From positions 81,758 through 145,757 of the forward strand of contig CAYMGM010000003.1 of the NCBI GenBank assembly GCA_964390005.1: DNA of 64,000 bases, given 5' to 3'. The notes below the pieces were generated by a model that searched no databases, had not been told where the DNA came from, and saw nothing but the letters and a program-made list of their open reading frames with translations. The translations under genes were made by a program, and so were the position numbers. Of the stretch, positions 1 through 64,000 are shown piece after piece. This stretch comes from an uncultured Rhodospirillaceae bacterium. GTDB lineage: Bacteria; Pseudomonadota; Alphaproteobacteria; UBA9219. Within the stretch, counting starts at the first letter, position 1. Each line of letters begins with the position of its first letter.

Positions 1-637
1 CAGCTTCGTCCAGCTCGGCTTCAAGGCGCCGGAAAAAGTTCATGTAATCGGCCCGATTGGCGGGGTGACTGCCGCCGACATGGATTTGCGTCGCGGGCGT
101 TTCGTCATGGGCTTGGAACCATTCATGCCCGATCAACAAAACCGTTTGCGCGAGATTCAGCGACATAAAATGGGGGTTCAGCGGAATGGTGATCTTCGCA
201 CCTGCCAACGCGATATATTCGTTGATCAGGCCTGTGCGTTCGGGGCCAAACATGACGCCGACCTTTTCGCCTGCCTGCGTGCGTTGAACCATATCGGGGA
301 TCGCACCGCGCGGCGTCATCACGCGCGTGACCATATCGTGACTGCGCGCCGTTGTGGCATAGACAAAGTTGAGGTCGGCGACGGCCTCTTCAACCGTGTC
401 GAAAAGTTTGGCTTGATGCAGAATATCATCCGCGCCGGAGGAAGCCGCTTCCATTCTCTTTTGATGAATTTCGCTCAAGGGCCATGGATCGCGCGGACGC
501 ACGATACGCAATTCGTTCAGGGCGCAATTGCCCATGGCGCGCGCGGTCATACCGATATTTTCAACCAGCTGCGGATGAACCAAAATGATGCAGGGTTGGT
601 TTTGCTGACGATCTGAAAGTTGTTTTTCCGTTTTCAT
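1..637 (-). CDS. trmJ: SpoU/TrmH-class RNA 2'-O-methyltransferase, TrmJ-like; 3' end lies outside the window
   Basis: Absent from the ORF track because it runs off the left edge. My translation of the minus strand from the ATG at 637..635 gives MKTEKQLSDRQQNQPCIILVHPQLVENIGMTARAMGNCALNELRIV...ATTARSHD...FGPERTGLINEYI...IPLNPHFMSLNLAQTV. This parallels E. coli TrmJ blocks (GTSARSR, FGRERVGLTNEEL, NP.YSSLNLA). The plus-strand ORF 65..616 is its antisense shadow. Confidence 0.8.
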   Translation of the reverse strand, partial: MKTEKQLSDRQQNQPCIILVHPQLVENIGMTARAMGNCALNELRIVRPRDPWPLSEIHQKRMEAASSGADDILHQAKLFDTVEEAVADLNFVYATTARSHDMVTRVMTPRGAIPDMVQRTQAGEKVGVMFGPERTGLINEYIALAGAKITIPLNPHFMSLNLAQTVLLIGHEWFQAHDETPATQIHVGGSHPANRADYMNFFRRLEAELDEA

Positions 638-655
638 AAAAACCAGTCTTGTCCT

Positions 656-2866
656 TTAAGATGTTGCCAATTCCTTAGGCGTCGCCAAAAGATTGGGATT
701 ATCGCTGTTGTGCAAGGCGACGTTGTACCCGTGTGCTTCGAAAAAAGCCAGTATGGCTTCTTGGTTCGAGTGAAACTCAAGGTAAACAAAGGGGCGAAGC
801 CGCGTGATAAGGTCTTGCGCGCCTTGTAAAACAAAGGGCTCCATTTTCTCGACATCGATTTTAATCAAGCGGCAAGCCGTAAGGTTAAGATCGTCTAATC
901 GAACCAAAGGCACTTTTTCGCCGTGATCGACGTCGCATTTGATTTGGGAATGTTGCGGTGAATCCGTCACAAGGGACAAAGCGCCAAAATTATTGCTTTG
1001 CGTATAATCAACGGTGGGCACAAGGATACTGCCCGTTTCGGCGCCGACGGCTTCAAGGTGAAGGCATACGTTTGTTAAAGCGTTTTCGGCGATGGTTTGC
1101 GTCAGAAGATCAAAAATGGCACGTTGCGGCTCGAACGTGTGAACGCGGCCCTGCGCGCCAACCCACGTCGCAAAAGCCAGCGTGTGCATGCCAATATTTG
1201 CCCCCACATCGATCAACGTGTCGCCGGGGCGGATCAAGGGGCGTAACAGCAGCAATTCATCTTCGGCCCATAAGCCTTTTTGATGAATCGCGGGGCCGAT
1301 GCAGGTGTCATGTCGGTTGACCATCATCGGGCCAAAAAACGACGAAACCCAAGCCGTGTGTTCTGTCATGGGGCGTTCGGCGCGGCGCGCGATATCTTTG
1401 ACTTGATCGGCAAAGGCGGTATGCAGCGTTTGATAGCGGGCGCAGCCTTCGGGCGTTTGTCCGGGCGCATTCAAAAGAATGGCTTGGCTGGCGTCGTTAT
1501 AAGGCGTTTCTATGCCCGTGAGGGATTCCAGGCGAAGGCGCGCGGCCAAAAAATCGGCGGCAAGGCTTAACCCAAGGCGCGCGCTGTGCCATGTCAGCGT
1601 CTTGGCCTGAAGGTTCTGCCCGATGAAGCGGCTTAGGGTTTCTAAGAAAAGAAGGCCGCCAGGGGAGGGGCGCGCGAAAATGCAAGGCGCCGCGCAATAG
1701 TCCCAAAGGGGCGCGTGCGCTTCAAGCGGAAGGGCAACATCGGCTGGGCCGTCAAAGAAAGACAGCGCTTCAGGCGTGCGCGCAAAAAGCGCGTCGGCAT
1801 CAAGCAGACAGGCCGAATGGTTGGTCCCTTCGATAAACTGAAAGAAGCGGATCAAGCGGACGCTGGCATGATAAAGGCCGATATTGCCTGCTTGAAAAGG
1901 ATCAAAACGCTCAGTCGTCCAGCTCAGAGAAAGCCCTGTTTTTTGCGCGAGGTCTTCGATCATCTGGGGCGTATCTCGGCGCGGGCTTGCGATATGCACA
2001 TGAAGATGGAAAGAAGGCGCGCCGCACGCGCCAAGCGAGGCAGCCAAGGGCAGCACGTTTTTGATCAGTTGATGGACGTCGGCATAAACAAAGAAAACTT
2101 TTTGCCCGGTCTTGAGGGAAGGCCAGGGCCGATCCAAAGGCGGCAAAAACGAAAAATCAGGTTTAGATTGGGTCAGGGAGGGATCAAAAGCGTCAAGGCT
2201 CCAAGGGCTTTCGTTTGGCAATTGTTGTCGCCAGCCAGAAGCCAGAAGGCAAAGATCAAGCACATAGTGTTGGGCGGGCGTCGCTTGGGCGCGCGCTTGA
2301 TCGATCAAAGGCCGCACAGCGCCCCAGTTTTGTTGCAACGTTTCAATGAGCGCCAGCGGAAAGGCTGCGGGCGCATAACCGGGGTCTATGGTCCGTGCCG
2401 CGCGGCACATCTTGGCGCAGGTTTTAGCGTCGCCGCTTGCAACAGCGAAAAGGCCACGTAAATGCAAGTAAGCGGCGCAAGCTGGCTGCAAGGCGATGGC
2501 TTGATCAAGCCAAAGGACGGCTTTGGCCGTTTGGCCTTCCATAAAGGCGGTGACGGCCTGCAAGGCACAAGAGATATCGCGCAGCGTCGGGTTTGCGCCG
2601 AGCAGCGATTGAATCAAAACGGCCTGCTGGGCTTGTTGGCGGCCTGCGCCCGCGAAGGTTGCGGCGACAAGGTTTGGGATCGCTTTTTGAAGCGCTTCGG
2701 TTGCTTCGGTAAGGCGGGCGGCGGGCGGTTCCCACGAGATAAGGCTGGCCAGTAAACCGGGCGTCACATGGGCAAAAAGGTTTGTTGGATCTGGGTTGTC
2801 GGCAGAAGGGGCGGCGGCAAAAGACATGGGCGGGACTTTTCGAACAAAGAGAAGACGCCCCAGCAT
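656..2866 (-). CDS. Multidomain protein: TPR-like N-terminus, GT-A-like central region, C-terminal FkbM-family SAM methyltransferase
   Basis: 736-aa ORF. The C-terminus DVGANIGMHTLAFA...RVHTFEP...RLIKIDVEKME is typical of FkbM methyltransferases. The centre has FFVYADV...LLDADALF (DxD-like). The N-terminus is Ala/Leu-rich and TPR-like. The stop is 19 nt upstream of the trmJ-like start. An alternative start is at 2827. Confidence 0.7.
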   Translation of the reverse strand: MLGRLLFVRKVPPMSFAAAPSADNPDPTNLFAHVTPGLLASLISWEPPAARLTEATEALQKAIPNLVAATFAGAGRQQAQQAVLIQSLLGANPTLRDISCALQAVTAFMEGQTAKAVLWLDQAIALQPACAAYLHLRGLFAVASGDAKTCAKMCRAARTIDPGYAPAAFPLALIETLQQNWGAVRPLIDQARAQATPAQHYVLDLCLLASGWRQQLPNESPWSLDAFDPSLTQSKPDFSFLPPLDRPWPSLKTGQKVFFVYADVHQLIKNVLPLAASLGACGAPSFHLHVHIASPRRDTPQMIEDLAQKTGLSLSWTTERFDPFQAGNIGLYHASVRLIRFFQFIEGTNHSACLLDADALFARTPEALSFFDGPADVALPLEAHAPLWDYCAAPCIFARPSPGGLLFLETLSRFIGQNLQAKTLTWHSARLGLSLAADFLAARLRLESLTGIETPYNDASQAILLNAPGQTPEGCARYQTLHTAFADQVKDIARRAERPMTEHTAWVSSFFGPMMVNRHDTCIGPAIHQKGLWAEDELLLLRPLIRPGDTLIDVGANIGMHTLAFATWVGAQGRVHTFEPQRAIFDLLTQTIAENALTNVCLHLEAVGAETGSILVPTVDYTQSNNFGALSLVTDSPQHSQIKCDVDHGEKVPLVRLDDLNLTACRLIKIDVEKMEPFVLQGAQDLITRLRPFVYLEFHSNQEAILAFFEAHGYNVALHNSDNPNLLATPKELATS

Positions 2867-2909
2867 AAACCGTTTTTGTACACGTCGTCATGCGTTTTTA
2901 AGCCAAGTT

Positions 2910-4058
2910 TTAGAGCCTTGCCGAAGGGACGGCAGGATGGACGCTGGACCCCGAAAGAGCCGTACGGTCGATGCTGTCGAGATATGAGGTTAAATATTGA
3001 ATAGCCGACCGTCGGCGGCGGTTTTTGATTGCAAGCTGAAGGGGTGAATGCTGATCGTCGTGCGCGGTCGCGACGGCAAGATGAAGCGGCGCAAGTTGGG
3101 CGCAAAGCGTTGGATCGCCCCACGATGGCCTGCCAAGGGCCGCGCGTTTGGCATCGATCGATTGAAGGATGGCCGTTGTCTGATCATGCTTTTGTGAGCA
3201 GATAAAAAACTTGGCAAGGCCCAGACGAGGATCTCCCCAGTGAATAATGCCGAAATCGATAATGCCCGACTGAATAGAGCGAACAGCACTTGTTTGCGGG
3301 TCGCGGTCGACGTCAAGAAGCATGTTATGAAGATGAAGATCGCCGTGCATAAAGGCGTGAGGCAAGGCTTGTTGCGCGCTAAGCTTTTGCATCAACATTT
3401 TGGCGCGTTCGATGTAAGGGGTAAAGTCGGGGGCGATGATTTGAAGGGCCTTTTCACCCCGCGCCAAAAGGTCGCGGTCGAGGCCCCACAAAAAGCCGTC
3501 CTTGGCCGCTTGGTCCTGTTTACGTTGGAAGTCGCGTGCATTCCAGACGATAAATTGTTCGAGATCGTCGTGCGGCGTGTCTTTGATCCTGTTCCACTCA
3601 TCGTTGATGACATCGTTAAAGCGCACAAAAAACGTCGCAATTTGATCGACGACGTCTGGATGACCTGCCCTAACGTTGCTTTGATCGCGCGGGCGGCCGG
3701 GCAAGCGGTCCATAACATAAAGAGAGAGATCTTGATGAAACGCGTTCGGCTCGACCAAAAGCGGCACATTTGTACCGAAAAAGTCGGCAGAACTTTGCTG
3801 CGCGGCCGTTAGCGCGCGCGTCAGGGTTCGTAAAACCCAAATCTCGGTAGCCAGAGAGCCCGCACTGTTTGACGGAGATAGCTGCGGAATCATTTTGATA
3901 ACGTGATCGCGCAGAAAAGCGACGGTCGCGCATTGACCTTGCGGTGGGTATTGAACGTCGTGCGCGCAGACCCTCCATGAGGGAAAGGTTGCGTGAAGGC
4001 GGTCGATCAAATGCCCCGTGACCGGATCGCTGCGTGTGTTGGCTGGCTTAGGCTCCAT
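2910..4058 (-). CDS. Phosphotransferase-family (APH/choline-kinase-like) small-molecule kinase
   Basis: 382-aa ORF with FMHGDLHLHNMLLD...SGIIDFGIIHWGDP, matching the HGDxxxxN catalytic loop plus (I/V)DFG motif of the APH kinase fold. Confidence 0.75.
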   Translation of the reverse strand: MEPKPANTRSDPVTGHLIDRLHATFPSWRVCAHDVQYPPQGQCATVAFLRDHVIKMIPQLSPSNSAGSLATEIWVLRTLTRALTAAQQSSADFFGTNVPLLVEPNAFHQDLSLYVMDRLPGRPRDQSNVRAGHPDVVDQIATFFVRFNDVINDEWNRIKDTPHDDLEQFIVWNARDFQRKQDQAAKDGFLWGLDRDLLARGEKALQIIAPDFTPYIERAKMLMQKLSAQQALPHAFMHGDLHLHNMLLDVDRDPQTSAVRSIQSGIIDFGIIHWGDPRLGLAKFFICSQKHDQTTAILQSIDAKRAALGRPSWGDPTLCAQLAPLHLAVATAHDDQHSPLQLAIKNRRRRSAIQYLTSYLDSIDRTALSGSSVHPAVPSARL

Positions 4059-4162
4059 GTTCGGACCCTTTAATTAGCAAACGACAAATTTCTTCTTATA
4101 TCTATTCTACTCAAAAAAGGGGGCTTGGTTCGAAGAAAAATAGTTTCAACAAGCGTTAGTCG

Positions 4163-4834
4163 TTAAAAAAGACCAATGGTTTTACGGCCAAAGCGCGGTT
4201 GTAAGGATTGGCTGTGCAAATCAAGCCCGTTTAATTTATCGCCGCAAAAAACGTGGCCATGAAAATAAGCGAAAACGAGGCCTGTCTGCCCGGCGGCGTC
4301 AAAGGCTTCCAACGCGCCAAACGTCCCGCCAACGTTAAAATCGGCATCTTGCGCTTCTTGGGAAAGGGGCAACATGCTCCCCGTCACGCCGATCAGTTTA
4401 TCGGATCGACCGTCGCCGAAATGATGATCGATGATTTGCGTGATCAGCGGCAGCATGTAGGTCCCGCAGGTCAGCATGATCTTTTTGTTCTTGATCCATT
4501 GAAGCGCGTGGATCAGCCGGATCATATCGCGGTCTGTGATATGACGGCTGTCTTTGGCTAAGAAAACCGTGCCCGTTATCTGCTGGGGCGCAAGATGAAA
4601 ATGCTCGTGCAGTTCGTTGATCCGCTCAAAGGACGGATTCATCATCACGGGTGCAATCGTTTCTTGATCGGGGATATAGGCCGATTGGATCGTTCCCCCA
4701 AAGGCGATTAGCGCCGTCATCTCTTCTTCGGACTGAAACGACGGTTTTTGCGCCTGAAACTGCGCCGAAAGATCGACTTCGTCTTCGGCGGTGAGAGGGG
4801 GAATCGTCAAAAGATTTTCTGGATGGATGTTCAT
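4163..4834 (-). CDS. Asparaginase-family domain protein (divergent)
   Basis: Start re-picked at MNIHPEN (ATG 4834, preceded by AGGAGG). Blocks LIAFGGTIQS (TGGTI-like), KDSRHITDRDM, LTCGTYML (HGTDTM-like with Asp replaced by Tyr), GVTGSMLPL and DADFNVGG follow the order of type I/II L-asparaginase N-domain motifs. Confidence 0.55.
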   Translation of the reverse strand: MNIHPENLLTIPPLTAEDEVDLSAQFQAQKPSFQSEEEMTALIAFGGTIQSAYIPDQETIAPVMMNPSFERINELHEHFHLAPQQITGTVFLAKDSRHITDRDMIRLIHALQWIKNKKIMLTCGTYMLPLITQIIDHHFGDGRSDKLIGVTGSMLPLSQEAQDADFNVGGTFGALEAFDAAGQTGLVFAYFHGHVFCGDKLNGLDLHSQSLQPRFGRKTIGLF

Positions 4835-4927
4835 CGGGCCTCCTTTAAGGCGCATCATCAAGATATCTTTAGCCGTCCAGGGGTTGGATCGGCTTTCAAA
4901 ACGGAAAGCCGATCCTTAAAGGCCCCT

Positions 4928-6292
4928 TTAGGCTTTTCGCCACGTTGTCCCGGACGGGCCGTCTTCCAAAATAATGCCTTGGGCCAACAAATCGGCACGG
5001 ATTTGATCGGCGCGGGCAAAGTCCTTGGCTTTCTTGGCGGCGATACGGTCCGCGATCGCTTGTGTGATCATCGCTTCATCGGCATCGCCTTTAAACCAAG
5101 CGTCGATGTCTTGGTATAAAAGCCCCAAAGCATGCCCCGCTGCCAAAAGATCGGCTTTCAGCGTTGTCCGCGTCGCGTCGTCTTTGGCGGCATAAAGCGC
5201 GCTGACGATTTCGTGGATCTCGGCAATCGCTTGGGGGATGTTGAGGTCGTCGCACAAAGCGGCTTCTACTTTTTCTGGAACCGTTTCCGTCTTCGGCGCG
5301 GGCAAAGCGTCGGCAAGGCGCAGCGCCCCATACCAGCGGTCTAGCGTCGCTTTGGCGTTTTGCAACGCCTCGCGCGTGAAGTTTACCGGCTGGCGATAGT
5401 GCGACGACAACAGAACCAGACGCAGCGCTTCGCCCGGCGCTTCGGCCAGCAATTCGCGGATCGTGAAAAAGTTGCCAAGCGATTTTGACATCTTTTCGCC
5501 GTTCACGATCAAAAAGCCGTTATGCATCCAATATTTTGCCAAAGGCACGTCGTTGGCGCATTCGCTTTGGGCAATTTCGTTTTCATGGTGCGGGAAAATC
5601 AAATCCAGCCCGCCGCCGTGAATATCAAAGGTCTTGCCTAAATGCTGCGCCGACATGACCGAGCACTCAATATGCCAGCCGGGGCGTCCGCGGCCCCACG
5701 GGCTTTCCCAGCCCACTTGATCGGGCGTGCTGGGTTTCCACAAAACGAAATCCGCCGGATCCTTTTTGTAAGGGGCGACTTCAACGCGCGCGCCCGCTAC
5801 CAGCTCGTCGCGCGAATGGCGCGAGAGTTTGCCATAATCTTTCATCGACGGAACATGGAACAAAACATGCCCCTGCGCCGCATAGGCAAAGCCTTTTTCG
5901 ATCAGTTTTTGCGACATGTCGATCATGCCGGCAATGTACTGGGTCGCGCGCGGCTCGATATCCGGCGGCAAGGCGTTCATGTGGGCGATGTCGTCATGAA
6001 ACGCTTGCGCCGTACGCGTGGTCAGCGCTTCAATGGTCTCGCCCGTTTCCTTGATGCGGTTCAGGATCTTGTCTTCGACGTCTGTGATGTTGCGGGCATA
6101 GGTCACTTGCGGATAGTGCCGTTTCAATAGGCGGTACAGCGTATCGAAAACAACCACGGGGCGTGCGTTGCCAAGGTGCGCAAAATCATACACCGTGGGG
6201 CCGCAGACATACATGGTCACATGTTGGGGGTCGTTCGGCTGAAAAGCCTCTTTTTGGCGCGAAAGTGTGTTGTAAACTTGGATCTCGGTCAT
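4928..6292 (-). CDS. cysS: Cysteine--tRNA ligase
   Basis: HLGNARP (HIGH-type) and KMSKSLGNF (KMSKS) motifs. Start re-picked at MTEIQVYNTLSRQKE (ATG 6292, GAGGAG RBS). The track ORF extends 21 codons further. Confidence 0.95.
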   Translation of the reverse strand: MTEIQVYNTLSRQKEAFQPNDPQHVTMYVCGPTVYDFAHLGNARPVVVFDTLYRLLKRHYPQVTYARNITDVEDKILNRIKETGETIEALTTRTAQAFHDDIAHMNALPPDIEPRATQYIAGMIDMSQKLIEKGFAYAAQGHVLFHVPSMKDYGKLSRHSRDELVAGARVEVAPYKKDPADFVLWKPSTPDQVGWESPWGRGRPGWHIECSVMSAQHLGKTFDIHGGGLDLIFPHHENEIAQSECANDVPLAKYWMHNGFLIVNGEKMSKSLGNFFTIRELLAEAPGEALRLVLLSSHYRQPVNFTREALQNAKATLDRWYGALRLADALPAPKTETVPEKVEAALCDDLNIPQAIAEIHEIVSALYAAKDDATRTTLKADLLAAGHALGLLYQDIDAWFKGDADEAMITQAIADRIAAKKAKDFARADQIRADLLAQGIILEDGPSGTTWRKA

Positions 6293-6396
6293 CAGGGATC
6301 TCCTCACAAAAGCATTCGGGTCGTTGTCGGCATGCGGATCTTCCGCCGGTGTCAACAGGCCCTACATCGTGCGTTTGCGAGGAAAAAGGACATCAT

Positions 6397-7743
6397 TTAA
6401 GCGCGCTCCCCCGCTAAGCGGGCGCGCGCCCGCGTTTGACCGATCAGCGGCAGGAAGCTTTTTAGCTCAGGCCCGTGGTCGGTCCCGGTCAAAGCTAGTC
6501 GTAAGGGCATGAAAAGCTCTTTACCCTTGCGACCCGTTTGTTTCTTGACCGCATTGGTCCACTGCCCCCAGGTTTCTTCGCCCCAATCGCCTTCCGGCAA
6601 AAGCAAAGCCGCTTGGTCGATAAAGGGCTTATCGGCGACAACGGGCTCAATCGGGTTGTTGGCAACCAGCCACCAATCGCGCACATCGGCGAGCTTCGTC
6701 AAGTTCGGGCGTACGGCATTCCAGAAAGTTTCTGTGACTTCGCCCAGACCCAGCGCGGCGAGGCGATCTTTGACATCGGCAAAATCGCTCATATGCAGGA
6801 TTTTGGCGCTGAGATGGGCCAATTCGGCCAAGTCGAACTTGGCGGTCGAGCGCGAAACCTTATCCAGCGAAAAACGGGCGGCCATTGGCTCGAACGACGT
6901 GAAAGGCTGAATGGGATCCGAAGTCCCCAGCGCTGCCATCAGCGAATTGATGGCCATGGCTTCCAATTGCAAATCGTCGCGCATGCTTGAGATGCTAAAG
7001 GTGCCAAGGCGTTTGCTCATTTCCGTGCCGTCGGCGCTGACGATCAAGGGGTAATGTGCAAAAAGAGGCACGGGTTTGTCGGTCAAAGCCTGCCAGATCT
7101 GGATCTGGACGGCGGTATTGGTCACGTGATCTTCGCCGCGGATGATGTGGGTGATGCCAAAATCGGCGTCGTCCACCATCGAGCAAAAGGTATAAAGCGG
7201 CACGCCATCGGCGCGGACCAGCACCGGATCCGACAGAGCCGACGCAGGCAGGCTTTTATGCCCCTGAATCATATCGTCCCAAATAACGTCGCGATGTTCC
7301 AGTTTAAAGCGCCAATAGGGCTTTTCGCCTGCGGCGATTTTGGCTTCAACCTCGGCGGGGGATAATTTCAGCGCTGTCCGGTCGTAAACGGGGGGGAGGC
7401 CGCGGCCAAGCTGCGTTTTGCGCTTCAGGTCAAGCTCGGCCTGCGATTCAAAGCAGGGATAGACCCGGCCCTTGGCTTTTAACCCTTCCAAAACCTCGGC
7501 ATAATGGCCTGTGCGATCCGTTTGGCGGGCAAAACGGTCCCAGGAAAAGCCCAGCCAGGTCAGATCGCGCAGCAGCGCGTCTTCCAGCTCTTTGGTCGAG
7601 CGCTCTTGGTCCGTATCATCCATGCGCAGCATGAAGCTGCCATTATTTTTCTTTGCAAACAAATAGTTATATAAGGCCGCGCGGATATTGCCGATATGCA
7701 AAAGACCGGTGGGCGAAGGGGCGAAACGGACAGCTACACTCAT
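6397..7743 (-). CDS. gltX: Glutamate--tRNA ligase
   Basis: MSVAVRFAPSPTGLLHIGNIRAAL (HIGH region) and EMSKRLG (KMSKS-like). Start re-picked at ATG 7743; the track ORF adds 22 unlikely N-terminal codons. Confidence 0.93.
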   Translation of the reverse strand: MSVAVRFAPSPTGLLHIGNIRAALYNYLFAKKNNGSFMLRMDDTDQERSTKELEDALLRDLTWLGFSWDRFARQTDRTGHYAEVLEGLKAKGRVYPCFESQAELDLKRKTQLGRGLPPVYDRTALKLSPAEVEAKIAAGEKPYWRFKLEHRDVIWDDMIQGHKSLPASALSDPVLVRADGVPLYTFCSMVDDADFGITHIIRGEDHVTNTAVQIQIWQALTDKPVPLFAHYPLIVSADGTEMSKRLGTFSISSMRDDLQLEAMAINSLMAALGTSDPIQPFTSFEPMAARFSLDKVSRSTAKFDLAELAHLSAKILHMSDFADVKDRLAALGLGEVTETFWNAVRPNLTKLADVRDWWLVANNPIEPVVADKPFIDQAALLLPEGDWGEETWGQWTNAVKKQTGRKGKELFMPLRLALTGTDHGPELKSFLPLIGQTRARARLAGERA

Positions 7744-7853
7744 TTTCTTAACATCTGACGAAACATTTGAAGAGAGGTGATTTTTGCGGTTATTCTGCTG
7801 CCTTGGCAAGTAAAATTATTGGCTGAAATAATTTCTAAGAAAAGGGCTGTTTC

Positions 7854-8372
7854 ATGAAACTGGTGCCGTGGTCCAAGCAGAAAGTTCTGATTGTCGAAAG
7901 TGACGATTTCCGAACGGCCTATTACACGATGTTTATGGAAATCTATCGGATTTCGTACGACATCGCGCGGACGTCTAGCCGTGCTATTGATAAATTAGAG
8001 AATGACCCCTCGATCGCTTTTGTTATTTTGGATGGGGCTCTTGAAAGAGCATCGCGTCGCGGAACCGTTGCCGATTACATTACAAGCGAACTTTGGCGCC
8101 CAAAGGAAGGAAAGACGTTTCCTCGCTTTGTGACGGCGTCAGACGATCCCTATCCGGTTTACGGGGCTTCGGCGGTGTTTGAGAAAAAAGCGTTTTTTGA
8201 TGTTTTGGACCTCCGCCTGGCGAAAAGAAAGATTCTGCGCCTTTTTGCTTTGCAACGGCATCAAAATGCACAAAGCCAAAAGAAAGAGAGAAAACCGCTT
8301 CGGCCATTGAAGCGGCCTTTGCCGTCTTGGCGCGCCATGCCTGCGCTTGTGAAAAAGGAGCCTGCGGCGTAA
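7854..8372 (+). CDS. Hypothetical protein, CheY-receiver-like N-terminal half with a basic C-terminal tail
   Basis: 172-aa ORF. KVLIVESDD ... FVILDG ... FVTASDD resembles the acidic pocket, phospho-acceptor Asp and T/S positions of a receiver domain. The tail is Lys/Arg/Pro-rich. The match is weak. Confidence 0.4.
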   Translation: MKLVPWSKQKVLIVESDDFRTAYYTMFMEIYRISYDIARTSSRAIDKLENDPSIAFVILDGALERASRRGTVADYITSELWRPKEGKTFPRFVTASDDPYPVYGASAVFEKKAFFDVLDLRLAKRKILRLFALQRHQNAQSQKKERKPLRPLKRPLPSWRAMPALVKKEPAA

Positions 8373-8399
8373 AGTTTGGACCTCTTGAACGGGGTTTTC

Positions 8400-10508
8400 A
8401 TGGTCTTTCCTATTTTTGCCGATGTGAAGCGGCCCTCTTTTCGTCCTGAAGCCGGGCGAAAGTTTAAGCTTGTCTCGCCTTTTGCGCCTGCAGGCGATCA
8501 ACCGGCGGCGATTGAAGCTTTATGCGCCGGGTTCGGCGCGGGCGAAAAAGACCAAGTTTTGTTGGGGGTAACGGGGTCCGGCAAGACCTTTACGATGGCC
8601 GAGACTATCGCGCGCTTGCAGCGCCCGGCGCTTGTTTTAGCGCCCAACAAAACGCTGGCCGCGCAGCTTTATGGCGAGATGAAAAGCTTTTTCCCGGACA
8701 ATGCCGTGGAATATTTTGTCAGCTATTACGACTATTACCAGCCCGAAGCCTATATTCCTAAAACCGATACGTTTATCGAAAAAGACGCCATGATCAACGA
8801 AGCGATCGACCGCATGCGCCATGGCGCGACGCGATCGCTTTTGGAACGTGATGACGTGATTTTAGTGGCGTCGGTTTCTTGTATCTATGGCATTGGCTCG
8901 GTCGAAACCTATCAGGAAATGGTGCTGACGGTCCGCAAGGGCGAGACGCTTGAGCGGTCCACGCTTCTTGGCGCGTTGGTCGAGCTGCAATATAAACGCA
9001 ACGACATCGGTTTTGGGCGCGGCGATTTTCGCGTGCGCGGCGACGTTATCGAAGTTTTTCCGGCGCACTTGGAAGACAAAGCGTGGCGTATTTCGCTGTT
9101 TGGCGACGAGGTCGAAGAGATTGTCGAAGTTGATCCCTTGACCGGCGAGAAAGGCGCGAAGCTAGAGGCCGCCAAGATTTACGCGAACAGCCACTATGTG
9201 ACGCCAAAGCCGACGCTGACGCAAGCGGTCGAAGCGATCAAGATTGAGCTGAAAGCGCGCTGCGAAGATCTTTTGGCGCAGAATAAGCTGATTGAAGAGC
9301 AGCGCCTGCGCGAGCGCGTGACCTTCGATATCGAGATGATCATGGCCACAGGGGCCTGTTCGGGGATTGAAAATTATTCGCGCTATTTGACGGGCCGCGC
9401 GCCCGGCGAGCCGCCGCCGACGCTTTTTGAATATTTGCCTGAAAACGCGATCTTGTTTGTGGACGAAAGCCACGTGATGGTGCCGCAGTTAAACGCTATG
9501 TATCGCGGCGATTATCAGCGTAAATCGACTTTGGCGACGTATGGGTTTCGTTTGCCTTCCTGTATCGACAACCGCCCGCTGAAGTTTGAGGAATGGGACA
9601 AGATGCGTCCGCAAACGGTCTTTATTTCGGCGACGCCGGGCCCGTGGGAGCTTGAGCAAACAAGCGGCGTTTTTGTCGAACAAGTTGTGCGGCCTACCGG
9701 TCTGACAGACCCCCCTGTGATCATTCGCCCCACCGAAAAACAGGTGGACGATCTGCTGGCCGAAGTGCGCCAAGTGACAGCCAAAGGACTTCGCACGTTG
9801 GTGACGACCCTGACCAAGAAAATGGCCGAAGCCTTGACCGATTACATGACCGAGGCGGGGATCAAGGTCCGCTATATCCATTCGGATGTCGATACGCTGG
9901 AGCGAATCGAGATTATCCGCGATTTGCGGCTGGGCACCTATGACGTTTTGGTCGGCATCAACCTGCTGCGCGAAGGGCTGGATATTCCCGAATGCGGGCT
10001 GGTTGCCATTTTGGATGCGGACAAAGAAGGGTATTTGCGTTCGCGTACCTCGCTGATCCAAACGATAGGCCGCGCGGCGCGCAATGTAGATGGTAAAGCG
10101 ATTTTATATGCCGACCGTATCACGGGCAGCATGCAGGCGGCGCTTGAGGAAACAAGCCGCCGCCGTGCCAAGCAAGAAGCCTATAATCTAGAGCATGGCA
10201 TTACGCCCGAAAGCGTGCGCAAACAGATTGGCGATGTTTTGTCGTCGGTTTATGATCGCGCCGACCATGTGACGGTCGATCTCAGTGATGCGCCTCATTT
10301 GGTTGGTAAAAATCTGCAAAATCACTTACGCGATCTCGAAAAACGGATGAAGGAAGCCGCCGCGGATCTGGATTTCGAAGAAGCCGCGCGCTTGCGCGAT
10401 GAGATCCGGCGACTTGAACGGGATGAATTGGAAATTACAAATAATTCAGATAGTTACGGAAAACCCTCCTCAGGGCGACGCCCGAAAACAAAGCGGCGGT
10501 CCAAATAA
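8400..10508 (+). CDS. uvrB: Excinuclease ABC subunit B
   Basis: [30 protein letters not shown] (Walker A), helicase motifs and a C-terminal UVR domain ([10 protein letters not shown]). ATG 8400 chosen; the TTG at 8376 is also possible. Confidence 0.95.
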
Positions 10509-10581
10509 TTTACGCGATTTAAAAGGTTAAGTGTCAGGATCTCCTTCATTCATTAAAGAAATTGAGCGTTTGGAGATCAAC

Positions 10582-11136
10582 ATGGAACCGTCTAGCAAAA
10601 AAGATCAAAACGATCGTTATGTTGTCGCGACACAAGCGATGCAAGACCATCCCAAAGCCCTTTGGGCCAGTCGTTCGGCCGCCGCTTTTGTTGGCGGGGC
10701 GATGGCTGTTGGTTGGGGCGCTTTGCTTTTTGAACCAGCCTTGGGGCTTGCAACCGCGGCGGGCGTCAGTGCGGGCGTGGGGGCCTTGGCTGGTTTTCTA
10801 ACCCATTGGTGTATTGAGAAAATTAATCCTGAGGGCGTGGCGGCCACCGTTTCCCGGTTCAGCAATGATCGCGCCTTTGCTGCCGAGCAGGAAGCGCGCG
10901 TGGTGCAAAAGGAACGGGCCCGTGCCAAAGCGGATCCTGGACGCGGCGCGCGTCTTTTTGAGACGGTCTCCTTTGCTGCTTTGGGGGCTATGGCGTCGGG
11001 TAACCTTTGGGGGGTCTTGGGGGGCGCTGCTGTTGGTTATACGCTGGCGCTTATGCGTGAAAAGGAGCCCGCCGCCCAGCGTCCGGCGCCTGCTGTGGCC
11101 GCAAAGGCGGATTCCCGCGATCCAGCCCCTCACTAA
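10582..11136 (+). CDS. Hypothetical membrane protein (Gly/Ala-rich transmembrane segments)
   Basis: ORF with a GGAG RBS before ATG 10582. Two Gly-zipper-like hydrophobic stretches (FVGGAMAVGWGALLF, GNLWGVLGGAAVGYTLAL). No family recognised. Confidence 0.45.
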   Translation: MEPSSKKDQNDRYVVATQAMQDHPKALWASRSAAAFVGGAMAVGWGALLFEPALGLATAAGVSAGVGALAGFLTHWCIEKINPEGVAATVSRFSNDRAFAAEQEARVVQKERARAKADPGRGARLFETVSFAALGAMASGNLWGVLGGAAVGYTLALMREKEPAAQRPAPAVAAKADSRDPAPH

Positions 11137-11453
11137 CAGGGGATTTTTATAAAGGATCAACGCAATCTTTAACGTTTAGACGGGGGGCTTGTCCGCGCTG
11201 AAGGCGCGTGGATAAGTTTAATTCATTGTTATATATCGCATATATTTCTTTATGAACGCCAAGGGTGCGAAAAGAGCACCTAAAGCCTGTCAATGCTTTC
11301 CGCTTGCATTTTGGAGTCTTTTGCCTCAAAAGAAGGCGACCCGACAGCGGGGAGCCCGATAAGGGGCAAGTCGCGCGTGCCGATAGGGCTCTTAAAAAAG
11401 CTTCGCATCGGGGACGCGCGTTATTTTTCGTTAGATAAGTATGTGAGTTTGCT

Positions 11454-11639
11454 ATGGCTGTTCCGAAAAGAAAAACGTCGAAATCCGTGCGCAACATGCG
11501 TCGTTCGCACCACGCTTTGCAGGGCACCAACACCGTTGAGTGCAAAAACTGCGGCGAACCCAAGCGTCAGCATCATGTTTGCGCCGCTTGCGGTCATTAT
11601 GATGGCCGTGCGGTCGTAAAAGACAAGTCTGCGTCGTAA
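11454..11639 (+). CDS. rpmF: 50S ribosomal protein L32
   Basis: [22 protein letters not shown]... with a CxxC...CxxC zinc ribbon; heads the conserved rpmF-plsX-fabH cluster. Confidence 0.95.
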
Positions 11640-11664
11640 TTAAGGCCTGCGAAGGGCCCGCCCG

Positions 11665-12744
11665 ATGACACAGCGCATTACCATCGCGCTCGATGCAATG
11701 GGCGGTGATAACGCCCCGGACATTGTTGTGTCCGGCGCGGCGATCGCCCGTGAGCGCTATCCCAATCTTTCCTTCCTGTTTTTTGGCGACGAGGCCAAAA
11801 TCGCGCCGCTTATGGCGCAGCATGCCGCGCTGGCCGGATGCAGCGAAATCCGGCACACGCCAGATGCTGTTGCGCCGAATGAAAAACCGTCGCACGCTTT
11901 GCGTCAGGGGCGGCATTCCAGCATGCGGCTTGCCATCAATGCCGTGGCCAAGGGCGAAGCGGCTAGTGTCGTTTCGGCAGGCAATACGGGCGCTTTGATG
12001 GCCATGGCCAAGTTCGTGCTGAAGACCATGCCAGGCATTGATCGCCCCGCTATCGCGACGCTTTTCCCGACAAAGACCAATGAATGCGTCATGCTCGATC
12101 TGGGCGCGAATCTGGAATGCGATGCCGAAAACTTGGTTCAATTTGCGCTGATGGGGGCGATCTTTTCGCATACCGTTTTAGGTATTCCAGCGCCCAGCAT
12201 CGGTCTTTTGAATATCGGCGTCGAAGAAATGAAGGGCCATGACGAAGTGCGTATGGCGGCTTCGATCTTGCGTGAGATGACGCTGCCCGGCGTTTTTAAG
12301 GGCTTTGTCGAAGGCACGGACATTATGGCCGGTACCATCGATGTCGTTGTGACGGACGGTTTTAGCGGCAATATCGCGTTGAAAACAGCCGAAGGCACGG
12401 CCCGGCTGGTTGGCCACTATTTACGCGAATCGTTCAAATCGTCGCTGCTGGCTAAAATCGGCTATCTCTTTGTCCGCGATGCGATGGCCAAACTGCGCAT
12501 GCGTCTGGATCCGCGCCGTCATAATGGGGCGATGTTCCTTGGGCTTCAGGGCGTTTGCGTGAAAAGCCACGGCGGCACCGACGGTTTAGGGTTTGCCAAC
12601 GCGATCGGCGTCGCGCATGATCTGGTTGCGCGTCGTTTCAATGAAAAAATCAAAGCCGAGCTTCTGCATCATTATGGAACGCAGGATGACGACGCTTTGG
12701 ATATGTCTGAAGATCTTGCTCCGGTCTCCAACGAAAAGGAATAA
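11665..12744 (+). CDS. plsX: Phosphate acyltransferase PlsX
   Basis: ITIALDAMGGDNAP..., SAGNTGALMA and DGFSGNIALKTAEG motifs, in conserved position after rpmF. Confidence 0.95.
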   Translation: MTQRITIALDAMGGDNAPDIVVSGAAIARERYPNLSFLFFGDEAKIAPLMAQHAALAGCSEIRHTPDAVAPNEKPSHALRQGRHSSMRLAINAVAKGEAASVVSAGNTGALMAMAKFVLKTMPGIDRPAIATLFPTKTNECVMLDLGANLECDAENLVQFALMGAIFSHTVLGIPAPSIGLLNIGVEEMKGHDEVRMAASILREMTLPGVFKGFVEGTDIMAGTIDVVVTDGFSGNIALKTAEGTARLVGHYLRESFKSSLLAKIGYLFVRDAMAKLRMRLDPRRHNGAMFLGLQGVCVKSHGGTDGLGFANAIGVAHDLVARRFNEKIKAELLHHYGTQDDDALDMSEDLAPVSNEKE

Positions 12745-12747
12745 CGT

Positions 12748-13722
12748 ATGGCCCTTCGTTCCGTGATTAAAGGATGTGGCGGCTATTTGCCTGCGCGCTG
12801 CGTGACGAATGCGGAACTGGCCGAAAAGGTCGAAACGTCGGACGAATGGATCGTTCAGCGCACGGGTATTCGTCAGCGCTATCTTGCCGCCGACGGCGAG
12901 ACAACGTCGGATCTTGCGACAAAAGCGGCGCGGGCCGCGCTTGATCACGCCGGGATTGCGGCCGATGCCGTTGATATGATCGTCGTGGCCACCACGACGC
13001 CCGAGCGCACGTTTCCCGCGACGGCAGCACGTGTGCAGGCCAATCTTGGTATGACGCGCGGGTTTGCTTTTGATGTGCAGGCCGTTTGCTCGGGCTTTAT
13101 CTATGCGCTGACCGTTGCCGATCAGTTTATTCGTAACGGATCTGTGCGCACGGCGCTGGTCATTGGCGCAGAAACGCTGTCGCATCTTTTGGATTGGAAA
13201 GATCGTACGACGTGCGTTTTGTTTGGCGATGGCGCGGGGGCTGTTGTTCTTCAAGCTGCCGAAAGCGCCGGAACGCTGGACGATCAAGGCGTTTTATCGA
13301 CGCATTTGCATTCTGACGGCACGTGTTTTGATTTGTTGACGACCAATGGCGGGCCGGGAAGCACCGGCACCGTGGGGCATATCCAAATGGAAGGGCGCGA
13401 AGTCTTCCGCCATGCCGTTTCGCGTCTTGCCGAAGTCGTCGATGAGGTTTTAGAAGCCAATCATCTGCCTGCCAGCGCGATCGACTGGTTGGTGCCGCAC
13501 CAAGCCAATCAACGTATCATCGACAGCACGGCCAAGAAGCTTGGTTTGCCCGATGACCGCGTCGTCAAAACGATGGACCGTCATGCCAATACGTCGGCGG
13601 CGTCCATTCCTTTGGCTTTGGCCGATGCCGTTCATGCGGGGCGCATTCAACGCGGGCAACTGCTGTTGCTGGAATCCATGGGCGGCGGCTTTACATGGGG
13701 GGCCGCGCTTGTGCGCTGGTAA
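12748..13722 (+). CDS. fabH: Beta-ketoacyl-ACP synthase III
   Basis: [29 protein letters not shown] (active-site Cys), [10 protein letters not shown] and GGGFTWGA. Confidence 0.95.
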
Positions 13723-13731
13723 GCGCTTTTG

Positions 13732-14427
13732 ATGTCTTTGCACGATCAAGAGCGGTTCTGGGACAGCGCAGGGACGATCGAATCTTGGATCTTCGATAAT
13801 GATGGCGTGACCTTTTCTGTAACGCCAGAAATCAACGACGATTGTACGCGCGCGACGGCCTTGGCTGCTTGCGATCTTATCCCTGGGCTGTCGTTCGATA
13901 CGGCGCAGGATCTTGCCCGCCAATCTTATCGTCAGCACCATTCTAGTCGCCATGTTTTTGTGACAGACTATGGCGTTTTGGCGCCGCAAATTCATGAAGC
14001 CTATCATCGCCGCTTAAATGTTGCGTTGATCGAGCCCGATTTAACATTGCCTGCTTTACTTGACGCGCTGCCTCAGCCCAAAGCCCTTTTAAGCGAAGGC
14101 AGTTTATTTTGGATGCGCCAAGTCTTGGATCATACGGGGCTGCGGCGTTTTTTTGACGCGCCATCTCTTTTTCCATTCGAGCGGACGGGGTATGTGAAAA
14201 AGGCCGATTCATCTCAGCCTTTCCGCTTTGTTTTGGACGCAATGGGCTTTGCAGCGGCGCGGACTGTTGCGCTTGAAGATTCGCCGCGCAATCTTCTTCA
14301 GGCCAAAGCCTTGGGGCTTACGACGGTTCTCATAACGCGCGGCCAAAAGGTGCCGCGCGAAAAATACCCTTATATTGATTTTTATTGGGATGATTTGTCG
14401 GCGCTGTCGCTTGCGACAAGGACTTGA
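13732..14427 (+). CDS. HAD-superfamily hydrolase (pyrimidine 5'-nucleotidase-like)
   Basis: WIFDNDGVTF (DxDx(T/V) motif I) and ALEDSPRNLLQAKALGLTTVLI (motif III/IV region). Confidence 0.65.
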   Translation: MSLHDQERFWDSAGTIESWIFDNDGVTFSVTPEINDDCTRATALAACDLIPGLSFDTAQDLARQSYRQHHSSRHVFVTDYGVLAPQIHEAYHRRLNVALIEPDLTLPALLDALPQPKALLSEGSLFWMRQVLDHTGLRRFFDAPSLFPFERTGYVKKADSSQPFRFVLDAMGFAAARTVALEDSPRNLLQAKALGLTTVLITRGQKVPREKYPYIDFYWDDLSALSLATRT

Positions 14428-15194
14428 TGCCGCCGAACGGCGCTCAGGCCAAAGACCGACCAGACGCCCCAAGCGATCAGCGAAACAGCGCCAGGCATTT
14501 GCAAAAGAGCGGTCAAGACCATGGCAGGGACCTTGGCGGCAGCGACAAGGCGCAGGGCCGCCGCAAAAGAAAGGCGCAGGAGCATCATGCGCGCGCCAAC
14601 CCAGAAAAGGCAGCCAGCCAGCAAAAAAGTCACCAGAAATTGAACCAGCGTGACGCAGCTAACAGCCGCGAGGACCAAGGGATAGGCCCATGCCACAAAA
14701 AGATGGCCATAGCGGTTCCAATCTTCCTGCGTAATTGTTTGCAGAACTTTTGAATCATAAAGATGGACGGTTGGTTCTTTATCGCTTTCAGCCATCAAAG
14801 CGACTTTGTCGCCCATCGCCCAAACCAAAATATGTCCCGATTTCATTTTGGCCGTTAAGACGCCGATATCGCTTTCTGTTTCTTGGGGGTCGATCAAAAC
14901 GCGGTCGTTGGGGGCAAGGCCGGGGGGCAGCGCTTTGTCAAAGGGGGCTTGGTCATTGGGAAGGCTCAAGCGGCCTTGCTCTAGCTTGACGGCGGGCAGG
15001 GCGTCAAAAAAGTTTAAAAGAGAAGCCTGAACGCCATGCCACGGTTGCCACAGCGGAACGGCGATCATCAAAAGGCCGATGAAGGCGCTTAAAAGAATAT
15101 AACGCAGGCCTATGCCGCGACCGCTTTCAACCCAGTCAGCATAAAAAGCGCGCGATCCAAACGTTTGAGGCAGGCTGCGAAGAAATGAGGTCAT
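14382..15194 (-). CDS. Polytopic membrane protein, possibly DUF1189 family
   Basis: 270-aa ORF with several hydrophobic helices. The N-terminus MTSFLRSLPQTFGSRAFYADWV...GLRYILLSAFIGLL resembles DUF1189 proteins as I remember them. The 3' end overlaps the convergent HAD gene by 46 nt. Confidence 0.55.
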   Translation of the reverse strand: MTSFLRSLPQTFGSRAFYADWVESGRGIGLRYILLSAFIGLLMIAVPLWQPWHGVQASLLNFFDALPAVKLEQGRLSLPNDQAPFDKALPPGLAPNDRVLIDPQETESDIGVLTAKMKSGHILVWAMGDKVALMAESDKEPTVHLYDSKVLQTITQEDWNRYGHLFVAWAYPLVLAAVSCVTLVQFLVTFLLAGCLFWVGARMMLLRLSFAAALRLVAAAKVPAMVLTALLQMPGAVSLIAWGVWSVFGLSAVRRHQVLVASDSADKSSQ

Positions 15195-15226
15195 AAAGGC
15201 ATCCTTAAAGTGAGCGGGGATCGTTA

Positions 15227-16012
15227 TCAGGCAACCTTCGCTGCCGCGGGTGTTGTTGTCAAAGCGGCGGCTTCTTGCGCCTGATAATAGTCAAGCAAGC
15301 GCTGCCGTGCCGGGGGAAAGGGGCTGACGCCCGGCGGTGGCGCGCCATGAAGCGGCGCAAGGACCGAGCGCAAAAGAAAATGCCCCATAAGATTCAAGCC
15401 GTCCAGAATGTCGGCATCTGTCCAATCGGGCGCGCCGCACAAAAAGCGCGGCAAGGGTAGAAGCTTGGCCGCATAGGGCGCGGCCGCACTTTGGCCGACG
15501 GCGCGGCCTGATTTGGGGCTGACATGGGTCAGCGTTTCATCCATGCGCCCCGTTGCGGCGCAGCAAGAAAGGTCAAGCCCATAGCCAACGGCTTTGAGAA
15601 GCTCCATTTCCCATTTGACATAAACGGGGCCGAAAAGGCGCGGGTCGGTCAGCGACAAAAAGGTCAAAAGGCCTGCAAAAGCGCCCGGCATGGGTTGGCG
15701 CTCGGGCAGGCATAAATCGGCCATCGCGGCGGCGCTGGCAATTAAAGCCAAAACCTCGGGCGAGTCCAAGTGGCGGGCCGCATAGCTTGTTTGCGTCTCA
15801 AGCGTAAAGGTTCCCAAATGATCTAAAAGGCGCGCGTGCCAATGGGCGGTGACGTGGGTGCCGGGTTGAAGGCCAGCTTTGTGGCGGGGCGTTTGGCCCC
15901 CGGGGACAAGGCCCGCATGACGGCCATGGGTCGCCGAAAGCAAAGACACGATCGCCGCCGCTTCGCCATGCGGTCGGGCTGAAAGAATAATCGCGTCGTC
16001 GGTCCACTCCAT
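15227..16012 (-). CDS. recO: DNA repair protein RecO
   Basis: MEWTDDAIILSARPHGEAAAIVSLLSATHGRHAGLVPGG closely follows the alphaproteobacterial RecO N-terminal OB-fold pattern. Confidence 0.85.
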   Translation of the reverse strand: MEWTDDAIILSARPHGEAAAIVSLLSATHGRHAGLVPGGQTPRHKAGLQPGTHVTAHWHARLLDHLGTFTLETQTSYAARHLDSPEVLALIASAAAMADLCLPERQPMPGAFAGLLTFLSLTDPRLFGPVYVKWEMELLKAVGYGLDLSCCAATGRMDETLTHVSPKSGRAVGQSAAAPYAAKLLPLPRFLCGAPDWTDADILDGLNLMGHFLLRSVLAPLHGAPPPGVSPFPPARQRLLDYYQAQEAAALTTTPAAAKVA

Positions 16013-16076
16013 GGCTTGGGACTATAGGCTATTTTAGGCGTTTGGGAAAGGATCGGAAACGGCTATAGTGCGGGGC

Positions 16077-17708
16077 ATGAAAATCGCGATTCACTGCAGC
16101 GGCGTTGGCAGCAAGCCCGCCAAAGGCCAGATTTTCGGCGTTCAAGTCGCCGTTGACGACTGGTTGCGCGCTTTTTTCCGCTATGCGGGGCAAGATCTTT
16201 TCCACTTTCTGGTCGGGGACGAGGCTGCGCGCGATCATGTGAAGGGCCTTGCCGCAGAATGTGACATTGATCCTGATCGCCTTCGGATGATCGACGCTCG
16301 GTTTGGGGCTCAGAATCTGGCGGCTTTTGACGTTGTTTTTCGGGTCGATTCCGACCCGCACGATTTTTTCTGGGAACGTGAGTGTTTGGGGCAGGGCGGG
16401 CCCGTTTTTTGCGGCCTTGTTCACGCCATCGGCGGGCGCGAAGGCGGCAATTTGTTGCGCCGCTATATGCTTGAGCCAACCCGGAAAGGCGATGCGCTTG
16501 TTTGTCCGTCAGAAGCCGTGCGTGGTGTCGTTCGGTCGTTTTGGGAGTCGTATGGCACTTATTTAAGCCAGCGTTTTGGCATGGCGGCGCCCGCCTGTCC
16601 TTTGACGCTGGCGCGCGTGCCGTTGGGCGTCGATACCGCCCGCATTCAAACGCACCACCGTGCCGCCTATCGCGCGACGTTGGGACTTGATGACGATACG
16701 ATCGTCGTTTTGTGGGTCGGGCGGCTTAGCTATGCAATCAAGGCGCATCCTTTGCCGATGTTTCAAGCCGTGTCTCAGGCCGCTGCCGCGACCGGGAAAA
16801 AGGTCGCGTTCGTGCTTCAGGGCTATTTTGTGCCCGAAGATACGGCAGGTGATTTTTTAGCGGCGGCAGAGGCTTTTGGTCCGGGCGTGCAGACGATCTT
16901 TGTCGCCAATGACGACCCGCATTTTCCCGATGGTCTTTGGGGCGTGGGCGATATCTTTTTGTCGCTGGTTGATAATCCGCAAGAAAGCTTTGGTTTGACC
17001 CCGATCGAGGCTATTGCCGCCGGGCTGCCGCGCGTTCTCAGCGACTGGGACGGTTATCGTGACAGCGTCACACAGGGCCAGGACGGTTTTCTCATTCGGA
17101 CGCGCCAACCGCCCGCAGGCATGGGGCAGGCTTTGTCCGCGCAGGTTTTGGATGGCCGCGAAACCTATGGCGGCGTCATGGCCAAGATTGCGCAATGCGT
17201 TGCCGTCGATATACCGATGGCAACGCAAGCTTTGACGGCTTTGATGCTCTCGCCCGATTTGCGCGCGCGCCTTGCCGATGCGGCGCGGCAAAGGCTTGCC
17301 GCCTATGATTGGCAAAATGTCATGAAAGGCTATTTAGCGTTATGGGAAAGCTTGCTTGCCGCACGCGATACGCAGGCGATGGCTTGCTTGACCGGCGCTA
17401 TGCCGCCCGAGGTTCCCGATCCTTTTGATATGTTCGCGTCTTATGCAACGCAACCCTTCGCTTTGTCGGATCGTGTGCAGATCTTGCAAAGCGGCGCGGC
17501 GATCAAAGAGCTTTGGCGTCATCCCATGAATGTGATGGCCGTCGATATCCTTTTGCCTGCCCAAGAAATCATGGCGTTGATCAACCGCATTGCCGCCGCC
17601 AAACTGATGACGATCGAAGAGATCCTGGCCCAAAGCCCTTGCGATGTGCCGCGTTTTTGGCGGACCATGGGGTGGTTGGCCAAACTTGGCGTTATCGGCG
17701 TTATTTAA
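16077..17708 (+). CDS. Glycosyltransferase, GT-B fold (group 1 / GT4-like)
   Basis: ESFGLTPIEAIAAGLPRVLSDWDGYRDSV is the classic EX7E region of group 1 glycosyltransferases. ATG 16077 preferred over GTG 16068. Confidence 0.8.
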   Translation: MKIAIHCSGVGSKPAKGQIFGVQVAVDDWLRAFFRYAGQDLFHFLVGDEAARDHVKGLAAECDIDPDRLRMIDARFGAQNLAAFDVVFRVDSDPHDFFWERECLGQGGPVFCGLVHAIGGREGGNLLRRYMLEPTRKGDALVCPSEAVRGVVRSFWESYGTYLSQRFGMAAPACPLTLARVPLGVDTARIQTHHRAAYRATLGLDDDTIVVLWVGRLSYAIKAHPLPMFQAVSQAAAATGKKVAFVLQGYFVPEDTAGDFLAAAEAFGPGVQTIFVANDDPHFPDGLWGVGDIFLSLVDNPQESFGLTPIEAIAAGLPRVLSDWDGYRDSVTQGQDGFLIRTRQPPAGMGQALSAQVLDGRETYGGVMAKIAQCVAVDIPMATQALTALMLSPDLRARLADAARQRLAAYDWQNVMKGYLALWESLLAARDTQAMACLTGAMPPEVPDPFDMFASYATQPFALSDRVQILQSGAAIKELWRHPMNVMAVDILLPAQEIMALINRIAAAKLMTIEEILAQSPCDVPRFWRTMGWLAKLGVIGVI

Positions 17709-19884
17709 CCGTATCTTCTTTAACTGAAGATGGAAACTCGATTGCCGGGCGGTCGTCGGCGATAACGCGCGATGGCGGGAAAGATACAGTGACGCTTGTA
17801 CCTTTGCCCAGTTCGCTGGCGATGGAAAGTTTGCCGCCGTGCAATTCGACCAAAGCTTGCGTCAACGGCAAGCCAAGCCCTGTTCCTTGATATTTGCGGC
17901 TCAGCGCGCTTTCGATTTGCCCAAAGGGCGTCAAGGCCACGGGGATATCTTCAGGGCGCATGCCAATGCCGGTATCAGAGACGGTCATAAGCATATTGCC
18001 TGATTTTTTATCCATGCTGGCGACAAGGCTGACTTTGCCGCCTTCGGGTGTGAACTTGATGGCGTTGGTAAAAAGGTTGGTCAAGATCTGTTTGATCGCG
18101 CGTTCTTCGGCGCGAAGCGACGGGAAACCGCGCGGGACGTCAATCGTCAAATGAACTTTGTTGGCTTTGGCGCGCACTGACACCAACCGCATGATCGACG
18201 AAACGGTTTCTTCGACATCCAAAACCGTTTCGGTAAGCGTGCGCTTCCCGGCTTCGATTTTGGACATATCTAAAATGTCATTGATCAAAGAAAGAAGAAG
18301 ATGACCGCTGTCGAAAATATCGCGCGCATAATCGACATACTGATCTTTGCCGACGGGGCCAAAAAGCTGGTCTTTGATGATTTCGGAAAAACCGATGATG
18401 GCGTTGAGCGGCGTGCGGAGTTCGTGGCTCATGTTAGCCAAAAACTCGGATTTGCTGCGGTTGGCAAAATCGGCTTGTTCTTTGGCGGCAATCAACGCGC
18501 GTTCGGCTTCGCGGCGCTGCGTCACGTCGTAAACCGTGCATTCAAAATGGATGATTTGGTTTTTGGCATTGCGGACGGCGCGACCACCGATGCTAACCCA
18601 AATCTCTTCGCGGTCTTTCGTATAGAAAGCGGCGTCGAGTTCGCGCTGCGCCTCTTTTTGCAATTTTTCGAAAACGCTTTTCCGAACGGCGGGATCGATG
18701 AACAGTTTGCCATGATGATCGGGCTGCGCCAGCAAAAGCTCTTCCGAGCTTGCATACCCAAGAATCTCGGCCATCGTGCGATTGGCATTGAGCCAAGATC
18801 CCGTTGGCGCGATCTGACAGATACCGATAACGGCGTTTTCGAAGATGGCGCGATAACGTTGTTCGTTTTCCTTTAACGCCTCGGCCATGCGCTTTTCAGC
18901 GGACATTTTCTGGCTGAGCTCATCATTGGCGCGCTGAAGGGAAAGCGCCAAGGCGGCGACGGTCCGGCTGCGCGAACGCAGCAGATGAAAATAAAGCATC
19001 AAGGCAAAGGTTAGAAAAAGACCGATCCCAAGCGTGGCAAAAGGAAGCGACGACAGCAGCGTCGTCCGCTCTTTCATTTCGCTGGTGAAGGAGATGTTCC
19101 AGATTTTGTCGTCGAGTTTGATCAAAAAGAAAGACTGCGGCAATTTGAAGAAAGTCGTCGTCTTCTCATAGCTTTCCAGCGATAAAAACGGCGCGGGTTG
19201 TTCGTCGCGCAGCAAGTTTTCACGCTGACTTGATTCGGCGATACGGATGCTTTTCAAGGTTCCTGAAATATAAAGATCGAAAATGCCTTCGAAAAGACGT
19301 GCCATCGGGATAAAGCCGACGATGACGCTGCGGACCATGTTTCTTTCTTGAACCGGGCGGCAAAGAACGATCCATTTGTTCTGATCGTTGAAACGGTCGG
19401 ATAAAACGGCGGAAACCGGCGCATTATGATTGATCGAATCCATGACGACATTCCTGAAATCGACCAGGTCGTCGGTATGAAAGTTGGCGCGTTCGTCTTT
19501 TTCCAGCGACAAAAGGCGCTCTTTGGTTAGGTCGCCCGTTGTTTGAAGGGTCGTCAGGTAGATATAGGATAAGGGGCTTTTTTCATGCGTCGCGATGGAT
19601 TGAAACTTGTCCAAGGCCTCGGGCGTTGTGCGGGCGACAACGGCATACCAACTGGCCATGGTGTCGAGCAGGTATTGGTCCTGCGTCAGATGTCGTTGAA
19701 GTTGAGAAAAACTTTGCGAGACCGTTTGATTGGCTTGATCGTTAAAAAACCGATCAACTTCGGTTCGCACCAGATAAAAGACGCCGCAGGTCAGCAGAAT
19801 CCCAAGAATCGCGACGACCCCAAGGAAGCTGCGCCAGGCACCGGAAAAGTGCGGTATAGGAAAGCTGTTCTGTTTATTTTCCAT
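17701..19884 (-). CDS. Sensor histidine kinase (2 TM plus periplasmic domain, PAS, HisKA, HATPase_c)
   Basis: SHELRTPLNAIIGFSE (H box), NAIKFT (N box), DTGIGM and GTGLGL (G boxes), a PAS-like region (YRAIFENAVIGICQ) and an N-terminal TM pair flanking about 250 aa. Confidence 0.9.
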   Translation of the reverse strand: MENKQNSFPIPHFSGAWRSFLGVVAILGILLTCGVFYLVRTEVDRFFNDQANQTVSQSFSQLQRHLTQDQYLLDTMASWYAVVARTTPEALDKFQSIATHEKSPLSYIYLTTLQTTGDLTKERLLSLEKDERANFHTDDLVDFRNVVMDSINHNAPVSAVLSDRFNDQNKWIVLCRPVQERNMVRSVIVGFIPMARLFEGIFDLYISGTLKSIRIAESSQRENLLRDEQPAPFLSLESYEKTTTFFKLPQSFFLIKLDDKIWNISFTSEMKERTTLLSSLPFATLGIGLFLTFALMLYFHLLRSRSRTVAALALSLQRANDELSQKMSAEKRMAEALKENEQRYRAIFENAVIGICQIAPTGSWLNANRTMAEILGYASSEELLLAQPDHHGKLFIDPAVRKSVFEKLQKEAQRELDAAFYTKDREEIWVSIGGRAVRNAKNQIIHFECTVYDVTQRREAERALIAAKEQADFANRSKSEFLANMSHELRTPLNAIIGFSEIIKDQLFGPVGKDQYVDYARDIFDSGHLLLSLINDILDMSKIEAGKRTLTETVLDVEETVSSIMRLVSVRAKANKVHLTIDVPRGFPSLRAEERAIKQILTNLFTNAIKFTPEGGKVSLVASMDKKSGNMLMTVSDTGIGMRPEDIPVALTPFGQIESALSRKYQGTGLGLPLTQALVELHGGKLSIASELGKGTSVTVSFPPSRVIADDRPAIEFPSSVKEDTVK

Positions 19885-20016
19885 CGGACCGCAGGGCGCG
19901 AGGGCCCTTTAAACCTCAATATGATGTTAAACCCCGACGAGTTTAAGGATTTGACCCCTAATATCGGGTTAACTTTCGGGGCGGCGACACATTAAAGAAG
20001 GGGGCGCGGCGAAACG

Positions 20017-20526
20017 TTAAAAGTCGTCCGAATCAGCCGGTACCGCAAACCGGACGGTATCGGACCAATAACGTTCAAGCTGCCGCAGGGTACGCCATGT
20101 CGTTTCGATATCGTCAGGACTTCCTTGCTTGAACAACGATTCGGCCCAGCGCTGTTGAAGCCCGGCCAGTTTGGCCAGAACGTCGCGGCCTTTGGCCGTC
20201 ACTTTCAGGCGTGCCGAGCGTCGGTCGCGTGTCGAGGCTTTACGATCGACATAGGCGCAATCAACCAGTTGCTTTAGGTTATAAGAAGCGTTCGAGCCAA
20301 GGTAATAACCGCGTTCGATCAAGTCGCGGACCGATATCTCCTCGGCGCCGATATTGCTCATCATCATGACTTGGACGGGGCTGATATCGGTGACGCCGAT
20401 GCGCTCCATCTCAAGGCGCAAAACGTCCAAAAAGCGCCGGTGCATACGCTCGATCAGGCGCGGGAGTTCTTGAAGCAGCTGATGCTTGTCTGCCGAGGTC
20501 GGCAGGGAAGATGTCTCGTTTATCAT
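20017..20526 (-). CDS. MarR-family transcriptional regulator
   Basis: 169 aa with a winged-helix region (ISVRDLIERGYYLGSNASYNLKQLVDCAYVDRKASTRDRRSARLKVTAKG), typical of MarR. Confidence 0.85.
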   Translation of the reverse strand: MINETSSLPTSADKHQLLQELPRLIERMHRRFLDVLRLEMERIGVTDISPVQVMMMSNIGAEEISVRDLIERGYYLGSNASYNLKQLVDCAYVDRKASTRDRRSARLKVTAKGRDVLAKLAGLQQRWAESLFKQGSPDDIETTWRTLRQLERYWSDTVRFAVPADSDDF

Positions 20527-20602
20527 CCGAAAACTTTACGGGGGATTAAATAATTTTTCGTTAAGCTGGCAGCGAATCACGGCCAGAGAGGAGCCCCTTT
20601 TC

Positions 20603-21616
20603 ATGTCTTTGTCGAAGAAATCCGCGCTTTTAGGCGCTGTTGTCAGTCTGCTTTGCCTTTCGGGTTGCGCGGGCGTGCATCACGTCGATCCGGCTTCGCC
20701 ATCGGCGGAAAAAACGCGAGCTGCCGAGCAAATTGCCGCGCGCGGCGATGCGGCGGGCGCGATGGCTTTTTATCGTCAGGCGCTTGAAGCGGATGGGCAG
20801 AACAGTCAGGCGCTGACGGGGCTTGCCGGGCTGGAAGAGAAAATGGGCGATCGGGAAGCCGCCGAAGGCCATGTTCGCGCGGCGCTTGAAGCCGATAAAC
20901 GCAGCGCCTCCGCGCGGCGAATGTTGGCGCGTTTGTTATTGGCAAAAGGCCAACCCGAGGAAGCAAAGGAACAGTATCTCAAGGTGTTAGATCGCGACGA
21001 AAAAGATCTAAAGGCCGTCAATGGTCTTGCCGTTTGTTTCGATCAGCTCGGCGATCGCGAGAAGGCCGAGAAATTGCTGCGCGAGACCTTGGAAAAAAAT
21101 CCGCAAGATCAGGCCACGGTGAACAATCTGGCCTTTTTGCTTCTGAATCATGGCCAAGCGCCGGAAACGATTGCTTTGTTGGATCCATGGCTTACCCGTA
21201 AAGAGACCGAACCCTCATTGCGGCAAAATCTTTCTTTGGCCTTGGCTATCACGGGGCAGACTCATCGGGCGGAAAGTATTGCGCGGCTTGATTTCCAAGG
21301 CACCGCCCTGCGCGCGCGTTTGATCTATCTTGAGAAAGCCTTACGTGATGGGAAGATCCCCGAGAACGCTGAAAAACTTGTCAAACCCGCCGCCTCGGTC
21401 TTAGAGATTGGGCCTTTTCCAACGCAAGCCATGGCCAATCAGGTGCTTTTGCGCTTAGCTGAGAAGACGGATCCGAAGCCGACGCTTGTCACGGTCTTGT
21501 CTCAGCCGGAAGGAACGCCGCGTTTTGTTGTGCGGGTCGAGGGGAAAGACACAGCGTCTTTAACGACAGTGTGCGCGCAAGCCGCCGTTCAAGACAATCA
21601 ATGCCGGTTCCGCTAA
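20603..21616 (+). CDS. TPR-repeat lipoprotein with a C-terminal SPOR-like domain
   Basis: Start re-picked at MSLSKKSALLGAVVSLLCLSGCAG (lipobox LSGC; GAGGAG RBS). Several TPR units (AMAFYRQALEADGQN...). The C-terminus VLEIGPFPTQAMANQVLLRL...RFVVRVEG resembles SPOR peptidoglycan-binding repeats. Confidence 0.7.
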   Translation: MSLSKKSALLGAVVSLLCLSGCAGVHHVDPASPSAEKTRAAEQIAARGDAAGAMAFYRQALEADGQNSQALTGLAGLEEKMGDREAAEGHVRAALEADKRSASARRMLARLLLAKGQPEEAKEQYLKVLDRDEKDLKAVNGLAVCFDQLGDREKAEKLLRETLEKNPQDQATVNNLAFLLLNHGQAPETIALLDPWLTRKETEPSLRQNLSLALAITGQTHRAESIARLDFQGTALRARLIYLEKALRDGKIPENAEKLVKPAASVLEIGPFPTQAMANQVLLRLAEKTDPKPTLVTVLSQPEGTPRFVVRVEGKDTASLTTVCAQAAVQDNQCRFR

Positions 21617-21830
21617 CAAATTGATTCTAAGCCTATTGTGTGTGGATGCTGTTTGCCCTTGCTCGGGAAAACGGCCATGACGCCTTGGGCCCGATTTCTT
21701 TTTTGTTGCATTGCTTTCAAGGCAAGCAAAGCGTATAAAATCCATAGATTTACTAACAATCTGTTAACCATAAGCAGGCGCAAGCCTAAGATTATTTATC
21801 AAGATTTATTGAACTTGTTCTTTTGATGCG

Positions 21831-22184
21831 ATGATTGGAAAAAAAATGAAGAACAAAACAGAATTGGATAAAGCCATAACCACTGCAGCACCGCCACGAA
21901 AAATGGCGGATGCGATTGCCGAGGCCCCGCTTTTCCGCGCCAGCGCACATGTGATCGATCGCCTTGCGCCGCCGTGGAGCCAAACAATCAACGAGCGCGA
22001 GCTTTTATCGATTTATGCGCTTTTGGCCTATGTTTCGCATAATCAGAACGTGCAACAAGAGCTGGTTCAGATGGTGGTCGAAGCCGAGTTTGGCGTTGAT
22101 AATGTTGCCAAAATCCGCTGCGAAGATTACGAACGCGCCATCGCCTTTCTCGTCGATCTCCGCCTTGACGAAATGGTCAACTAA
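21831..22184 (+). CDS. Hypothetical protein
   Basis: 117-aa ORF downstream of an AT-rich 214-bp gap. No recognisable motif. Confidence 0.4.
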   Translation: MIGKKMKNKTELDKAITTAAPPRKMADAIAEAPLFRASAHVIDRLAPPWSQTINERELLSIYALLAYVSHNQNVQQELVQMVVEAEFGVDNVAKIRCEDYERAIAFLVDLRLDEMVN

Positions 22185-22329
22185 CGGCGGCGTGGCGCCG
22201 CAGCCCTTTTGTTGAGGCTCAGCGGCTTCATCGGGGGATGCGGTTGTTTGCTTGCTTCAAAAAGCCATTCTTTCTACAGTCCATTCATTGATACAAACTT
22301 CCTTTCTTCTTTGAAAAAGATGTGAGGCC

Positions 22330-22950
22330 ATGTTTAAAAATCCTTTGGGCTGGAATAAAATTTTAAGTGGACGCCTTCCTGCGGATAAAGCCGACGATCT
22401 TGTGCTTGTCAGCTGTGGCCCCAATCCGCGCGCGTCAACCGATCTTGTTCTGGTACCTTGCGGCCAGGCGCGCGACTTTCTTGAGATTTTGGACTATTTC
22501 AGAGCTTGGCCCAAAGGGCGTTCTTGTAGTTTTTATGCGCAAGGCATGCCTTTGTGGGAAGACATCCGTCAGGATTTATGGGCGCGCTCTCTTGAAAAGG
22601 GACTTGCTTGCGAATGGACGGCTGGGCGTTTTTCTCTTGAGCGTCCTGTGGTCCAGATTTCGTCTTATGCGCATCACCCGGATTGCCAGCCGGAAAAATG
22701 GATCTTTACGACATTCAAAATATACGACGCGGAAAAGAGAGATTATCTTCATGTCCAGCATTCGCAGTGCGAAGGGCTCAACATGTGCAGTTTGCTGGAA
22801 TGTTATCATGCGTCGGATGACCAGCCGCGAAATGTTCGTTTTCCCTTTAATTTATTCACAAAACGTGCGGACGTTCCTCTGCGGGTTGATGCCTTTTTAA
22901 AGGGGCGGCGGCCAGAGGAATTTTCTGCAACAGGCGGCTTTACGCTGTAA
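22330..22950 (+). CDS. Hypothetical protein (Cys/His/Trp-rich)
   Basis: 206-aa ORF with no family recognised. The overlapping 177-aa ORF in another frame (22367..22900) is less coding-like. Confidence 0.45.
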   Translation: MFKNPLGWNKILSGRLPADKADDLVLVSCGPNPRASTDLVLVPCGQARDFLEILDYFRAWPKGRSCSFYAQGMPLWEDIRQDLWARSLEKGLACEWTAGRFSLERPVVQISSYAHHPDCQPEKWIFTTFKIYDAEKRDYLHVQHSQCEGLNMCSLLECYHASDDQPRNVRFPFNLFTKRADVPLRVDAFLKGRRPEEFSATGGFTL

Positions 22951-22984
22951 GCGGATTTACGTCCGGTGGCGGGAGCTGCGTTTT

Positions 22985-23506
22985 TTAAGCTAAGACCTCC
23001 ATGAGCGCGCCATTTTCTGTTGAAACCCCTACGGCATAACGACAAAAGAACGGCTCTGAAAAAATCCCTTGAACGGTAAGGGTGGGGCGGGGGTCTTGTA
23101 CGCGCGCCAAGGTTAGATGCGGCGCGTAGCTGGCGCTAGATGTCAACGAATGGCAGCCTTCCTTTTCGATGATAGAGACGGCTTTTTTCTGCGCCTCGAG
23201 CAGCTGGGGCGGGCGGTTTGTCAAATACTCGGCCCAATAAAAACCTTGGTGTGTTTTCGTGCCTTCCCGAAAATGAAACGCTGTCAAGGACAAGGGTAAG
23301 TCATCAAGGGGCTGTATCGCTTCGAACAAAGCGCACGCCATCGCGGGGCTTGGCGCATAAAATTGACAAAGAGTCACATGAGGAAGGGCCGCGACGCCTA
23401 ACAAATAGCCCTGTGCCACCGGGCCAAACAACGCTTGGGCTTGGCTGATCGCCTGCGCGGTAAAGTGTTCATCCTGTGGAACAAGAACCATATTATAGCG
23501 CTGCAT
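22985..23506 (-). CDS. 2H phosphoesterase superfamily protein (ThpR/LigT-like RNA 2',3'-cyclic phosphodiesterase)
   Basis: Two HxTx motifs with correct spacing: LPHVTLCQF and APHLTLARV. Start re-picked at MQRYNMVLVP (23506), because the longer ORF would run into the phaC terminator. Confidence 0.7.
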   Translation of the reverse strand: MQRYNMVLVPQDEHFTAQAISQAQALFGPVAQGYLLGVAALPHVTLCQFYAPSPAMACALFEAIQPLDDLPLSLTAFHFREGTKTHQGFYWAEYLTNRPPQLLEAQKKAVSIIEKEGCHSLTSSASYAPHLTLARVQDPRPTLTVQGIFSEPFFCRYAVGVSTENGALMEVLA

Positions 23507-23546
23507 TGTCCTGTCCTTTGAAGCGAAGGGGCTTGGCGCATCATAA

Positions 23547-23583
23547 AACAAAAGGGCGGCTCGGAAAGCCGCCCTTTTTTGAT
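23547..23583 (-). terminator. Intrinsic terminator downstream of phaC
   Basis: GGGCGGC / GCCGCCC 7-bp GC stem (23554..23560 and 23568..23574) with a 7-nt loop. On the minus strand it is followed by TTTTGTTTT; A- and T-tracts lie on both sides. Confidence 0.75.
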
Positions 23584-23599
23584 TTTTTAAGGGATTCTC

Positions 23600-25837
23600 T
23601 TACGACGATTTAACCCGGACATACGAACCGGGGGCGTCTTCGATCGCCCGGCCATTCGCTGATGGATCGCGCGCGGCGACCATTTCACCCGACAAGGGCT
23701 TAAGCCAGCGAATCCATTCCGGCCACCACGACCCGTCGGTTTGCGTCGCGCTGCCAAACCAGTCTTCGGGGTTCGGGGCGTTGTTGTCGTTGGTCCAATA
23801 GCAGTATTTCCGTTTTTCCGGCGGATTGACGACGCCAGCGATGTGGCCCGAGCCGGACAAGACATATTTGACCGGGCCTTTGAAAAGCTGGGTCACCGCA
23901 TAGGTCGAACGCCACGGCGTGATGTGATCTTCGCGTGTCCCCAGCGCAAACACGGGGATGTCGATTTGATGCACATCAAGCGGCGTATCTTTCAGCGTGA
24001 TGCCGTCAGATTCGACCAGCTTGTTTTCCAGATACATGTTCCGCAGATAAAAGCTTTGCATCGCGGCGGGAAGGTTCGTCGAATCCGCGTTCCAAGCCAA
24101 CAGATCGAACGGGAAGGGCTCACGTCCCAGCAGGTAATTGTTGACGACAAACGACCACACAAGATCGTTGGCGCGCATAAAGCTGAACGCCGTCGCCATC
24201 ATCGAGCCGCCCAAATAGCCTTGTTTGGCCATCAACGCTTCGATAAAGCCGACTTGGTCTTCGTCGATGAAAACGCCAATCTCGCCGGGCTCGGCAAAAT
24301 CGATCATCGTGACAAGATAGGTCGCGCTGTTGACGGCGGGGACTGGGCCTTCGGGCGGTTGCTTGCCGTTCAGCGCCTTGAGATAGGCCAGTGTACAGGT
24401 CAGCAACGTGCCGCCAATGCAATAGCCCAGCGCATTGACCTTTTTCTCGCCCGTGATGGTGCCAATCTCGCGCAAAGCCGCCAGCGGGCCCAAGGTCATA
24501 TAATCGTCAAAGCCCATATGAGCATGGCGTTCATCCGGATTGACCCATGAAATGCAGAAAACGGTAAAGCCTTGCTGCACCAAATAGCGGATCATCGAAT
24601 TATCGGCCCGCAGATCAAGGATGTAATATTTGTTGATCCATGGCGGCACGATCAAAAACGGCGTTTTATGAACCGTGTCGGTCAGCGGCGAGAACTGGAT
24701 TAACTGCATGAGATCGTTCTGATAAACGACTTTGCCTTTCGTTGTCGCGATGTTGTCGCCAAACTTAAAGGCGCTTTGATCGCTCATGCTGATGAGAAGC
24801 TGGCCGCGTCCGCGCTCTAAATCGCCCAGAAGATGTTCCAGGCCCTTGATCAGGTTTTCGCCGCCCGTTGCCAACGTTGTCCGCAGAACTTCCGGGTTCG
24901 TAATGATGAAGTTGCTGGGCGACATCGCATCGGTGAATTGGCGCGTATAGAAATCGACCTTGCGCAGAATGCGCGGATCGATCCCGTCAACCTGACGGAT
25001 CAGGCTTTGGATCCATTCCGAGGTCAGCAGATAGGTTTGTTTGATGTAATCGAACAACCAGACTTCTTGCCAGGCGACATCTTTGAAACGTTTATCTGAT
25101 TTTGCCGGAGATATAACCGGTTGAGCTTCTTTGCCGCTCATGCGCGCAATCGCCATTTGCATGACGCGGACATAGTCCTGCCACAGCGCCAGTTGAGACG
25201 TCACAAATTTCTCAGGCGTTTTGGACAGGCGCTCTGATAATTCCAAGAACGCTTCGCTAAGGTGCGCCGGGTCGTAAGACGTCACCTGCTCCATGAAGGT
25301 TTTGTTGCGTTCTGTGAACTCTTTCAAGATCTTATGGCTGCGTTCGGCCACGCGGAGCATAAAGCCCGTCCATTCAGCGGCATCGGGCCAGTGCGGCGTC
25401 GTATCGCCCATTGAAAGAGGCGGGGCCGCTGTTTTCGTGGGGGCTGGCTGAGGGGCGACAAAAGCCGATGCCGCCGTCGAAGCCGCGGAAAGGGCTGCCG
25501 ACAAGGCATCTGCCGGTGTTTCAGAGCCAGCGGCCATTTTTTCGGCCACGGCTTTCAATTTGATGACTGTATCGCGCAAAACAGGCATAGGGGCCAAGGC
25601 GGGCGCGGGTTTGGCGCTGGGTTTGGGCTCGGCTTTGGGGGCCACGGGGGCCGGGGTCGGCGGGACGGTTTCGCCCATCGAGGTGGCCAAGGCCGGTTTC
25701 GTTGCTTTATTTCTTGCCTTGGTTTTCTCGGCGGCCATCTGCGCCTTCATGGTGGCCTTCAGTTTGGCCAAGGCGTCGATCGAGGCGTTTTTCTTTTTTC
25801 TGGCTTTGGTCTTTTTATCGTTGGCTGCTATGGTCAT
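23600..25837 (-). CDS. phaC: Class I poly(3-hydroxyalkanoate) synthase with a roughly 140-aa Lys/Ala/Pro-rich N-terminal extension
   Basis: Lipase-box GYCIGGT with the active-site Cys, and conserved blocks WVNPDERH, DLLAWNADSTNLP and EDHITPW. The N-terminus is KKTKARKKKN...PKAEPKPSAKPAPALAP. Confidence 0.9.
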   Translation of the reverse strand: MTIAANDKKTKARKKKNASIDALAKLKATMKAQMAAEKTKARNKATKPALATSMGETVPPTPAPVAPKAEPKPSAKPAPALAPMPVLRDTVIKLKAVAEKMAAGSETPADALSAALSAASTAASAFVAPQPAPTKTAAPPLSMGDTTPHWPDAAEWTGFMLRVAERSHKILKEFTERNKTFMEQVTSYDPAHLSEAFLELSERLSKTPEKFVTSQLALWQDYVRVMQMAIARMSGKEAQPVISPAKSDKRFKDVAWQEVWLFDYIKQTYLLTSEWIQSLIRQVDGIDPRILRKVDFYTRQFTDAMSPSNFIITNPEVLRTTLATGGENLIKGLEHLLGDLERGRGQLLISMSDQSAFKFGDNIATTKGKVVYQNDLMQLIQFSPLTDTVHKTPFLIVPPWINKYYILDLRADNSMIRYLVQQGFTVFCISWVNPDERHAHMGFDDYMTLGPLAALREIGTITGEKKVNALGYCIGGTLLTCTLAYLKALNGKQPPEGPVPAVNSATYLVTMIDFAEPGEIGVFIDEDQVGFIEALMAKQGYLGGSMMATAFSFMRANDLVWSFVVNNYLLGREPFPFDLLAWNADSTNLPAAMQSFYLRNMYLENKLVESDGITLKDTPLDVHQIDIPVFALGTREDHITPWRSTYAVTQLFKGPVKYVLSGSGHIAGVVNPPEKRKYCYWTNDNNAPNPEDWFGSATQTDGSWWPEWIRWLKPLSGEMVAARDPSANGRAIEDAPGSYVRVKSS

Positions 25838-25921
25838 GATCTCTCACACGGAAAATGACAAAGGTGGGCGCAGATGTGGAATACAACGGCGGGTTCATTC
25901 GGAAAGGAGCTTTTTCATAAC

Positions 25922-26308
25922 ATGAAAACGGAATCAAAATCAGCCCTTTTTCGCATGATGGCTGTTTGTATGTTGTCTTTTTTTCTAACTGGTTGTGCGG
26001 ACACGCCTTGGCCGAACTGGCTTTCGGGCGAGCCCGATCAAAAAACGCTGTATGAAAACCGCACGATACCGGCCGCGCCGCAGACGTCTTCCGACACGCC
26101 TTGGCCGAACTTGGCCGATGTCCCGCCGCGGCGGACAGACTTTTCGCCAAGCGCCGAGCGTCAAGACGATGTGCATGTCATGACGCAAGATTTTGGCGAA
26201 GCGACGACGATCAAAAAAGAAGTCGATAGCGTGCCACCGCCAGATTTATTGCCCTTACCGCCGCCTTCGGTCATTGGCGCGCCAACCGCGCCAAAGGAGG
26301 GGAAATAA
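25922..26308 (+). CDS. Small lipoprotein, hypothetical
   Basis: MKTESKSALFRMMAVCMLSFFLTGC lipobox. The motif DTPWPN occurs twice; Pro-rich. The stop abuts the hom start. Confidence 0.55.
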   Translation: MKTESKSALFRMMAVCMLSFFLTGCADTPWPNWLSGEPDQKTLYENRTIPAAPQTSSDTPWPNLADVPPRRTDFSPSAERQDDVHVMTQDFGEATTIKKEVDSVPPPDLLPLPPPSVIGAPTAPKEGK

Positions 26309-26309
26309 G

Positions 26310-27599
26310 ATGAAGCCATTGCGTTTAGGTGTTGCAGGTTTAGGAACAGTTGGGGCGGGGACCGTACGGCTTCTTCAGAACAATGCGGCTTTCATTGCGC
26401 GGCGGGCGGGGCGACCTGTCGTCGTCAGCGCCATTTGCGCGCGCGATCAGGTTAAAGCGCGCGCGTGCGATACGGCGGCAGCGACGTGGTTTACCGATCC
26501 GTTGGAATTGGCCTCTTGTCCCGATGTCGATGTCGTTGTCGAATTGATGGGGGGCGCAGAAGGCGCCGCGCGCGCCTTGGTCGAAGCCGCACTGAGAGCG
26601 TCCAAACCTGTCGTGACAGCCAACAAGGCCCTTCTTGCGACGCATGGGACGGCCCTTGCCGCGCTTGCCGAAGAAAAAAACGTGGCGATCAAGTTTGAGG
26701 CGGCTGTCGCAGGCGGCATTCCGATTATCAAGACGCTGCAAGAATCTTTAGCTGGGAATCATGTGACGCGCGTTGTGGGGATTCTCAATGGGACCTGCAA
26801 TTTTATCCTGACGCGGATGGAAACGGAAAAAATGCCCTTTGCGGCGGCCTTGGCCGAAGCGCAAAAATTGGGTTATGCCGAAGCCGATCCGTCTGCCGAT
26901 ATCGATGGACATGACAGCGCACATAAATTGGCTTTGTTAGCGGCGTTGGCTTTTGGCGTTCAACCTGATTTGGCCGCGGTCAGCATCGAAGGCATCCGCG
27001 ATCTGGATGCCATCGATATGCAAATGGCCGAAAAGCTTGGCTATCGGATCAAGCTTTTGGGCGTTGCCGAAAAAAGCGAGGCCGGGATCGAACAGCGAGT
27101 CAGTCCCTGTTTGGTGCCGCTTGATGCGCCTTTGGCCGGGGTCGATGGCGTTTTAAATGCCGTGGCTGTGACGGGCGATGCCGTGGGGCCGTTAACCTTG
27201 ATCGGGCGCGGGGCAGGGGGCGACGCGACGGCCAGCGCCGTTGTTGGCGATCTTGTTGATCTGGCGCGCGGGGGTTCGGGGCCTGTTTTTGGCTCTTTGT
27301 CAGCCTTTTTAACGCTACCGCAGCCTGTACCGACCGCCGCAAGGCAAAGCAGACGTTATATTCGTCTGCCCGTGGCGGATCGGGCTGGCGTTTTGGCCGA
27401 ACTTGCGCTTATTCTCCGCGACGAAGGGGTGTCGGTCGAGTCGATTCTCCAGCATGGCCGTAGCGTCTCGCAGACTGTGCCGGTTATTTTGATCACCCAC
27501 ACCGCCAGCGACGAAGCTATCGGGCGCGTTTTGCAAAAGATTGCCGGGCTTTCTTGCTTAGGTGGTCGCCCCTGTTGTCTGCGGGTCCAAATGGATTGA
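26310..27599 (+). CDS. hom: Homoserine dehydrogenase
   Basis: MKPLRLGVAGLGTVGAGT (NAD-binding), ANKALLA, ILNGTCNFILT, EADPSADIDGHDSAHKL and a C-terminal ACT domain. AAGGAGG RBS before ATG 26310; the track ORF start at 26193 is an over-extension. Confidence 0.92.
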   Translation: MKPLRLGVAGLGTVGAGTVRLLQNNAAFIARRAGRPVVVSAICARDQVKARACDTAAATWFTDPLELASCPDVDVVVELMGGAEGAARALVEAALRASKPVVTANKALLATHGTALAALAEEKNVAIKFEAAVAGGIPIIKTLQESLAGNHVTRVVGILNGTCNFILTRMETEKMPFAAALAEAQKLGYAEADPSADIDGHDSAHKLALLAALAFGVQPDLAAVSIEGIRDLDAIDMQMAEKLGYRIKLLGVAEKSEAGIEQRVSPCLVPLDAPLAGVDGVLNAVAVTGDAVGPLTLIGRGAGGDATASAVVGDLVDLARGGSGPVFGSLSAFLTLPQPVPTAARQSRRYIRLPVADRAGVLAELALILRDEGVSVESILQHGRSVSQTVPVILITHTASDEAIGRVLQKIAGLSCLGGRPCCLRVQMD

Positions 27600-27632
27600 A
27601 CCTGCTTTGGGATTTTTAAAAGGAGTTTCCCT

Positions 27633-28622
27633 ATGCGTGTTGAAGAAGCCTATATGGACCGCAACCTAGCGCTTGAGCTGGTGCGCGTGAGCGAAGCGGC
27701 GGCTTTGTCGGCGTCTCTTTTGGTTGGGCGCGGCGATGAAAAAGCCGCCGATCAGGCCGCGGTGAACGCGATGCGTCGCGCGCTGAATGTGCTGGATATC
27801 GAAGGCACTGTGGTGATCGGTGAAGGCGAACGCGACGAAGCCCCGATGCTTTATATCGGCGAAAAGGTCGGGACCGGCAAAGGGCCCAAGATCGATATCG
27901 CGTTGGATCCGCTGGAAGGCACGACCATTTGTGCGACGGGCGGCCCCAACGCGCTGGCCGTGATTGCTATGGCGCAAGATGGTGGCTTTTTGCACGCGCC
28001 GGACGTTTACATGGATAAAATCGCCATTGGCGCCGGGCTACCACCGGGGCTCGTCGATTTGGATGCGCCCGTTGCCGAAAATCTGAAAAATCTCGCGCGC
28101 GCCAAAAATGCCGATTTGTCGGATTTGCTGGTTTGCATTTTGGACCGTCCCCGTCATCAGGAACTGATTGCCAAAACCCGCGAAACGGGCGCGCGCATCA
28201 TGTTGATTGGCGATGGTGACGTTTCGGGCATTATCTCGACCTCGACGCCTGACAGCGGCGTGGATATGTATGTCGGTATCGGCGGCGCGCCAGAAGGCGT
28301 TTTGTCGGCGGCTGCTTTGCAGTGCATTGGCGGGCAAATGCAGGGGCGTTTGTTGTTCCGCAACGATGACGAAAAAGCGCGTGCGGCCAAGGCCGGGATT
28401 ACGGACCTGAATAAAAAATATGAAATGAACGAGCTGGCGCACGGCGAAGTGATGTTTGCGGCGTCGGGCGTGACCAGCGGCACGATGTTGCGCGGCGTTC
28501 GCCGTTTTGCGGGTGGGGCGATCACGCATTCGATCGTTATGCGCTCGAAAAGCGGGACGACCCGTTATATCGAAGCGCATCATAACTTCCGCCGTAAGCC
28601 GTTTTTGATGCCGCAGGAATGA
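27633..28622 (+). CDS. glpX: Class II fructose-1,6-bisphosphatase
   Basis: LALELVRVSEAAAL, DIALDPLEGTT, GDGDV and GIGGAPEGVLSAAAL match GlpX blocks. Confidence 0.92.
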   Translation: MRVEEAYMDRNLALELVRVSEAAALSASLLVGRGDEKAADQAAVNAMRRALNVLDIEGTVVIGEGERDEAPMLYIGEKVGTGKGPKIDIALDPLEGTTICATGGPNALAVIAMAQDGGFLHAPDVYMDKIAIGAGLPPGLVDLDAPVAENLKNLARAKNADLSDLLVCILDRPRHQELIAKTRETGARIMLIGDGDVSGIISTSTPDSGVDMYVGIGGAPEGVLSAAALQCIGGQMQGRLLFRNDDEKARAAKAGITDLNKKYEMNELAHGEVMFAASGVTSGTMLRGVRRFAGGAITHSIVMRSKSGTTRYIEAHHNFRRKPFLMPQE

Positions 28623-30406
28623 CGGACGACACGGCCTTTTTAGGGGTCGAGGCGTCCTTTACCGGACGTCGCTGGGAAGCGCGAGCGTACGACGAAAGAA
28701 CGGCGCTGGCGCTTTCTCAGCGTTATGACATCCCCGATGTGATTGCCCGCGCGCTATCGGCGCGCGGCCTAGGCCTGGACGACGCAGGCGCTTTTCTTGT
28801 GCCGCGCTTGCGCGATTTAATGCCCGACCCCAGTTCCTTTCGCGCTATGGATCCAGCGGTCGATCGTTTTATCGCGGCGGTTCGGGCGGGCGAAACCATT
28901 GCCGTCTTTGGCGATTATGATGTCGATGGCGGGACATCGTCGGCGCTGATGCTGCGCCTTGGGCGGGCGCTTGGCGCGAAGATGCGCCTTTATGTGCCGG
29001 ACCGCCTCGCCGAAGGTTATGGCCCCAATCCCGCGGCGATGCGCCGGTTGCGCGAAGAAGGCGCGGGGCTTTGCGTTTGCGTCGATTGCGGGACAACGGC
29101 CTATGAGGCGCTCACGGCGGCGCAGGATGTTGGCTTGGACGTTCTTGTCATCGATCATCACGCGGCTGAGCCGTCTTTGCCGCCTGCCGTGGCTCTTATC
29201 AATCCCAATCGTTTGGATGATCCCAGCGCGGTGCCATTTGGCGCGCTGGCAGCCGTTGGTGTGACGTTTTTGTTTTGCGTGGCCGTTTGCCGGGCTTTGC
29301 GTGGGCAGAACTTTTTTTCGGATGCGCGGCCTGCGCCTGATTTGATGCGCTGGCTTGATTTGGTCGCGCTTGGGACTGTGTGCGATGTCGTGCGTCTGAC
29401 GGGGCTTAATCGCGCCTTTGTGACGCAAGGGCTGAAAGTTATGGAAAGCGCCCCGCAAACGGGCGTTCGGGCGCTGATGCGCGCGGCGGGAGCCAAAGGC
29501 CGCGTCGATACCTATACAGCTGGGTTTATTCTGGGCCCGCGCGTGAATGCGGGCGGACGCGTTGGAAAATCGGATCTCGGCGCGCGGCTTTTGGCGACGG
29601 ATGACGAAGCCGAAGCTGTGCAATTGGCGGATGCGCTTCATGCGTTGAACGCGCAGCGGCAAGAGGTCGAGGCGGGCGTCTTGGCCGAAGCCGAGCGGTT
29701 GATGGAAGAGGTGGATACGGAAGCGCCCCTGATTTTTGCGGCATCGGAAGGCTGGCATCCGGGCGTGATCGGCATTGTGGCCTCGCGCTTGAAAGAACGG
29801 TATCACCGTCCCGCGATTGTTGTCGCGCTGGAAGGCGCTGAAGGAAAAGGATCGGGCCGCTCGGTCACGGGCGTCGATTTAGGCGCGGCGGTTATTGCCG
29901 CGCGTCAAGCCGGGCTTCTTTTGGCTGGCGGCGGGCACAAAATGGCGGCGGGTTTGACCGTGGCGCGCGATCAGATCGCGGCGCTTCAGGCTTTTCTAAG
30001 CGCGCGTATCGGCAAGCAAATGGAAGCTGCGCCGCTTCGCCCCAGCCTGTCGATTGACGGGCTTTTGGGCGCTCAGGCGCTCGCGCCAGCGTTTTTAGAA
30101 AAATTAGCCGCGCTGGCGCCGTTTGGTACGGGCAATCCCGAGCCGCGTCTTGCCATCGCCGATTGTAAAATCATTCGCGCCGATGTCGTCGGCGAAAAGC
30201 ATGTGAGTTTAATCGCGATGCAAGGTGGCACGCGGCTGCGGGCGATTGCTTTTCGCGCGATGGAAAGCGATTTAGGCACGGCGCTGATCAGCAGTCGCGG
30301 GAAGACTTGTCATTTAGCTGGGTACTTGCGTGCCGACGATTTTCGCGGCGGCGATGCCATGCAATTGGTTGTGAACGATGCCGGTGGGGCCGCCGAAGGC
30401 CTTTAA
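28619..30406 (+). CDS. recJ: Single-stranded-DNA-specific exonuclease RecJ
   Basis: DHH motifs (FGDYDVDGGTS, VIDHHA) and DHHA1 GGGHKMAAG. The start overlaps the glpX stop (ATGA). Confidence 0.92.
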   Translation: MTDDTAFLGVEASFTGRRWEARAYDERTALALSQRYDIPDVIARALSARGLGLDDAGAFLVPRLRDLMPDPSSFRAMDPAVDRFIAAVRAGETIAVFGDYDVDGGTSSALMLRLGRALGAKMRLYVPDRLAEGYGPNPAAMRRLREEGAGLCVCVDCGTTAYEALTAAQDVGLDVLVIDHHAAEPSLPPAVALINPNRLDDPSAVPFGALAAVGVTFLFCVAVCRALRGQNFFSDARPAPDLMRWLDLVALGTVCDVVRLTGLNRAFVTQGLKVMESAPQTGVRALMRAAGAKGRVDTYTAGFILGPRVNAGGRVGKSDLGARLLATDDEAEAVQLADALHALNAQRQEVEAGVLAEAERLMEEVDTEAPLIFAASEGWHPGVIGIVASRLKERYHRPAIVVALEGAEGKGSGRSVTGVDLGAAVIAARQAGLLLAGGGHKMAAGLTVARDQIAALQAFLSARIGKQMEAAPLRPSLSIDGLLGAQALAPAFLEKLAALAPFGTGNPEPRLAIADCKIIRADVVGEKHVSLIAMQGGTRLRAIAFRAMESDLGTALISSRGKTCHLAGYLRADDFRGGDAMQLVVNDAGGAAEGL

Positions 30407-31260
30407 GGGCAGCTTAACGTAATGGTATCATACTGTCCTCCGGAGGCGCTCTTGGTAACGCCTGTAAAATTGGGTGTGCAATACCAATAAATGACGAAGG
30501 ATTTCACATAATTTAAGCAAGTGTCACCGTAAAGATTGTTGGGGCCCGAGATTGTGCAGGAACTTTTTCCGTTACAATAAGATTGACTTGAACCTGTAAC
30601 GTTTCCGTTGGCGTTGTTTCCGCATGCAGATGCGCCATAACTTGCCGATGTAACCTGGATGAAGGAATAATCCGACGTTGTAATAGGCGTTCCAAAGGAA
30701 CCCGCAAGAACGACGGGATAATTGATATAAGTCGCAACGGGAATTCGTATTTGTAACGTTTGCCCGCTGGATAATGATGATGAAGCCGCAACCCAACCAC
30801 CACTGTTGACGTTGACTTGCCCTGTTTGAGGAAAGATTTGGATCGGAACGGTGCCCGAAAAGCCACCCGTTACCGTCGGGATATTTGTATAGTTATAGCT
30901 ACCATCGTACGCCGTGAATTTTAAAGAAAAGGCGTCAGGCATGGTTGCCCCCGCCGTGCTGCCGATATTGCTCCAGTTCGTTCCGTCACAATATTTCAAT
31001 GCGCTTCCAGTCCATTGCACGATGCCGGCGTGTGCGGTATCGCATGTGTCAGTACTGGCGCCAAAAAAATATGGGGCCCGTTGCCAGATTCCGTTTTTGC
31101 ATTGGAAAAGCGTGTCCCAGTCCGCACCGTTTGTTTTGTCGGGCGTGCAGGCGCTTCCGAAATTGTGGGCTTCATTCCCGACCGTTGCCGCTTGGGCTGT
31201 GGCGATTAAACAAAGACACGCCGCTTGAATCCAGAATGGGGATGAGAAAAAACGAAACAT
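30403..31260 (-). CDS. Secreted Cys-rich protein with a C-terminal SUEL-type (galactose/rhamnose-binding) lectin-like domain
   Basis: Start re-picked at ATG 31260 (GGAGG RBS 8 nt upstream). Signal peptide MFRFFSSPFWIQAACLCLIATAQA. The C-terminus IQVTSASYGASACGNN...SQSYCNGKSSCTISGPNNLYGDTCLNYVKSFVIYWYC follows the Gal_Lectin pattern (SAxYG..C...CnGkxsC...GDpC.g..K.l.v.Y.C). Confidence 0.7.
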   Translation of the reverse strand: MFRFFSSPFWIQAACLCLIATAQAATVGNEAHNFGSACTPDKTNGADWDTLFQCKNGIWQRAPYFFGASTDTCDTAHAGIVQWTGSALKYCDGTNWSNIGSTAGATMPDAFSLKFTAYDGSYNYTNIPTVTGGFSGTVPIQIFPQTGQVNVNSGGWVAASSSLSSGQTLQIRIPVATYINYPVVLAGSFGTPITTSDYSFIQVTSASYGASACGNNANGNVTGSSQSYCNGKSSCTISGPNNLYGDTCLNYVKSFVIYWYCTPNFTGVTKSASGGQYDTITLSCP

Positions 31261-31296
31261 AAAAAGACCTCCGATCCTATTGCGTGAAAGGAATGT

Positions 31297-31650
31297 CACC
31301 AAGGCGCAAGTGCCTTGGTGACCGGAGGTTCAAAACCGTCTAGATAGAAACGGCGCGACGCTTTTTAGCTTAAACTCTGCTTTGCCGAAGCAAAGCAAGA
31401 GCGGCGCTTGGACATATAGCGCCGCCCTCCGGTCCTTTGAAAAGACCGAGGGGCGGCATCTCTGGTGACGAGACAACGTTTCTTGTCAAGACACGACACA
31501 ACAACCTTCTGCGCAAAGCACGCAAAGCGAGCATGATCTGATCTTTAAAAGAAAACGCAAATCTCTATCTCCTGACGACCAAGATGCCTTGGCCGCTATC
31601 TAGAAAGGGTTTGAAGCCCCGGAAAGTAGACGGACTACTTTCGAAGAGAA
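31297..31650. ncRNA. Candidate structured non-coding RNA or long structured leader; identity and strand unresolved
   Basis: Lies in the 410-bp ORF-poor gap between two minus-strand genes. A long-range helix pairs 31321..31347 with 31596..31622 (shared core TCTAGATAG / CTATCTAGA). Nested hairpins lie at 31297..31320, 31375..31401, 31401..31426, 31421..31457, 31472..31487, 31579..31592 and 31622..31642. See finding. Confidence 0.35.
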
Positions 31651-31713
31651 AGTGACAGAAACGAATGAACTTGGCAACAGCTTTGGTCTTTTATGTGTGT
31701 GTCCGGCTTTTTT

Positions 31714-32709
31714 TTACGTTGATTTTAATGAGGCTTCGACAGCGCGCCGCAGGCTTTGCACCACGCAGCCAAAGACGGTATCGGGCGACAGGATTTTTTC
31801 AATCACCAAGGTTGATCCAGCCGGATCGGGCGTGAAAGAGCTATGGCCTTGCGCAGGCCCTTGCGGCGTGACGGCGACAAAGCCGCGGCGGCCTGCATAA
31901 GCGTCAGGGATAAGGTGATAAAGGGACGTGTGAACATCGTGCATCACGGCGTCGATGCCGAACTTGCGCTGGTCCATCTCTTGCGGCGCGGCGATCAAAG
32001 CGGCGCAAAGCGCGGCGCGCGCAGGATCGGCAGCCAAGACCTGCAACAGCTTTTCTTTGCGGGCGGGGGTAAAGGTCAGCTGGTGCGTTAGGTTCATCGG
32101 GAACAAAACCAACGGCAAAGCGCTGGCCAGAACAGCGCGCGCATCTTGGGCGGCCATGTAAAAATTAAACTCGGCCTCTGGGGTAATGTTACCTTGGCGC
32201 GTTGCCATGTCGCGCGCAGGCATTGGCGCGGTGCAGCCGCCCATGATTAAAATCCGTTTGACGCGATGCATCGTCTCGGGATCTTTTCGCAGCGCTTCGG
32301 CAATATTCGTTAGGGGGCCTGTTGCCGTGACGATAACGCTTTGCGGCGGTTGGGCACGCAAGGTTTCAAGAAGAAAAGAAACGGCTTTTTGTGCCGAAGA
32401 TTTTGTCGATGCGTGCGGTAAAACTGTCCCGCCCAATCCATTTGCGCCATGCGCATCGTCGCCTTCAAGAGGCGGGCCACCGGAGGGACCTGCCGTGCCT
32501 TCGTAAACGGCAAGAGACGGCGCGTTTAAAAACGAAAGGATGTCTAAAGCGTTTTGGGTGACTTGTGGTAACGCGGTGTTGCCAAAAACGGCGCAAGCGC
32601 CAAGAATCTTGAACGATGCCGGATGCGCCAAGGCGACGGCGGCAAGCTGCATTTCATCGCCGCCCCAATCGCCGTCAATAATAAACGAAGTTGGCGCGGG
32701 CATGATCAA
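31714..32709 (-). CDS. Nucleoside hydrolase (IUNH family)
   Basis: FIIDGDWGGDEMQLAAV (DxDxxxD(D/E) metal/ribose motif), ATGPLTNIA and EAEFNFYMAAQDARAV (FNxxxDPxAA-like). The start overlaps the upstream stop (ATGA). Confidence 0.85.
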   Translation of the reverse strand: MIMPAPTSFIIDGDWGGDEMQLAAVALAHPASFKILGACAVFGNTALPQVTQNALDILSFLNAPSLAVYEGTAGPSGGPPLEGDDAHGANGLGGTVLPHASTKSSAQKAVSFLLETLRAQPPQSVIVTATGPLTNIAEALRKDPETMHRVKRILIMGGCTAPMPARDMATRQGNITPEAEFNFYMAAQDARAVLASALPLVLFPMNLTHQLTFTPARKEKLLQVLAADPARAALCAALIAAPQEMDQRKFGIDAVMHDVHTSLYHLIPDAYAGRRGFVAVTPQGPAQGHSSFTPDPAGSTLVIEKILSPDTVFGCVVQSLRRAVEASLKST

Positions 32710-33218
32710 GTGCCGCCGTTCTGATGGCGGACATATTCAAGCGCCGTGACATCGGCGACATGCGGCCCCCAAACGTCGCGGAGTTGGACTTGTCCTTCGC
32801 GCAAGGTCTTGAGGCGATTTTCCAAGCGGCCAATCGTATAGGCCGAAATAATCGGCGGGACGACAAAGATGATCAGCTGGCCAACAGCGGCAGCGCCGAA
32901 CATGACGATCCATGTCGTGGGGTTGTGGACGATGCGAACGGCGGTCTCCATGGATTGGCCCTTGCTCCACAGCTCGATCAGAAAGGGCGCAACGCCAGCG
33001 ACATTCATAAAACCGACAGCGGCTGTTGTTGATTTTTCAGGGTCCATATCGGTGAAAAGGGCGATGATGGTTGGGATTAGCCCTAAACAAATAAGAAGCG
33101 TCGGCAAGCCAAAAGGCACCAAAGCGCCGATAAGGGTCATCAAGATGATTAGGCCGATGCCTCCTTTGCCAAGGCGGTGCTTTTGACTGGGAAGAGGGGG
33201 CGGGCGGCGATGGATCAT
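32706..33218 (-). CDS. Small integral membrane protein (about 4 TM), hypothetical
   Basis: 170-aa ORF with hydrophobic helices GIGLIILMTLIGALVPFGL, LLICLGLIPTIIALF, VGFMNVAGVAPFLIEL and WIVMFGAAAVGQLIIFVVPPII. Translationally coupled to both neighbours. Confidence 0.6.
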   Translation of the reverse strand: MIHRRPPPLPSQKHRLGKGGIGLIILMTLIGALVPFGLPTLLICLGLIPTIIALFTDMDPEKSTTAAVGFMNVAGVAPFLIELWSKGQSMETAVRIVHNPTTWIVMFGAAAVGQLIIFVVPPIISAYTIGRLENRLKTLREGQVQLRDVWGPHVADVTALEYVRHQNGGT

Positions 33219-33232
33219 GCGGTCTTATCCTT

Positions 33233-35269
33233 TTAGCCGTTCAGGTTTTCAAAAAGCGCGCGCACAAGTGACAACGCAATGAGGACGATGGAAAGAAAAC
33301 TGGCAATGGTGGCGGCGACGGGGCGTCCCAGCGTTTGATTGACCTTGTCGCGGTTCTTTAGCATTTTGTCGATCTGCGTCATTTCGCGCGTGATGTCTTG
33401 GTACATCAGGCGCGCGCGCAGAAAATCCGTTTCATCGGCTTGAATGCGTTTCGGGTCGTCAACCGCGCGCAAGATCGCGCCAAGGTTACCGTTTGACGCC
33501 GCTTCTTTAACCTCGCGACGGATTTTTTCCTGCAAGGGCTTGCTGATAAAGTGCCGGATGTTCGGCTCGATCATCGGTAGAATCCAGGCGGCAAGGCCTG
33601 GCACCTTATCGGGGCCGTAGCGGTACTGTAGCTCGCTGAACAGGTTCAGCATCGCGATGCCGCGGCGCAAAGGCTGCTCGCCCGGGCTCATCGCGCCAAA
33701 AAGCGCTTCGCTTCGTTTATCGCGGATCAACAGATAGGCTGCTAAATGACGGTCCATCGGCTCGGCTGGGCGCGCGCCTTGGGTCGCCAGCGCTTCAAGC
33801 GACGCTAAAACATGGCGTGGCGATAGAATATAAAAAGACCGCAGCATGGGGCTGAGGCACGGCAAATATTGGTTTAGGTCGTAAAGCGCCCGCTCGATCC
33901 CGTTGCCGAACGTCGTGCGGTCGATGTGATTGCGCACGCGGTCGATTTGCTGAATCGTGGGCAGCATTTCCGTTTGCATCTCGCGCTGCATGCCCGCCCA
34001 AGCGCCGACAAGGCCAGTCGAGATCAACTCGCTAATCGTTTGGACATTGCCGTTCGTCAAAACGGAGTAAGCCAAAAAGCCCGCAACGCCAGACGGCATA
34101 ACCGAAATGCCGCGGTAGCGGATCGGGCCGTCGGGATCCAGCGCCATGCTGACGCGCGCGACAAGCTGATCTTGTTGATGTCCGCTTTTGCCGCGCTCTA
34201 AGATCTCTTCGGCGATCTCGCTGACTTTCTTCGATCGGTCTTCGTCGCCTAGCGATCGCATCAGCCATTTTTGAAGCTGACCTGTCTCGACCATCTTGAC
34301 GGCATCGGGCGGGTTGTTGACCAGCGCTGCCGCAAGCGGGCGCACATGCCAATATTCTTTTCCTGCGATGTCAAAATGGCGCGTGGCGCGCCGTCCCGCA
34401 TCCGAACTTTTGGGCGTCATGCGGCGGCCCGATTGCCATTGCTCAAGCTCGGCCGCGCTCCACCTTTGCGCCGGATCGTCGGCCAACAGACCGCGCAAAA
34501 GCTCGATATGCGACGAGGCAAGGCGTCGCGCGCCGATCAGCGTGCTGAACGTTCCTTTTTCCATTTTCATGGCTAAAAGCGTTTGATCGTCCATATCGGC
34601 CAAAGGATTCTGGCCCATGATGATCATGGCCATCGTGACACCAAAGGCATAGCAATCATCAACGTGAAGGCCAGGGCCGCGTCCCGCCGGTACGGCTTGA
34701 GAACGGTCAATTGGCTCGAACAAGGCCGGTTGATCAAAGCCGCAAGGAATGGTCAGGCAATCGCCAAACTGTGGCGGGGTCGAGCTGGCATGCCGCCAAA
34801 AAATGTTGGTCGGCCTGATCGCGCCATGAACAATGCCCGTGCGCTGAAAATCGAGCAAAGCGCGGATAAGCGGCGCGATAAAACTGTGTTTAAGCGAATC
34901 CTCGTTCATGACGGGATGAGGATCTTTTAAATTCTCCCAATAGCGCGGCGCGAGCGGCGTTTCAAAGGCAGCGGCAAAAAAAGATCCGCCGCGTTCAGGC
35001 CAATGAATAATGCCCGCTTCGCGCAAGCGCGGCACAGACGGATTGTCAAGCGAGCGCAGCGCCGAGACAAGCTCAAGTCGCGGCAGGGGGCTGTTGGTGC
35101 AGATCATCGCCATCAAATCCGACGATCCCATGCCGCGAAACTGCGCGGCAAAGGCCTCGCCGCCACTGCTGTTAAAGGCAGGCAGGGGCTGGTCCTGAAA
35201 AATCGCGACCCGCCCTTCAAGCAGAAGGGGCGCGACTTTGGATTCTGGTGCCGGGGCTTGAGGTGACAT
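33233..35269 (-). CDS. Membrane-anchored protein with an N-terminal Ser/Thr-kinase-like domain lacking catalytic residues (pseudokinase)
   Basis: GIVHGAIRPTNIFW aligns to the kinase catalytic loop HRDxKPxN with HRD replaced by HGA. No VAIK lysine is recognisable, and QFGD stands in place of DFG. DCYAFGVTMAMIIMGQNPL and LLADDPAQRWSAAEL match subdomains IX and XI. About 400 further aa are unassigned, followed by a C-terminal TM (VAATIASFLSIVLIALSLV). Confidence 0.75.
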   Translation of the reverse strand: MSPQAPAPESKVAPLLLEGRVAIFQDQPLPAFNSSGGEAFAAQFRGMGSSDLMAMICTNSPLPRLELVSALRSLDNPSVPRLREAGIIHWPERGGSFFAAAFETPLAPRYWENLKDPHPVMNEDSLKHSFIAPLIRALLDFQRTGIVHGAIRPTNIFWRHASSTPPQFGDCLTIPCGFDQPALFEPIDRSQAVPAGRGPGLHVDDCYAFGVTMAMIIMGQNPLADMDDQTLLAMKMEKGTFSTLIGARRLASSHIELLRGLLADDPAQRWSAAELEQWQSGRRMTPKSSDAGRRATRHFDIAGKEYWHVRPLAAALVNNPPDAVKMVETGQLQKWLMRSLGDEDRSKKVSEIAEEILERGKSGHQQDQLVARVSMALDPDGPIRYRGISVMPSGVAGFLAYSVLTNGNVQTISELISTGLVGAWAGMQREMQTEMLPTIQQIDRVRNHIDRTTFGNGIERALYDLNQYLPCLSPMLRSFYILSPRHVLASLEALATQGARPAEPMDRHLAAYLLIRDKRSEALFGAMSPGEQPLRRGIAMLNLFSELQYRYGPDKVPGLAAWILPMIEPNIRHFISKPLQEKIRREVKEAASNGNLGAILRAVDDPKRIQADETDFLRARLMYQDITREMTQIDKMLKNRDKVNQTLGRPVAATIASFLSIVLIALSLVRALFENLNG

Positions 35270-35386
35270 ACAAACAGCCGAAAAAGGAAAACAATCAGAA
35301 GAACCGAATCGGTGCCTTGAAGTTAACCAATAATCGCTGCGTGCGCCAGCTTTTGCACAGGTGGGGCGGGGCTTTAGGCTCGGGGC

Positions 35387-37246
35387 CTAGATCTGACGCA
35401 CGCCCCGCGTCTCTTTTCCGGGGCGGTCTGACCAGCTTTGAGCGACGCCAAGCCCAAGAAGAATTGCATAACTGGCGGCAATGGCTGGAATTTGCAGGCT
35501 AAAGTCTGCCAAAGCATGCAGCCCCACCAAAACACTGGCGGCCAAACCTAAGGTCGGCACATATTCCATGCGTCGTCGCTGCCGCACGCCTTGCGCACAA
35601 AGCGAAAGAAGGACCAAAAGCATGACGCCAAAAACAATGCAGGCTGGCAAGCCCCACTCGACGGCCAGCTCAAGATAATCGTTATGGGCGTGTTGAAAGC
35701 GCAAAGGCAGCGTATCGTTACGATAAAGGCGGAACGCGTTTTCAAAAGCGCCGAGCCCAAAGCCAAGCCACGGATTGTCCAAAATAGCATCGGCGGCCAG
35801 ATCATAGGCGCGCAGGCGCATTTCGGCGTCTTCGCCCAAAGTCGGCGAAACGCCTTCGCCGCGCGCGACAAGCAAATGTCCCGATGCGGCCAAAAGGCCG
35901 CCTAACAAGCCGATCAAGACAAGGCCGATGGCCAGGCCGCGCCAGCTTATGCCAAAACGGTTGATGATCAGACAAACGACAAAGACAAGCGCCCCCCCCG
36001 CCGTGCTGAAAAAGCCCGCGCGCGATCCCGATAAGACAAGAGCACAGAACAAAAGAACAGGCGGAAGAAAGACAAACAGGTCTTTGCGTTTCAGCCCCGT
36101 GCAAAAAGTCACGAAACGAATGCCCCACGAAAAATTCGTTCCGCCCATGCCAAAACGGTGTTTCATTTGCTGCCAAAGTAAGGCCAAACTTGCCAGAAAG
36201 GCTAAGCCCGTGTAGGTCGCAAAAGAGTTCTTGTTGATAAACGGCCCCGTGACAAAGCCTTCATACATCGTTTTGGGAAACCATAGAACGCGCTCTATCC
36301 CCAGCCAATGATCCAACAAGCCATATACGGCGTAAAAACAGGCCGTGCCGACAAAGACGCGCAACATAAGCTTGGCGCGCGCGCCGTCTCTTCCGGCAAA
36401 CAAGGCCAACAGGAAAAAAACGACATAGGACAAAACACGGGTCAATGATTCCTGTGCCGCGCTGGGGTCGATTGAAATCGCGCCATCTGACGGCGATTGG
36501 CCCGTAAGGGGGGCAGCCTCGATCCACAAGGGATGATGCCACGCGAGCGGCGTCCAGCTTACGACTTGAACCCAGCTCCAGCCAATCAGCGCTGTCATCA
36601 AGCCAACGGCAACAGCTAGCCTTTTATAAGGCGCGGCGCCCTCCCACTTTTCAGGCTTTTTGTAACGCGCATAAAGCGCGGCCATTAAAATCAACGCGCA
36701 AAAAACGCCCATAAGATCGCTGGACCAAGGGCGGTTGGCCCCAAAAGGAAGCGGTAAAAGCGCCCACAACCCCATAAAAGCTAAAAACCATCCCGGCTTG
36801 TCGGCAAACAGGGGGGCGGTTTGTTTGGTTGCGGCTTTCATCGCCTGCGCCCGACGCCGCGGTTGAGACTTTTCTTCTGCAACCATCGCGTCAAACGCCG
36901 CGCGGGAGGGAAACGGTTTTTGCGGCCTTGGCTGCGGCAGAACGGGGGCTTCAGGGGCTTCCGTGAGCGCCGGTTCTTGCGGTTGCTCATTCTCTGGCGC
37001 TGGCTCTTGTTGAGGCTCTGGTGCGGGTGGGGCAGGGGCTTCTTGAGGCGCGATAATCTCTTCGGCGACCTTGACCTCTTCTGTCGTTTTTTCTGCTGCG
37101 TTTTCTGGCGCGACGGGCGGCTCGGGCAAATCTAACGCCAGATTTTCTGGGGCGACAGCTGCCTGCGTTTCAGCCGTGGCGCGCTTTGATGTCGCGCCTT
37201 TCTTTTTGCGAGAGCCTGTCCGTGAAGCGTTCTTTTTCGTAGCCAT
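35387..37246 (-). CDS. O-antigen ligase / Wzy_C-family polytopic membrane protein with a Pro/Glu/Ala-rich N-terminal extension
   Basis: At least 10 predicted TM helices and the motif FQHAHNDYLELAVEWGL (H.HN.YL..l.e.G of the Wzy_C/RfaL/PglL families). Start re-picked at MATKKNASRTGSRKKKG (ATG 37246). Confidence 0.8.
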   Translation of the reverse strand: MATKKNASRTGSRKKKGATSKRATAETQAAVAPENLALDLPEPPVAPENAAEKTTEEVKVAEEIIAPQEAPAPPAPEPQQEPAPENEQPQEPALTEAPEAPVLPQPRPQKPFPSRAAFDAMVAEEKSQPRRRAQAMKAATKQTAPLFADKPGWFLAFMGLWALLPLPFGANRPWSSDLMGVFCALILMAALYARYKKPEKWEGAAPYKRLAVAVGLMTALIGWSWVQVVSWTPLAWHHPLWIEAAPLTGQSPSDGAISIDPSAAQESLTRVLSYVVFFLLALFAGRDGARAKLMLRVFVGTACFYAVYGLLDHWLGIERVLWFPKTMYEGFVTGPFINKNSFATYTGLAFLASLALLWQQMKHRFGMGGTNFSWGIRFVTFCTGLKRKDLFVFLPPVLLFCALVLSGSRAGFFSTAGGALVFVVCLIINRFGISWRGLAIGLVLIGLLGGLLAASGHLLVARGEGVSPTLGEDAEMRLRAYDLAADAILDNPWLGFGLGAFENAFRLYRNDTLPLRFQHAHNDYLELAVEWGLPACIVFGVMLLVLLSLCAQGVRQRRRMEYVPTLGLAASVLVGLHALADFSLQIPAIAASYAILLGLGVAQSWSDRPGKETRGVRQI

Positions 37247-37371
37247 GCCAAGACCAAGTAAAAACAAAAGGTTATAATGTATTTCCCCGTCCTTTATAAA
37301 GCATCTTGCCGCTAAAGGCAAAAAAGGGATGGGTGTGTCTAAGTAATTAAAAAATAAGTCTAATTTGGATG

Positions 37372-37405
37372 TGAAAGAAAAGGCGCGCCCTTTTCAGAGC
37401 GCGCC
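37372..37405 (-). terminator. Intrinsic terminator downstream of the alcohol dehydrogenase gene
   Basis: GGCGCGC / GCGCGCC stem (37382..37388 and 37399..37405), followed on the minus strand by TTTTCTTTC. Confidence 0.65.
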
Positions 37406-37431
37406 TTCATCTTAAGTAACAGCCTAAATGA

Positions 37432-38613
37432 TTAGAGGGCTGTCTTGTAGATCGCCGCGATTTCCGCATCTTTGGCGCGGCGCGGGTTGGTCAAGCCACA
37501 GACGTCTTTCTGCGCATTGGCCGTCATAGTGGGGATGTCGGCTTCTTTGACGTCTTTGCCGTACATCTTGCCCAAATCGACCAAGCCCGCGGGGATGCCG
37601 ACGTCAGCCGACAAACGCGCCATGGCTTCAACAGCCAATTCGGCGGCGTCGCGCTGCGACAAGCCTGTGATATCTTCGCCGAAGTGAACAGCCATTTCGG
37701 CGAACTTTTCGACGCGCGAGATCAAGTTGAAGCGTTGCACGTGCGGCAGCAAAACCGCGTTGCACATACCGTGCGGCAAATCATAGAAGCCGCCCAGCTG
37801 GTGCGCCATCGCGTGGACATAACCCAGGCTGGCGTTGTTGAAAGCCATACCAGCCAAATATTCGGCATGGGCCATCGCGTCGCGTGCTTCGATATCGGCG
37901 CCATTGGCCACGGCCTTGCGCAGATATTTGAAGATCAGCTTGAAGGTCATAATAGCAGCCGAATCTGTCATTGGCGTCGCGGCTGTCGAAACGAAAGCTT
38001 CAACGGCGTGCGTCAAAGCGTCCATACCGGTCGCAGCGGTCAAGGACGGCGGCATGCCGACCATCAACATCGGATCATTGATCGCAACGTTCGGCGTGAC
38101 GCGCCAATCGACGATCGCCATTTTCACATGACGGGCCGTATCGGTGATGATGGTGAAACGCGTCATTTCCGAAGCCGTGCCAGCCGTCGTGTTGACAGCG
38201 ACATAAGGCATCAAAGGCTGCGTCGATTTGTCGAGACCTTCATAATCTTGGATCTTGCCGCCATTTTTGACGACGAGGCCAATGGCCTTACCGCAGTCAT
38301 GGGGGCTGCCGCCGCCCAGCGTGATCAAGCTGTCGCAGCCGCTGCTTTTGTACAGATCGGCGCCAGCATGAACATTGCTGTCGGTGGGGTTGGGGACGGT
38401 TTCGTCGAAAATGGTATAGGACATGCCAGCGCCATCCAGAAGGTCGGTCACCGTTTTCAGGATGCCAGCGGCAGCGACGCCTTTATCCGTAACGATCAGC
38501 GGCTTTTGGCCGCCCAGCGCTTTAATTTTGGCGGGCAGGGTTTTCACAGCCCCAATGCCGATTTGCGTTTCGCTCGGCATAAAGAAGCCAAAAACCTGAT
38601 CTTGAACTGCCAT
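37432..38613 (-). CDS. Iron-containing (group III) alcohol dehydrogenase
   Basis: GGGSPHDCGKA and HAMAHQLGG metal-binding motifs. Start re-picked at MAVQDQVFGFFMP (ATG 38613, AAGGAG RBS). Confidence 0.9.
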   Translation of the reverse strand: MAVQDQVFGFFMPSETQIGIGAVKTLPAKIKALGGQKPLIVTDKGVAAAGILKTVTDLLDGAGMSYTIFDETVPNPTDSNVHAGADLYKSSGCDSLITLGGGSPHDCGKAIGLVVKNGGKIQDYEGLDKSTQPLMPYVAVNTTAGTASEMTRFTIITDTARHVKMAIVDWRVTPNVAINDPMLMVGMPPSLTAATGMDALTHAVEAFVSTAATPMTDSAAIMTFKLIFKYLRKAVANGADIEARDAMAHAEYLAGMAFNNASLGYVHAMAHQLGGFYDLPHGMCNAVLLPHVQRFNLISRVEKFAEMAVHFGEDITGLSQRDAAELAVEAMARLSADVGIPAGLVDLGKMYGKDVKEADIPTMTANAQKDVCGLTNPRRAKDAEIAAIYKTAL

Positions 38614-38990
38614 GGAAAAACTCCTTTGGTTAAGTTTAGGTGGTTTGAAGAAATCAGACAGATCCGGACGACCTGTCGTCGAGACCGAGGGGGATAAAAA
38701 CACAAGCCGACTAAAGCTTGGTTAACGGGAAGTGTGATCTAACTTTTTGTTTTGTCAACGCAATCTTAAAGAATTCAGTAAAATCCGCAGGATGCGGGGT
38801 TTGTACACAGATAGGCATGCCGTTTGTGCCCGAATAAAAAGTGTGATTCGTTTGGGAAGAGGCACAAGGGGGCGCGAAGAAAAAAAGAAGGGAAGGGGTT
38901 TTTCTTGTTGATTTACGGCTTCGGCTCGTTTAACAGTGCGCGGCGCCCGATGATGCAGCCTGAGGGGCTGTTGTTTTGTGCGCAAGAGAA

Positions 38991-39066
38991 GTCCCCTTCG
39001 TCTAGAGGCCTAGGACACCACCCTTTCACGGTGAAAACACGGGTTCGAATCCCGTAGGGGACGCCA
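38991..39066 (+). tRNA. tRNA-Glu (anticodon UUC), CCA encoded
   Basis: GTCCCCTTCGTCTAGAGGCCTAGGACACCACCCTTTCACGGTGAAAACACGGGTTCGAATCCCGTAGGGGACGCCA. It folds as a cloverleaf (acceptor GTCCCCT/AGGGGAC, T-arm ACGGG-TTCGAAT-CCCGT, anticodon loop CTTTCAC) and is near-identical in layout to E. coli tRNA-Glu. Confidence 0.95.
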
Positions 39067-39073
39067 ACAAAAG

Positions 39074-39098
39074 AGCCGCCATTTGGGCGGCTTTTTTG
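39074..39098 (+). terminator. Intrinsic terminator after tRNA-Glu
   Basis: AGCCGCC-ATTTG-GGCGGCT hairpin followed by TTTTTT. Confidence 0.8.
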
Positions 39099-39342
39099 TT
39101 GGCGTTTTCTTCCGTAGAAAGAACCCGTAGGGCCGGCGGGCCGCCGGGGGCCTTTGTTATTCTTTCCGCGTCATCTCAATGTTTGATGGCTGAAACGCCT
39201 GTGAAGCGGTGGGAGAACTTAACGGTATTGATTTAAGACTATTTTAAGCTTGCCTTGCTAGCGATAGTATTCACACTCGTCGTGAGAGGTGGGATTCGCG
39301 CCTCTGCACGTTTCTTTCTGCCTATCCACTTGGGTGATTTCC

Positions 39343-42300
39343 ATGTCCTCTTTCCCGCTCAGAACATTCCTTGCCGCGTTGCTGGCTTCAAGCTGCTTTG
39401 TGCCTGTGGCGCAGGCGGCGACGATCACATGGGACGGCGGGGCGGGAACATCAAGCTGGTTTGATGCTAACAATTGGAGTGGAAATGCCGTTCCGACGAG
39501 TAGTGATGAAGTGCGGTTGGATGCAATAGGCGTTGACGTTAACGGACTTGTGGAAAGCACTGCGACGCTAAGCGTTGGGCATACAGGAACTGCTTCTTTG
39601 GCAATTGAGAATGGCGGCGCTGTTACGTCGTCTTCAGGTAATCATATTTTTGTTGGAAATGCCTCTGGCAGCAATGGAACGATTACAGTTAATGGAACGA
39701 ACTCGACGTTAGAAAGCGGAAACCAGCTTATTGTCGGATATCATGGCACGGGACGTTTAACCATTTCAGATGGTGGAAATGCAACAGCAGATTCAAGTAT
39801 TTATGCTGGTTACCTAACGGATGGTGTCGGCACGATTGTCGTTACAGGCTCTGATTCGATGTTGGAGAGTGGAAAACATTTTTTCGTTGGCTATTCCGGT
39901 AGCGGCAGCCTAACGGTTTCTGATGGTGGTACCGTCAGCTCTGCATCAGGGTATAATATTTATGCAGGTACCTATACTGGAAGCACAGGAACAATCACAG
40001 TAACAGACATTGGATCGACGTTGGAGAGTGGAAATGCCGTCGTTATCGGCAATTATGGCACTGGCACGCTGACAATATCTGGCGGAGGCTATGTCGGCTC
40101 TACGGATGACAGCATTTATGTAGGTTACAACGCTGGTAGCACAGGAACAATCACAGTAACAGGTTCTGGATCAACGTTGGCGAGTGGCAGAAATGTTTAC
40201 ATAGGCCAATCAGGCACAGGTACGCTGGTCATCTCGGATGGTGGTATTGTGAGTGATGCCTATGGAGAAATAGGAACCGTAGCTAACTCTATCGGCACAG
40301 TAACTGTAGTCGGTACAGGATCAAGGTGGACAAACTCTGATATTCTGTATGTTGGGCGTTCCGGTTCCGGAACGATGTTGGTTTCTTCTGGAGGCACTGT
40401 TAGTAGTGGCACCTCTTATATCGGGGCATGGAGCAACTCCACGGGCGACGTCACAGTAACCGGCTTGGGATCAACGCTGGAAAGCGGGCAGAATATTTCC
40501 GTCGGAAATGCGGGTGACGGCACACTCACGGTATCAGACTCTGGCACCGTTTCCACGTCTGGCGTCCTCACCATCGCGGCGGACACCGTCTCCACCGGTA
40601 CGCTGAACATCGGTGCGGCGTCGGGCTCTTCTGCCGTGGCTCCCGGCACGGTTACAGCCTCGCGCGGCATCGTCTTCGGCGGCGGCACCGGTACGATCGT
40701 CTTCAACCATACATCGACCAACTATACCTTCGCGTCGTCGATCTCCGGCGTGGGCACTATCGAGAGCGTCACGGGTACGACCTATCTCACTGGCGATCTT
40801 TCCGGCTTTTCCGGCACGTTCGATCTCGAGGGCGGGACGTTGAGCGTCGTGACCTCCGGCGTGCAGACCCTTTCAAACAGCCTCTCGGGCTCGGGCACCA
40901 TGGCCTTCGCCTCCGGCACCACCTACCTGACTGGCGACAGCTCGTCTTTCACCGGCACGGCAGCCGTGTCCGGTTCGGGGATCCTGTCCGTGAACGGAAC
41001 ACTCGGGGGTACGGTGGACGTAGCTGACGGCGGCACCTTGAAGGGCTCGGGCACCGTCGGTGGGATTGATGCGGCTTCGGGCGGCACAGTCGCCCCTGGC
41101 AACTCCATCGGAACCCTTTCTGTCTCTGGCAATGTGAGCTTTGCTAGTGGTTCGACCTATGACGTTGAGGCCAATCTTACCAGCTCGGACAAAATCGTAG
41201 CCACAGGCGCGGCCACAATCACGGGCGGAGACGTATCGCTGATCGCCTATCAAGGGGCGCTGCTTCGCGCCGGGACCACCTACACCATCTTGACCGCCGA
41301 TGGCGGCGTCTCAGGCACGTTTGACAGCATTTCTTTTGCCGATCCTCTTCTCTTTTTGACCGCGACGCTGTCCTATGATGCGACGGATGTTTACGCCTCA
41401 GTGATCCGCAATGGGGTTAGCTTGGCCAGCGTGGCCGGATCGGGCAATCAGGCGAACGCCGCCGCCGCAATCGAAAGCCTTGGCGCCGGGAATGCCGTTT
41501 ACGATGCCGTGGCCATGCAAAGCGATGTCGGCACGACACGCCAAGCCTATCAGGCTCTGTCAGGCGAGATTCACGCGAACGTGAAGGCCACGCTTCTTGA
41601 AGATCAAGCCGCCTTCGGGCGCGTCTTGGCCGGACGTTTGGCGCAGGCCGAAGACAATCAAACAGGGTTTGCCGCGCCGGTGACGGCTCCGGCCCCTGTG
41701 GTCGCTTCTGCGCGCGGGCGGATCCTTTATGGCGACAAGATCGCGAATGATGCTGCTGTTGCAAATGCCAAGATTGCGCCGACCGTTTGGGCGCAGGGCT
41801 TTGGCGGCTGGGGCAGCCGCGACGGCGACGCGAACGCCAGAGATTTTAAGCATCAAGACAAAGGTCTGATGCTGGGCGTGGACGGGATGATGGGGGATAA
41901 CTGGCGTCTTGGCCTCGCCTTTGGCTATGACCATGCGGATTATAATCAAGAGGACGAGACAGGCGACAAGGGCACGTCAGAGCGTTACAGCGTCTCGGCC
42001 TATGGCGGGCGGAGCTGGGGCAAGCTGAGCCTGCGAACTGGCCTTACCTATGCCTATAGCGACATCGACACCAAGCGGGGCGTGAGCTTTCCTTATTACA
42101 GCGATTATCTGAAAGGCTCCTATAACGCCCACAGCGTGAGCGGCTTTGCAGAAACGGCCTATGGCTTTGGCGACAAGGAAAGCAAGATCGAGCCCTTCGC
42201 CAATCTGGCTTGGGGTTATGTGAATGTGCCCGGCTTTACCGAAAAAGGCGGCGCGGCGGCGCTGACCGCCGAAGACAGCGACGGAACGCTGGGCAGCACA

Positions 42301-42609
42301 ACGCTGGGCGCGCGGGTGCGGCAAGTCTTGCCCTTCCTGACATCGGCCAACAATCGGGCGGCGTTCCAAGCCTCGGCGGGGTGGATGCACGCGATTGGCG
42401 ACGCGAACCCCGAGACCAGCTTGCGCTTTGCGGGCTCTCGCGCCTTTGAAACCCAAGCGGCCCCGCTGGCCCGCGATGCCGCTGTTCTTGGCGCTGGCGT
42501 TGATTATCTGATCGGCCAGCAAACCACGCTTGGCCTTGCGTACACCGGCCAGATCGGCGCGCACGCCGACACCCAAGCCCTTCGCGGGAATCTGAGCTAT
42601 CGGTTCTAA
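39343..42609 (+). CDS. Classical (type Va) autotransporter with a repeat-rich passenger
   Basis: Signal peptide MSSFPLRTFLAALLASSCFVPVAQA. ITWDGGAGTSSWFDANNWSG opening. Seven roughly 58-aa tandem repeats (G(S/T)xGT(I/V)TVTG..STLESG...(L/V)T(I/V)SDGG), then PATR-like beta-strand repeats. C-terminal beta-barrel ending LRGNLSYRF. Confidence 0.9.
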   Translation: MSSFPLRTFLAALLASSCFVPVAQAATITWDGGAGTSSWFDANNWSGNAVPTSSDEVRLDAIGVDVNGLVESTATLSVGHTGTASLAIENGGAVTSSSGNHIFVGNASGSNGTITVNGTNSTLESGNQLIVGYHGTGRLTISDGGNATADSSIYAGYLTDGVGTIVVTGSDSMLESGKHFFVGYSGSGSLTVSDGGTVSSASGYNIYAGTYTGSTGTITVTDIGSTLESGNAVVIGNYGTGTLTISGGGYVGSTDDSIYVGYNAGSTGTITVTGSGSTLASGRNVYIGQSGTGTLVISDGGIVSDAYGEIGTVANSIGTVTVVGTGSRWTNSDILYVGRSGSGTMLVSSGGTVSSGTSYIGAWSNSTGDVTVTGLGSTLESGQNISVGNAGDGTLTVSDSGTVSTSGVLTIAADTVSTGTLNIGAASGSSAVAPGTVTASRGIVFGGGTGTIVFNHTSTNYTFASSISGVGTIESVTGTTYLTGDLSGFSGTFDLEGGTLSVVTSGVQTLSNSLSGSGTMAFASGTTYLTGDSSSFTGTAAVSGSGILSVNGTLGGTVDVADGGTLKGSGTVGGIDAASGGTVAPGNSIGTLSVSGNVSFASGSTYDVEANLTSSDKIVATGAATITGGDVSLIAYQGALLRAGTTYTILTADGGVSGTFDSISFADPLLFLTATLSYDATDVYASVIRNGVSLASVAGSGNQANAAAAIESLGAGNAVYDAVAMQSDVGTTRQAYQALSGEIHANVKATLLEDQAAFGRVLAGRLAQAEDNQTGFAAPVTAPAPVVASARGRILYGDKIANDAAVANAKIAPTVWAQGFGGWGSRDGDANARDFKHQDKGLMLGVDGMMGDNWRLGLAFGYDHADYNQEDETGDKGTSERYSVSAYGGRSWGKLSLRTGLTYAYSDIDTKRGVSFPYYSDYLKGSYNAHSVSGFAETAYGFGDKESKIEPFANLAWGYVNVPGFTEKGGAAALTAEDSDGTLGSTTLGARVRQVLPFLTSANNRAAFQASAGWMHAIGDANPETSLRFAGSRAFETQAAPLARDAAVLGAGVDYLIGQQTTLGLAYTGQIGAHADTQALRGNLSYRF

Positions 42610-42637
42610 GAAAGAGCCCCTTAGCGCAGTGGAGGAT

Positions 42638-42664
42638 CAAAAGGTGAGCTGAGCTCACCTTTTG
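42638..42664 (+). terminator. Strong hairpin after the autotransporter gene (probable terminator)
   Basis: 12-bp perfect stem CAAAAGGTGAGC / GCTCACCTTTTG with a 3-nt loop. The A/T tracts are inside the stem ends, so it could act in both directions. Confidence 0.5.
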
Positions 42665-42666
42665 AC

Positions 42667-42679
42667 AATCCCGTAGGGG
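42667..42679 (+). repeat. Direct repeat of the tRNA-Glu 3' end (AATCCCGTAGGGG)
   Basis: Exact 13-nt copy of 39048..39060 (T-arm 3' strand plus acceptor 3' strand), 16 of 20 identical when extended. A shorter copy CCCGTAGGG lies at 39124..39132. Confidence 0.6.
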
Positions 42680-42948
42680 GCAACAATTAGACTATTCATA
42701 CTTGATCTTTCCCACTCTAAAACCCGCGCAGATTAGTCCGCGAGAAGCATGACGAAGTCTGAAGGGCTTGATGGGGCACCGTGCTGCCCCCGGCCCAGTA
42801 CCGTGAAAAAAGCGTCATGGCTTGCCTCTTTGGGGACTGATCCTGCCTATAATGGGTACTTTAACCTTTCAGTGACTTTGATTCCATTCAAGAAAGCATT
42901 TTCTGTTTGGTAAAATGACTTTGTATTTATTTGATATTGGGGATGTTT

Positions 42949-43494
42949 ATGGAACAGGATGCCGAAATGCTGGGCCAAGGTGATACCGACGTTTCTCAAA
43001 ATCCGTATCAAGACCTGACCGAAGCGGCGTTAGCCGATTACATAGCCCGCCATAAAAGGGAACTTGCGTCCCTTGAAAACGATGCTTTTAAAAAAGCGGC
43101 CCAGCAGATTACGACTCGTGACGACGCATTTCTCAGAAGCGCCTGTGACGTTCGTAATGGCCTCTTCACGATTCAACGCAGAATTGGGCAAATATCCGAA
43201 GTCCTGCAAGACCGCCTTGACGCTGCAGGGGAGACAAAAAACAATCTGGTCAACGAATGGAAACAGATGCGTGTAACATGCTCCCGGATTAGCAAAAAGT
43301 CTGTTTGTCCACTTGGGCAGATTTCTCACACAATTGATGATTATCGCCATGCCTTTCCCAACGAGAAATCGACATTCCTAAAAAAGCTGGGACAAGTCAG
43401 CGTTGTTGCATCGATTGTTGCCGTCATTTCCGGCTATTTCTTCGGAGACAGCCTTAAGGCAAAGGCTCTAGTACGGGTGGTGGCCTCGTTATAG
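42949..43494 (+). CDS. Hypothetical protein with a C-terminal hydrophobic segment
   Basis: ORF in an AT-rich stretch with no recognisable motif. C-terminal VSVVASIVAVISGYFF. Start uncertain (42931, 42943 or 42949). Confidence 0.4.
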   Translation: MEQDAEMLGQGDTDVSQNPYQDLTEAALADYIARHKRELASLENDAFKKAAQQITTRDDAFLRSACDVRNGLFTIQRRIGQISEVLQDRLDAAGETKNNLVNEWKQMRVTCSRISKKSVCPLGQISHTIDDYRHAFPNEKSTFLKKLGQVSVVASIVAVISGYFFGDSLKAKALVRVVASL

Positions 43495-43596
43495 GGACTG
43501 TAATAGCGAACATGGGGCAAGTAAAAACGAAAACCGTGCCTAAAAGGCCCCTTGAAGCGGCAGAAATTCGGCAAGTGTACGCTTACCTCTCTTAGC

Positions 43597-43860
43597 TTAA
43601 GGGCCAGAGGGGGCTCCTACAGAGCTATCCGAAACTTGTGGCTGTGAGACGGGACTGTGGTTTTTCTTGGGGGGTAAAAGGACACGATCAAGGCGATTTG
43701 CCCAATAATTCGACTGGGCTGTCTTATCATTCTTGCCAAGCGTTTGCATCTCTTCGGCAGCGCTTTTGAAGCTAGCTCGAATCTTTTTAATCCCTCGCCA
43801 AAGCCCATAGCTAAAAGCTATTGAGCCAAGACTGATAAAAAATAGATCGGAATAAGCCAT
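43597..43860 (-). CDS. Hypothetical small membrane protein
   Basis: 87-aa version starting MAYSDLFFISLGSIAFSYGLW (GGAG RBS). AT-rich context; weak call. Confidence 0.3.
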   Translation of the reverse strand: MAYSDLFFISLGSIAFSYGLWRGIKKIRASFKSAAEEMQTLGKNDKTAQSNYWANRLDRVLLPPKKNHSPVSQPQVSDSSVGAPSGP

Positions 43861-44303
43861 CCTACGTCTCCGATTGAAGCCTTGTGGCAGTTTCCCACTT
43901 CCTGCCCTTAGCAACAAGTTTTTAATGCGTTGTTAATGACTTCATTTCTCGTTAACTTATGAACCAAAGGAAAAAAGATAGCATTGAAAAATAACGCGTA
44001 GTTCTTTTTATTTAAAAGAGGTCTTTTGGTTCTTCCCGATTTTTCTTATCATTACATTTGGGGCATTTAATCGATAGTGCCGCCGAAAGAGTATCTCCAT
44101 CGTTTTGTTTTACAAACAGAACGAACTATTCAATAGCGCCCGCATTTTAAGAAATATAACAACGAAGAAATATAAAGCATCTCCCCGTGTGTATTTCATT
44201 GTGACTTTAATTCTAGATTAATTCTTCTCCTGAAAAGTGGCAGGCAGCGAAGGGTGGGCCTTCTGTTTTTTGAAGTGTAGCTTAGCTATATAGGTGGGGA
44301 ATA

Positions 44304-46289
44304 ATGCGGTTTTTGCGTGTCGGCGGGCTTTGTGTGCGCGCTCCTATCCGGCGTCTTGGTCTTTGCTTGTTGGCTGGGGCGATGTGTTTTTCTGTGACGC
44401 CTGCTTTGGCGTTGGAAGAGATCAACACTTATATTTTACCCTCGACGCCGAATTTCAGGGATCTTGCGGGCATTTCAGCGAGTAATGGCGGCACGGGGTT
44501 TGTCAATCCCACCAGCAATGGCGGCGCGATGCGGACGGGCGTCATTTATCGCTCGGATTATTTGTCTTTAAGCAACGAAGATTGGCAAAAGATCTCGACC
44601 TTGAATATTGGCCGCGATATCGATTTGCGGACCGATTCAGAAATCGCGTCTAATCCCGATCTTGTCCCGGCGGGGGCTGTCCATACGCAAATCAATATTT
44701 ATGGCACACCTGCACCAACCCCCAGTCCGTTTTGGGGCACGCCCGCAGAAGCGGTTGCGTTTATGGAAAGCGGATACCGCGATTTCGTTCGAGACCCGCC
44801 CACGCAACGGGATGGGTTTTATAATGTTTTGATGACCATCGCGCATGACGACTTTCCCGTGTTGTATCATTGCTCGGGGGGCAAGGATCGCACGGGATGG
44901 ACATCGGTCCTTCTTCAAACCATCGCGGGCGTGTCGCAAGACACGATTATGCAAGATTATCTTGCGACGAACAGTTATACCGCCGCGTTGATGGCCAGCA
45001 CGAAAGCCAACCTTTTATTGACGTATCCAACATGGGATCCCGCGACCATTGACGCGCTTTTGGGGGTGCAAGCCAGCTATCTTCAAGCGGCCTTTGATCA
45101 GGTGGCGATTTCCTATGGATCTATGGATGCCTATTTGAAAGAGGGGCTTGGGCTGACGCAGGCCGATATCTATGTCTTGCGCGCCAAGATGGTCTACTAC
45201 GCCTCACTGCCCGGTCAAAGCGGGATGGTCGGCAACGCCGCCGCAGGCGCTTCTTTGTTGAACGCACTGCAAAACACGCCGCTATCGGGGCATTACACGG
45301 CCTATAACTATTACCTGCAGTCGGCGATCGAGGCGGGGACGCTTGGCGGGGTCGAAACGCAAGTCGGCGGGCAGGTTCATGCCGATGCGGCTTCGTTCCT
45401 TTTACGTCAGCCTCAATGGATCGAGACGACGTCTCAACCCTATACCGCGCCGGAAAAAAGCGAACGTCCTTATCTTTGGATGGTTGGCTTGGGCGGCCAT
45501 TTTGAATCGAACGGCGGCAGCGGCATCGAAAGCAGCCGCGAAAACAGTGGCGGCACGCTTATGGGGGCGACCTATCGCCTTGACGACCAGATCAGCGCGA
45601 CCTTTGGCTATGGCTATCAGTGGGGCTCGGTCGGGAGCGCTGGCGGCGATGCAACGCTGAATACCTATTTGGCGATGGCGAGCGGGCGCTATGCGTTTTC
45701 TTCGCTTGAGGCCGGGCCTTATGTAACCGCGCAAGCCCATGCGGGTTATGTGGACTATGAAAGCAAACGGCATCTTGGCGGCGGCTTAGGGGCGGCAAGT
45801 GGTGATAGCGATGGCGCTCTTGTCAGCAGCTTTGTTGGGATTGGCGACCGGATCCGCGTGCCGTCTTTGACGCTGACACCGCAAACGGGCGTGCGCGTTA
45901 CACATCTTTTCCTTGGCGGCTTTCAAGAAACCGGTAGCGATCTTGCCTTGAAGGTGAAGTCGATGAACCCGATGACATCAAGCGGCGCCGCGCGGTTCGA
46001 GGCGCGTATGGATCCTCAATCCGTTGGCGCGTGGACATTTGCGCCTGCTGTGGCGGTTGGTTATGAACGTGCGTTTAACGATCCGCAAAGCGAGACCACA
46101 GGATCGCTTTATAATTTGCAAGTCAGTCAAAAGTCGGCTTTTGACAGCCGAAATCTTGCCAATTTAGATTTGGATGTGACGGCGCGTTATGAATCGCTTG
46201 TTGTGAAGGCGGGGCTTTCCGGTCTGATTGGCGATGCTGCCAAAAGCAGCGGTGTCAATGGGCGCTTGTCGGTGAGTTACAATTTCTAG
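44304..46289 (+). CDS. Autotransporter with a protein-tyrosine/dual-specificity phosphatase-like (CX5R) passenger
   Basis: Signal peptide (...CLLAGAMCFSVTPALA). NFRDLAG and IYRSDYL, then the P-loop LYHCSGGKDRTGW (HCxxGxxR(S/T)) at about 44868..44897, typical of the Y_phosphatase3-type family. The C-terminal roughly 280 aa are beta-barrel-like, ending GRLSVSYNF. Confidence 0.8.
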   Translation: MRFLRVGGLCVRAPIRRLGLCLLAGAMCFSVTPALALEEINTYILPSTPNFRDLAGISASNGGTGFVNPTSNGGAMRTGVIYRSDYLSLSNEDWQKISTLNIGRDIDLRTDSEIASNPDLVPAGAVHTQINIYGTPAPTPSPFWGTPAEAVAFMESGYRDFVRDPPTQRDGFYNVLMTIAHDDFPVLYHCSGGKDRTGWTSVLLQTIAGVSQDTIMQDYLATNSYTAALMASTKANLLLTYPTWDPATIDALLGVQASYLQAAFDQVAISYGSMDAYLKEGLGLTQADIYVLRAKMVYYASLPGQSGMVGNAAAGASLLNALQNTPLSGHYTAYNYYLQSAIEAGTLGGVETQVGGQVHADAASFLLRQPQWIETTSQPYTAPEKSERPYLWMVGLGGHFESNGGSGIESSRENSGGTLMGATYRLDDQISATFGYGYQWGSVGSAGGDATLNTYLAMASGRYAFSSLEAGPYVTAQAHAGYVDYESKRHLGGGLGAASGDSDGALVSSFVGIGDRIRVPSLTLTPQTGVRVTHLFLGGFQETGSDLALKVKSMNPMTSSGAARFEARMDPQSVGAWTFAPAVAVGYERAFNDPQSETTGSLYNLQVSQKSAFDSRNLANLDLDVTARYESLVVKAGLSGLIGDAAKSSGVNGRLSVSYNF

Positions 46290-46455
46290 CGTTCGTCGTC
46301 TGCTTTGAGGCTTCTATCGTTCTATGTGATAGAAATTGTCGCTTGCGGAAACGAATCCTGTTGTTAAACTCTAGGACCGTAGAGATCCCTTCGTCTTGTT
46401 CAGATTCTTATCTGCTCTTGGCGCCGTCATTCTTTAGCAAAAGGAGAGGCTTTCC

Positions 46456-46971
46456 ATGATTGAGCGTAAAAACATCGTCACTTTTCTAGGAAATCCGCTG
46501 ACCCTGTTGGGTGAGGCCGTCTCTATTGGACAAAAGGCGCCGCCGTTTCAGGTTTTGGATAACGGGTTGCAGGAAAAAACAGGAGATGATTTTGCTGGCG
46601 ATGTTTGCATCGTCGCTGCTGTGCCGTCGCTTGATACGCCCGTGTGCGACACCGAAGCGCGCCGCTTTAATGCCGCGGCTGCGAAGCTGGGCGCAGGCGT
46701 GAAGGTTTTGACGATCAGCATGGATCTGCCCTTTGCGCAAAAGCGTTGGTGCGCGGGCGAAGGACTGGCCAATGTCATCACCCTGTCGGATCATCGTCTG
46801 GCCAGCTTTGGCGAAAACTGGGGCGTTTTGATCAAAGAGTTACGGCTTTTGGCGCGCGCTGTTTTTGTCGTCGATCGCGGTGGCTTTGTCCGGTATGTCG
46901 AAATCGTTCCCGAAGCCTCGCATGAGCCCAATTACGAAGCGGCGCTGGCGGCAGCATCGGCGTTGCTTTAG
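46456..46971 (+). CDS. tpx: Thiol peroxidase (atypical 2-Cys peroxiredoxin)
   Basis: VPSLDTPVCDTEARRFN (peroxidatic Cys) and FAQKRWCAGEG (resolving Cys). Confidence 0.92.
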   Translation: MIERKNIVTFLGNPLTLLGEAVSIGQKAPPFQVLDNGLQEKTGDDFAGDVCIVAAVPSLDTPVCDTEARRFNAAAAKLGAGVKVLTISMDLPFAQKRWCAGEGLANVITLSDHRLASFGENWGVLIKELRLLARAVFVVDRGGFVRYVEIVPEASHEPNYEAALAAASALL

Positions 46972-47016
46972 TTGTCGATCCTGACGATTTGACGTAGGGC
47001 TGGGGTTCGGCTCCCT

Positions 47017-47619
47017 TCATTCATGGGGCGTTGAAAGCGTTTCGATCGCGCGTCCGTAGGCGTCGACCTCAAGGTCTTTGATGCGTTGTTCTAAGCTTTC
47101 GACGGTTTCATCTTTCGCCAGTGTTATCTTCAACTGTGTGACGATGGGGCCCGTATCGTATTCGGCGTCGGCAAGGTGAATGGTCACGCCGGATTCTTTT
47201 TCTCCGGCAGCGATGACGGCTTCATGAACAAAGCGCCCATACATCCCTTTGCCGCCAAACTTTGGTAGAAGGGCTGGATGTGAATTGAGAATGCGGCCAG
47301 AAAAAGCGTGCAAGGTCAGAGGGCCTATCTTTTTCATATATCCGGCAAGGATCACCCAATCGACTTGATATTCTTGCAGGCGGCTGCAAATGGCGCTGTC
47401 GATGTTATCTTCGCCGACCGTCGTTTTGTTGATGACAAAAGAGGGGACGTTGAATCGCGCCGCGACATCACGGCACGCCGCGCCGGAATTGTTCGTGATA
47501 AGAACCACAGGGACAAGAGGCTTTGAAGATTGTGTCTTTTGTTCAAGCATCAGCCGAAAGGATGTCCCATTGTGCGACGCCAGAAAGCCAACGCGAAGCG
47601 GCGGAAGCGGTGACTTCAT
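47017..47619 (-). CDS. purN: Phosphoribosylglycinamide formyltransferase
   Basis: VGFLASHNGTS, ILAGYMKKIG, NSHPALLPKFGG (HPSLLP motif) and TIHLADAEYDTGPI. Confidence 0.88.
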   Translation of the reverse strand: MKSPLPPLRVGFLASHNGTSFRLMLEQKTQSSKPLVPVVLITNNSGAACRDVAARFNVPSFVINKTTVGEDNIDSAICSRLQEYQVDWVILAGYMKKIGPLTLHAFSGRILNSHPALLPKFGGKGMYGRFVHEAVIAAGEKESGVTIHLADAEYDTGPIVTQLKITLAKDETVESLEQRIKDLEVDAYGRAIETLSTPHE

Positions 47620-47768
47620 TCTATTTTCTCCTTTTCAAACGGCGCTTGGGCAATGGGGTTCAGGTTAAGGCTTTGCCTTCACTTGTCGAAGGTTTGGACA
47701 ATAACGTCTTTTCCCTTTAAAAGGAATGTCTCGCCCTTATTCCTTTCAGCCTGAAAAGGAGGTTGCTT

Positions 47769-48518
47769 ATGCCTATCGCTCTTATTACTGGTGGCAGTCG
47801 TGGCCTGGGAAAAAGTATGTGCTTACATGTGGCCGCTGCAGGCTGCGATGTGATTTTGACCTACAAAACGAAAAAAGACGAAGCCGATGCCGTCGTCCGC
47901 GAAATCGAAAGCAAAGGCGTACGAGCCGCTGCTTTATCTCTTGATATGGCCGATAGCGCTGGTTTTGCCTTATTTGCTACGTCTGTGCGCGACGTTCTTG
48001 AAAAAATGGGGGCCGCTTCTTTTGATTATTTGGTCAACAATGCTGGGATTGGCCTTTATGCGCCTTTTGCCGAAACATCGCCCGCGCAGCTTGACCTCAT
48101 GTTTGCGCTGCACCTTAAGGGGCCTTTCTTTTTAACGCAGGCTTTGTTGCCACTCATCAAAGATGGGGGACGAATCCTGAATGTGTCGAGCGGTCTGGCT
48201 CGTTTCTCGCGGCCCGGCATGTCGGCCTATGCTTGCATGAAAGGCGCTGTCGAGGTCTTAACGCGCTATTTAGCCTTAGAGCTAGGAGCGCGTCGCATTG
48301 CCGTGAACACCGTTGCGCCCGGCGCCATCGAAACGGATTTTGGCGGCGGTCTTGTTCGCGATAATAAAGAAGTGAATCGCGAGATTGCCGCGGGTACGGC
48401 ATTAGGCCGGGTTGGTCTTCCCGACGATATCGGTGGGGTCGTGGCGAGCCTTCTCAATCCGGCTATGGAGTGGGTTAACGGCCAACGCCTTGAAGTGTCA
48501 GGCGGGGTCTTTCTGTAA
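47769..48518 (+). CDS. SDR-family oxidoreductase
   Basis: ITGGSRGLGKS (TGxxxGxG), VNNAGIG and S...YACMKGAV (YxxxK). AAGGAGG RBS before ATG 47769. Confidence 0.88.
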   Translation: MPIALITGGSRGLGKSMCLHVAAAGCDVILTYKTKKDEADAVVREIESKGVRAAALSLDMADSAGFALFATSVRDVLEKMGAASFDYLVNNAGIGLYAPFAETSPAQLDLMFALHLKGPFFLTQALLPLIKDGGRILNVSSGLARFSRPGMSAYACMKGAVEVLTRYLALELGARRIAVNTVAPGAIETDFGGGLVRDNKEVNREIAAGTALGRVGLPDDIGGVVASLLNPAMEWVNGQRLEVSGGVFL

Positions 48519-48568
48519 TATCCGTTTTGAGGCTTGACCCAAGGCAGTCTTTCCGTAACGATCCTGTT

Positions 48569-48949
48569 ATGGACAAGGATTTGACGGAGCAACAGCGCCT
48601 TTTGGCGCGGACGTTGGCGGATCGCTATGGGCTTTCATTCCCTGGCGGCGTTCTAGATGACCCTTCTTTTGGAAAAAAGTTTTTGGACCTGTTCGCTTGG
48701 GATCCGGATTCGGACCAGACGACGGGGTTTCGGCGCGTTTCAGTGATTGAGAGCTATCTTTATTATGATAAGGATATTGGGCACCTGCAAAACAAGCTTG
48801 AGCTCAGTCGCGCTGACGTCGCCTTTATGATCAAGGTGTTGGCCGAATATAAATATGGCGGCGAAATCCCGCGCGAACGCGACGAACCCGATCGCGATCC
48901 CGAGGATATCTATTATGAAAAGCTTGATACGGTCGCCGTCGAATCTTAG
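48569..48949 (+). CDS. Hypothetical protein
   Basis: 126 aa from MDKDLTEQQRLL (the track ORF begins at 48527). Acidic C-terminus; no family recognised. Confidence 0.45.
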   Translation: MDKDLTEQQRLLARTLADRYGLSFPGGVLDDPSFGKKFLDLFAWDPDSDQTTGFRRVSVIESYLYYDKDIGHLQNKLELSRADVAFMIKVLAEYKYGGEIPRERDEPDRDPEDIYYEKLDTVAVES

Positions 48950-49518
48950 GCCGGGACGGCTTCGGTGTCGTAGGTGACAAGGCTGGAGACAGGCAGGTCC
49001 ATGCTTTCTAGCTTTTGGCGGCCGGGCAAGAAGGTCAGCTCGACAACAAAAGCCGCGCGCGTCACGACGGCCCCCATTTGACGGGCCAAAGATGTTGCGG
49101 CGCTTGCGGTGCCACCGGTCGCCAGTAAATCGTCGATAAGGACGGCCCGTTGGCCTTTTTGCAGAATACCTTCTTGAATCTCGATGGTGTCCGAACCGTA
49201 TTCAAGGTCATAAGTATAAGAGGCCGTTTGACCCGGCAGCTTGCCTTTTTTGCGGACCATGACAAAGCCGATGCCTAAAAGAGCCGCAACAGGCGCGCCC
49301 ATCAGAAAACCGCGCGATTCGATCCCCAGCAAGACATCGGGCTTTTCGGCGCGCACCACGTTGGCCAAGCGCCCAACGGTGGCCTCCCACGCGGGGCCAT
49401 GCGCTAAAAGTGTTCCAATATCGTAGAAAAGGATGCCGGGTTTGGGAAAGTTAGGAATTCCGCGAATATGCTTTTTAAGATCCAGCGTTGTTGAATCAAG
49501 GGCGTCAAGCGAAGACAC
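48946..49518 (-). CDS. apt: Adenine phosphoribosyltransferase
   Basis: IPNFPKPGILFYDI and the PRPP-binding VLIDDLLATGGTA. Confidence 0.92.
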   Translation of the reverse strand: MSSLDALDSTTLDLKKHIRGIPNFPKPGILFYDIGTLLAHGPAWEATVGRLANVVRAEKPDVLLGIESRGFLMGAPVAALLGIGFVMVRKKGKLPGQTASYTYDLEYGSDTIEIQEGILQKGQRAVLIDDLLATGGTASAATSLARQMGAVVTRAAFVVELTFLPGRQKLESMDLPVSSLVTYDTEAVPA

Positions 49519-49762
49519 GGCAGCTCCTATGTTCTTGCGAGGAAAAGAAAAACGAAGACCCTTAGGAGAATTAACCGGATTCTAACGAAAGGTGAAGGAA
49601 AAAGAAAAGAGAAGTTAAAAAAGAAGGCAAGTTGTTGATGTCATACCGCTGCATATAAAAACAGTATATGACGACAAGATGGCTTGTATCGTGCGGACGA
49701 GACGGTATAGTTAAATCGTCTCTATTCGTAAAATCCTTAGGCTTGTTATCCGAGGTTCCTCT

Positions 49763-50881
49763 ATGGCCGCTTATCTTTCGCAAGCAGACGTCGAAAAATT
49801 GATGAAAGAGCCTTCGCCGCTTGCGCGGGCCGAGGTTGCGGCCAAATTAGGTCAGGAAATCGACAATCCTCAGCTTTCGGCCAGCGAAGTCGCGATGGCG
49901 CACGATATCGTTCGCCTTATGGCCCGCGATGTCGAAATGTCTGTGCGCGCATCGTTGGCGCAGAATTTGCGCCGTGCCGTGCGCCTCCCCCATGACGTCG
50001 CTTTGCAGTTGGCACGCGATGTCGAAGCGGTCGCTTTGCCGATCCTGCAAGAATCAACCGTTCTGACAGACCATGATCTGATTTCGATCATTCAAGCCGA
50101 TTCGCCCCAAAAGCATGAAGCGATCGCAAGCCGCGAAAATGTTTCGGCTGAGGTCTCGGAAGCCATTATTACCAATGCCGGTGAAGGCGCTGTCGCCAAG
50201 CTGATGCAAAATAACACCGCGCAAATCTCGGAAAACAGCTTTAACAAGGCGATCGATCGCTTCCAAGCCTCTGACAATGTGAAAGAAGCTATTGTTAAAC
50301 GCGAAGCCCTCCCTGTTACGGTGGCCGAGCGTTTGACGTTCATCGTTTCTTCGCAATTGCAGGATTATCTCGTTTCGCATCACGAACTTTCTCCGGCTGT
50401 TGCCGCCGATCTTGTGCTGCAAAGCCGTGAGCGGACGATTGTCAACCTTTCGCGCGGGGGCGAAGAGGAAGATATTGAGCAACTGGTTCAACAAATGTTT
50501 CAAAACAACCGGTTAACCTCTTCGATCGTTCTGCGGGCTTTGTGCGTCGGCGATTTGCCCTTTTTTGAGGCCGCTATTGCCATTCGGGGTAATATTCCGC
50601 TGACCAATGCGCGAATCCTGATTCATGATGCGGGACATTTAGGGTTAAAGACCCTTTATGAAAAGGCTGGTATGCCCCCGAATTTACTGCCAATTGTGCG
50701 GGCCGCTTTGGACGTTTTACATAATACCGAGATGTCGGATGAAGGCAAAGATGCTGTAAGCCTTTATCGCGCCTGTGTTTTAGAGAGAATTCTGACCCAA
50801 TTTGAGCATTTGGCGTCGGATGATATCGATTATCTTGTGGCGAAGCTTGGCGACATTTTAACCCCAGCTTCTGCGGCCTAA
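49763..50881 (+). CDS. DUF2336-like helical-repeat protein
   Basis: 372 aa of HEAT-like helical repeats (...RAEVAAKLGQEI...VRASLAQNLRRAVRLPHDVALQLARDVEAVALPILQESTVLTDHDLISII), matching my recollection of alphaproteobacterial DUF2336 proteins. Confidence 0.65.
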   Translation: MAAYLSQADVEKLMKEPSPLARAEVAAKLGQEIDNPQLSASEVAMAHDIVRLMARDVEMSVRASLAQNLRRAVRLPHDVALQLARDVEAVALPILQESTVLTDHDLISIIQADSPQKHEAIASRENVSAEVSEAIITNAGEGAVAKLMQNNTAQISENSFNKAIDRFQASDNVKEAIVKREALPVTVAERLTFIVSSQLQDYLVSHHELSPAVAADLVLQSRERTIVNLSRGGEEEDIEQLVQQMFQNNRLTSSIVLRALCVGDLPFFEAAIAIRGNIPLTNARILIHDAGHLGLKTLYEKAGMPPNLLPIVRAALDVLHNTEMSDEGKDAVSLYRACVLERILTQFEHLASDDIDYLVAKLGDILTPASAA

Positions 50882-51146
50882 GTTCCGAAAGGAACGAAAT
50901 ATTAACAATTTGGGTGCAAATTTGAAGAGAGCTTGAGGCAGGTGCGTCTCAAGCAAGGTTTCGTGTGCGCCCTTTGATTTGAAACGATGTGTTGATCGGG
51001 CGCGCCTTCTTGAACAATTGAGCGTTGAGCATAGCGCGAGGATGTTTAATGGCGACAAGGAATACGATAAAAATCAGTCGATTTTTAAAGACGTTTCCAT
51101 GGCGCCAAACGTCTTGCAAAGGATCATTTTTATGTGGGGGCGTGTC

Positions 51147-54100
51147 ATGACACACAGCCGGATTTTTTGTGCATCCGAACGATCGGACTTGCCCTCTTCA
51201 AAACGACGCGGCTTTGCTATCGCACCAATCCTGTATTTGCTGATGATGATCGGCGTTGCCGCCGGTATGCTGTTCAGCAGCTTTAGTCAGGTTCTTCATA
51301 GCAACATCAATACAACAAATATGTTGACGGCGAAGAACGATATCAATGCCATCGCGACAGCTTTATCGGCGTCGAGCGGTGTCTCGGAAGGGTTGGTTTG
51401 TACGCCGCCGTCAAGTGCTGCGGCTGCCACGGGGGCATGCGCAACGGCGACAATCCGAAATCTTCTTGTTCCTCTGGCTTCTGCCGATGCGGCGCATCTA
51501 CCGAAAAATAAGGAAGCTCTTGCTGGATCGGGGGGGAATCCTCCGGCAGAATATGGCGTTCTTTCCGCCGATGCGGGGGTTAAACAACTCGACCCCTGGG
51601 GCCATTATTATATCTATTGTCGTTGGAACACCGCGGTTCTCAATGACATGAACAAGCAAGTCATCAAGATTATTACGGCGGGACCGTCTGGCACATTGCA
51701 ATCAACTTGCGATGATGGCGGCAACAACGCCAACGCCGTCGGAGACAACCAGGTCATTTCTTTGACCGGGAATATGATCAAACAACGTGCCTCGGTGTGG
51801 GTCAATCAGGGGCAAAATGCAACCTACGGCACGACAGACGCGCAGGTTCTTGTGACGGCGACCGGCGGTATGGAAGCCATAAAGGCAAGCGTCGCGGGCC
51901 TTGTCGCGCAGACGGCGACGATTGGTTCTTTTCATGGTCAAAATGGGCACTTTGACTCTTTGACCTTGGGCACGCCTTTGGATATCGCCTATGGCGGTAC
52001 AGGGGCTTCCGATTCGCTTCATGCACGCAATAACTTGGGGTCTGGGGCTATTGGCGACAGCCTTTTTGTTTCTACAACGGCGACAGACGCGCGCGCGACC
52101 TTAGAGGCGGGCGCGATCGGCGGGTCGTTGTTTGTGGCCGGAACGGCGACCGAAGCGCGGAGCGTTCTTGAAGCTGGCGCTGTTGGTGGGTCTGTTTTTG
52201 TCGCGGCAACGACAACAAGCGCGCGCGATGCTTTAGGGGCAGGCGCGATTGGTCATCAGCTTTTCACCTCAACAAGCCAGTCCGGTGCGCGAAGCGATCT
52301 TGGGGCTGGGACAACGGGCGATTCTTTGTTCCAAGCCTCGGATCCTCATGCGGGAAGATCCGTTCTCGGCGCTGGGACAGTTGGAGAAGGCGTTTTTCAA
52401 TCGATGACTTATGCTGCAGCGTGGGCCGCTTTGGGGCTGACGGGCGGGTCAGGAACGTTGCAAGTGAATGTGACAGGCCAAGCCGGGACCGTTCCCGCTA
52501 CGGGGATTGTCGGTATCGTTTCAATTTCGCAAGGCGGTACGGGGGCTTCAAGCGCGGCATCGGCGCGTACGAATCTGGGCGCAGATAACGCTAGTAATTT
52601 GACAACAGGGACGCTGTCTGTGTCGCGCCTTGCCGACAACTCGATTACCAGCGCAAAACTGACCACAACAGGCGTGACCGCGCAGACTTATAATTGGGGT
52701 ACAGTCGATGCGGCAGGTCGTGTGACAGAGGCAAACGACGTTGTTTTAGGAAATCTTACGGATGGAAGTGGCGACGGTATCGCTGCCTCGACTTCCGGTG
52801 GCGGTTCTTTGACGTTTATGACCGCCAGCACCGTTTGGATGACGTTAGACTCGAATGGGTATTTAGGGCTCAATGTCGCCAATCCGGGCGAACGTTTGCA
52901 TGTGAACGTTGGCAATATCCGCGTGTCGGGACCTGCCGCCACGGCGCGTGATTTGCAGTTTACGACAAGTACGTCTAGCTTGCGTTGGGTTTTGGGGACC
53001 GACAGCACGGCGGAAAGCGGTAGCAACGCGGGCTCGAACTTTTTCCTGAACCGTTATAGCGATGCGGGCGGTGCGCTTGGTACAGTGCTTGCGATTACGC
53101 GTTCGACAGGGGCCGCATCTTTTTCAGGCACCGTCGCTTCAACAGGCGGTTTCAATGGCAATTTGACAGGCAATGTGACGGGGCAAATCTCGCTTCCCGA
53201 TGGGACTGTCGGCGCGCCTTCGATGAACTTTCAGAACAATGCCAACATGGGGCTTTACCGTCCCGGCGCCAGCGCGATGGCGTTTGTGACTGGCGGGGCC
53301 GAGCGTTTGCGTTTGTCCGCGACCGCAGGGATCGGTATTGGGACGACCGCGCCGCGTGTGGCGTTGGATATCGGGTCTTTAACTGACGCGATGGTTCTTC
53401 CTGTCGGAACGACGGCACAGCGTCCGGGGTCAAACTTTGCTGGCGCGGTGCGCTATAACACGACGATCCCGTCGCTTGAAGTCAACAACGGGAGCGGGTG
53501 GAGTTCACTTATTACCAGCACATCGTCAATGTCGAGTGGCGTCATTTTAGGGGCCTCGGCGGCGGCGACAAACCCCCAGCGTTCGGGCGATGCGACGACG
53601 GGCCTGTTCAGCGCGGCGGCGGGGACGGTCAGCGTGGCGTCGTCGAGCGCGGAAGTTGCACGTTTCAGCGCGACAGGGCTTAATTTGCCAGGCTTGACGA
53701 CGGCCTATTCGATTGCGGGCAGCAAGGTCGCTGCGCTGCCGGGTAGCGATACGACCAGTCTGGCTTTGGGGCCGAATGCCTTGGCCGCGCAAAATACCAC
53801 AAGCTTGAACAACGTCGCGGTAGGCTCGCAGGCAGCGACAAGCCTGTTATCCGGTCATGAAAACGTCGCCGTGGGCGTTCAAGCCCTTTACACGACGACG
53901 ACCGGTTATCAGAACGTCGCGGTGGGTACGCATGCCCTTTATACCGATTCATCCGGCGCGCAAAACTTGGCGGCTGGCTATGAAGCCCTGTACAAAAACA
54001 CGACCGGGTCGGACAACGTCGCCAGTGGTGCGCGAGCTCTTTATAGCAACCAAGGCGGCAACAATAACGCGACGCTTGGCTATGAAGCGATGTACTATAA

Positions 54101-57100
54101 TTCATCGGGCAGTGAAAACACCGCGGCCGGTTTCATGGGGATGGCGTCGAATACGACCGGCAACAACAACACGGCGCTGGGTGCTTATGCGTTGTACAAT
54201 TCGGCGACGCGGACGACTGGGAATAACAACACGGCCATCGGATATCAGGTCGGCTCGAAAACGCTTGTTTCGGGGTCGGGTAATATCTTGATCGGCACGT
54301 CAAGCTTGACCGATGTGCCATCGGCGACCACCAACAATTGGATGAACATCGGCAACACGCTTTATGCCGATCTGTCGGCGGGCAATGTCGGCTTTGGCAA
54401 CGCTACGATCCATACGGGTGTGTCGGTCGATATGGGGTCGCGCGTGGATAGCTTGCTTTTGCCGACAGGTACGACGGGGCAACGTCCGGGCTCGGGCGTG
54501 CAGGGGATGATGCGCTATAACAGCTCGATCGGCCAGTTAGAGGCTTATACGGCGTCGGGTTGGGCGACAATTTTGTCGAACACATCAACGAGCACGGCGG
54601 ATGTCTTTTTAGGCAGTACGGCGGCTTTAACCAACCCGCATCGTAATGGCGATGCGACGACGGGTCTGTTCAGTCCTGTGGCGGGAACGGTGGCCATTTC
54701 AACCGCCGGTACGGAAGCGCTGCGCGTGAGCGCAACAGGATCCGTGGGGATTGGGACGACGGCGCCTAGCGCGTCGCTGGATGTCCGTGGTGGGGCGTTC
54801 ATTTCTTCTGCAAATGACGGTATCGTCAGAATAGGTTCGGATTCAAACGGTGAGATTGAGATTGGAAATATTGGGCGTTCAACGTCAGGACAGCCTTATA
54901 TCGATTTCCATAGCTCGGTGAACTCGCCGGATTATGACGTGCGTTTGCAGGCCTCGGGCGGGACAACAACCAGCGGGATGGCTGATTTTCTGATTTTGGC
55001 GCAGCGCGTCACGGTCGGGTCGGGAGCCCCTACCGCGGGTGCTGGCCTTGATCTTAGCAGCCGGACGGGGACGGCTTATAGCTCGATGATTGTGCCAAAA
55101 GACACGACGGCGAACCGGCCTTCAGCCGGTGTTGCAGGTATGCTGCGTTACAACACGACGCTTGGCATGTTCGAAGCCTATACGGCCTCGGGTTGGTCGA
55201 CCATCTTGGCGAACACGGCCACGAACTCGCCCGACATCTATTTGGGGCCGGGCGCGACGCAAACAAATCCGCATGTCAGCGGGGATATCACAACGGGTCT
55301 TTTCAGTGGCGCGGCCAGTACGGTTGGCATCGCAACCGCGGGCGTTGAGCGCTTGCGCGTGACCGCGACGGGAAGCGTCGGGATTGGGACGACGGCACCG
55401 TTAGAACGGCTTCATGTTGCATATGCTGGAAACACAACAGCTTTAATTGATTCAATGGCGACCTCTCGCATATCTCAAGTGGCCTTTATCCGCGGATCTG
55501 GTAATGCGACATATATTGGGCCTACAGCATCAAACACAATGGACTTCTGGTCTTATGAGACTATTCCATTCCGCTTTGCTATTAATAATGCTGAGGTCAT
55601 GCGTATTACCACGACGGGAAGCGTTGGGATTGGAACGACAACACCGGCCTATCCACTCGATGTAAATGGGTCGGCACGAGTTACCGGCAATATCTTTGGG
55701 ATCCAAAACGGATATGGGATTTATTCAGATACGGCTTATTCAACTGGGGCGGGGATTCAGGTTTTAGGAACAACAGCCTCAACCCCCAATACCTTGTCTT
55801 TTTGGACAGGAGCTGCCGCACTCGCGGAGCGTATGCGTATCACAGCGACCGGCAGTGTCGGTATCGGAACGGCGTCGCCGCTTTATATGCTGGATGTCGC
55901 GGGCGGTATCCGGTCAAGCGGCGAAATCATTTCCACGAGCGCCAATCAATTCCGCATGGTCTATGGAAGCTATGGTGCGTTTTGGCGCAATGATGGATCG
56001 AATACGTATCTGTTGTTGACGGCTTCAGGGGATCAATACGGGACTTGGAATACGTTGCGTCCGTTCCAAGTTAACAACGTGACGGGGAATGTGACCGTCG
56101 GAACGAACGCCTATTTTGGTTCTAATCTTGGGATCGGGACGGCGACGACGAGTGCAGGAGCCTCTTTGGATATGGGCTCTAAAACGGATAGCATCTTGAT
56201 GCCCAAAGGTACGACGGCTCAACGTCCGGCGACCGGGCTTGCGGGTATGGCACGTTACAACAGCTCAATCGGGCAGTTGGAGGCTTATACAGCGTCAGGG
56301 TGGGTCACGATTTTGGCGAATACGGCAACCAGCTCGCCGGATGTGTATTTGGGTAGCGCAACAAGCGCGACGAATCCGCATGTGAATGGCGACGTGACAA
56401 CAGGATTGTTTTCGCCTGCGGCAAGTAACGTCGCTATTGCAACGGCGGGGACAGAGCGGTTGCGTGTGACCGCGACGGGGAGCGTTGGGGTTGGAACGAC
56501 AGCCCCCGCCTATACTTTTGACGTTACAGGCCAAGGTCGGTTTTTATCTTCTGTTGGAGTCGGTGGTGCGCCGCTCGGCTATTCGGCATTTAGTGTCGCC
56601 GGCGAAAGTACAATGAACAGCCAGGATGGGAATGGTCTTTTCAACATTGTTGCTGGTGGGTATCAAGCCGTAGCGGGAAGCACATATGTTTATACCAATA
56701 CACGTGGCGCTTCGCGGTTGCTATTGGCTGATGCTAACATTGGTTTGTTCGCTGGTGGTGCAAACGGTACGGGGTCTGCAGGAACGACCATCTCATGGAC
56801 GCAGCTTGCTGATATGACCGGGTCTGATCATATTTGGTTAAGCCCGCGCGGGACCTCGACCGATTTCTATATGACCTCTACTGGGGGTATTGGTATTGGG
56901 ACGGCGACGCCACTTGCAACGTTGAATATTAAATCATCTTACAGCTGTTGCGGTGCGGCGGGAAGTTCGGGTACGTCGGCTCTTGCCATCGATGGAGCGG
57001 TCAATGACTTGGCTCTTCGGCTTTATAACTCAGCGACTGGTGGTCGTGATTGGCGTTTGCTGTCTTCAGGCGGTGGTACAGGCGTTGGGGTTGGTAACTT

Positions 57101-58607
57101 TAACATTTATGACGTTTCCGCAGGAGCGACGCGCTTGAGTATCTCAGCAACAGGATACGTGGGTATTGGAATGACGGCGCCGAAAGCCTATCTTGATATT
57201 GGTACATTGTATTCCTGTTGTGCGACGCAGACGCCGACGCTTGGGATTTCTGAGAACTCGACTTCAAATAGTCGAATGCCGTGGATCCAGTTCCATGCAG
57301 CGGGTAAAGCAGAGGCCTTCTTGCGATTGCAGACGGCGAATCGTACCCTTGAAATTGGTGATAACCAAGCAGTCGGTGCGGGGCTTGCAATTATGAAACC
57401 TGACTTGTCTGGACGAAATGTATACTTATCATCGGGTGACTCAAGTTACATCTTAGGAACATTAGGTGTTGGAACCTCGTCTCCAGGGGTTAACTTTGAT
57501 CTTCAATCAAATAATCCGTATACAGCCATGAGAATTGGCGCTGCATCGACACCAACGATTCAGTTCCTATCTTCTTGGGGCGGCACAGATGTTAAGTATT
57601 GGGATATGTATGCAAACTCGTTTAATTTTATATTCCGTGCTGTCAGTGATGATTTTATGAACAACACAACGTGGCTTCAAGTTAATCGAGGTGGAACGTA
57701 CGGGTATAGCGTTAGCTCGATTTCATTTCCAAGTGCAGCTCCCGTCGGTATTGGGACATCTAGCCCGACGCATAAGTTGCATGTTTATAACCCAGCGGGA
57801 GGCGCTCGGACGGGGTACCATCAAGGGATGGGTGGCGTTGGTGATGTTTATATCACCGACAACAACGCTATCCTTTCCTCAAACGTTTACTACAATGGGG
57901 CATGGTATAATACGGCGGCTGGAATGGGAACCATTATAGATTTCTCGAATGGTACCCTAAACATTCAAACGACAGCATCGGCAGCGGCTGGGGCAACCCC
58001 GACAACCACATCGCGACTCTATATGACCAATGCAGGGTTCTTGGGCCTTAATGCGGGCGTGCCAACCTATCCCGTCCAAGTCGGGACCACGACATCGAAC
58101 GGGAACGGCGCTTTCCTTGATCCTGCCGGTGTTTGGACCAACGCATCTGATGCGCGCAGCAAAGAGAACGTGCATGAAGTGCCCTATGGTCTTGAGACGC
58201 TGATGAAGTTGAAACCCGTTGCCTATGAAATGAAAGGCACGCATCAAAAGCAGATCGGCTTTATCGCGCAGGAAGTCGCCAAAGTGGTGCCAGAAGTCAC
58301 GTCGGTCAGCGATAAGGGCTGGTACGGGTTGAGTTACGGCAACATGACGGCGATTACCGTGAAGGCTATTCAGGAAATGAAGGTCGAAAACGACAGGCTG
58401 GCTGCCGAAGTCGCGCGGTTGAAAGACCAAGGTCAAGACGTGCGGGCAGGTCGCGATGGCGGACGGACCGATGCGTTGACCGCTGAAGTTGCCGAGCTGC
58501 ACCGGACCGTCACGCTGCTGATCTGGGGGCTTGGCGAGCTGGCCATTATCGCTTTGGGCGGCGTGGGCGCGGCGATCTTCTTTGCCGCGCGACGGCGAAG
58601 GCGGTAA
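51147..58607 (+). CDS. Giant (about 2,486 aa) fibre protein: prepilin/pseudopilin-like N-terminus, tail-fibre-type repeats, C-terminal S74 intramolecular-chaperone domain and TM anchor
   Basis: Single ORF; the track starts it at 50979, and I prefer ATG 51147 or 51132. N-terminus KRRG-FAIAPILYLLMMIGVAAGM, then LDPWGHYYIY...IITAGPSGT. YGGTGAS...ARNNLG plus six ARxxLGAGxxGxxLF repeats. N(T/V)AxGxxAL repeats. Four modules with GT(T)xQRP...G(M)xRYN....LEAYTASGW. C-terminus ASDARSKENV...IGFIAQEVAKVVPEV...AITVKAIQEM (Peptidase_S74-like). Final LLIWGLGELAIIALGGVGAAIFFAARRRRR. Confidence 0.85.
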   Translation: MTHSRIFCASERSDLPSSKRRGFAIAPILYLLMMIGVAAGMLFSSFSQVLHSNINTTNMLTAKNDINAIATALSASSGVSEGLVCTPPSSAAAATGACATATIRNLLVPLASADAAHLPKNKEALAGSGGNPPAEYGVLSADAGVKQLDPWGHYYIYCRWNTAVLNDMNKQVIKIITAGPSGTLQSTCDDGGNNANAVGDNQVISLTGNMIKQRASVWVNQGQNATYGTTDAQVLVTATGGMEAIKASVAGLVAQTATIGSFHGQNGHFDSLTLGTPLDIAYGGTGASDSLHARNNLGSGAIGDSLFVSTTATDARATLEAGAIGGSLFVAGTATEARSVLEAGAVGGSVFVAATTTSARDALGAGAIGHQLFTSTSQSGARSDLGAGTTGDSLFQASDPHAGRSVLGAGTVGEGVFQSMTYAAAWAALGLTGGSGTLQVNVTGQAGTVPATGIVGIVSISQGGTGASSAASARTNLGADNASNLTTGTLSVSRLADNSITSAKLTTTGVTAQTYNWGTVDAAGRVTEANDVVLGNLTDGSGDGIAASTSGGGSLTFMTASTVWMTLDSNGYLGLNVANPGERLHVNVGNIRVSGPAATARDLQFTTSTSSLRWVLGTDSTAESGSNAGSNFFLNRYSDAGGALGTVLAITRSTGAASFSGTVASTGGFNGNLTGNVTGQISLPDGTVGAPSMNFQNNANMGLYRPGASAMAFVTGGAERLRLSATAGIGIGTTAPRVALDIGSLTDAMVLPVGTTAQRPGSNFAGAVRYNTTIPSLEVNNGSGWSSLITSTSSMSSGVILGASAAATNPQRSGDATTGLFSAAAGTVSVASSSAEVARFSATGLNLPGLTTAYSIAGSKVAALPGSDTTSLALGPNALAAQNTTSLNNVAVGSQAATSLLSGHENVAVGVQALYTTTTGYQNVAVGTHALYTDSSGAQNLAAGYEALYKNTTGSDNVASGARALYSNQGGNNNATLGYEAMYYNSSGSENTAAGFMGMASNTTGNNNTALGAYALYNSATRTTGNNNTAIGYQVGSKTLVSGSGNILIGTSSLTDVPSATTNNWMNIGNTLYADLSAGNVGFGNATIHTGVSVDMGSRVDSLLLPTGTTGQRPGSGVQGMMRYNSSIGQLEAYTASGWATILSNTSTSTADVFLGSTAALTNPHRNGDATTGLFSPVAGTVAISTAGTEALRVSATGSVGIGTTAPSASLDVRGGAFISSANDGIVRIGSDSNGEIEIGNIGRSTSGQPYIDFHSSVNSPDYDVRLQASGGTTTSGMADFLILAQRVTVGSGAPTAGAGLDLSSRTGTAYSSMIVPKDTTANRPSAGVAGMLRYNTTLGMFEAYTASGWSTILANTATNSPDIYLGPGATQTNPHVSGDITTGLFSGAASTVGIATAGVERLRVTATGSVGIGTTAPLERLHVAYAGNTTALIDSMATSRISQVAFIRGSGNATYIGPTASNTMDFWSYETIPFRFAINNAEVMRITTTGSVGIGTTTPAYPLDVNGSARVTGNIFGIQNGYGIYSDTAYSTGAGIQVLGTTASTPNTLSFWTGAAALAERMRITATGSVGIGTASPLYMLDVAGGIRSSGEIISTSANQFRMVYGSYGAFWRNDGSNTYLLLTASGDQYGTWNTLRPFQVNNVTGNVTVGTNAYFGSNLGIGTATTSAGASLDMGSKTDSILMPKGTTAQRPATGLAGMARYNSSIGQLEAYTASGWVTILANTATSSPDVYLGSATSATNPHVNGDVTTGLFSPAASNVAIATAGTERLRVTATGSVGVGTTAPAYTFDVTGQGRFLSSVGVGGAPLGYSAFSVAGESTMNSQDGNGLFNIVAGGYQAVAGSTYVYTNTRGASRLLLADANIGLFAGGANGTGSAGTTISWTQLADMTGSDHIWLSPRGTSTDFYMTSTGGIGIGTATPLATLNIKSSYSCCGAAGSSGTSALAIDGAVNDLALRLYNSATGGRDWRLLSSGGGTGVGVGNFNIYDVSAGATRLSISATGYVGIGMTAPKAYLDIGTLYSCCATQTPTLGISENSTSNSRMPWIQFHAAGKAEAFLRLQTANRTLEIGDNQAVGAGLAIMKPDLSGRNVYLSSGDSSYILGTLGVGTSSPGVNFDLQSNNPYTAMRIGAASTPTIQFLSSWGGTDVKYWDMYANSFNFIFRAVSDDFMNNTTWLQVNRGGTYGYSVSSISFPSAAPVGIGTSSPTHKLHVYNPAGGARTGYHQGMGGVGDVYITDNNAILSSNVYYNGAWYNTAAGMGTIIDFSNGTLNIQTTASAAAGATPTTTSRLYMTNAGFLGLNAGVPTYPVQVGTTTSNGNGAFLDPAGVWTNASDARSKENVHEVPYGLETLMKLKPVAYEMKGTHQKQIGFIAQEVAKVVPEVTSVSDKGWYGLSYGNMTAITVKAIQEMKVENDRLAAEVARLKDQGQDVRAGRDGGRTDALTAEVAELHRTVTLLIWGLGELAIIALGGVGAAIFFAARRRRR

Positions 58608-58645
58608 GAGGGGATTCAGCATCTAGCATGCAGCATTCGGGAAGG

Positions 58646-58672
58646 GGGGCGCGTGAGCGCCCCTTTTCTTTT
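58646..58672 (+). terminator. Intrinsic terminator after the giant ORF
   Basis: GGGGCGC-GTGA-GCGCCCC hairpin followed by TTTTCTTTT. Confidence 0.8.
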
Positions 58673-58729
58673 GGTTTGGGGGATGGTATTTCTGGACTGG
58701 GGGTGTCAGGGTTCCCGGATAGGCCCTCT

Positions 58730-58754
58730 GGATCCCCGCCTCCGCGGGGATGAC
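58730..58754. repeat. REP-like GC-rich palindromic element (single copy in the window)
   Basis: GGATCCCCGCCTCCGCGGGGATGAC with the hairpin TCCCCGC-CTCC-GCGGGGA. Its reverse complement would read VIPAEAGI, resembling the palindromic intergenic elements that produce spurious (V/W)IPAxAG(I/M) ORFs in various proteobacteria. Confidence 0.35.
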
Positions 58755-58853
58755 ATAATTTTTCTGGGGCGGGCTTTTTGTTTCGAAGCTTGCCTTTCTT
58801 CCTCCCTGAATGCAGGACCTGTCCTGCGAAGCTTTAGCGTAGCAGGATGCTCA

Positions 58854-59570
58854 ATGCCGCATGCTTCTTCCCCCTCCCTTGTCGTTTTAACCGGCGCCGG
58901 TATTTCCGCCGAATCTGGCGTGCCGACGTTTCGGGGGCCTGATGGTTTGTGGTGCGGCGCGCGCGTTGAAGATGTCGCGACGGCTCAAGCCGTTCGGTTC
59001 AATCGGCCTTACGTCAATCAGTTTTTTAACAAGCTGCGCGTCGAGGCCGATAAGGTTCAACCTAATCCGGCGCATGTGGCTTTGGCCGATCTCGAGGCGC
59101 GGTGGCCGGGGCCGTTTTTATTAGTCACGCAAAATATCGATCCCTTGCACCAAAAAGCGGGCAGTCGAAACGTGATCGCGATGCATGGCTCGCTTTATCG
59201 CGTGGCTTGCGATGCGTGTGGGGCGGTCATGGATTGGCAGACCGATCTGTTTGTCGAAACGCCTTGCCCCGCGTGCGGTAAGACGGGCGGTTTACGGCCC
59301 GATATCACGCTGTTTGGCGAAATGCCAAAAGAGATGGACCGGATCAGCGAGGCGTTGCTTTCCTGCGCTATTTTTATCGCAATCGGGACGTCAGGCGTTG
59401 TTTATCCGGCGGCGGGGTTTGTCGATTTGGCGCTGCATGCCGGGGCGCGGACGATTGAGGTCAATTTGGCTGAGACCGAGCGATCGCTCGCCTTTGCCGA
59501 GAGGCTGACAGGCCCCGCGGGACAGGTTGTGCCTAAGCTGGCCGCGCAGCTTTTGGCGACGGTGCGTTGA
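58854..59570 (+). CDS. cobB: NAD-dependent protein deacylase (Sir2/CobB family)
   Basis: Start re-picked at MPHASSPSLVVLTGAGISAESGVPTFRG. QNIDPLHQKAG, HGS and zinc ribbon CDACG...CPACG. Short single-domain form. Confidence 0.9.
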   Translation: MPHASSPSLVVLTGAGISAESGVPTFRGPDGLWCGARVEDVATAQAVRFNRPYVNQFFNKLRVEADKVQPNPAHVALADLEARWPGPFLLVTQNIDPLHQKAGSRNVIAMHGSLYRVACDACGAVMDWQTDLFVETPCPACGKTGGLRPDITLFGEMPKEMDRISEALLSCAIFIAIGTSGVVYPAAGFVDLALHAGARTIEVNLAETERSLAFAERLTGPAGQVVPKLAAQLLATVR

Positions 59571-59671
59571 AAAAGTCGTAAGCCCTTGTCCTTTCGGGTG
59601 AAAAGGGCTTGTTGCGCGGGGCGTTGTGTGTCAGGAATGAAAACGGTTCTTTGCACGTGGATGAGCTTCAC

Positions 59672-60619
59672 ATGACCTTTGCCGACAATGATAACACATC
59701 GGATCTGCCGCCATCTTTGGACCGGCATCGCATTGTTATGCTTTCTGGCATGTCGGGCGCCGGGATTTCGACGGCGCTGAAGACCTTTGAAGATCTGGGG
59801 TACGAGGCTGTCGACAATCTGCGTTTGAGCCTTATTCCCGCTTTGCTGGAAGAGCATCTGGAATCGGAAGCCCCCGCGCTGGCCGTTGCGATCGACACGC
59901 GCGTGGCGGCTTTTTCGGCCTCTGATTTTCTTGAAATGGTCGAGATGCTGCGTGAACGCGACGATTTGGATGTGCGCTTTCTTTTCTTGGATTGCGCCGA
60001 TGACAAATTGCAACGCCGTTTTACCGAAACGCGGCGGCGACATCCGCTGGCGATTGATCGCCCCGTGACCGATGGGATCGACAAAGAACGCATCATTTTG
60101 TCGCCGCTTCATGACGTCGCCGACCACGTCATCGATACGTCTCTTTTAACGCTTCATGATCTGCGCCGCTTGATTGTCGGCGCGTATAAGCTTGAGACGG
60201 TGCCTGTTTTATCGCTTTTTGTGACGTCTTTTTCGTATCGCCAAGGCTTGCCGCGCGAAGCCGATTTGGTCTTTGATGCGCGCTTTTTGGCCAATCCCTA
60301 TTGGGATCCCAAATTGCGGGCTTTGTCGGGGCTGGATCAGCCCGTGGCCGATTATGTGCGCGCCGATCCCGATTATCAGGCTTTTTTTGAGCGCGTGACG
60401 GGGCTGCTTTTGCCGCTTTTGCCGCGGTTTTTGCAAGAGGGCAAAAGCTATTTGACCATTGCTGTCGGATGTACGGGCGGACGGCATCGTTCCGTATTCG
60501 TTGCAGAAGAGTTGGCAAATTTTCTTGCGCTTCACGACTATGTTGTGGGGGTTGGACACCGCGATCTTGAAAGAAGTGCAAGCCGTCAAGCGCCGCCGCC
60601 GCCCAGTGAATCTAATTGA
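59672..60619 (+). CDS. rapZ: RNase adapter protein RapZ (YhbJ-type P-loop NTPase)
   Basis: IVMLSGMSGAGISTALKTFEDLGYEAVDNL (Walker A) and AVGCTGGRHRSV in the C-terminal domain. Confidence 0.9.
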   Translation: MTFADNDNTSDLPPSLDRHRIVMLSGMSGAGISTALKTFEDLGYEAVDNLRLSLIPALLEEHLESEAPALAVAIDTRVAAFSASDFLEMVEMLRERDDLDVRFLFLDCADDKLQRRFTETRRRHPLAIDRPVTDGIDKERIILSPLHDVADHVIDTSLLTLHDLRRLIVGAYKLETVPVLSLFVTSFSYRQGLPREADLVFDARFLANPYWDPKLRALSGLDQPVADYVRADPDYQAFFERVTGLLLPLLPRFLQEGKSYLTIAVGCTGGRHRSVFVAEELANFLALHDYVVGVGHRDLERSASRQAPPPPSESN

Positions 60620-60683
60620 ATCTTATGCTGAAATGGGCGTCTTCGTGCTTCCCTCGGGGCGCTAACTGCTTTAAAACACTTCC

Positions 60684-61631
60684 ATGAATCAGCACGAAGC
60701 GGATCCTGTAGATCTTAAGGGCGGCGTTTTGGCCCTTGGCAATTTCGATGGCGTTCATCGAGGCCACCAAGCCTTGATCAAAGCCGCGCTGGATAGTGCG
60801 CGCCGTCGCGAAATGCGCGTGCGTGTTCTGACGTTCGAGCCTCATCCCCGTAGTGTTTTTGCGCCAGAAAATCCGCCGTTTCGTTTGACGCCCGCCAAAG
60901 AGAAAAACAGGCTTTTGATGGCTCAGGGGATCGATGGGGTCGAAACCTTGCCTTTTTCTTTGGCGTTTTCGGAAATGCCTGCCTCTGTTTTTGTCGAAAC
61001 GATTTTGCTGCAGCGCTTTGGGGCCGAGCATCTTGTCGCTGGGTTTGATTTTACTTTTGGCCACCGCCGCAGCGGCGATATGGCCTCGCTACGGGTCGCG
61101 TTGGCGCCGCATAAAATTGAGGTCACAGAAATCGCGCCGCTTCGCGATCAAAGCGGAACAATCATTTCGTCGTCGCGAATTCGGAACCTTTTGCAAAAAG
61201 GCGACGTGCAGGCTGTTCAGCCTCTTTTGGGGCGGCCTTGGGCCATTGCTGGGCGTGTTATTCAAGGGGCTCAGCGCGGGCGGACGTTGGACTTTCCAAC
61301 CGCGAACGTCGAACTGGGCGACTATCTGCGGCCTCATTACGGCGCTTATGCTGTTTTGGCGCGGCGGCGGGGCGATACGACCTTTTTGCCCGGGATTGCC
61401 AATATTGGCGTGCGTCCGACGGTGGAAGAGGGGCATGAGATCCTTGAATTCCATCTTTTTAACATTCATGCCGATCTCTATGGGCAAGAGTGGGAAGTCG
61501 AATTGCATCATTTTCTGCGGCCAGAGCGCGTTTTTTCCAGCCTTTCGGCCCTGCGTGAGCAGATTGTGGCCGATGTTCTGCGGGCGCGGGCGCTGCTGTC
61601 TTGCCCGCCAGGGCCCAGTATCGGCCTTTGA
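60684..61631 (+). CDS. ribF: Bifunctional riboflavin kinase / FMN adenylyltransferase
   Basis: LALGNFDGVHRGHQALI, and the riboflavin kinase part GRVIQGAQRGRTLDFPTAN...GVRPT. Confidence 0.93.
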   Translation: MNQHEADPVDLKGGVLALGNFDGVHRGHQALIKAALDSARRREMRVRVLTFEPHPRSVFAPENPPFRLTPAKEKNRLLMAQGIDGVETLPFSLAFSEMPASVFVETILLQRFGAEHLVAGFDFTFGHRRSGDMASLRVALAPHKIEVTEIAPLRDQSGTIISSSRIRNLLQKGDVQAVQPLLGRPWAIAGRVIQGAQRGRTLDFPTANVELGDYLRPHYGAYAVLARRRGDTTFLPGIANIGVRPTVEEGHEILEFHLFNIHADLYGQEWEVELHHFLRPERVFSSLSALREQIVADVLRARALLSCPPGPSIGL

Positions 61632-61706
61632 TTTTTGACAAACAATTGATTTGTCTGGCCTTTCTTTCCTTTGAAAGTTTTGCGCTTTCCGCCGTGGGCT
61701 GTTTTG

Positions 61707-63095
61707 ATGGGGCGCCCGGAAAAAGATAAAGCCTTTGAAGCGGATAAGATGAAAAACAGGGAACTGATTTATCAAAGCGCCTGTATGCAGGCTTGTGCTG
61801 AAGATGCCAAATTAATGGCGGCGACGGCGCTCAATATTTTACTGATCGGCGAAACAGGGGTCGGCAAAGAGCTTTTTGCGCGTCTGATCCATGACAACAG
61901 TCCACGCAAAAATGGGCCCTTTATTGCCGTTTGCGCGTCGTCTTTAGTTCAAAGCCTTGCGGCTTCTGAATTGTTCGGCCATGAAAAAGGAGCTTTTACC
62001 GGCGCTCTTCGGCAGCACAAAGGCCTTTTTGAAAGGGCAGAAGGCGGGACGCTGTTTATTGATGAAATCCCTGAAACGGGGCTTGAGATTCAAGCGATGC
62101 TTTTGCGCGTTTTGGCCGAATTGGAAGTTCAGCGCGTCGGTGGCAAAGAGCCTAAAATGGTGGATGTGCGTATTGTCTCGGCGACAAACCGGCCCATTGC
62201 CGAGGCCATTGAACAAGGCAAGCTTCGGCAAGATTTGTATTACAGGCTTCAAGGCGCGGAAATCGAGATCCCACCACTTCGGGAGCGCGATGGCGATATT
62301 CCTCTTTTGGTCGCTCATTATTTGGCCGAGATCTGGCCGGAAGAAAGTTGGCCGTCGGCTGAGCTGCCCGTGACGGATGAAGCCATGGCGGCTTTGGAAG
62401 CCTATCCGTGGCCCGGCAATATACGCGAATTGCAAAATATGGTGATGGCTGGCGCGGCGCGTGCCAAGCCTTTTGGGAAGCCGTTGTCTTTGGCGCATTT
62501 ACCCGCCAAAATCGTTATGCCGGTGGCGGGCGATGATCTGACTTTTTGCCCTTCTTCCGCGCGTCGGGCGCGTCCTCGCATGCTGGCGCGTCCGGTCTCG
62601 CAGCGGGGCCGTTTTTTGTCGGGCAAAGCGCTTAAATGGGGCCAGTCCGCTTTGCCGTCGGATCGCGCGCTGGGGTCAGAGGCGCCGTTTGACAATGACC
62701 AAATCAAAATAAATCGCCTTATCGATGATCTTGAAAAGGCTTTACGTGCGCAAAAGCCAACCACGGCCTTTCTGCGTCAGACGATGAATAATATTTTGGC
62801 CACCTTCTTTTTAAAAGACCGTTCGCGGCAACAAGTGGCCAATGAGATTGTTACGACCATTAAAGAAATGCATGTCGCGTGTGTGAAGGCTCCAAGCGCG
62901 GATAGCGTACGTGTAGCCTTTTCATCGACGAAAAGACTTAACGGAAAGCTTTTTTCGTATCTGGCCTTCCACCTGAAGCACTGCCAAGGGGCTCCGCCTG
63001 AGAGGTTGCAGCAATTTAGCCGCGTTTGGGGCCTTTACCAGACGCTTCATGGGCGCTTTCTGGGGCAAAACAAGGCGGCTGGCCCTGCACCTTAA
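61707..63095 (+). CDS. Sigma-54-dependent AAA+ activator core without a recognisable receiver or Fis-type HTH
   Basis: GETGVGKE (Walker A), GAFTGA intact, GTLFIDEI (Walker B), VSATNR and WPGNIRELQN. Only about 25-45 aa precede the AAA+ core. The C-terminal roughly 190 aa are unassigned. Start uncertain (61671 TTG, 61707 or 61749). Confidence 0.8.
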   Translation: MGRPEKDKAFEADKMKNRELIYQSACMQACAEDAKLMAATALNILLIGETGVGKELFARLIHDNSPRKNGPFIAVCASSLVQSLAASELFGHEKGAFTGALRQHKGLFERAEGGTLFIDEIPETGLEIQAMLLRVLAELEVQRVGGKEPKMVDVRIVSATNRPIAEAIEQGKLRQDLYYRLQGAEIEIPPLRERDGDIPLLVAHYLAEIWPEESWPSAELPVTDEAMAALEAYPWPGNIRELQNMVMAGAARAKPFGKPLSLAHLPAKIVMPVAGDDLTFCPSSARRARPRMLARPVSQRGRFLSGKALKWGQSALPSDRALGSEAPFDNDQIKINRLIDDLEKALRAQKPTTAFLRQTMNNILATFFLKDRSRQQVANEIVTTIKEMHVACVKAPSADSVRVAFSSTKRLNGKLFSYLAFHLKHCQGAPPERLQQFSRVWGLYQTLHGRFLGQNKAAGPAP

Positions 63096-63147
63096 AATTG
63101 GCCTTGGGGGCGCTTGCCAGCTCTTTGCAGCGCCCTTTTTGTCTGCT

Positions 63148-64000
63148 ATGCCTTTACCCATGCGTTTGTTTACCCTTCTTATGCTGGGATCCGTTCTTGC
63201 GATGCCGATGGCCGCGAACGCTCAGCGCCTTAGCGCGGATTCCGCGCCGTCGTCTTTCCTTGGCGAAAGCGCCCCGGCGCCGATGGCCGCGCCGCGCACC
63301 TCTGTTGCGACTGGCGTCTCCGAAGGCATTGTCGCTGTCGTCAACGACAGCGTGATCACAACCGCTGACTTGCGTGGGCGTATGGCGCTGGCGCTTCTCA
63401 GCGCTGGCATGCCCGATAGTGCCGAAATTCGGCAGCGTCTTTTCCCGCAAGTTTTGCGCACTTTGATTGACGAGCAACTGCAGCAGCAAGAAGGTAAAAA
63501 GTTGGATGTGTCGGTCTCGGATGCTGAAATCAACGATGCGCTGAAACGTATTGCCGACGACAATCACATTCCGGGCGGGGATATGGTCGCTTTTGTGACG
63601 GCTCATGGCGTCTCGGCCACGGCTTTGAAGGCGCAGGTTCGCGCCGGTCTGACGTGGGCCAAGGTGGTTCAACGCGAGCTTCGCCCCAAAATTGATATTG
63701 GCGACGATGAAGTTGACGCCATTCTGCAACGTCAGCAGGCCAATGCAGGCAAAGACGAATATCTGCTCAACGAAATCTTTTTGCCGGTCGAAAATGCGCG
63801 CGATGAAGAGCAAGTCAAAACCTTTGCCGACAATTTGGTCAAGCAGATCAAAGAAGGCGCTGTTTTTGCCGCCGTCGCGCGTCAGTTTTCTCAAGGGGCC
63901 AGCGCGGCCTCGGGCGGCGATATGGGCTGGATCCAAGAAGGCCAGTTGGGACCGGAAATCGATCAGGCTTTGCACAATATGCAGCCAAATGAAGTTAAAG
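63148..64000 (+). CDS. surA: SurA-like periplasmic chaperone / peptidyl-prolyl isomerase, N-terminal part (runs off the right edge)
   Basis: Absent from the track because it has no stop in the window. My translation from ATG 63148 gives MPLPMRLFTLLMLGSVLAMPMAANA (signal peptide) ...IVAVVNDSVITTADL...IDEQLQQQEGKKL...GGDMGWIQEGQLGPEIDQAL, matching the SurA N-domain and the start of a parvulin domain. The minus ORF 63154..63975 is its shadow. Confidence 0.8.
   Translation, partial: MPLPMRLFTLLMLGSVLAMPMAANAQRLSADSAPSSFLGESAPAPMAAPRTSVATGVSEGIVAVVNDSVITTADLRGRMALALLSAGMPDSAEIRQRLFPQVLRTLIDEQLQQQEGKKLDVSVSDAEINDALKRIADDNHIPGGDMVAFVTAHGVSATALKAQVRAGLTWAKVVQRELRPKIDIGDDEVDAILQRQQANAGKDEYLLNEIFLPVENARDEEQVKTFADNLVKQIKEGAVFAAVARQFSQGASAASGGDMGWIQEGQLGPEIDQALHNMQPNEVK

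Follow-up and report, generated by a model that had tools for sequence, protein, structure and literature searches.

Between the genes for a nucleoside hydrolase and a lectin-like protein, the 64,000-nt stretch of alphaproteobacterial DNA analysed here (the window) contains a gap of 452 nt in which only short ORFs occur, none with a ribosome-binding site. What does such a gap encode? The initial annotation described it as ORF-free and rich in hairpins, all of which are indeed present in the sequence where it placed them, and as a dense, striking fold, an assessment borne out by shuffling, by statistics over the whole window and by conservation in homologues. The minus strand of the gap folds with a minimum free energy (MFE) of -172.8 kcal/mol (z -6.26; 0 of 100 shuffles as good) and the plus strand with -157.3 (z -4.51). 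No fold in the 64-kb window is stronger than that of segment 31295-31645 on the minus strand (MFE z -6.3; rank 1 of 1,820 scanned windows), and when 350-nt windows on both strands of the 64 kb are corrected for GC, the top outlier is the minus-strand window at 31291 (z -3.83; runner-up -2.92). Across the 64 kb the plus strand is usually more stable by about 13 kcal/mol; at the gap this bias is reversed, and the minus strand has an advantage of 17 kcal/mol, which departs from the mean by about 2.3 SD. Among the three loci compared below, P3, H1 and the terminal hairpin (Table 1) have seven variable positions, six of which retain pairing through G.U, and because these G.U pairs become A.C mismatches on the opposite strand, the minus strand is the structured one. 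On the grounds of fold statistics and sequence comparison we conclude that the gap encodes a folded, evolutionarily conserved RNA of about 350 nt on the minus strand, from 31645 to 31295.

Table 1. Coordinates of the gap and of the features in and around it (window positions)
Feature	Position	Strand	Description
Gap	31714 to 31260		IU_nuc_hydro (nucleoside hydrolase) stop at 31714; SUEL-lectin-like gene start at 31260
Candidate promoter	31649..31677	-	-35-like TTGCCA (31677-31672), 17-nt spacer, weak -10-like CACTTT (31654-31649)
P0 hairpin	31622..31642	-	GAAAGUAG-UCCGU-CUACUUUC, directly 5' of the long-range helix; pair probability 0.99
P1 5' arm	31592..31622	-	CCGGGGCUUCAAACCC-UU-UCUAGAUAG-CGGC; variable box 31596-31604, perfect complement of 31339-31347
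P2 hairpin	31576..31595	-	CGGCCAAG-GCAU-CUUGGUCG
Long central hairpin	31462..31575	-	About 115 nt; sequence variable among loci, fold retained; compensatory pairs
P3 hairpin	31421..31457	-	14 bp, GCCGCCCCUCGGUC-loop-GACCGGAGGGCGGC; 97% of cells paired, changes retained via G.U
H1 domain	31357..31423	-	Outer stem GGCGCU (31418-31423) with AGCGUC (31357-31362); encloses conserved loop AUAUGUCCA and inner hairpin
C(UUCG)G tetraloop hairpin	31374..31402	-	Window-specific expansion (~30 nt) of the H1 inner hairpin; pair probability 0.87-1.0
P1 3' arm	31322..31354	-	GCCG-UUU-CUAUCUAGA-C-GGUUUUGAACCUCCGG; variable box 31339-31347; includes conserved CCUCCGG strand (putative anti-SD)
Terminal hairpin	31295..31322	-	Perfect 11 bp, GUCACCAAGGC-ACUUGC-GCCUUGGUGAC, then U-poor tail; pair probability 1.0
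RF02221 (sRNA-Xcc1) match	31312..31434	-	30.5 bits, gathering score 53; 54-nt insertion
Ribosome-binding region of the lectin-like gene	31258..31276	-	GAUCGGAGGU (31267-31276), SD GGAGG 31268-31272, AUG 31258-31260

Two full-length homologues of the element were found in metagenomic loci from unrelated hosts, L020 (GC 61%) and L026 (GC 47%), the GC content of the window being about 55%. Their alignment with the window runs from a TTGNC box, at which sequence conservation starts, to the terminal hairpin, and some blocks are identical across 25 nt. The order tested for this large variant is P0, P1 5' arm, P2, AGGAG with the long hairpin, CAGAUGCC-P3, H1, P1 3' arm, terminal hairpin and a start codon at most 35 nt on; it is present in the window, L020 and L026, in the alignments as well as in independent folds, which return the same architecture. 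A covariance model of the 3' module (R1) scores 127-148 bits at these three loci and at most 25 bits everywhere else in 215 kb; it detects no additional copy in either the window or a set of 20 loci. BLAST searches of plasmids and phages with the three elements gave no homologues, and scans of viral contigs with the conserved blocks returned chance matches or one canonical sRNA-Xcc1 only. Orthologous gaps were sought through both flanking genes: the nearest homologues of the nucleoside hydrolase are at most 59% identical and have a convergent gene 0-46 nt after them, no close relatives of the lineage being present in the collections, and of three homologues of the lectin-like protein one has another upstream gene and two lack usable upstream sequence. 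A further locus (L002) shows 59 differences from the window, only one of them outside the glpX-recJ tract, and is therefore uninformative on the constraint of the gap.

The long-range helix P1 (27-30 bp) is supported by covariation. RNAalifold predicts 94 pairs for the three loci, 22 of them with compensatory changes. The central 7-9-bp box of P1 is different in every locus, yet perfectly complementary each time (UCUAGAUAG/CUAUCUAGA in the window, CUCAAAG/CUUUGAG in L020, UUAACGAG/CUCGUUAA in L026). When five loci of canonical sRNA-Xcc1, the related family discussed below, are included, the boxes are perfectly complementary in eight of eight loci and non-cognate matches extend over 2-4 nt at most. 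Duplex energies point the same way, the best partner of each 5' arm in the seven loci tested being its own 3' arm, and the canonical locus L033 adds a compensatory change in the constant part of P1 (GCUCGUAAC/GUUACGAGC). The pairing of 31322-31354 with 31592-31622 is proven by this covariation, so that the long-range helix of the initial annotation is confirmed by a box that covaries in all loci compared. P2, P3, H1 and the terminal hairpin display one-sided changes and no double compensatory change across the three large-variant loci, because only three independent members were found.

The remaining parts differ in how they are conserved. P0 recurs at the same place with unrelated sequence (UGGCGGA/UCUGCUG with three G.U pairs in L020, GUGCUGGC/GCCAGUGC in L026). 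GGCAUCU of P2 (31582-31588) can alternatively pair with AGAUGCC (31455-31461) and thereby close the central domain; P2 and its alternative are both invariant in sequence in the three loci, with no variation to discriminate between them. An SD-like AGGAG (31569-31573) is conserved at the base of the central hairpin and is followed after 8-9 nt by a start codon, which is AUG in L020 (10 codons) and L026 (7 codons) and UUG in the window, where a possible upstream ORF of 24 codons runs from 31560 to a UGA ending at 31486; the peptides are unrelated. The GACAA...TTGTC hairpin singled out earlier exists, but as part of this central hairpin with its locus-variable sequence. Similarly, the cUUCGg hairpin is present, but only as an extension, specific to the window, of a 4-bp hairpin whose cap is UUCG in L020 (AGCG-UUCG-CGCU) and UCGC in L026 (AGCC-UCGC-GGCU). 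A third local hairpin, GCGGCGCT...AGCGCCGC, is not conserved and had to be abandoned, the comparison favouring the H1 outer stem in its place; in this stem 100% of cells are paired and two one-sided changes remain G.U. The terminal hairpin is conserved in L020 and L026 with a U-A pair changed to U.G. A conceivable outermost helix between 31685-31696 and the start-codon region beats shuffles (16/2000) and is unremarkable against natural 54-mers (146/1185, 12%).

Does this RNA belong to a known class? At Rfam gathering thresholds nothing was found in the gap, and at E<=10 the matches in the gap other than sRNA-Xcc1 are at chance level (for example, miRNA and CRISPR-repeat families) and include no riboswitch or leader class. 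RNase P, 6S, SRP and riboswitch RNAs, which the initial annotation had already discounted, are absent from the gap at both settings. The sRNA-Xcc1 (RF02221) match has an E-value of 0.0029 with the gap as target and of 0.28, which is noise level, with the whole window. The homologous positions score 40.7 bits in L026 and 37.2 bits in L020, all three loci thus lying below the cut-off of 53, and genuine RF02221 members reach 58.7-79.6 bits in the same searches. In the reciprocal test, model R1 gave the canonical locus L033 only 13 bits and missed canonical L019, L022 and L025.

The likeness to sRNA-Xcc1 is nevertheless extensive. Canonical sRNA-Xcc1 of Xanthomonas is a discrete RNA of ~88 nt, detected on Northern blots and with RACE-mapped ends (PMC2996969). 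The motifs GCU(U)CAAAAC, GGCCGG.G.G..GGC, UGUACAA/AAUACAA, GCCGU.U and CGGUUUUGA.CC.CCGG.CACC, the last followed by a hairpin starting at CACC, are common to canonical Xcc1 and the large variant, whose gene-proximal module reads GRCCGGRGG...GGC, UGUACAA, GCCGU.U and CGGUUUUGARCCYCCGGYCACC. The layout of H1 is identical to that of hairpin 1 in the Rfam Xcc1 model (outer stem, asymmetric loop, inner hairpin), and the hairpin from CACC comes next. A same-strand gene lies close by in both, at a distance of 26-38 nt in canonical Xcc1, whereas in the large variant it starts 22-34 nt past the terminal hairpin. The known sRNA-Xcc1 copies reside in integron cassettes of Xanthomonas campestris and also in prophages, plasmids and genomic islands, and the large variant is likewise found on mobile elements. 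All five canonical Xcc1 loci examined have, upstream, a 5' arm (GCU(U)CAAAAC, variable box, CGG) that pairs with CCG, variable box' and CGGUUUUGA of the 3' half, and the Rfam RF02221 model leaves out both this arm and the covarying box. The extended architecture of 5' arm and covarying boxes is a definition of this analysis rather than a curated one, and was found in eight of eight loci. This suggests that the complete unit is larger and that RF02221 describes just its 3' part, with which the 5' arm pairs via the covarying box.

The two forms differ in size (about 350 nt versus 88) and in what lies between the arms. Canonical Xcc1 has an intrinsic terminator, CCGCG-CCCGAUAGU-CGCGG-U7, and a small hairpin there, whereas the large variant has P2, the central hairpin with AGGAG, and the 14-bp P3 sequestering the Xcc1 5' strand. 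The 3' strand of P3 doubles as the 5' strand of a candidate 9-bp outer helix like that of Xcc1, in which GACCGGAGG (31426-31434) can pair 9/9 with CCUCCGGUC (31320-31328); H1 and the UUUUGA strand are also in place, and this helix competes with P3 and P1. Within the full-length RNA the P1 state is predicted to be more stable than the Xcc1 fold by 15-22 kcal/mol, the three-way junction of the latter being disfavoured because P2, the central hairpin and P3 occupy the space between the arms and P3 sequesters the Xcc1 5' strand. The downstream genes also differ, canonical Xcc1 preceding genes for SymE toxins, KilA-N/ORF6N and antitermination proteins and the large variant those for secreted or surface proteins. 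The earlier description as a novel structured RNA holds insofar as no Rfam family is reached at threshold, but the element is not without relatives, since its gene-proximal third is a diverged Xcc1-like module and P1 is common to canonical Xcc1.

With regard to its genomic position, the element is a leader rather than a 3' UTR, because the upstream gene is divergent in L020/L035 and L026 and a same-strand start codon follows 22-34 nt downstream in all three large-variant loci; the AUG of the lectin-like gene lies 34 nt past the terminal hairpin. This fixed position supports the proposal that on the minus strand the lectin-like gene has a 5' leader of unusual size. The divergent upstream genes also mean that in these loci the promoter must lie in the intergenic region, and judging from the sequence the element probably has its own promoter. 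The promoter scan flags the aligned L020 site (TTGACT-17-CATCAT), and the sites in the window and L026, both with a poor -10 element, fall under the threshold. Each of the three downstream products carries a signal peptide or lipobox and they have no significant similarity to one another; a protein search with the 96-aa protein of L020 returned the self match only. Two of the three large-variant loci are in mobile-element settings. In L020 the element lies next to genes for ArdC and DUF2958, as commonly found on conjugative elements.

The ribosome-binding site of the lectin-like gene is complementary over 10 bp to ACCUCCGGUC (31320-31329), and that of L020 over 8 bp to the same conserved strand, whereas the L026 SD has no complementarity to CCUCC, its 3' arm matching a segment upstream of the SD instead. 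In predictions for the window, the SD has a probability of 0.00-0.03 of being unpaired in three constructs that contain the leader, versus 0.25 without it; across the three loci the range is 0.0-0.25. The anti-SD:SD state is calculated to be equal in energy to full P1 in the window and to lie within about 4 kcal/mol of it in L020. We posit that the invariant CCUCCGG strand in the P1 3' arm may have three mutually exclusive partners, which are as follows: CCGGGG of the 5' arm, giving outer P1; GACCGGAGG of P3, giving the Xcc1 fold; and the ribosome-binding site GAUCGGAGGU. The choice of partner would decide whether or not the downstream gene is translated, with the SD masked by default, and this default might be altered by a trigger that strengthens outer P1 or by cleavage or processing of the long helix. 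From these predicted states we infer that the element likely acts by translational gating.

Comparable arrangements exist in other systems. In hok mRNA (fbi/tac pairing) and the 5' UTRs of type I toxins, long-range pairing renders the mRNA translationally inert. The large variant resembles such fold-back leaders, as generally known, in that long-range pairing closes a large domain and the SD is predicted to be masked, but its downstream gene is not a toxin gene and it has no known antisense partner; canonical Xcc1, for its part, is often located upstream of symE type I toxin genes. The c4 antisense RNA of phages P1 and P7 (RF01695) and IsrK, of the immI-type antirepressor control region, share with the element that RNA and target are on the same strand in one transcript, and heteroimmune specificity in P1/P7 is set by short complementary boxes. 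In Stx phage P13374, C4 RNA, IsrK RNA and a canonical Xcc1 unit occur in one regulatory region. The gap resembles neither C4 nor IsrK in sequence or by Rfam, however, and the likeness is one of functional analogy only.

Other readings of the locus were weighed against a cis-acting leader. The element could be an independent RNA, trans-acting or simply a stable RNA of small or medium size, that ends at the terminal hairpin or is excised from the leader, with the adjacency of the lectin-like gene being incidental. Canonical sRNA-Xcc1 is such a discrete RNA of ~88 nt (PMC2996969), the terminal hairpin scored terminator-like in the window and L020, and P1 with its 27-30 bp looks like a processing stalk. 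This sits poorly with the U-poor tails after the hairpin (AUUCCUUUCA, CUCUCUGUUG, UUCAGGUC), with the close same-strand start codons of all three large-variant and of the canonical loci, and with the complementarity between the conserved strand and the SD, seen in two of three loci; we regard it as unlikely, though far from negligible. An RNase III-type processing or mRNA-stability element, in which cleavage of P1 separates the mRNA from upstream read-through and the terminal hairpin remains as a protective 5' cap with no switching, is distinctly improbable in our view: it is inferred from shape alone and leaves the invariant CCUCCGG/GACCGGAGG/SD triad and the conserved loops unexplained, even if P1 is a long duplex with internal loops around a self-contained domain, the perfect 11-bp hairpin adjoins its 3' arm, and in the window the stretch between the hydrolase gene and the element contains no terminator.

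Given that the two 26-27-nt arms resemble terminal inverted repeats and that L020 adjoins ArdC and DUF2958 genes, function at the DNA level was also considered, as a MITE, as some other palindromic repeat, or as an Frpo-type promoter in single-stranded DNA such as conjugative elements use. We hold this to be very improbable. Neither the arms nor the gap have a second copy in the 64 kb (self-BLAST; one-arm search with 3 mismatches), metagenome contigs scanned with the arm consensus gave 0 matches, and the plasmid, phage and viral collections contain no homologous match. The arms covary and keep no fixed transposase-binding sequence, many pairs are G.U and would be lost on the other strand, the orientation to the downstream gene is fixed, neither a target-site duplication nor a -35/-10 pair inside the stems was found, and canonical Xcc1 is a detected RNA (PMC2996969). 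The MITE or palindromic repeat is rejected on the single copy in the window, the lack of metagenome matches and the covarying arms. Finally, the circularly permuted two-piece tmRNA on the plus strand that the initial annotation had entertained on a loose visual resemblance has practically no chance of being correct and is rejected, since ARAGORN finds no tmRNA in the window, RF00023, RF01849 and other tmRNA families are absent from the gap at E<=10, tag frame and CCA are lacking, the conserved strand is the minus strand and the homologues precede genes on mobile elements. The only gene that ARAGORN reports in the whole window is a tRNA-Glu at 38991.

We therefore return to the cis-acting leader, and consider it reasonably probable that the element represents an undescribed, enlarged branch related to sRNA-Xcc1, with at least three members ahead of unrelated secreted or surface-protein genes, and that it acts as a cis leader of the lectin-like gene through the switch proposed above. 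A bolder extension, which we think rather unlikely as a whole, is that RNAs of the Xcc1 kind, including the large variant, are programmable same-strand riboregulators on mobile elements. The hypervariable 6-9-nt box and its complement would then serve as an address, so that each copy, through its short 5' RNA or its processed Xcc1 core, regulates only the leader cognate to it, as an immunity or incompatibility code in the manner of P1/P7 c4 RNA; in the large variant, control of surface-protein genes would fall to an additional sensor domain that is translated or structured.

The element is common to hosts of 47-61% GC and stands before unrelated cargo genes, which points to strong selection together with horizontal spread. 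Few large non-coding RNA elements are on record in bacteria, and a structured RNA of ~350 nt with covariation support now joins them; the element also bears on sRNA-Xcc1, which has so far been treated as an 88-nt trans-acting sRNA. Pairing of the 5' arm through the covarying box hints at a way in which leaders of the Xcc1 type might govern genes for toxins, antirepressors and surface proteins that are carried by phages, integrons, islands and ICE-like regions.

The gap between the nucleoside hydrolase and lectin-like genes, which is flanked on both sides by minus-strand genes, folds far above chance level. Its minimum free energy is -172.8 kcal/mol on the minus strand (z -6.26) and -157.3 kcal/mol on the plus strand (z -4.51). 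In a GC-corrected scan of the whole 64-kb window, performed on both strands in 350-nt steps, the minus-strand scan window from 31291 was the top outlier (z -3.83; runner-up -2.92). The G-rich plus strand is usually the better folder in the 64 kb, with a mean advantage of about 13 kcal/mol; at the gap this preference is reversed and the minus strand is ahead by 17 kcal/mol. All hairpins listed in the initial annotation were found at their coordinates. The structured stretch ranked third in the window contains a tRNA-Glu, and a separate site with weak Rfam matches on both strands may be a palindromic terminator or a small structured element (Table).

The resemblance to a permuted tmRNA proposed earlier was refuted, with ARAGORN finding no tmRNA in the window and the tRNA-Glu at 38991 being its sole Rfam match at gathering thresholds. 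With relaxed thresholds, Rfam gave one lead in the gap, sRNA-Xcc1 (RF02221), whose 30.5 bits fall short of the cut-off of 53; at whole-window scale its E-value (0.28) is level with other chance matches, and the match therefore proves nothing by itself. Neither the gap nor its arms have another copy in the window or in PLSDB plasmids, and a consensus of both arms had zero matches in metagenome contigs.

The source organism belongs to an isolated alphaproteobacterial lineage, the closest hydrolase homologues being at most 59% identical and the nearest genome-collection matches 43-51% (MAGs labelled Micavibrio, UBA1002, Rickettsiales and Gemmobacter). These hydrolase relatives have no gap 3' of the gene, and none of the three homologues of the lectin-like protein has a usable leader. 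Upstream of the hydrolase gene lie two ORFs whose start and stop codons overlap or are very close, pointing to a possible operon; the closest hydrolase homologues do not share this context. Among same-species contigs the gap is invariant, and SNPs, being concentrated in glpX-recJ, are uninformative on it. Relative to one such contig (L002), 59 differences were counted, of which 58 map to glpX or to recJ (5' half) and are mostly synonymous; the following 4.8 kb has one SNP, a distribution that suggests a recombination tract.

Metagenome contigs were scanned with GGTTTTGARCCYCCGGYCACC, a 21-nt pattern in which the gap and Xcc1 consensus agree, and 10 loci were returned. Two of these are canonical Xcc1 (64-66 bits), while L026 and L020 remain below the Xcc1 threshold (40.7 and 37.2 bits) and are strikingly close in sequence to the window. 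Extraction and alignment showed that both align with the entire element, the minus-strand RNA of the gap, beyond its Xcc1-like portion, with six conserved blocks (Table). The host DNA has a GC content of 61% in L020, 47% in L026 and about 55% in the window, and one RNA is therefore common to different organisms.

Separate MFE folds of the three loci gave the same architecture, and RNAalifold predicted 94 pairs with compensatory changes in 22. The clearest covariation was found in P1, the long-range helix of the initial annotation, where the central box is wholly replaced between loci and complementarity is still perfect (Table). The P0 hairpin just 5' of P1 likewise keeps its structure with unrelated sequences. 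Pairing reaches 98.8% of cells across P3, H1 and the terminal hairpin, compared to 35-55% with partners slid. Six one-sided changes in these helices are all tolerated as G.U, pairs that are valid solely in RNA of the minus strand; double compensatory changes are absent among the three loci, and support is therefore weaker than for P1. Two earlier details needed revision. The cUUCGg hairpin is present, and comparison with L020 (AGCG-UUCG-CGCU) and L026 (AGCC-UCGC-GGCU) identifies it as a window-specific extension, by about 30 nt, of a 4-bp hairpin. The central region forms a single long hairpin of variable sequence.

Table. Features of the window and of the related loci.
Feature	Location	Strand	Remarks
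IU_nuc_hydro gene	31714-32703	minus	flanks gap
Lectin-like secreted-protein gene	30403-31260	minus	weak SUEL-lectin Pfam match (24.3 bits, under 31.4 cut-off)
Sub-threshold RF02221 match	31312-31434	minus	54-nt insertion
P1, window	31592-31622 with 31322-31354	minus	box 5' UCUAGAUAG, 3' CUAUCUAGA
P1, L020			box 5' CUCAAAG, 3' CUUUGAG
P1, L026			box 5' UUAACGAG, 3' CUCGUUAA
Invariant strand	31320-31331	minus	GAACCUCCGGUC
cUUCGg hairpin	31374-31402	minus	
Long central hairpin	31462-31575	minus	
Conserved block 1	three-locus alignment		GGGGCUUCAAAACC
Conserved block 2	three-locus alignment		AGCGGCCAAGGCAUCU.UGGYCGU.AGGAG
Conserved block 3	three-locus alignment		CAGAUGCCGCCYYUCGGUC-loop-GRCCGGAGGGYGGCG
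Conserved block 4	three-locus alignment		UGUCCAAGC
Conserved block 5	three-locus alignment		GCUAAAAGCG.CGCGCCGUUUCU
Conserved block 6	three-locus alignment		RCGGUUUUGAACCUCCGGUCACCAAG-loop-CUUGGUGRC
ORFs upstream of hydrolase gene	32706-35269	minus	170 aa, no Pfam match; 678 aa, weak Pkinase match (20.8 bits)
glpX and 5' half of recJ	27821-29173		
Weak Rfam matches	23481-23589	both	STnc320 31.1 bits, E 0.08 (plus); MicX 23.7 bits (minus)
Structured stretch	38781-39340	plus	z about -2.8; tRNA-Glu 38991-39066
Autotransporter genes	39289-42609, 44304-46289	plus	
Wzy_C O-antigen-ligase-like gene	35387-37321	minus	
S74 fibre-like gene	L020 3716-5209	minus	
Island ends	L026 79-136 and 10080-10152		tRNA, anticodon read by eye as UUU; direct repeat of tRNA 3' end
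Canonical Xcc1 units	L019 8640-8860; L022 6160-6420; L025 3560-3830; L033 1355-1625; L039 1160-1410	L025 minus	
IsrK, C4 antisense RNA, sRNA-Xcc1	L039 260-447 and 1283-1366	same	61.8, 77.4 and 79.6 bits

The variant was compared with five canonical loci, three of them metagenomic or viral (L019, L022, L025), one on a Sulfuricystis plasmid (L033, 73.9 bits) and one in Stx phage P13374 (L039, 79.6 bits). All five carry, about 110 nt upstream of the Xcc1 core, a segment with the layout G(C/A)UCAAAAC, variable box, CGG, whose partner in the core is CCG, variable box', CGGUUUUGAGC. Box complementarity is perfect in 8/8 loci, with non-cognate boxes matching at most 2-4 nt, and the best partner of each 5' arm is its own 3' arm (seven loci tested); in L033 even the constant part shows a compensatory change (GCUCGUAAC/GUUACGAGC). 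Canonical loci and the large variant therefore both possess P1. The 87-nt RF02221 model lacks P1, with which its hairpin 2 competes. The two forms diverge between the P1 arms. Canonical loci run from a promoter through a 5' hairpin, the box and an intrinsic terminator (conserved loop) to a small hairpin, followed by the Xcc1 core, whereas the large variant has P2, a long AGGAG-containing hairpin and a P3 of 14 bp.

The conserved canonical unit exceeds the extent of the Rfam model. Its promoter is of the sigma-70 type, its 5' hairpin reads GGUG-CUCAAAA-CACC, and its terminator combines the loop CCCGAUAGU with a U7 run. Given the complementarity of the 5' hairpin loop and box to the Xcc1 junction and hairpin 2 loop, a short terminated 5' RNA of about 65-70 nt, same-strand antisense to Xcc1, is predicted. 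In P13374, IsrK, C4 and Xcc1 lie on one strand within about 1.1 kb of the Stx-phage regulatory region, around annotated antirepressor and antitermination genes; the three are likewise near one another in a Xylella genome table (PMC12189769).

The invariant strand has three candidate partners. It could pair with CCGGGG in the 5' arm, giving outer P1, with GACCGGAGG in P3 (9/9 pairs), giving the Xcc1 fold, or with GAUCGGAGGU in the ribosome-binding region, over 10 bp in the window and 8 bp in L020 (CGGAGGUU). L026 is an exception, its 3' arm matching GGUCAAA immediately upstream of the SD. The predicted probability of an unpaired SD is 0.0-0.25 in all three loci, i.e., it is mostly paired. When folding was constrained, the P1 state either was the MFE structure or came within 1 kcal/mol of it. 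The anti-SD:SD state equals it in energy in the window and is 4 kcal/mol less stable in L020. For the full-length RNA, the Xcc1 three-way junction is 15-22 kcal/mol less favourable and would form solely after loss of the 5' part. An equally plausible layer of control would be processing of the long P1 duplex. The conserved AGGAG is followed after 8-9 nt by AUG (L020, L026) or UUG (window), opening mutually unrelated ORFs of 10, 7 and 24 codons, respectively, at the base of the central hairpin, which may be translated leader peptides or a mere SD mimic.

In L020/L035 the element lies between DUF2958 and ArdC genes. In L026 it is part of an island of about 10 kb, delimited on one side by a tRNA and on the other by a repeat of the tRNA 3' end. 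The island contains a P4-type integrase (assigned by eye), Abi_2, Hypoth_Ymh and a lipoprotein gene behind the large Xcc1-like leader, and resembles a small island for defence or exclusion. In these loci the upstream gene is divergent, and the element therefore requires its own promoter. Conservation starts at a TTGNC box in all three loci; the L020 site (TTGACT-17-CATCAT) is above the promoter-scan threshold and the window site (TTGCCA-17-CACTTT) fails the scan. The downstream genes encode the lectin-like protein in the window and a 223-aa lipoprotein in L026; in L020 they encode a 96-aa protein with a signal peptide and then a fibre-like Peptidase_S74 protein of 497 aa. These proteins are all exported and share no homology. 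Behind canonical Xcc1 are symE toxin, ORF6N or KilA-N-like genes (including L022) and, in P13374, an annotated antitermination gene. The lectin-like and S74 proteins have a short N-terminal motif in common, Cys...G...Y...C(D/N)G..W (BLASTP E 0.9, not significant), which may be a small module of exported proteins. Two autotransporter genes, one with a Y_phosphatase3 passenger domain, and a Wzy_C gene make the neighbourhood of the lectin-like gene rich in surface functions.

A model built from the 3' module of the variant scores 127-148 bits for its three members; over 215 kb it found no further copy, and canonical L033 reaches only 13 bits. We therefore class the element as a relative of RF02221 and not as one of its members. 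The analysis confirms and strengthens the original observation and supports its reading as a novel structured RNA or very large leader; the element represents a new variant, larger in size, within the Xcc1 kind.

Follow-up and report, generated by a model that had tools for sequence, protein, structure and literature searches.

A two-gene alphaproteobacterial module of a predicted membrane-anchored pseudokinase and a polytopic membrane protein, with a nucleoside hydrolase gene as downstream neighbour

Bacterial pseudokinases are a recently recognised class of proteins, almost unstudied so far. Seven families have been described, ActPs1-3, GLW, CP1, DYD and DLHK (bioRxiv 10.1101/2025.01.12.632604; PMC12599244); according to the 2025 atlas and review, no function is known for them, EssB/YukC and the pseudokinase domain of MviN, which were studied separately, being the exceptions (PMC12599244). 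Pseudokinases in which all three catalytic motifs are lost are nearly always devoid of ATP binding (2025 review, PMC12599244).

Four described systems may be compared with the locus reported here. EssB/YukC, from the T7SSb of Firmicutes (PDB 6Z0F; PMC9600267, PMC12599244), combines a Hanks-type fold, degraded in its three catalytic motifs, with a single-pass anchor, followed by a substantial extracellular domain, and is a non-catalytic scaffold for polytopic membrane partners. In the MviN protein of Mycobacterium tuberculosis (ActPs3; PDB 3UQC) a pseudokinase domain is fused, and thereby tethered, to the polytopic membrane protein MurJ; the domain, marked by a hallmark deletion of the activation loop, acts via protein-protein interaction and not by catalysis. 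YabT of Bacillus subtilis (PMC6333020) is an active kinase, composed of a cytoplasmic kinase-fold domain and a C-terminal transmembrane (TM) anchor, with no extracellular sensor. In the GLW family of proteobacteria, HRD is replaced by GLW and the beta3 strand is poly-Leu (LLLL/W) (PMC12599244).

The locus lies within the window, i.e. the whole stretch of 64,000 nucleotides that was analysed, and consists of three tightly packed genes on the minus strand, as in the preliminary description. Gene 1 (33233..35269, 678 aa) codes for a kinase-like domain, a novel helical domain and a TM helix; gene 2 (32706..33218, 170 aa) for a polytopic membrane protein with 3-4 TM segments, its conserved partner; gene 3 (31714..32709) for a nucleoside hydrolase of the IUNH family, 331 aa long from a TTG start, or 329 aa if the ATG at 32703 is the start codon. 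Many conserved homologues were found for each of the three, so that none of them is a chance ORF. No composition anomaly was seen across the locus.

Gene 1 resembles EssB/YukC in fold, loss of the three motifs and single-pass anchoring, and a comparable relation to a polytopic partner is proposed for genes 1 and 2. The TM helix of gene 1, however, comes at the very end of the protein and leaves no outer domain; its family is alphaproteobacterial, and includes an additional helical cytoplasmic domain of 350 aa, while EssB/YukC is found in T7SS clusters of Firmicutes. No secretion genes are present near the pair in any locus inspected at the level of called genes or gene clusters, and EssB/YukC is not among the 50 Foldseek matches listed for gene 1. 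Judged by a type VII secretion cluster and an extracellular C-terminal domain, gene 1 does not belong with EssB/YukC. Differences are also evident from the actinobacterial MviN, where the two parts are fused, instead of being encoded by two separate, translationally coupled genes, and where the activation loop is deleted, the kinase fold of gene 1 being full-length; and from YabT, similar in topology, which is active and has no equivalent of either the helical domain or the 4-TM partner. As to the GLW family, the published description sets gene 1 apart: neither the GLW motif nor the poly-Leu beta3 is found in its family, which features VHG(A/G)IRPTN and LMAIxC instead. The TM helix at residues 651-669 is a point of agreement with the GLW family, though the 350-aa helical domain intervenes after the kinase domain. 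Judged from published motif descriptions, the gene 1 family is outside all seven described pseudokinase families.

Kinase fold and helical domain of gene 1

Full-length homologues of gene 1, about 677 aa long, number more than 262. The kinase-like domain occupies approximately residues 15-280 (34430..35227, minus strand), where the motifs quoted in the preliminary description for subdomains VIb, IX and XI are indeed located: GIVHGAIRPTNIFW at 145-158, DCYAFGVTMAMIIMGQNPL at 205-223 and LLADDPAQRWSAAEL at 261-275. The kinase fold had been called unmistakable. This holds for the structure: in the AF2 model (pLDDT 88.4, pTM 0.82) the domain is bilobal, the top PDB matches found by Foldseek are all kinase domains (WNK3, CaMKII, PknB; E ~1e-7, TM (target) 0.6-0.7), and the alignment with PknB extends over about 300 columns, the full length of the fold. 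It does not hold for the sequence, where the match to Pfam Pkinase is weak (E 2.8e-4; 20.8 bits versus a cut-off of 31.7) and limited to the C-lobe. The assignment to the Hanks-type kinase fold comes, accordingly, from the model and from Foldseek.

The absence of the VAIK Lys, the HRD Asp and the DFG Asp, also anticipated, is borne out by the model, by alignment to PAK4 and by a residue census of 243 family members. The beta3 Lys position is occupied by C57 (codon 35099-35101), HGA (148-150; codons 34820-34828) falls on HRD, and QFG (167-169; codons 34763-34771) on DFG. Within the family, position 57 is a C in 194 of the 243 members, with A, G, S, V and I, but not K, as the other residues listed; at position 150, an A in the window, D is present in three members; residues listed for position 167 include Q, V, I, M, T and A, but not D. 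The corresponding family motifs are H-G/N/R-A/G/S at the HRD site and L-M-A-I-x-C at beta3. Gene 1 thus lacks, at all three sites, what a catalytically competent Hanks-type kinase requires; since the loss is family-wide, canonical phosphorylation is impossible for it, and gene 1 is very probably a catalytically dead pseudokinase.

The domain as a whole is conserved, with a mean column identity of 62%. H148, N155, E185, D205, R269 and W270 are invariant, or almost so, in the 243 members, and residues of the former active site are kept: H148 in 237, N155 in 235, G169 in 236, E/D170 in 234 and R64 in 238 of them. Ala54 of beta3 is found in 207, and the Gly-rich loop is partial. The consensus R43 and K45 are, in contrast, not conserved, and are replaced in the window by Q and R. 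Conservation around the former active site exceeds what a pure scaffold would need, so that ligand binding or non-canonical chemistry could apply.

Residues 290-640, approximately (33350..34402, minus strand), form an all-alpha domain, conserved along its full length and modelled with a pLDDT of 83.8. The preliminary description had indicated about 400 aa of unknown function; the region measures about 350 aa, and no match was found in Pfam, in the PDB by sequence and profile search, among PDB folds by Foldseek (best E 0.9, TM <0.2) or in BFVD, again by Foldseek. An exhaustive profile search finds 1,428 clusters of this domain family at 50% identity; the full-length entries among the best 150 of this search share the architecture of gene 1.

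The C-terminal anchor, as described earlier, is a single hydrophobic helix at residues 651-669 (33263..33319, minus strand). It is the sole hydrophobic segment of the protein (hydropathy peak 2.54), lies within an uninterrupted helix spanning residues 640-676 of the model, and is followed by nine residues only. Gene 1 is therefore predicted to face the cytoplasm, tethered to the inner membrane by one C-terminal helix.

The membrane protein and its pairing with gene 1

Genes 1 and 2 are separated by the 14-nt gap of the preliminary description (33219..33232, minus strand), which carries AAGGA, a Shine-Dalgarno-like sequence. Several hydrophobic segments support the description of gene 2 as a small polytopic membrane protein. 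The proposed number of four TM segments is plausible, but hydropathy resolves just 3-4 of them: residues 20-56 form one hydrophobic stretch of 37 residues, interrupted by a conserved PFxxPT. Other conserved motifs are PT..ALxTD, GxxNxAG..PF, LW.KGQ and WG..V. The N-terminus is basic, while a conserved amphipathic helix, ending in WGxxV, closes the C-terminus; both termini are predicted to be cytoplasmic. Gene 2 has no match in Pfam or in the PDB. What links the products of genes 1 and 2 is the adjacency of their genes, and a physical complex between them is a proposal.

Adjacency was found in both search directions. In 58 of 79 informative loci gene 2 is immediately 3' of the pseudokinase; in the reverse scan, starting from gene 2 homologues, the pseudokinase is immediately 5' of the membrane protein in 32 of 45 loci. 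For at least 6 of the remaining 13, the upstream sequence is too short to judge; the number of membrane protein loci with no upstream pseudokinase is four as a minimum and seven as a maximum. The spacer in relatives ranges from 3 to 14 nt, or is replaced by a 4-nt overlap. In one clade, of about 13 loci with tilS upstream, the two genes are unlinked. The neighbours of the pair (purA, hisZ, tilS, rpoN, rpoH) are housekeeping genes, indicating a vertically inherited context. The conserved unit is thus a two-gene alphaproteobacterial module, composed of the pseudokinase and of its 3-4-TM partner.

In 42 family loci purA is located directly upstream of the pseudokinase, on the same strand. Gaps are mostly 100-290 nt long, as would be expected of separate transcription units whose synteny is inherited; the deep synteny may nonetheless be seen as a weak lead towards purine metabolism.

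The nucleoside hydrolase gene

The assignment of gene 3 to the IUNH family, with active-site residues in place, stands. The match to PF01156 is strong (E 1.6e-56; 192.6 bits versus a gathering cut-off of 34.2), and plant NRH and E. coli RihA/RihB structures are matched with E values from 1e-26 to 1e-30. The whole domain aligns with RihA/RihB/RihC and plant NRH, at about 35% identity as estimated by eye in two alignments, and the Asp cluster and the GN, TN, ExN and HD positions are conserved (N42, T132/N133, E178, N180, H255-D256). The subfamily differs from these enzymes in its Asp cluster, DGDWGGDE instead of DTDPGxDD, the final E being kept in 57 of 63 members; a 9-residue insertion, compared to the plant enzyme, precedes the GNxxPxAEFN segment. 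NCBIfam equivalog cut-offs are missed (the best is RihC, 127 bits versus 382), so gene 3 is a member of the family and not the orthologue of a characterised enzyme. Neither a membrane segment nor a novel docking-type domain was found in it, and gene 3 is predicted to be an ordinary cytoplasmic nucleoside N-ribohydrolase.

At its junction with gene 2 (32701..32709, minus strand; TTGATCATG) the preliminary description reported an ATGA overlap. The sequence reads otherwise: ACT TGA TC ATG, i.e. the stop codon, two nucleotides and the ATG used by the public gene call, or else a 4-nt TTGA overlap, if translation starts at the TTG. The three genes are probably co-transcribed in the source organism.

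The preliminary description also took the three genes as one system, where the pseudokinase would sense for, control or scaffold the hydrolase, and indicated lack of conservation of the trio in other genomes as evidence to the contrary. None of 84 other pseudokinase loci, of genomic and metagenomic origin, has an IUNH gene within 6 kb, and none of the 45 loci retrieved with the membrane protein has one within 4 kb. At about 125 other loci, only the pair is conserved, and the three-gene interpretation therefore fails by its own measure. Off the window's own contig, an IUNH gene follows the pair solely in a close relative (L087), where the kinase-like protein is 69% identical. This locus also has the upstream O-antigen-ligase-like gene of the window, indicating that the linkage there reflects recent shared ancestry. 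Tight packing in both genomes, with a 14-nt overlap in the relative, indicates that pair and hydrolase are expressed together in this lineage, and a locally acquired functional link may exist. Close IUNH homologues (59, 53 and 50% identity) are found among periplasmic binding-protein genes, beside T4BSS genes and beside a gene of the pyridine-nucleotide-disulfide oxidoreductase family. The hydrolase is, in all likelihood, a lineage-specific downstream neighbour and not a part of the conserved system.

Possible roles of the pair

A conserved two-gene module, to which an unrelated salvage enzyme was appended in this lineage, is the best explanation of the locus, and as a whole a reasonably probable one. 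The kinase fold of gene 1, deprived of the three catalytic residues, retains the residues of its structural core (H148, N155 and D205, with E185 and R269 as a pair) and is fused to the helical domain of about 350 aa. Gene 2, coding for the 3-4-TM product, is translationally coupled to gene 1, and the two products would form a membrane complex, in which pseudokinase and helical domain may serve the polytopic partner, without catalysis, as a platform for docking or for sensing a ligand. This scaffold mechanism, which would recall EssB/YukC in type VIIb secretion or the pseudokinase domain of MviN, has about an even chance of being correct. The IUNH gene would have landed 3' of the pair in the close lineage of the window, co-transcribed with the module without being a functional component of it.

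The earlier reading of a nucleotide- or nucleoside-binding pseudokinase, which controls or scaffolds the hydrolase at the membrane in one three-gene system, could appeal to the tight packing in two genomes, to purA as a second, independent purine-related neighbour in 42 loci, and to the preserved positions of the adenine pocket (Ala54, the partial Gly-rich loop, N155). It is nevertheless very improbable, given the absence of IUNH genes near the pair at about 125 other loci, the unrelated contexts of the nearest hydrolase homologues, the lack in gene 3 of a membrane segment or novel domain suggesting docking, and purA gaps that fit separate transcription units. Somewhat less unlikely, but still improbable, is an atypical enzyme whose catalytic residues have moved or been exchanged for others, as in WNK, SelO or SidJ, with the membrane partner or a small molecule as target. 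Near-invariant residues do cluster at the would-be active site (H148, N155, G169, E/D170, R64), with purifying selection over the entire domain; yet no Lys is present at or near beta3, the consensus R43 and K45 not being conserved, Asp is rare at the HRD site and not among the residues listed at the DFG site, and the nearly general lack of ATP binding in pseudokinases without all three motifs (PMC12599244) also argues against it.

A mobile defence or toxin-antitoxin-like module, made up of the pair or of the trio, has hardly any likelihood. Defence proteins with kinase domains are a known theme, as are effectors that deplete nucleosides or nucleotides, and weak matches were obtained to the PADLOC models mad6 (E 8.8e-8), MkoA (E 1.6e-7) and PD-T4-6, and to NCBIfam MADS6 (E 1.4e-5); these, however, extend over no more than a generic kinase domain or its C-lobe and score far below the family cut-offs (23.8 bits versus 460), while gene 2 and the helical domain match no defence model. 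Deep synteny with purA, hisZ, tilS and rpoH, the unremarkable composition, and an architecture and length fixed throughout the family point away from mobility as well.

A purine-nucleotide-responsive membrane switch is a further, rather improbable, proposal for the pair: the degraded, though strongly conserved, nucleotide pocket (A54, N155, G169, E/D170) would bind a purine nucleotide or nucleoside without turnover, and the signal would pass through the helical domain to the partner. If true, it would account for two features, namely the deep synteny of hisZ, purA and the pseudokinase in Alphaproteobacteria and the fact that a hydrolase was recruited 3' of the pair in this lineage, and the family would be the eighth of bacterial pseudokinases, with a new fold attached.

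The idea of a nucleoside hydrolase controlled by a pseudokinase fails in the comparative analysis; what is left is a well-delimited, uncharacterised family, and not a new kind of system. It would add to the bacterial pseudokinases an alphaproteobacterial family of about 1,400 clusters at 50% identity, with a novel 350-aa domain and a dedicated membrane partner. Magnetospirillum fulvum, M. aberrantis and Paramagnetospirillum are cultured relatives that carry members of the family, and gene deletion may be practicable in them.

Locus organization

The span 31714-35269 contains three ORFs, all on the minus strand: gene 1 (33233..35269), encoding 678 aa, gene 2 (32706..33218), encoding 170 aa, and gene 3 (31714..32709), encoding 331 aa from a TTG codon or 329 aa from the ATG at 32703, the latter being the start reported in the public gene call for the same contig. 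A 14-nt spacer, including an AAGGA sequence, separates genes 1 and 2. The junction between genes 2 and 3 reads ACT-TGA-TC-ATG, which corresponds either to a 2-nt gap to the ATG or to a TTGA overlap, and not to the ATGA overlap previously indicated. GC content over the locus is unremarkable, and a scan for promoters and terminators gave counts no higher than in shuffled sequence.

Upstream of gene 1, on the same strand and after a gap of 117 nt, an O-antigen-ligase-like gene (Wzy_C; 35387-37321, minus strand) encodes a 644-aa membrane protein with an N-terminal extension of ~190 aa, of low complexity and rich in Pro, Glu and Ala. About 410 nt downstream of gene 3, a minus-strand gene (30403-31302) encodes a lectin-like protein, whose N-terminus is hydrophobic and resembles a signal peptide and whose C-terminal match to the SUEL/rhamnose-binding lectin family is weak (E 4.4e-5, below cut-off); in L086, a locus with a 79%-identical relative, its homologue is found divergently upstream of the pseudokinase. 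recJ and glpX are located beyond it. The sole Rfam match within the window is a tRNA gene (38991-39063, plus strand), followed by a 1,106-aa ORF (39289-42609, plus strand) featuring, as judged by eye, a repetitive, Gly/Ser/Thr-rich passenger-like sequence and an autotransporter-like C-terminus.

A pseudokinase family with a novel helical domain

Gene 1 had been described as a catalytically dead protein with an unmistakable kinase fold. The fold is indeed evident from the structural model, less so from the sequence alone: the Pfam Pkinase match is sub-threshold and limited to the C-lobe (E 2.8e-4). When compared to PDB sequences by phmmer, residues 118-277 align to PAK4, with HRD corresponding to H148-G-A and DFG to Q167-F-G. 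The AF2 model, built from 51 homologues (pLDDT 88.4, pTM 0.82), shows the C-lobe along with a complete N-lobe, composed of five strands and alphaC (residues 15-103). In a Foldseek search of the PDB, all the matches listed are kinase domains (WNK3, CaMKII, PknB and others), with ~300 aligned columns and a TM score of 0.6-0.7 on the target.

The loss of the catalytic residues was evaluated over 243 aligned full-length proteins of the family. Where an active kinase has the beta3 Lys (C57 in gene 1), 194 members have Cys and none has Lys; Asp is found at the HRD Asp position in only 3 of the 243, and never at the DFG Asp position, where Q, V, I, M, T or A are present. Invariant or nearly so, in contrast, are a set of structural residues: H148, N155, G169, E185, D205, G210, R269 and W270. 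Gene 1 is therefore a pseudokinase, and this holds for the whole family, for which the label "serine/threonine protein kinase", applied to its members by NCBI, is misleading. Residues around the former active site are very strongly conserved, which would be compatible with the binding of a ligand or with unusual chemistry. A metal or redox site based on cysteines (C57, C171, C206, C471), replacing the active site, was considered: C57 shows no covariation with C171 (Fisher p 0.38), its covariation with C206 looks phylogenetic, and the idea was dropped.

In the model, residues 290-640 are all-alpha, apart from two short beta-hairpins; this region, when modelled by itself, reaches a pLDDT of 83.8. 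A long helix (606-638) leads into the sole hydrophobic segment (651-669), nine residues before the C-terminus: the entire protein should therefore face the cytoplasm, with the C-terminal helix as its predicted membrane anchor. The helical domain does not resemble any described family in the searches performed: no match was found by Pfam in 20 members, by a profile search of the PDB or by Foldseek against BFVD, while Foldseek against the PDB gave a best E of 0.9, with TM below 0.2; over all searches, nothing scored better than E about 1. Within the domain (33350-34402, minus strand), residues 290-378 and 379-470 align in the same register (hhalign E 0.002, probability 14%), and a beta-hairpin followed by helices is seen twice in residues 290-470; this is only suggestive of an internal duplication.

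Searching 1.84 billion cluster representatives exhaustively with a profile of the helical domain retrieved 1,428 clusters at E <= 1e-3, 850 of them at E <= 1e-30. In the best 150 of the 1,428, every full-length entry shares one architecture: 660-740 aa, with the helical domain at ~290-680. Active kinases carrying the same C-terminal domain were not found: a beta3 Lys or a DFG Asp is absent from all 243 full-length members, the inspection covering the best 150 of the 1,428 clusters.

Gene 2 encodes a polytopic membrane protein, with 3-4 predicted TM segments, that has a basic N-terminus and three hydrophobic stretches (20-56, interrupted by a conserved PFxxPT, 65-83 and 102-132), ending in a conserved amphipathic helix with WGxxV. 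No match to it was found in Pfam, NCBIfam or the PDB, profile search included.

Conservation of the pair and of the hydrolase

Gene 3 clearly belongs to the IUNH family (PF01156, E 1.6e-56), as had been proposed, and aligns to the structures of plant NRH and of E. coli RihA/RihB with E between 1e-26 and 1e-30. About 63 sequences, at 40-59% identity, make up the subfamily to which it belongs, where DGDWGGDE replaces DTDPGxDD and the other catalytic positions are kept. Compared to the plant enzyme, gene 3 features a 9-residue insertion (APMPARDMA...) preceding the GNxxPxAEFN segment.

The preliminary description interpreted the three genes as one system, coupling the pseudokinase to the hydrolase. 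A survey of one genome per GTDB species identified 288 genomes encoding a gene 1 relative; those with a name are mostly Alphaproteobacteria (many MAGs, Micavibrio, Magnetospirillum, Paramagnetospirillum, Phaeospirillum), while a few bins bear other phylum labels. The best 80 loci, plus five added directly, were searched by tblastn with the window proteins. A gene 2 homologue lies directly downstream of gene 1 in 58 of the 85 loci; six of the other 27 end at or just past gene 1. An IUNH gene was detected only on the window's own contig. The reverse scan, performed on metagenomes with an alignment of nine gene 2 sequences, gave 45 loci, of which 32 carry gene 1 immediately upstream and at least six more have too little upstream sequence to judge; none of the 45 has an IUNH gene nearby. 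Four to seven loci with adequate upstream sequence lack the pseudokinase (clearly L116, L121, L122 and L126; L120, L123 and L131 with ~0.5 kb) and appear to be unlinked copies of the partner.

The three closest IUNH homologues on long contigs (59, 53 and 50% identity) lie in differing surroundings, featuring T4BSS genes, periplasmic binding-protein genes, or a pyridine-nucleotide-disulfide oxidoreductase-family gene with a glycosyltransferase gene; no pseudokinase is found near them. The 59%-identical homologue (L090:7697-9564) is about 4 kb from T4BSS genes of Dot/Icm type (TrbI/DotG-like, DotH/IcmK), suggesting that host-associated bacteria are among the organisms with this IUNH subfamily.

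The sole exception is L087, whose gene 1 is 69% identical to that of the window. The order, O-antigen ligase, pseudokinase, partner and IUNH (first 44 residues, MAALDLIVDSDWGGDV...), is the same as in the window, with the IUNH gene overlapping the partner by 14 nt; this arrangement was inherited from a recent common ancestor and is not a second, independent occurrence. The trio is not a conserved unit, the very outcome that had been named beforehand as refuting the proposed system, and synteny over the 85 and 45 loci does not support a pseudokinase-hydrolase system. In the window's lineage, the IUNH gene is probably co-transcribed as a passenger. The original observation was essentially right, save for the junction; its interpretation at the system level is not supported.

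Across the half of the family that diverges from the window protein (28-41% identity), the genes are ordered hisZ, purA, pseudokinase, partner, and rpoH follows in convergent orientation (L044-L085, L110-L138). In 42 loci the gene immediately upstream of the pseudokinase, in the same orientation, is purA, most of the gaps being 100-290 nt; the arrangement occurs in Magnetospirillum, Phaeospirillum, Micavibrio and marine MAGs. A second clade of 15 loci (among them L014, L019, L020, L025, L029-L033, L035, L036, L038 and L039) has tilS directly upstream, with a gap of about 55 nt, and no adjacent partner, its place being taken by acetyl-CoA synthetase, or by gpsA and dnaN. In a third clade, rpoN is found upstream. 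None of hisZ, purA, rpoH, tilS and rpoN is within the 64-kb window. Genes 1 and 2 can therefore be unlinked, as shown by the tilS clade and by the partner loci devoid of an upstream pseudokinase. Overall, the module is of housekeeping type and passed on vertically, and does not resemble a mobile or defence element: the PADLOC and NCBIfam matches (mad6/MADS6, MkoA, PD-T4-6, LanL) concern the generic kinase region and are far below cut-offs. Only the synteny with purA points repeatedly towards purine metabolism, and it is a lead, not evidence.

Described pseudokinases and a possible role

Seven bacterial pseudokinase families have been defined (bacterial STK atlas, bioRxiv 10.1101/2025.01.12.632604; 2025 review, PMC12599244). 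ActPs1-3 are actinobacterial; CP1, DYD and DLHK are devoid of TM regions. GLW, a proteobacterial family whose members have a C-terminal TM, is recognised by a GLW motif replacing HRD and by a poly-Leu beta3 (same sources). As judged by the published description of GLW, the gene 1 family differs from it in lacking both the GLW motif and the poly-Leu beta3. No account of the gene 1 family, including a Magnetospirillum homologue or a tail-anchored bacterial pseudokinase, was found in the literature, nor any pairing of a pseudokinase with an IUNH hydrolase.

EssB/YukC and the MviN pseudokinase domain (PMC12599244, PMC9600267) offer an analogy: the products of genes 1 and 2 may form a membrane complex, where the pseudokinase and the helical domain would have a non-catalytic role, either as a platform for docking or as a ligand-responsive switch. 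What the analysis shows directly is the lost catalytic triad, the single C-terminal hydrophobic helix, predicted to be a TM anchor, the conserved adjoining polytopic partner with its tight start/stop spacing, and the absence of a conserved hydrolase. What remains is an uncharacterised and fairly large family of alphaproteobacterial pseudokinases, anchored to the membrane, whose members carry a novel helical domain and are accompanied by a dedicated membrane partner.

Follow-up and report, generated by a model that had tools for sequence, protein, structure and literature searches.

The gene at positions 44304-46289 of the DNA examined here, a 64,000-nucleotide stretch (the window) from an uncultured and apparently free-living alphaproteobacterium, encodes a type Va autotransporter with an MptpB-like cysteine phosphatase as its passenger. 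The product is probably an ecto-phosphatase that stays tethered at the cell surface and acts on environmental or cell-surface phosphoesters, the most likely activity given a free-living alphaproteobacterial carrier, and probably not a dedicated host effector. Its architecture is already catalogued and common: the window gene is one diverged member, with at most 63% identity to any database protein searched.

Gene and signal peptide

The reading frame (+ strand, stop codon included) is complete, with an ATG start and a predicted product of 661 aa; a Shine-Dalgarno-like GGTGGGG lies a few bases 5' of the ATG at 44304. The intergenic region upstream (43918-44303; 386 bp, 35.8% GC) presumably carries the promoter. 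In a promoter and terminator scan, matches were at chance level, and none in this region was a good sigma-70 match. An NCBIfam scan of the 661-aa protein matched zero families.

Base composition bears on the suggestion, made in the initial annotation, that the gene sits at the end of an AT-rich and probably acquired stretch. The AT-rich stretch (~42750-44300, with a 1-kb GC minimum of 0.433) takes in only the ~1.5 kb upstream of the gene, and includes two ORFs without Pfam matches plus the 386-bp intergenic region; the gene itself, with a GC content of 0.554 (GC3 0.60), is close to the window mean of 0.548, and does not belong to it. As to acquisition, the evidence is divided. The native composition of the gene speaks against it, but the gene does adjoin this ORFan stretch, and in an unbootstrapped neighbor-joining tree the protein groups with Desulfobulbales homologs, not with alphaproteobacterial ones.

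Residues 1-36 (44304-44411, + strand) have the features of the Sec-type signal peptide originally proposed, as judged by eye and from the family alignment: a basic n-region is followed by a hydrophobic core and, just ahead of L37, by A-L-A, with homologs aligning to the same A-x-A pattern followed by Q or E. A lipoprotein N-terminus was considered and rejected on inspection of the sequence, there being no lipobox before C10, C21, or C28. The mature protein has a single cysteine, C190 in the phosphatase domain, and therefore no disulfide able to block export.

Phosphatase passenger

The passenger domain, at aa 45-297 (44436-45194, + strand), matches the Pfam family Y_phosphatase3 (PF13350) with an E value of 7.2e-58 and a score of 196.8 bits (cutoff 22.2), the match covering profile positions 3-239 of 240. 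This was the only phosphatase family to pass threshold; PTP-SAK, Y_phosphatase2, and Tc-R-P were found below it. PTPlike_phytase is missing from the six Pfam families that came out at E up to 1, so that phytate, one of the substrates first suggested, finds no support here. By sequence, matches in the PDB include a Clostridioides difficile PTP (8dhi, E 7e-17) and MptpB of Mycobacterium tuberculosis (1ywf, E 4e-15), and by Foldseek the same two structures match the AlphaFold model of the passenger with TM scores of 0.77 and 0.76, respectively. Pfam, PDB sequence matches, Foldseek, and the P-loop signature all agree with the initial assignment to the CX5R phosphatases of the Y_phosphatase3 family. 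The size given there, roughly 330 aa, does not stand: the domain comes to ~255-260 aa (mature aa 37-297), and reaches 330 only if the conserved linker described below is counted. The motifs on which the assignment was based are all present in the translation: NFRDLAG (aa 50-56), IYRSDYL (aa 81-87), and LYHCSGGKDRTGW (aa 187-199), as well as a C-terminal SYNF (aa 658-661).

The catalytic P-loop, HCSGGKDRTG (aa 189-198; 44868-44897, + strand), has C190 as nucleophile, plus K194, D195, and R196. It fits exactly the signature HCXXGKDR[TA]G of the MptpB-like atypical lipid phosphatases (ALPs), which has been tied to phosphoinositide activity; the importance of the Cys, Lys, Asp, and Arg of this loop has been shown by mutagenesis, and several phosphoester classes are hydrolysed by ALP enzymes (Beresford et al., 2010; PMC3091653). 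The C, K, D, and R are present in every one of the 100 family members aligned, while at H189 a single member (from Acidocella) has N instead. Over the passenger core, 54 of 217 columns are at least 95% conserved among these 100 members. The strings WPD and KNRY are both absent from the window protein, as expected for ALPs. As substrates, this type of P-loop points to phosphotyrosine-type esters and to inositol lipids or head groups with one or two phosphates.

Translocation unit

The C-terminal translocator (aa 390-661; 45471-46286, + strand) was recognized by Pfam, AlphaFold, Foldseek, and alignment. The Autotransporter family (PF03797) matches at aa 391-629 (E 3.7e-32; 112.5 bits, cutoff 26), and the chain ends in Y-N-F, so that the beta-barrel with a terminal aromatic residue described in the initial annotation is borne out. 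Y-x-F closes the chain in 98 of 100 family members, with F661 invariant. In the AlphaFold model, which is of moderate confidence (mean pLDDT 74, pTM 0.52), aa 80-297 form a phosphatase fold, aa 356-381 a helix, and aa 390-660 a barrel. By DSSP the barrel is broken into ~13 strand segments; judging from the match to NalP, it probably has 12 strands. In Foldseek searches at full length the model matched EstA (3kvn, E 1e-17) and AaaA (9oqa, E 1e-15), at 15-18% identity, and for the barrel it matched NalP (1uyn, TM 0.87 on target) as well as EspP, Hbp, BrkA, and AIDA-I. Model, Pfam, and the matches to EstA, AaaA, NalP, and EspP are all in keeping with the type Va architecture recognized at the outset.

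Between passenger and barrel are two further elements. No region of the family is more conserved than the linker (aa 298-355; 45195-45368, + strand), although its pLDDT in the AlphaFold model is below 50. Outside the phosphatase autotransporters, it was found only in a few Peptidase_S8 (subtilase) autotransporters: in about six of their clusters it recurs (LPGQ...GGQVHADA..YLLQQP) directly before the barrel, with 42-52% identity. Among PDB sequences it has no match at E up to 10. One further hit (P0275), in which eight stretches matched the linker, was dismissed as spurious; it is a low-complexity tandem-repeat protein.

The linker is followed by a long predicted alpha-helix of 26 residues (aa 356-381, GGQVHADAASFLLRQ...; 45369-45446, + strand), which in the AlphaFold model comes just before the first barrel strand and may correspond to the helix that passes through the pore in the translocation unit. 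Here GGQVHADAASFLLRQ aligns with SGEIHANVKATLLED of a neighbouring classical autotransporter, although by itself this alignment falls short of significance (E 4.5). An Asn-Asn cleavage motif of the SPATE/EspP type was sought, and the NN dipeptide is absent from the entire window protein; in the helix region (aa 350-391) it occurs in one of 100 family members.

If these elements work as they do in other autotransporters, the precursor would be exported by Sec, with the signal peptide cut after A36, and the chain would cross the periplasm unfolded, its one cysteine leaving no disulfide to block the way. The C-terminal barrel (aa ~390-661) would be inserted by BAM, with the helix at aa 356-381 seated in its pore, and the ~260-aa phosphatase would be threaded through to the cell surface. 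Since there is no intrabarrel Asn-Asn cleavage motif, the passenger probably stays tethered, as in EstA. Once at the surface, the enzyme would cleave phosphomonoesters by means of C190 of the P-loop together with K194, D195, and R196.

Distribution and genomic context

The initial annotation presented this architecture as out of the ordinary for type Va autotransporters, but rarity finds no support: it is listed under the name "PHATs" in a published survey (PMC5767081), and occurs in hundreds of species. The Y_phosphatase3 and autotransporter domains were found together in all 120 protein clusters among the matches listed, and homologs turned up in at least 567 species-representative genomes. 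In the 80 genomes that were inspected, all homologs are full-length, again with both domains. That the two are kept together throughout these clusters and genomes indicates that the fusion is under selection. Carriers include the Pseudomonas fluorescens group, Klebsiella, Rhodopseudomonas, Acetobacteraceae, and Desulfovibrionaceae; they are overwhelmingly free-living, from soil, peat, sediment, and rhizosphere taxa. For the window host, UvrB has its matches, at 75-82% identity, among uncultured Alphaproteobacteria and Rhodospirillaceae.

When all ORFs at the 80 loci were clustered, no conserved neighbour genes emerged, and only within-genus synteny was seen in Pseudomonas, where genes for an alpha/beta hydrolase, TspO, MscS, an AraC regulator, and a GGDEF protein lie alongside, none of which is linked to phosphate. 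No phosphate-metabolism genes are adjacent in the Pseudomonas or Solidesulfovibrio loci, and there is no linkage to secretion, toxin, or immunity genes. A Pho box (CTGTCATNNNNCTGTCAT-like, with up to three mismatches) was not found in 43918-44303, and a site of this kind lies upstream in 3 of 80 homolog loci, compared to a background of 2.2%; the consensus used is an enterobacterial and pseudomonad one, and may not fit every taxon. With neither conserved neighbours nor a Pho box, genome context indicates neither a substrate nor a regulon.

A surface-exposed thiolate nucleophile would be prone to oxidation in oxic habitats, a point that counts against a surface cysteine phosphatase. Downstream of the window gene there is a thiol peroxidase gene (46456-46971). 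A functional tie between it and a surface thiol enzyme was considered and rejected, the adjacency being found in no other locus.

Possible functions

If the passenger is an active enzyme, it could serve to attack other organisms, to scavenge phosphate, or to act on environmental or cell-surface phosphoesters. The initial annotation suggested the first of these, an effector acting on phosphoproteins or phospholipids of host or prey. In its full form, this reading makes the passenger a virulence or predation factor that is set free or displayed to a eukaryotic host, a grazer, or bacterial prey, whose phosphoproteins or phosphoinositides it would dephosphorylate, much like MptpB inside macrophages. 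The enzyme family and P-loop are indeed those of virulence-associated phosphoinositide and protein phosphatases such as MptpB and Listeria Lmo1800, autotransporters are frequently virulence factors (PMC5767081), and certain carriers (Pseudomonas, Klebsiella) interact with eukaryotes. Most, however, are free-living (sulfate reducers, bog Acetobacteraceae, Rhodopseudomonas, soil pseudomonads), as the window host, an uncultured alphaproteobacterium, also appears to be. There is no cleavage motif by which the passenger might be released, and, to judge from the topology, a tethered enzyme would face away from the phosphoinositides of the cytosolic leaflet that are the targets of MptpB, and could not reach them. 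Nor is the gene accompanied by secretion, toxin, or immunity genes, or by any conserved neighbour. On this evidence an effector role seems improbable.

A PhoB-regulated ecto-phosphatase, freeing inorganic phosphate from organic phosphorus under scarcity in the manner of PhoA, PhoD, and PhoX, is perhaps a little easier to accept, but still unlikely. It would suit the predicted cell-surface location, the soil and wetland hosts, and the several phosphoester classes that ALP enzymes hydrolyse (PMC3091653). The near-background frequency of upstream Pho-box-like sites, subject to the taxonomic range of the consensus, and the lack of adjacent phosphate-metabolism genes in Pseudomonas and Solidesulfovibrio argue against it, as does the main text of a study of the phosphate-depletion exoproteome of three Pseudomonas strains, in which neither a tyrosine phosphatase nor an autotransporter appears (PMC5082522). 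At the other extreme, catalysis might be irrelevant, and the passenger a pseudo-enzyme used for binding or adhesion, or a decaying relic. Many autotransporter passengers are adhesins, and the Acidocella member mentioned above lacks the His preceding the catalytic Cys. But the four P-loop residues are kept in every one of the 100 members, across several phyla, 54 of the 217 passenger-core columns reach at least 95% conservation, and the window ORF is intact and native in codon composition, all of which makes this very improbable.

A tethered surface ecto-phosphatase remains the preferred reading. It could conceivably be extended: these proteins might be an overlooked and widespread class of surface cysteine phosphatases of soil, peat, and sediment, with their own subtype of translocation unit, which only some subtilase autotransporters would have in common with them. 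The ultra-conserved, non-beta-helical linker at aa 298-355 would, in this subtype, stand in for an autochaperone and start or drive the export of a globular passenger; the substrate could be the head groups of inositol lipids or inositol phosphates from eukaryotic debris or grazers. This extension is speculative and rather doubtful as a whole. If it held, the class would be a newly recognized contributor to organic phosphorus turnover or to grazing resistance. If the passenger is active on the surface, an MptpB-like cysteine enzyme would join PhoA, PhoD, PhoX, PafA, and the other extracellular phosphatases of environmental bacteria, but, unlike most of these, without any indication of control by Pho. 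The protein would also offer a compact example, provided by nature, of an autotransporter that exports a globular alpha/beta enzyme with neither beta-helix nor autochaperone, which would be useful for the understanding of type V secretion and for the engineering of surface display, with the conserved linker as a testable handle on passenger export. None of this overturns current understanding.

Comparison with known systems

The nearest category in the literature is that of the "phosphatase/hydrolase autotransporters" (PHATs), named in the survey of Rojas-Lopez et al. (2018; PMC5767081), some of which have tyrosine-phosphatase passengers; this subgroup is described as having alpha-helical passengers and no autochaperone. 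The window protein shares with them the type Va translocator and a passenger of the PTP superfamily with an alpha-helical globular fold. The PHAT category is purely bioinformatic, and was built on InterPro entry IPR029021 (PMC5767081). In the literature, this 2018 catalogue was the only treatment of phosphatase autotransporters found, with no experimental study of any of them.

Among stand-alone phosphatases, the closest solved homolog of the passenger by both sequence and fold is the C. difficile PTP (8DHI/8DHJ), for which no paper describing 8DHI was found in the literature. It is a Gram-positive protein of 249 aa, whereas the window phosphatase is fused to a barrel. MptpB (1YWF/2OZ5) and the ALPs, including Listeria Lmo1800 and Lmo1935 and Leishmania LM1, are Y_phosphatase3 proteins with the same Lys and Asp in the P-loop, and likewise without WPD or KNRY; in the case of MptpB, identity to the window passenger is ~25-27%. 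ALPs are described as consisting of the phosphatase domain only (PMC3091653), while in the window protein this is fused to an outer-membrane translocator. MptpB has two mycobacterial insertions and takes a Gram-positive-type secretion route; the window family differs from both MptpB and the ALPs in a conserved Gly-rich insertion of ~12 residues after NFRDLAG (aa ~57-72). The PTP-like cysteine phytases, for example PhyA of Selenomonas, use the same CX5R chemistry on inositol phosphates, but make up a different Pfam family (PTPlike_phytase).

As to the translocator, the best match of the barrel is to that of NalP, a subtilase autotransporter. The shared linker connects the window family to the approximately six Peptidase_S8 clusters, whose passengers are serine proteases, mostly with PATR repeats; NalP itself is not known to carry it. 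In overall plan the window protein most resembles EstA of Pseudomonas aeruginosa (3KVN) and AaaA (9OQA), each with a compact, non-beta-helical enzyme as passenger and a helix that connects it to the barrel. EstA remains tethered at the cell surface. The enzymes themselves differ, a GDSL esterase in EstA, an M28 aminopeptidase in AaaA, and a cysteine phosphatase here, and the window family differs from both structures in its conserved linker, which is without a sequence match in the PDB.

Gene and Predicted Structure

The phosphatase autotransporter gene (44304-46289, forward strand) is one long ORF in the six-frame ORF list, encoding 661 amino acids from an ATG start, with a purine-rich GGTGGGG a few bases 5' of it. 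All of the motifs cited in the initial annotation, which had proposed an autotransporter with a CX5R tyrosine-phosphatase-like passenger, are present in its translation: NFRDLAG (aa 50-56), IYRSDYL (aa 81-87), LYHCSGGKDRTGW (aa 187-199), and SYNF at the C-terminus. Both expected Pfam domains are matched, Y_phosphatase3 (PF13350) at aa 45-297 (E 7.2e-58; 196.8 bits against a cutoff of 22.2) and the Autotransporter beta-domain (PF03797) at aa 391-629 (E 3.7e-32); an NCBIfam scan of the protein matched no model. Basic residues and a hydrophobic core are seen at the N-terminus, with A-L-A ahead of L37; aligned homologs show an A-x-A pattern at the same place. The same gene has been called independently on two public metagenome contigs, again with both Pfam domains. 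The only cysteine of the mature protein is the nucleophile; most family members checked for cysteine content (n = 26) have one to three. Autotransporter passengers are intolerant of periplasmic disulfides, which the single cysteine fits.

An AlphaFold2 prediction from a 26-sequence family alignment (mean pLDDT 74, pTM 0.52) places a phosphatase fold of mixed alpha/beta type at aa ~80-297 and an all-beta region at aa 390-660; between them lie a stretch of low confidence (aa 299-354) and a helix of 26 residues (aa 356-381). Compared with the PDB by Foldseek, the model matches EstA (3KVN, E 1.4e-17) and AaaA (9OQA, E 1e-15) over its full length. The best match to the barrel is the NalP translocator (1UYN, TM 0.87 on target), with further matches to EspP, Hbp, BrkA, and AIDA-I; the passenger matches a C. 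difficile PTP (8DHI, TM 0.77) and M. tuberculosis PtpB (1YWF, TM 0.76), which are also the only matches in a PDB sequence search (E 7e-17 and 4e-15, respectively). DSSP splits the barrel into ~13 segments; by analogy with the PDB matches, it probably has 12 strands, with the helix inside the pore. The predicted structure thus agrees with the architecture first proposed, and the description as an autotransporter with a phosphatase passenger was correct by Pfam, AlphaFold2, and Foldseek alike.

The Passenger as an Atypical Lipid Phosphatase

Assignment to the Y_phosphatase3 family of CX5R phosphatases is borne out by the PF13350 match, the P-loop, and the MptpB-like fold, and can be made more specific. 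The P-loop HCXXGKDR[TA]G is the defining mark of the MptpB-like atypical lipid phosphatases (ALPs), in which the WPD and KNRY motifs are missing and mutagenesis has shown a role for Cys, Lys, Asp, and Arg in both catalysis and phosphoinositide binding (Beresford et al., 2010; PMC3091653). At this site the window protein has H189-C-S-G-G-K-D-R-T-G198, and neither WPD nor KNRY was found in it; it therefore carries every sequence mark of the ALP family, and is a predicted member. ALPs with two basic P-loop residues favour mono-phosphorylated inositol lipids (PMC3091653). Having two such residues, the protein would belong in this group, which provides a lead to its substrates. Phytate had also been suggested, but the protein is not matched to the PTP-like phytase family in Pfam, so this suggestion is one of analogy only. 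The ALPs were described as single-domain proteins, with no mention of autotransporters in that paper (PMC3091653).

Distribution and Conservation of the Family

The fusion is very common, and rarity is not supported. A protein search yielded 826 hits at E ≤ 1e-5, with both Pfam domains in 120 of the 120 clusters listed (51-63% identity, ~650-660 aa; named “tyrosine-protein phosphatase” or “autotransporter domain-containing protein” at source). When one genome was scanned for each species, relatives turned up in at least 567 genomes; in a BLASTP re-check of the best 80 of these, both domains were covered in nearly all, with a few shortened ORFs. Carriers include many Pseudomonas fluorescens-group species, Klebsiella, Rhodopseudomonas, Acetobacteraceae (Acidocella among them), Desulfovibrionaceae (Solidesulfovibrio), Desulfobulbaceae, Syntrophobacteraceae, and MAGs labelled Acidobacteriota and Thermoguttaceae. 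With at most 63% identity to any match listed, the window protein is a diverged member. One 2.86-Mb contig labelled as actinobacterial (JBNQGB010000001.1, Gordonia sp. IEGM753) carries a Pseudomonas-type phosphatase autotransporter, nested within Pseudomonas in the tree (locus GC 0.594); this assembly is probably mislabelled or contaminated.

The P-loop Cys, Lys, Asp, and Arg are invariant in 100 of 100 full-length members, and 98 end in Y-x-F. In a single case, from a MAG of Acidocella sp., Asn replaces the His before the catalytic Cys (YNCSAGKDRTG), with those four residues still in place.

Conservation is highest in the linker between passenger and helix (aa 298-355; window 45195-45368). 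Over 100 family members, the mean frequency of the commonest residue is 0.80 in the linker (26 of 58 columns ≥95% conserved), 0.68 in the catalytic core (aa 81-297; 54 of 217), and 0.62 in the barrel (aa 390-661; 41 of 272); by this region-by-region measure, constraint on the linker exceeds that on the active site. It reads LPGQ...GNAAAGA..LNALQN.PL...Y..Y..LQSA...G.LGG...Q.GGQVHADA.S.LLRQP in the window protein, is the lowest-confidence part of the AlphaFold2 model (pLDDT <50), and has no PDB sequence match. A complete HMMER pass over 1.84 billion representative proteins, with aa 298-389 as query, returned only 41 clusters. Besides members of the family and some fragments, these are about six Peptidase_S8 autotransporters (910-1020 aa) with the segment right before the barrel, at 42-52% identity. 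This occurrence fits the best barrel match being NalP, a subtilase autotransporter, and suggests a translocation-unit subtype combined with different globular enzymes. It is a reasonable hypothesis that the linker may start the export of passengers lacking an autochaperone.

Genomic Context and Ancestry

The window is ordinary chromosome, with genes for UvrB, homoserine dehydrogenase, RecJ, PhaC, a histidine kinase, a sigma-54 activator, Fe-ADH, an O-antigen-ligase-like protein, thiol peroxidase, a PurN-like formyltransferase, an SDR, and DUF2336. The best named relatives of UvrB (8376-10508) are in MAGs labelled Alphaproteobacteria or Rhodospirillaceae (75-82% identity); several MAGs labelled “Bdellovibrionales bacterium” (78-80%) stand amid Alphaproteobacteria-labelled ones at equal identity, and are probably taxonomic mislabels. 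The host is accordingly an uncultured alphaproteobacterium.

The gene had been placed at the end of an AT-rich, probably acquired stretch. Its own composition (GC 0.554, GC3 0.60) is that of its neighbours and of the window (0.548), but there is an AT-rich stretch at ~42750-44300, the lowest-GC part of the window (1-kb minimum 0.433 vs. a mean of 0.548). It includes a 386-bp intergenic region of GC 0.358 and two ORFs without Pfam match (42931-43494, forward; 43597-43917, reverse), and may be a small islet of acquired DNA, or simply a regulatory region. An unbootstrapped neighbour-joining tree puts the window protein on a long branch together with homologs of Desulfobulbales and “delta” origin, apart from the alphaproteobacterial clades, which weakly hints at an old inter-phylum transfer.

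A second, classical autotransporter gene (39289-42609, forward; 1106 aa; PF03797, E 3.5e-60), directly preceded by tRNA-Glu (38991-39066), lies 1.7 kb upstream of the phosphatase gene. No passenger domain was recognised in it, and BLASTP of the two autotransporters against each other detected no similarity; beyond this there is only a faint likeness around the motif of the junction helix (SGEIHA vs. GGQVHA). Adjoining the DUF2336 gene, in an otherwise chromosomal context, is a giant ORF (50979-58607, forward; 2542 aa) with phage tail-fibre-type domains: Gp34_trimer at aa 1632-1697 (E 2e-26) and a Peptidase_S74 intramolecular chaperone at aa 2390-2440 (E 3e-12). The thiol peroxidase (Redoxin/AhpC-TSA) gene (46456-46971, forward) begins 166 bp downstream of the phosphatase gene; this adjacency is kept in 0 of 80 related loci, and is probably coincidence.

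Possible Roles

An effector acting on host or prey had been suggested. Most carriers are free-living, lipids of the cytosolic leaflet would be out of reach of a tethered passenger, and the helix of the window protein has no Asn-Asn release motif; this reading is therefore without positive support. Nor were any gene neighbours found to be kept across taxa among 80 homolog loci, and those in Pseudomonas, within the genus, have no link to phosphate or virulence. Classical Pho-regulated scavenging fares no better: with an enterobacterial and pseudomonad consensus, which may not fit all of these taxa, there was no Pho-box-like site upstream of the gene in the window and no enrichment at the homolog loci (3 of 80, vs. 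a 2.2% background). The most defensible statement is that the protein is a predicted surface ecto-phosphatase.

Comparison with Known Autotransporters

In the literature searched, no experimental study of any phosphatase autotransporter was found, and a 2024 preprint only cites an existing category: in classifying 1523 autotransporters, Rojas-Lopez et al. (2018; PMC5767081) named the “phosphatase/hydrolase autotransporters (PHATs),” among them a tyrosine-phosphatase subgroup (IPR029021) whose passengers are alpha-helical and which lacks an autochaperone. To this class, catalogued on paper and experimentally untouched, the window protein adds a new, diverged member; its interest lies mainly in representing a class without a characterised member, and in its unusually conserved linker.
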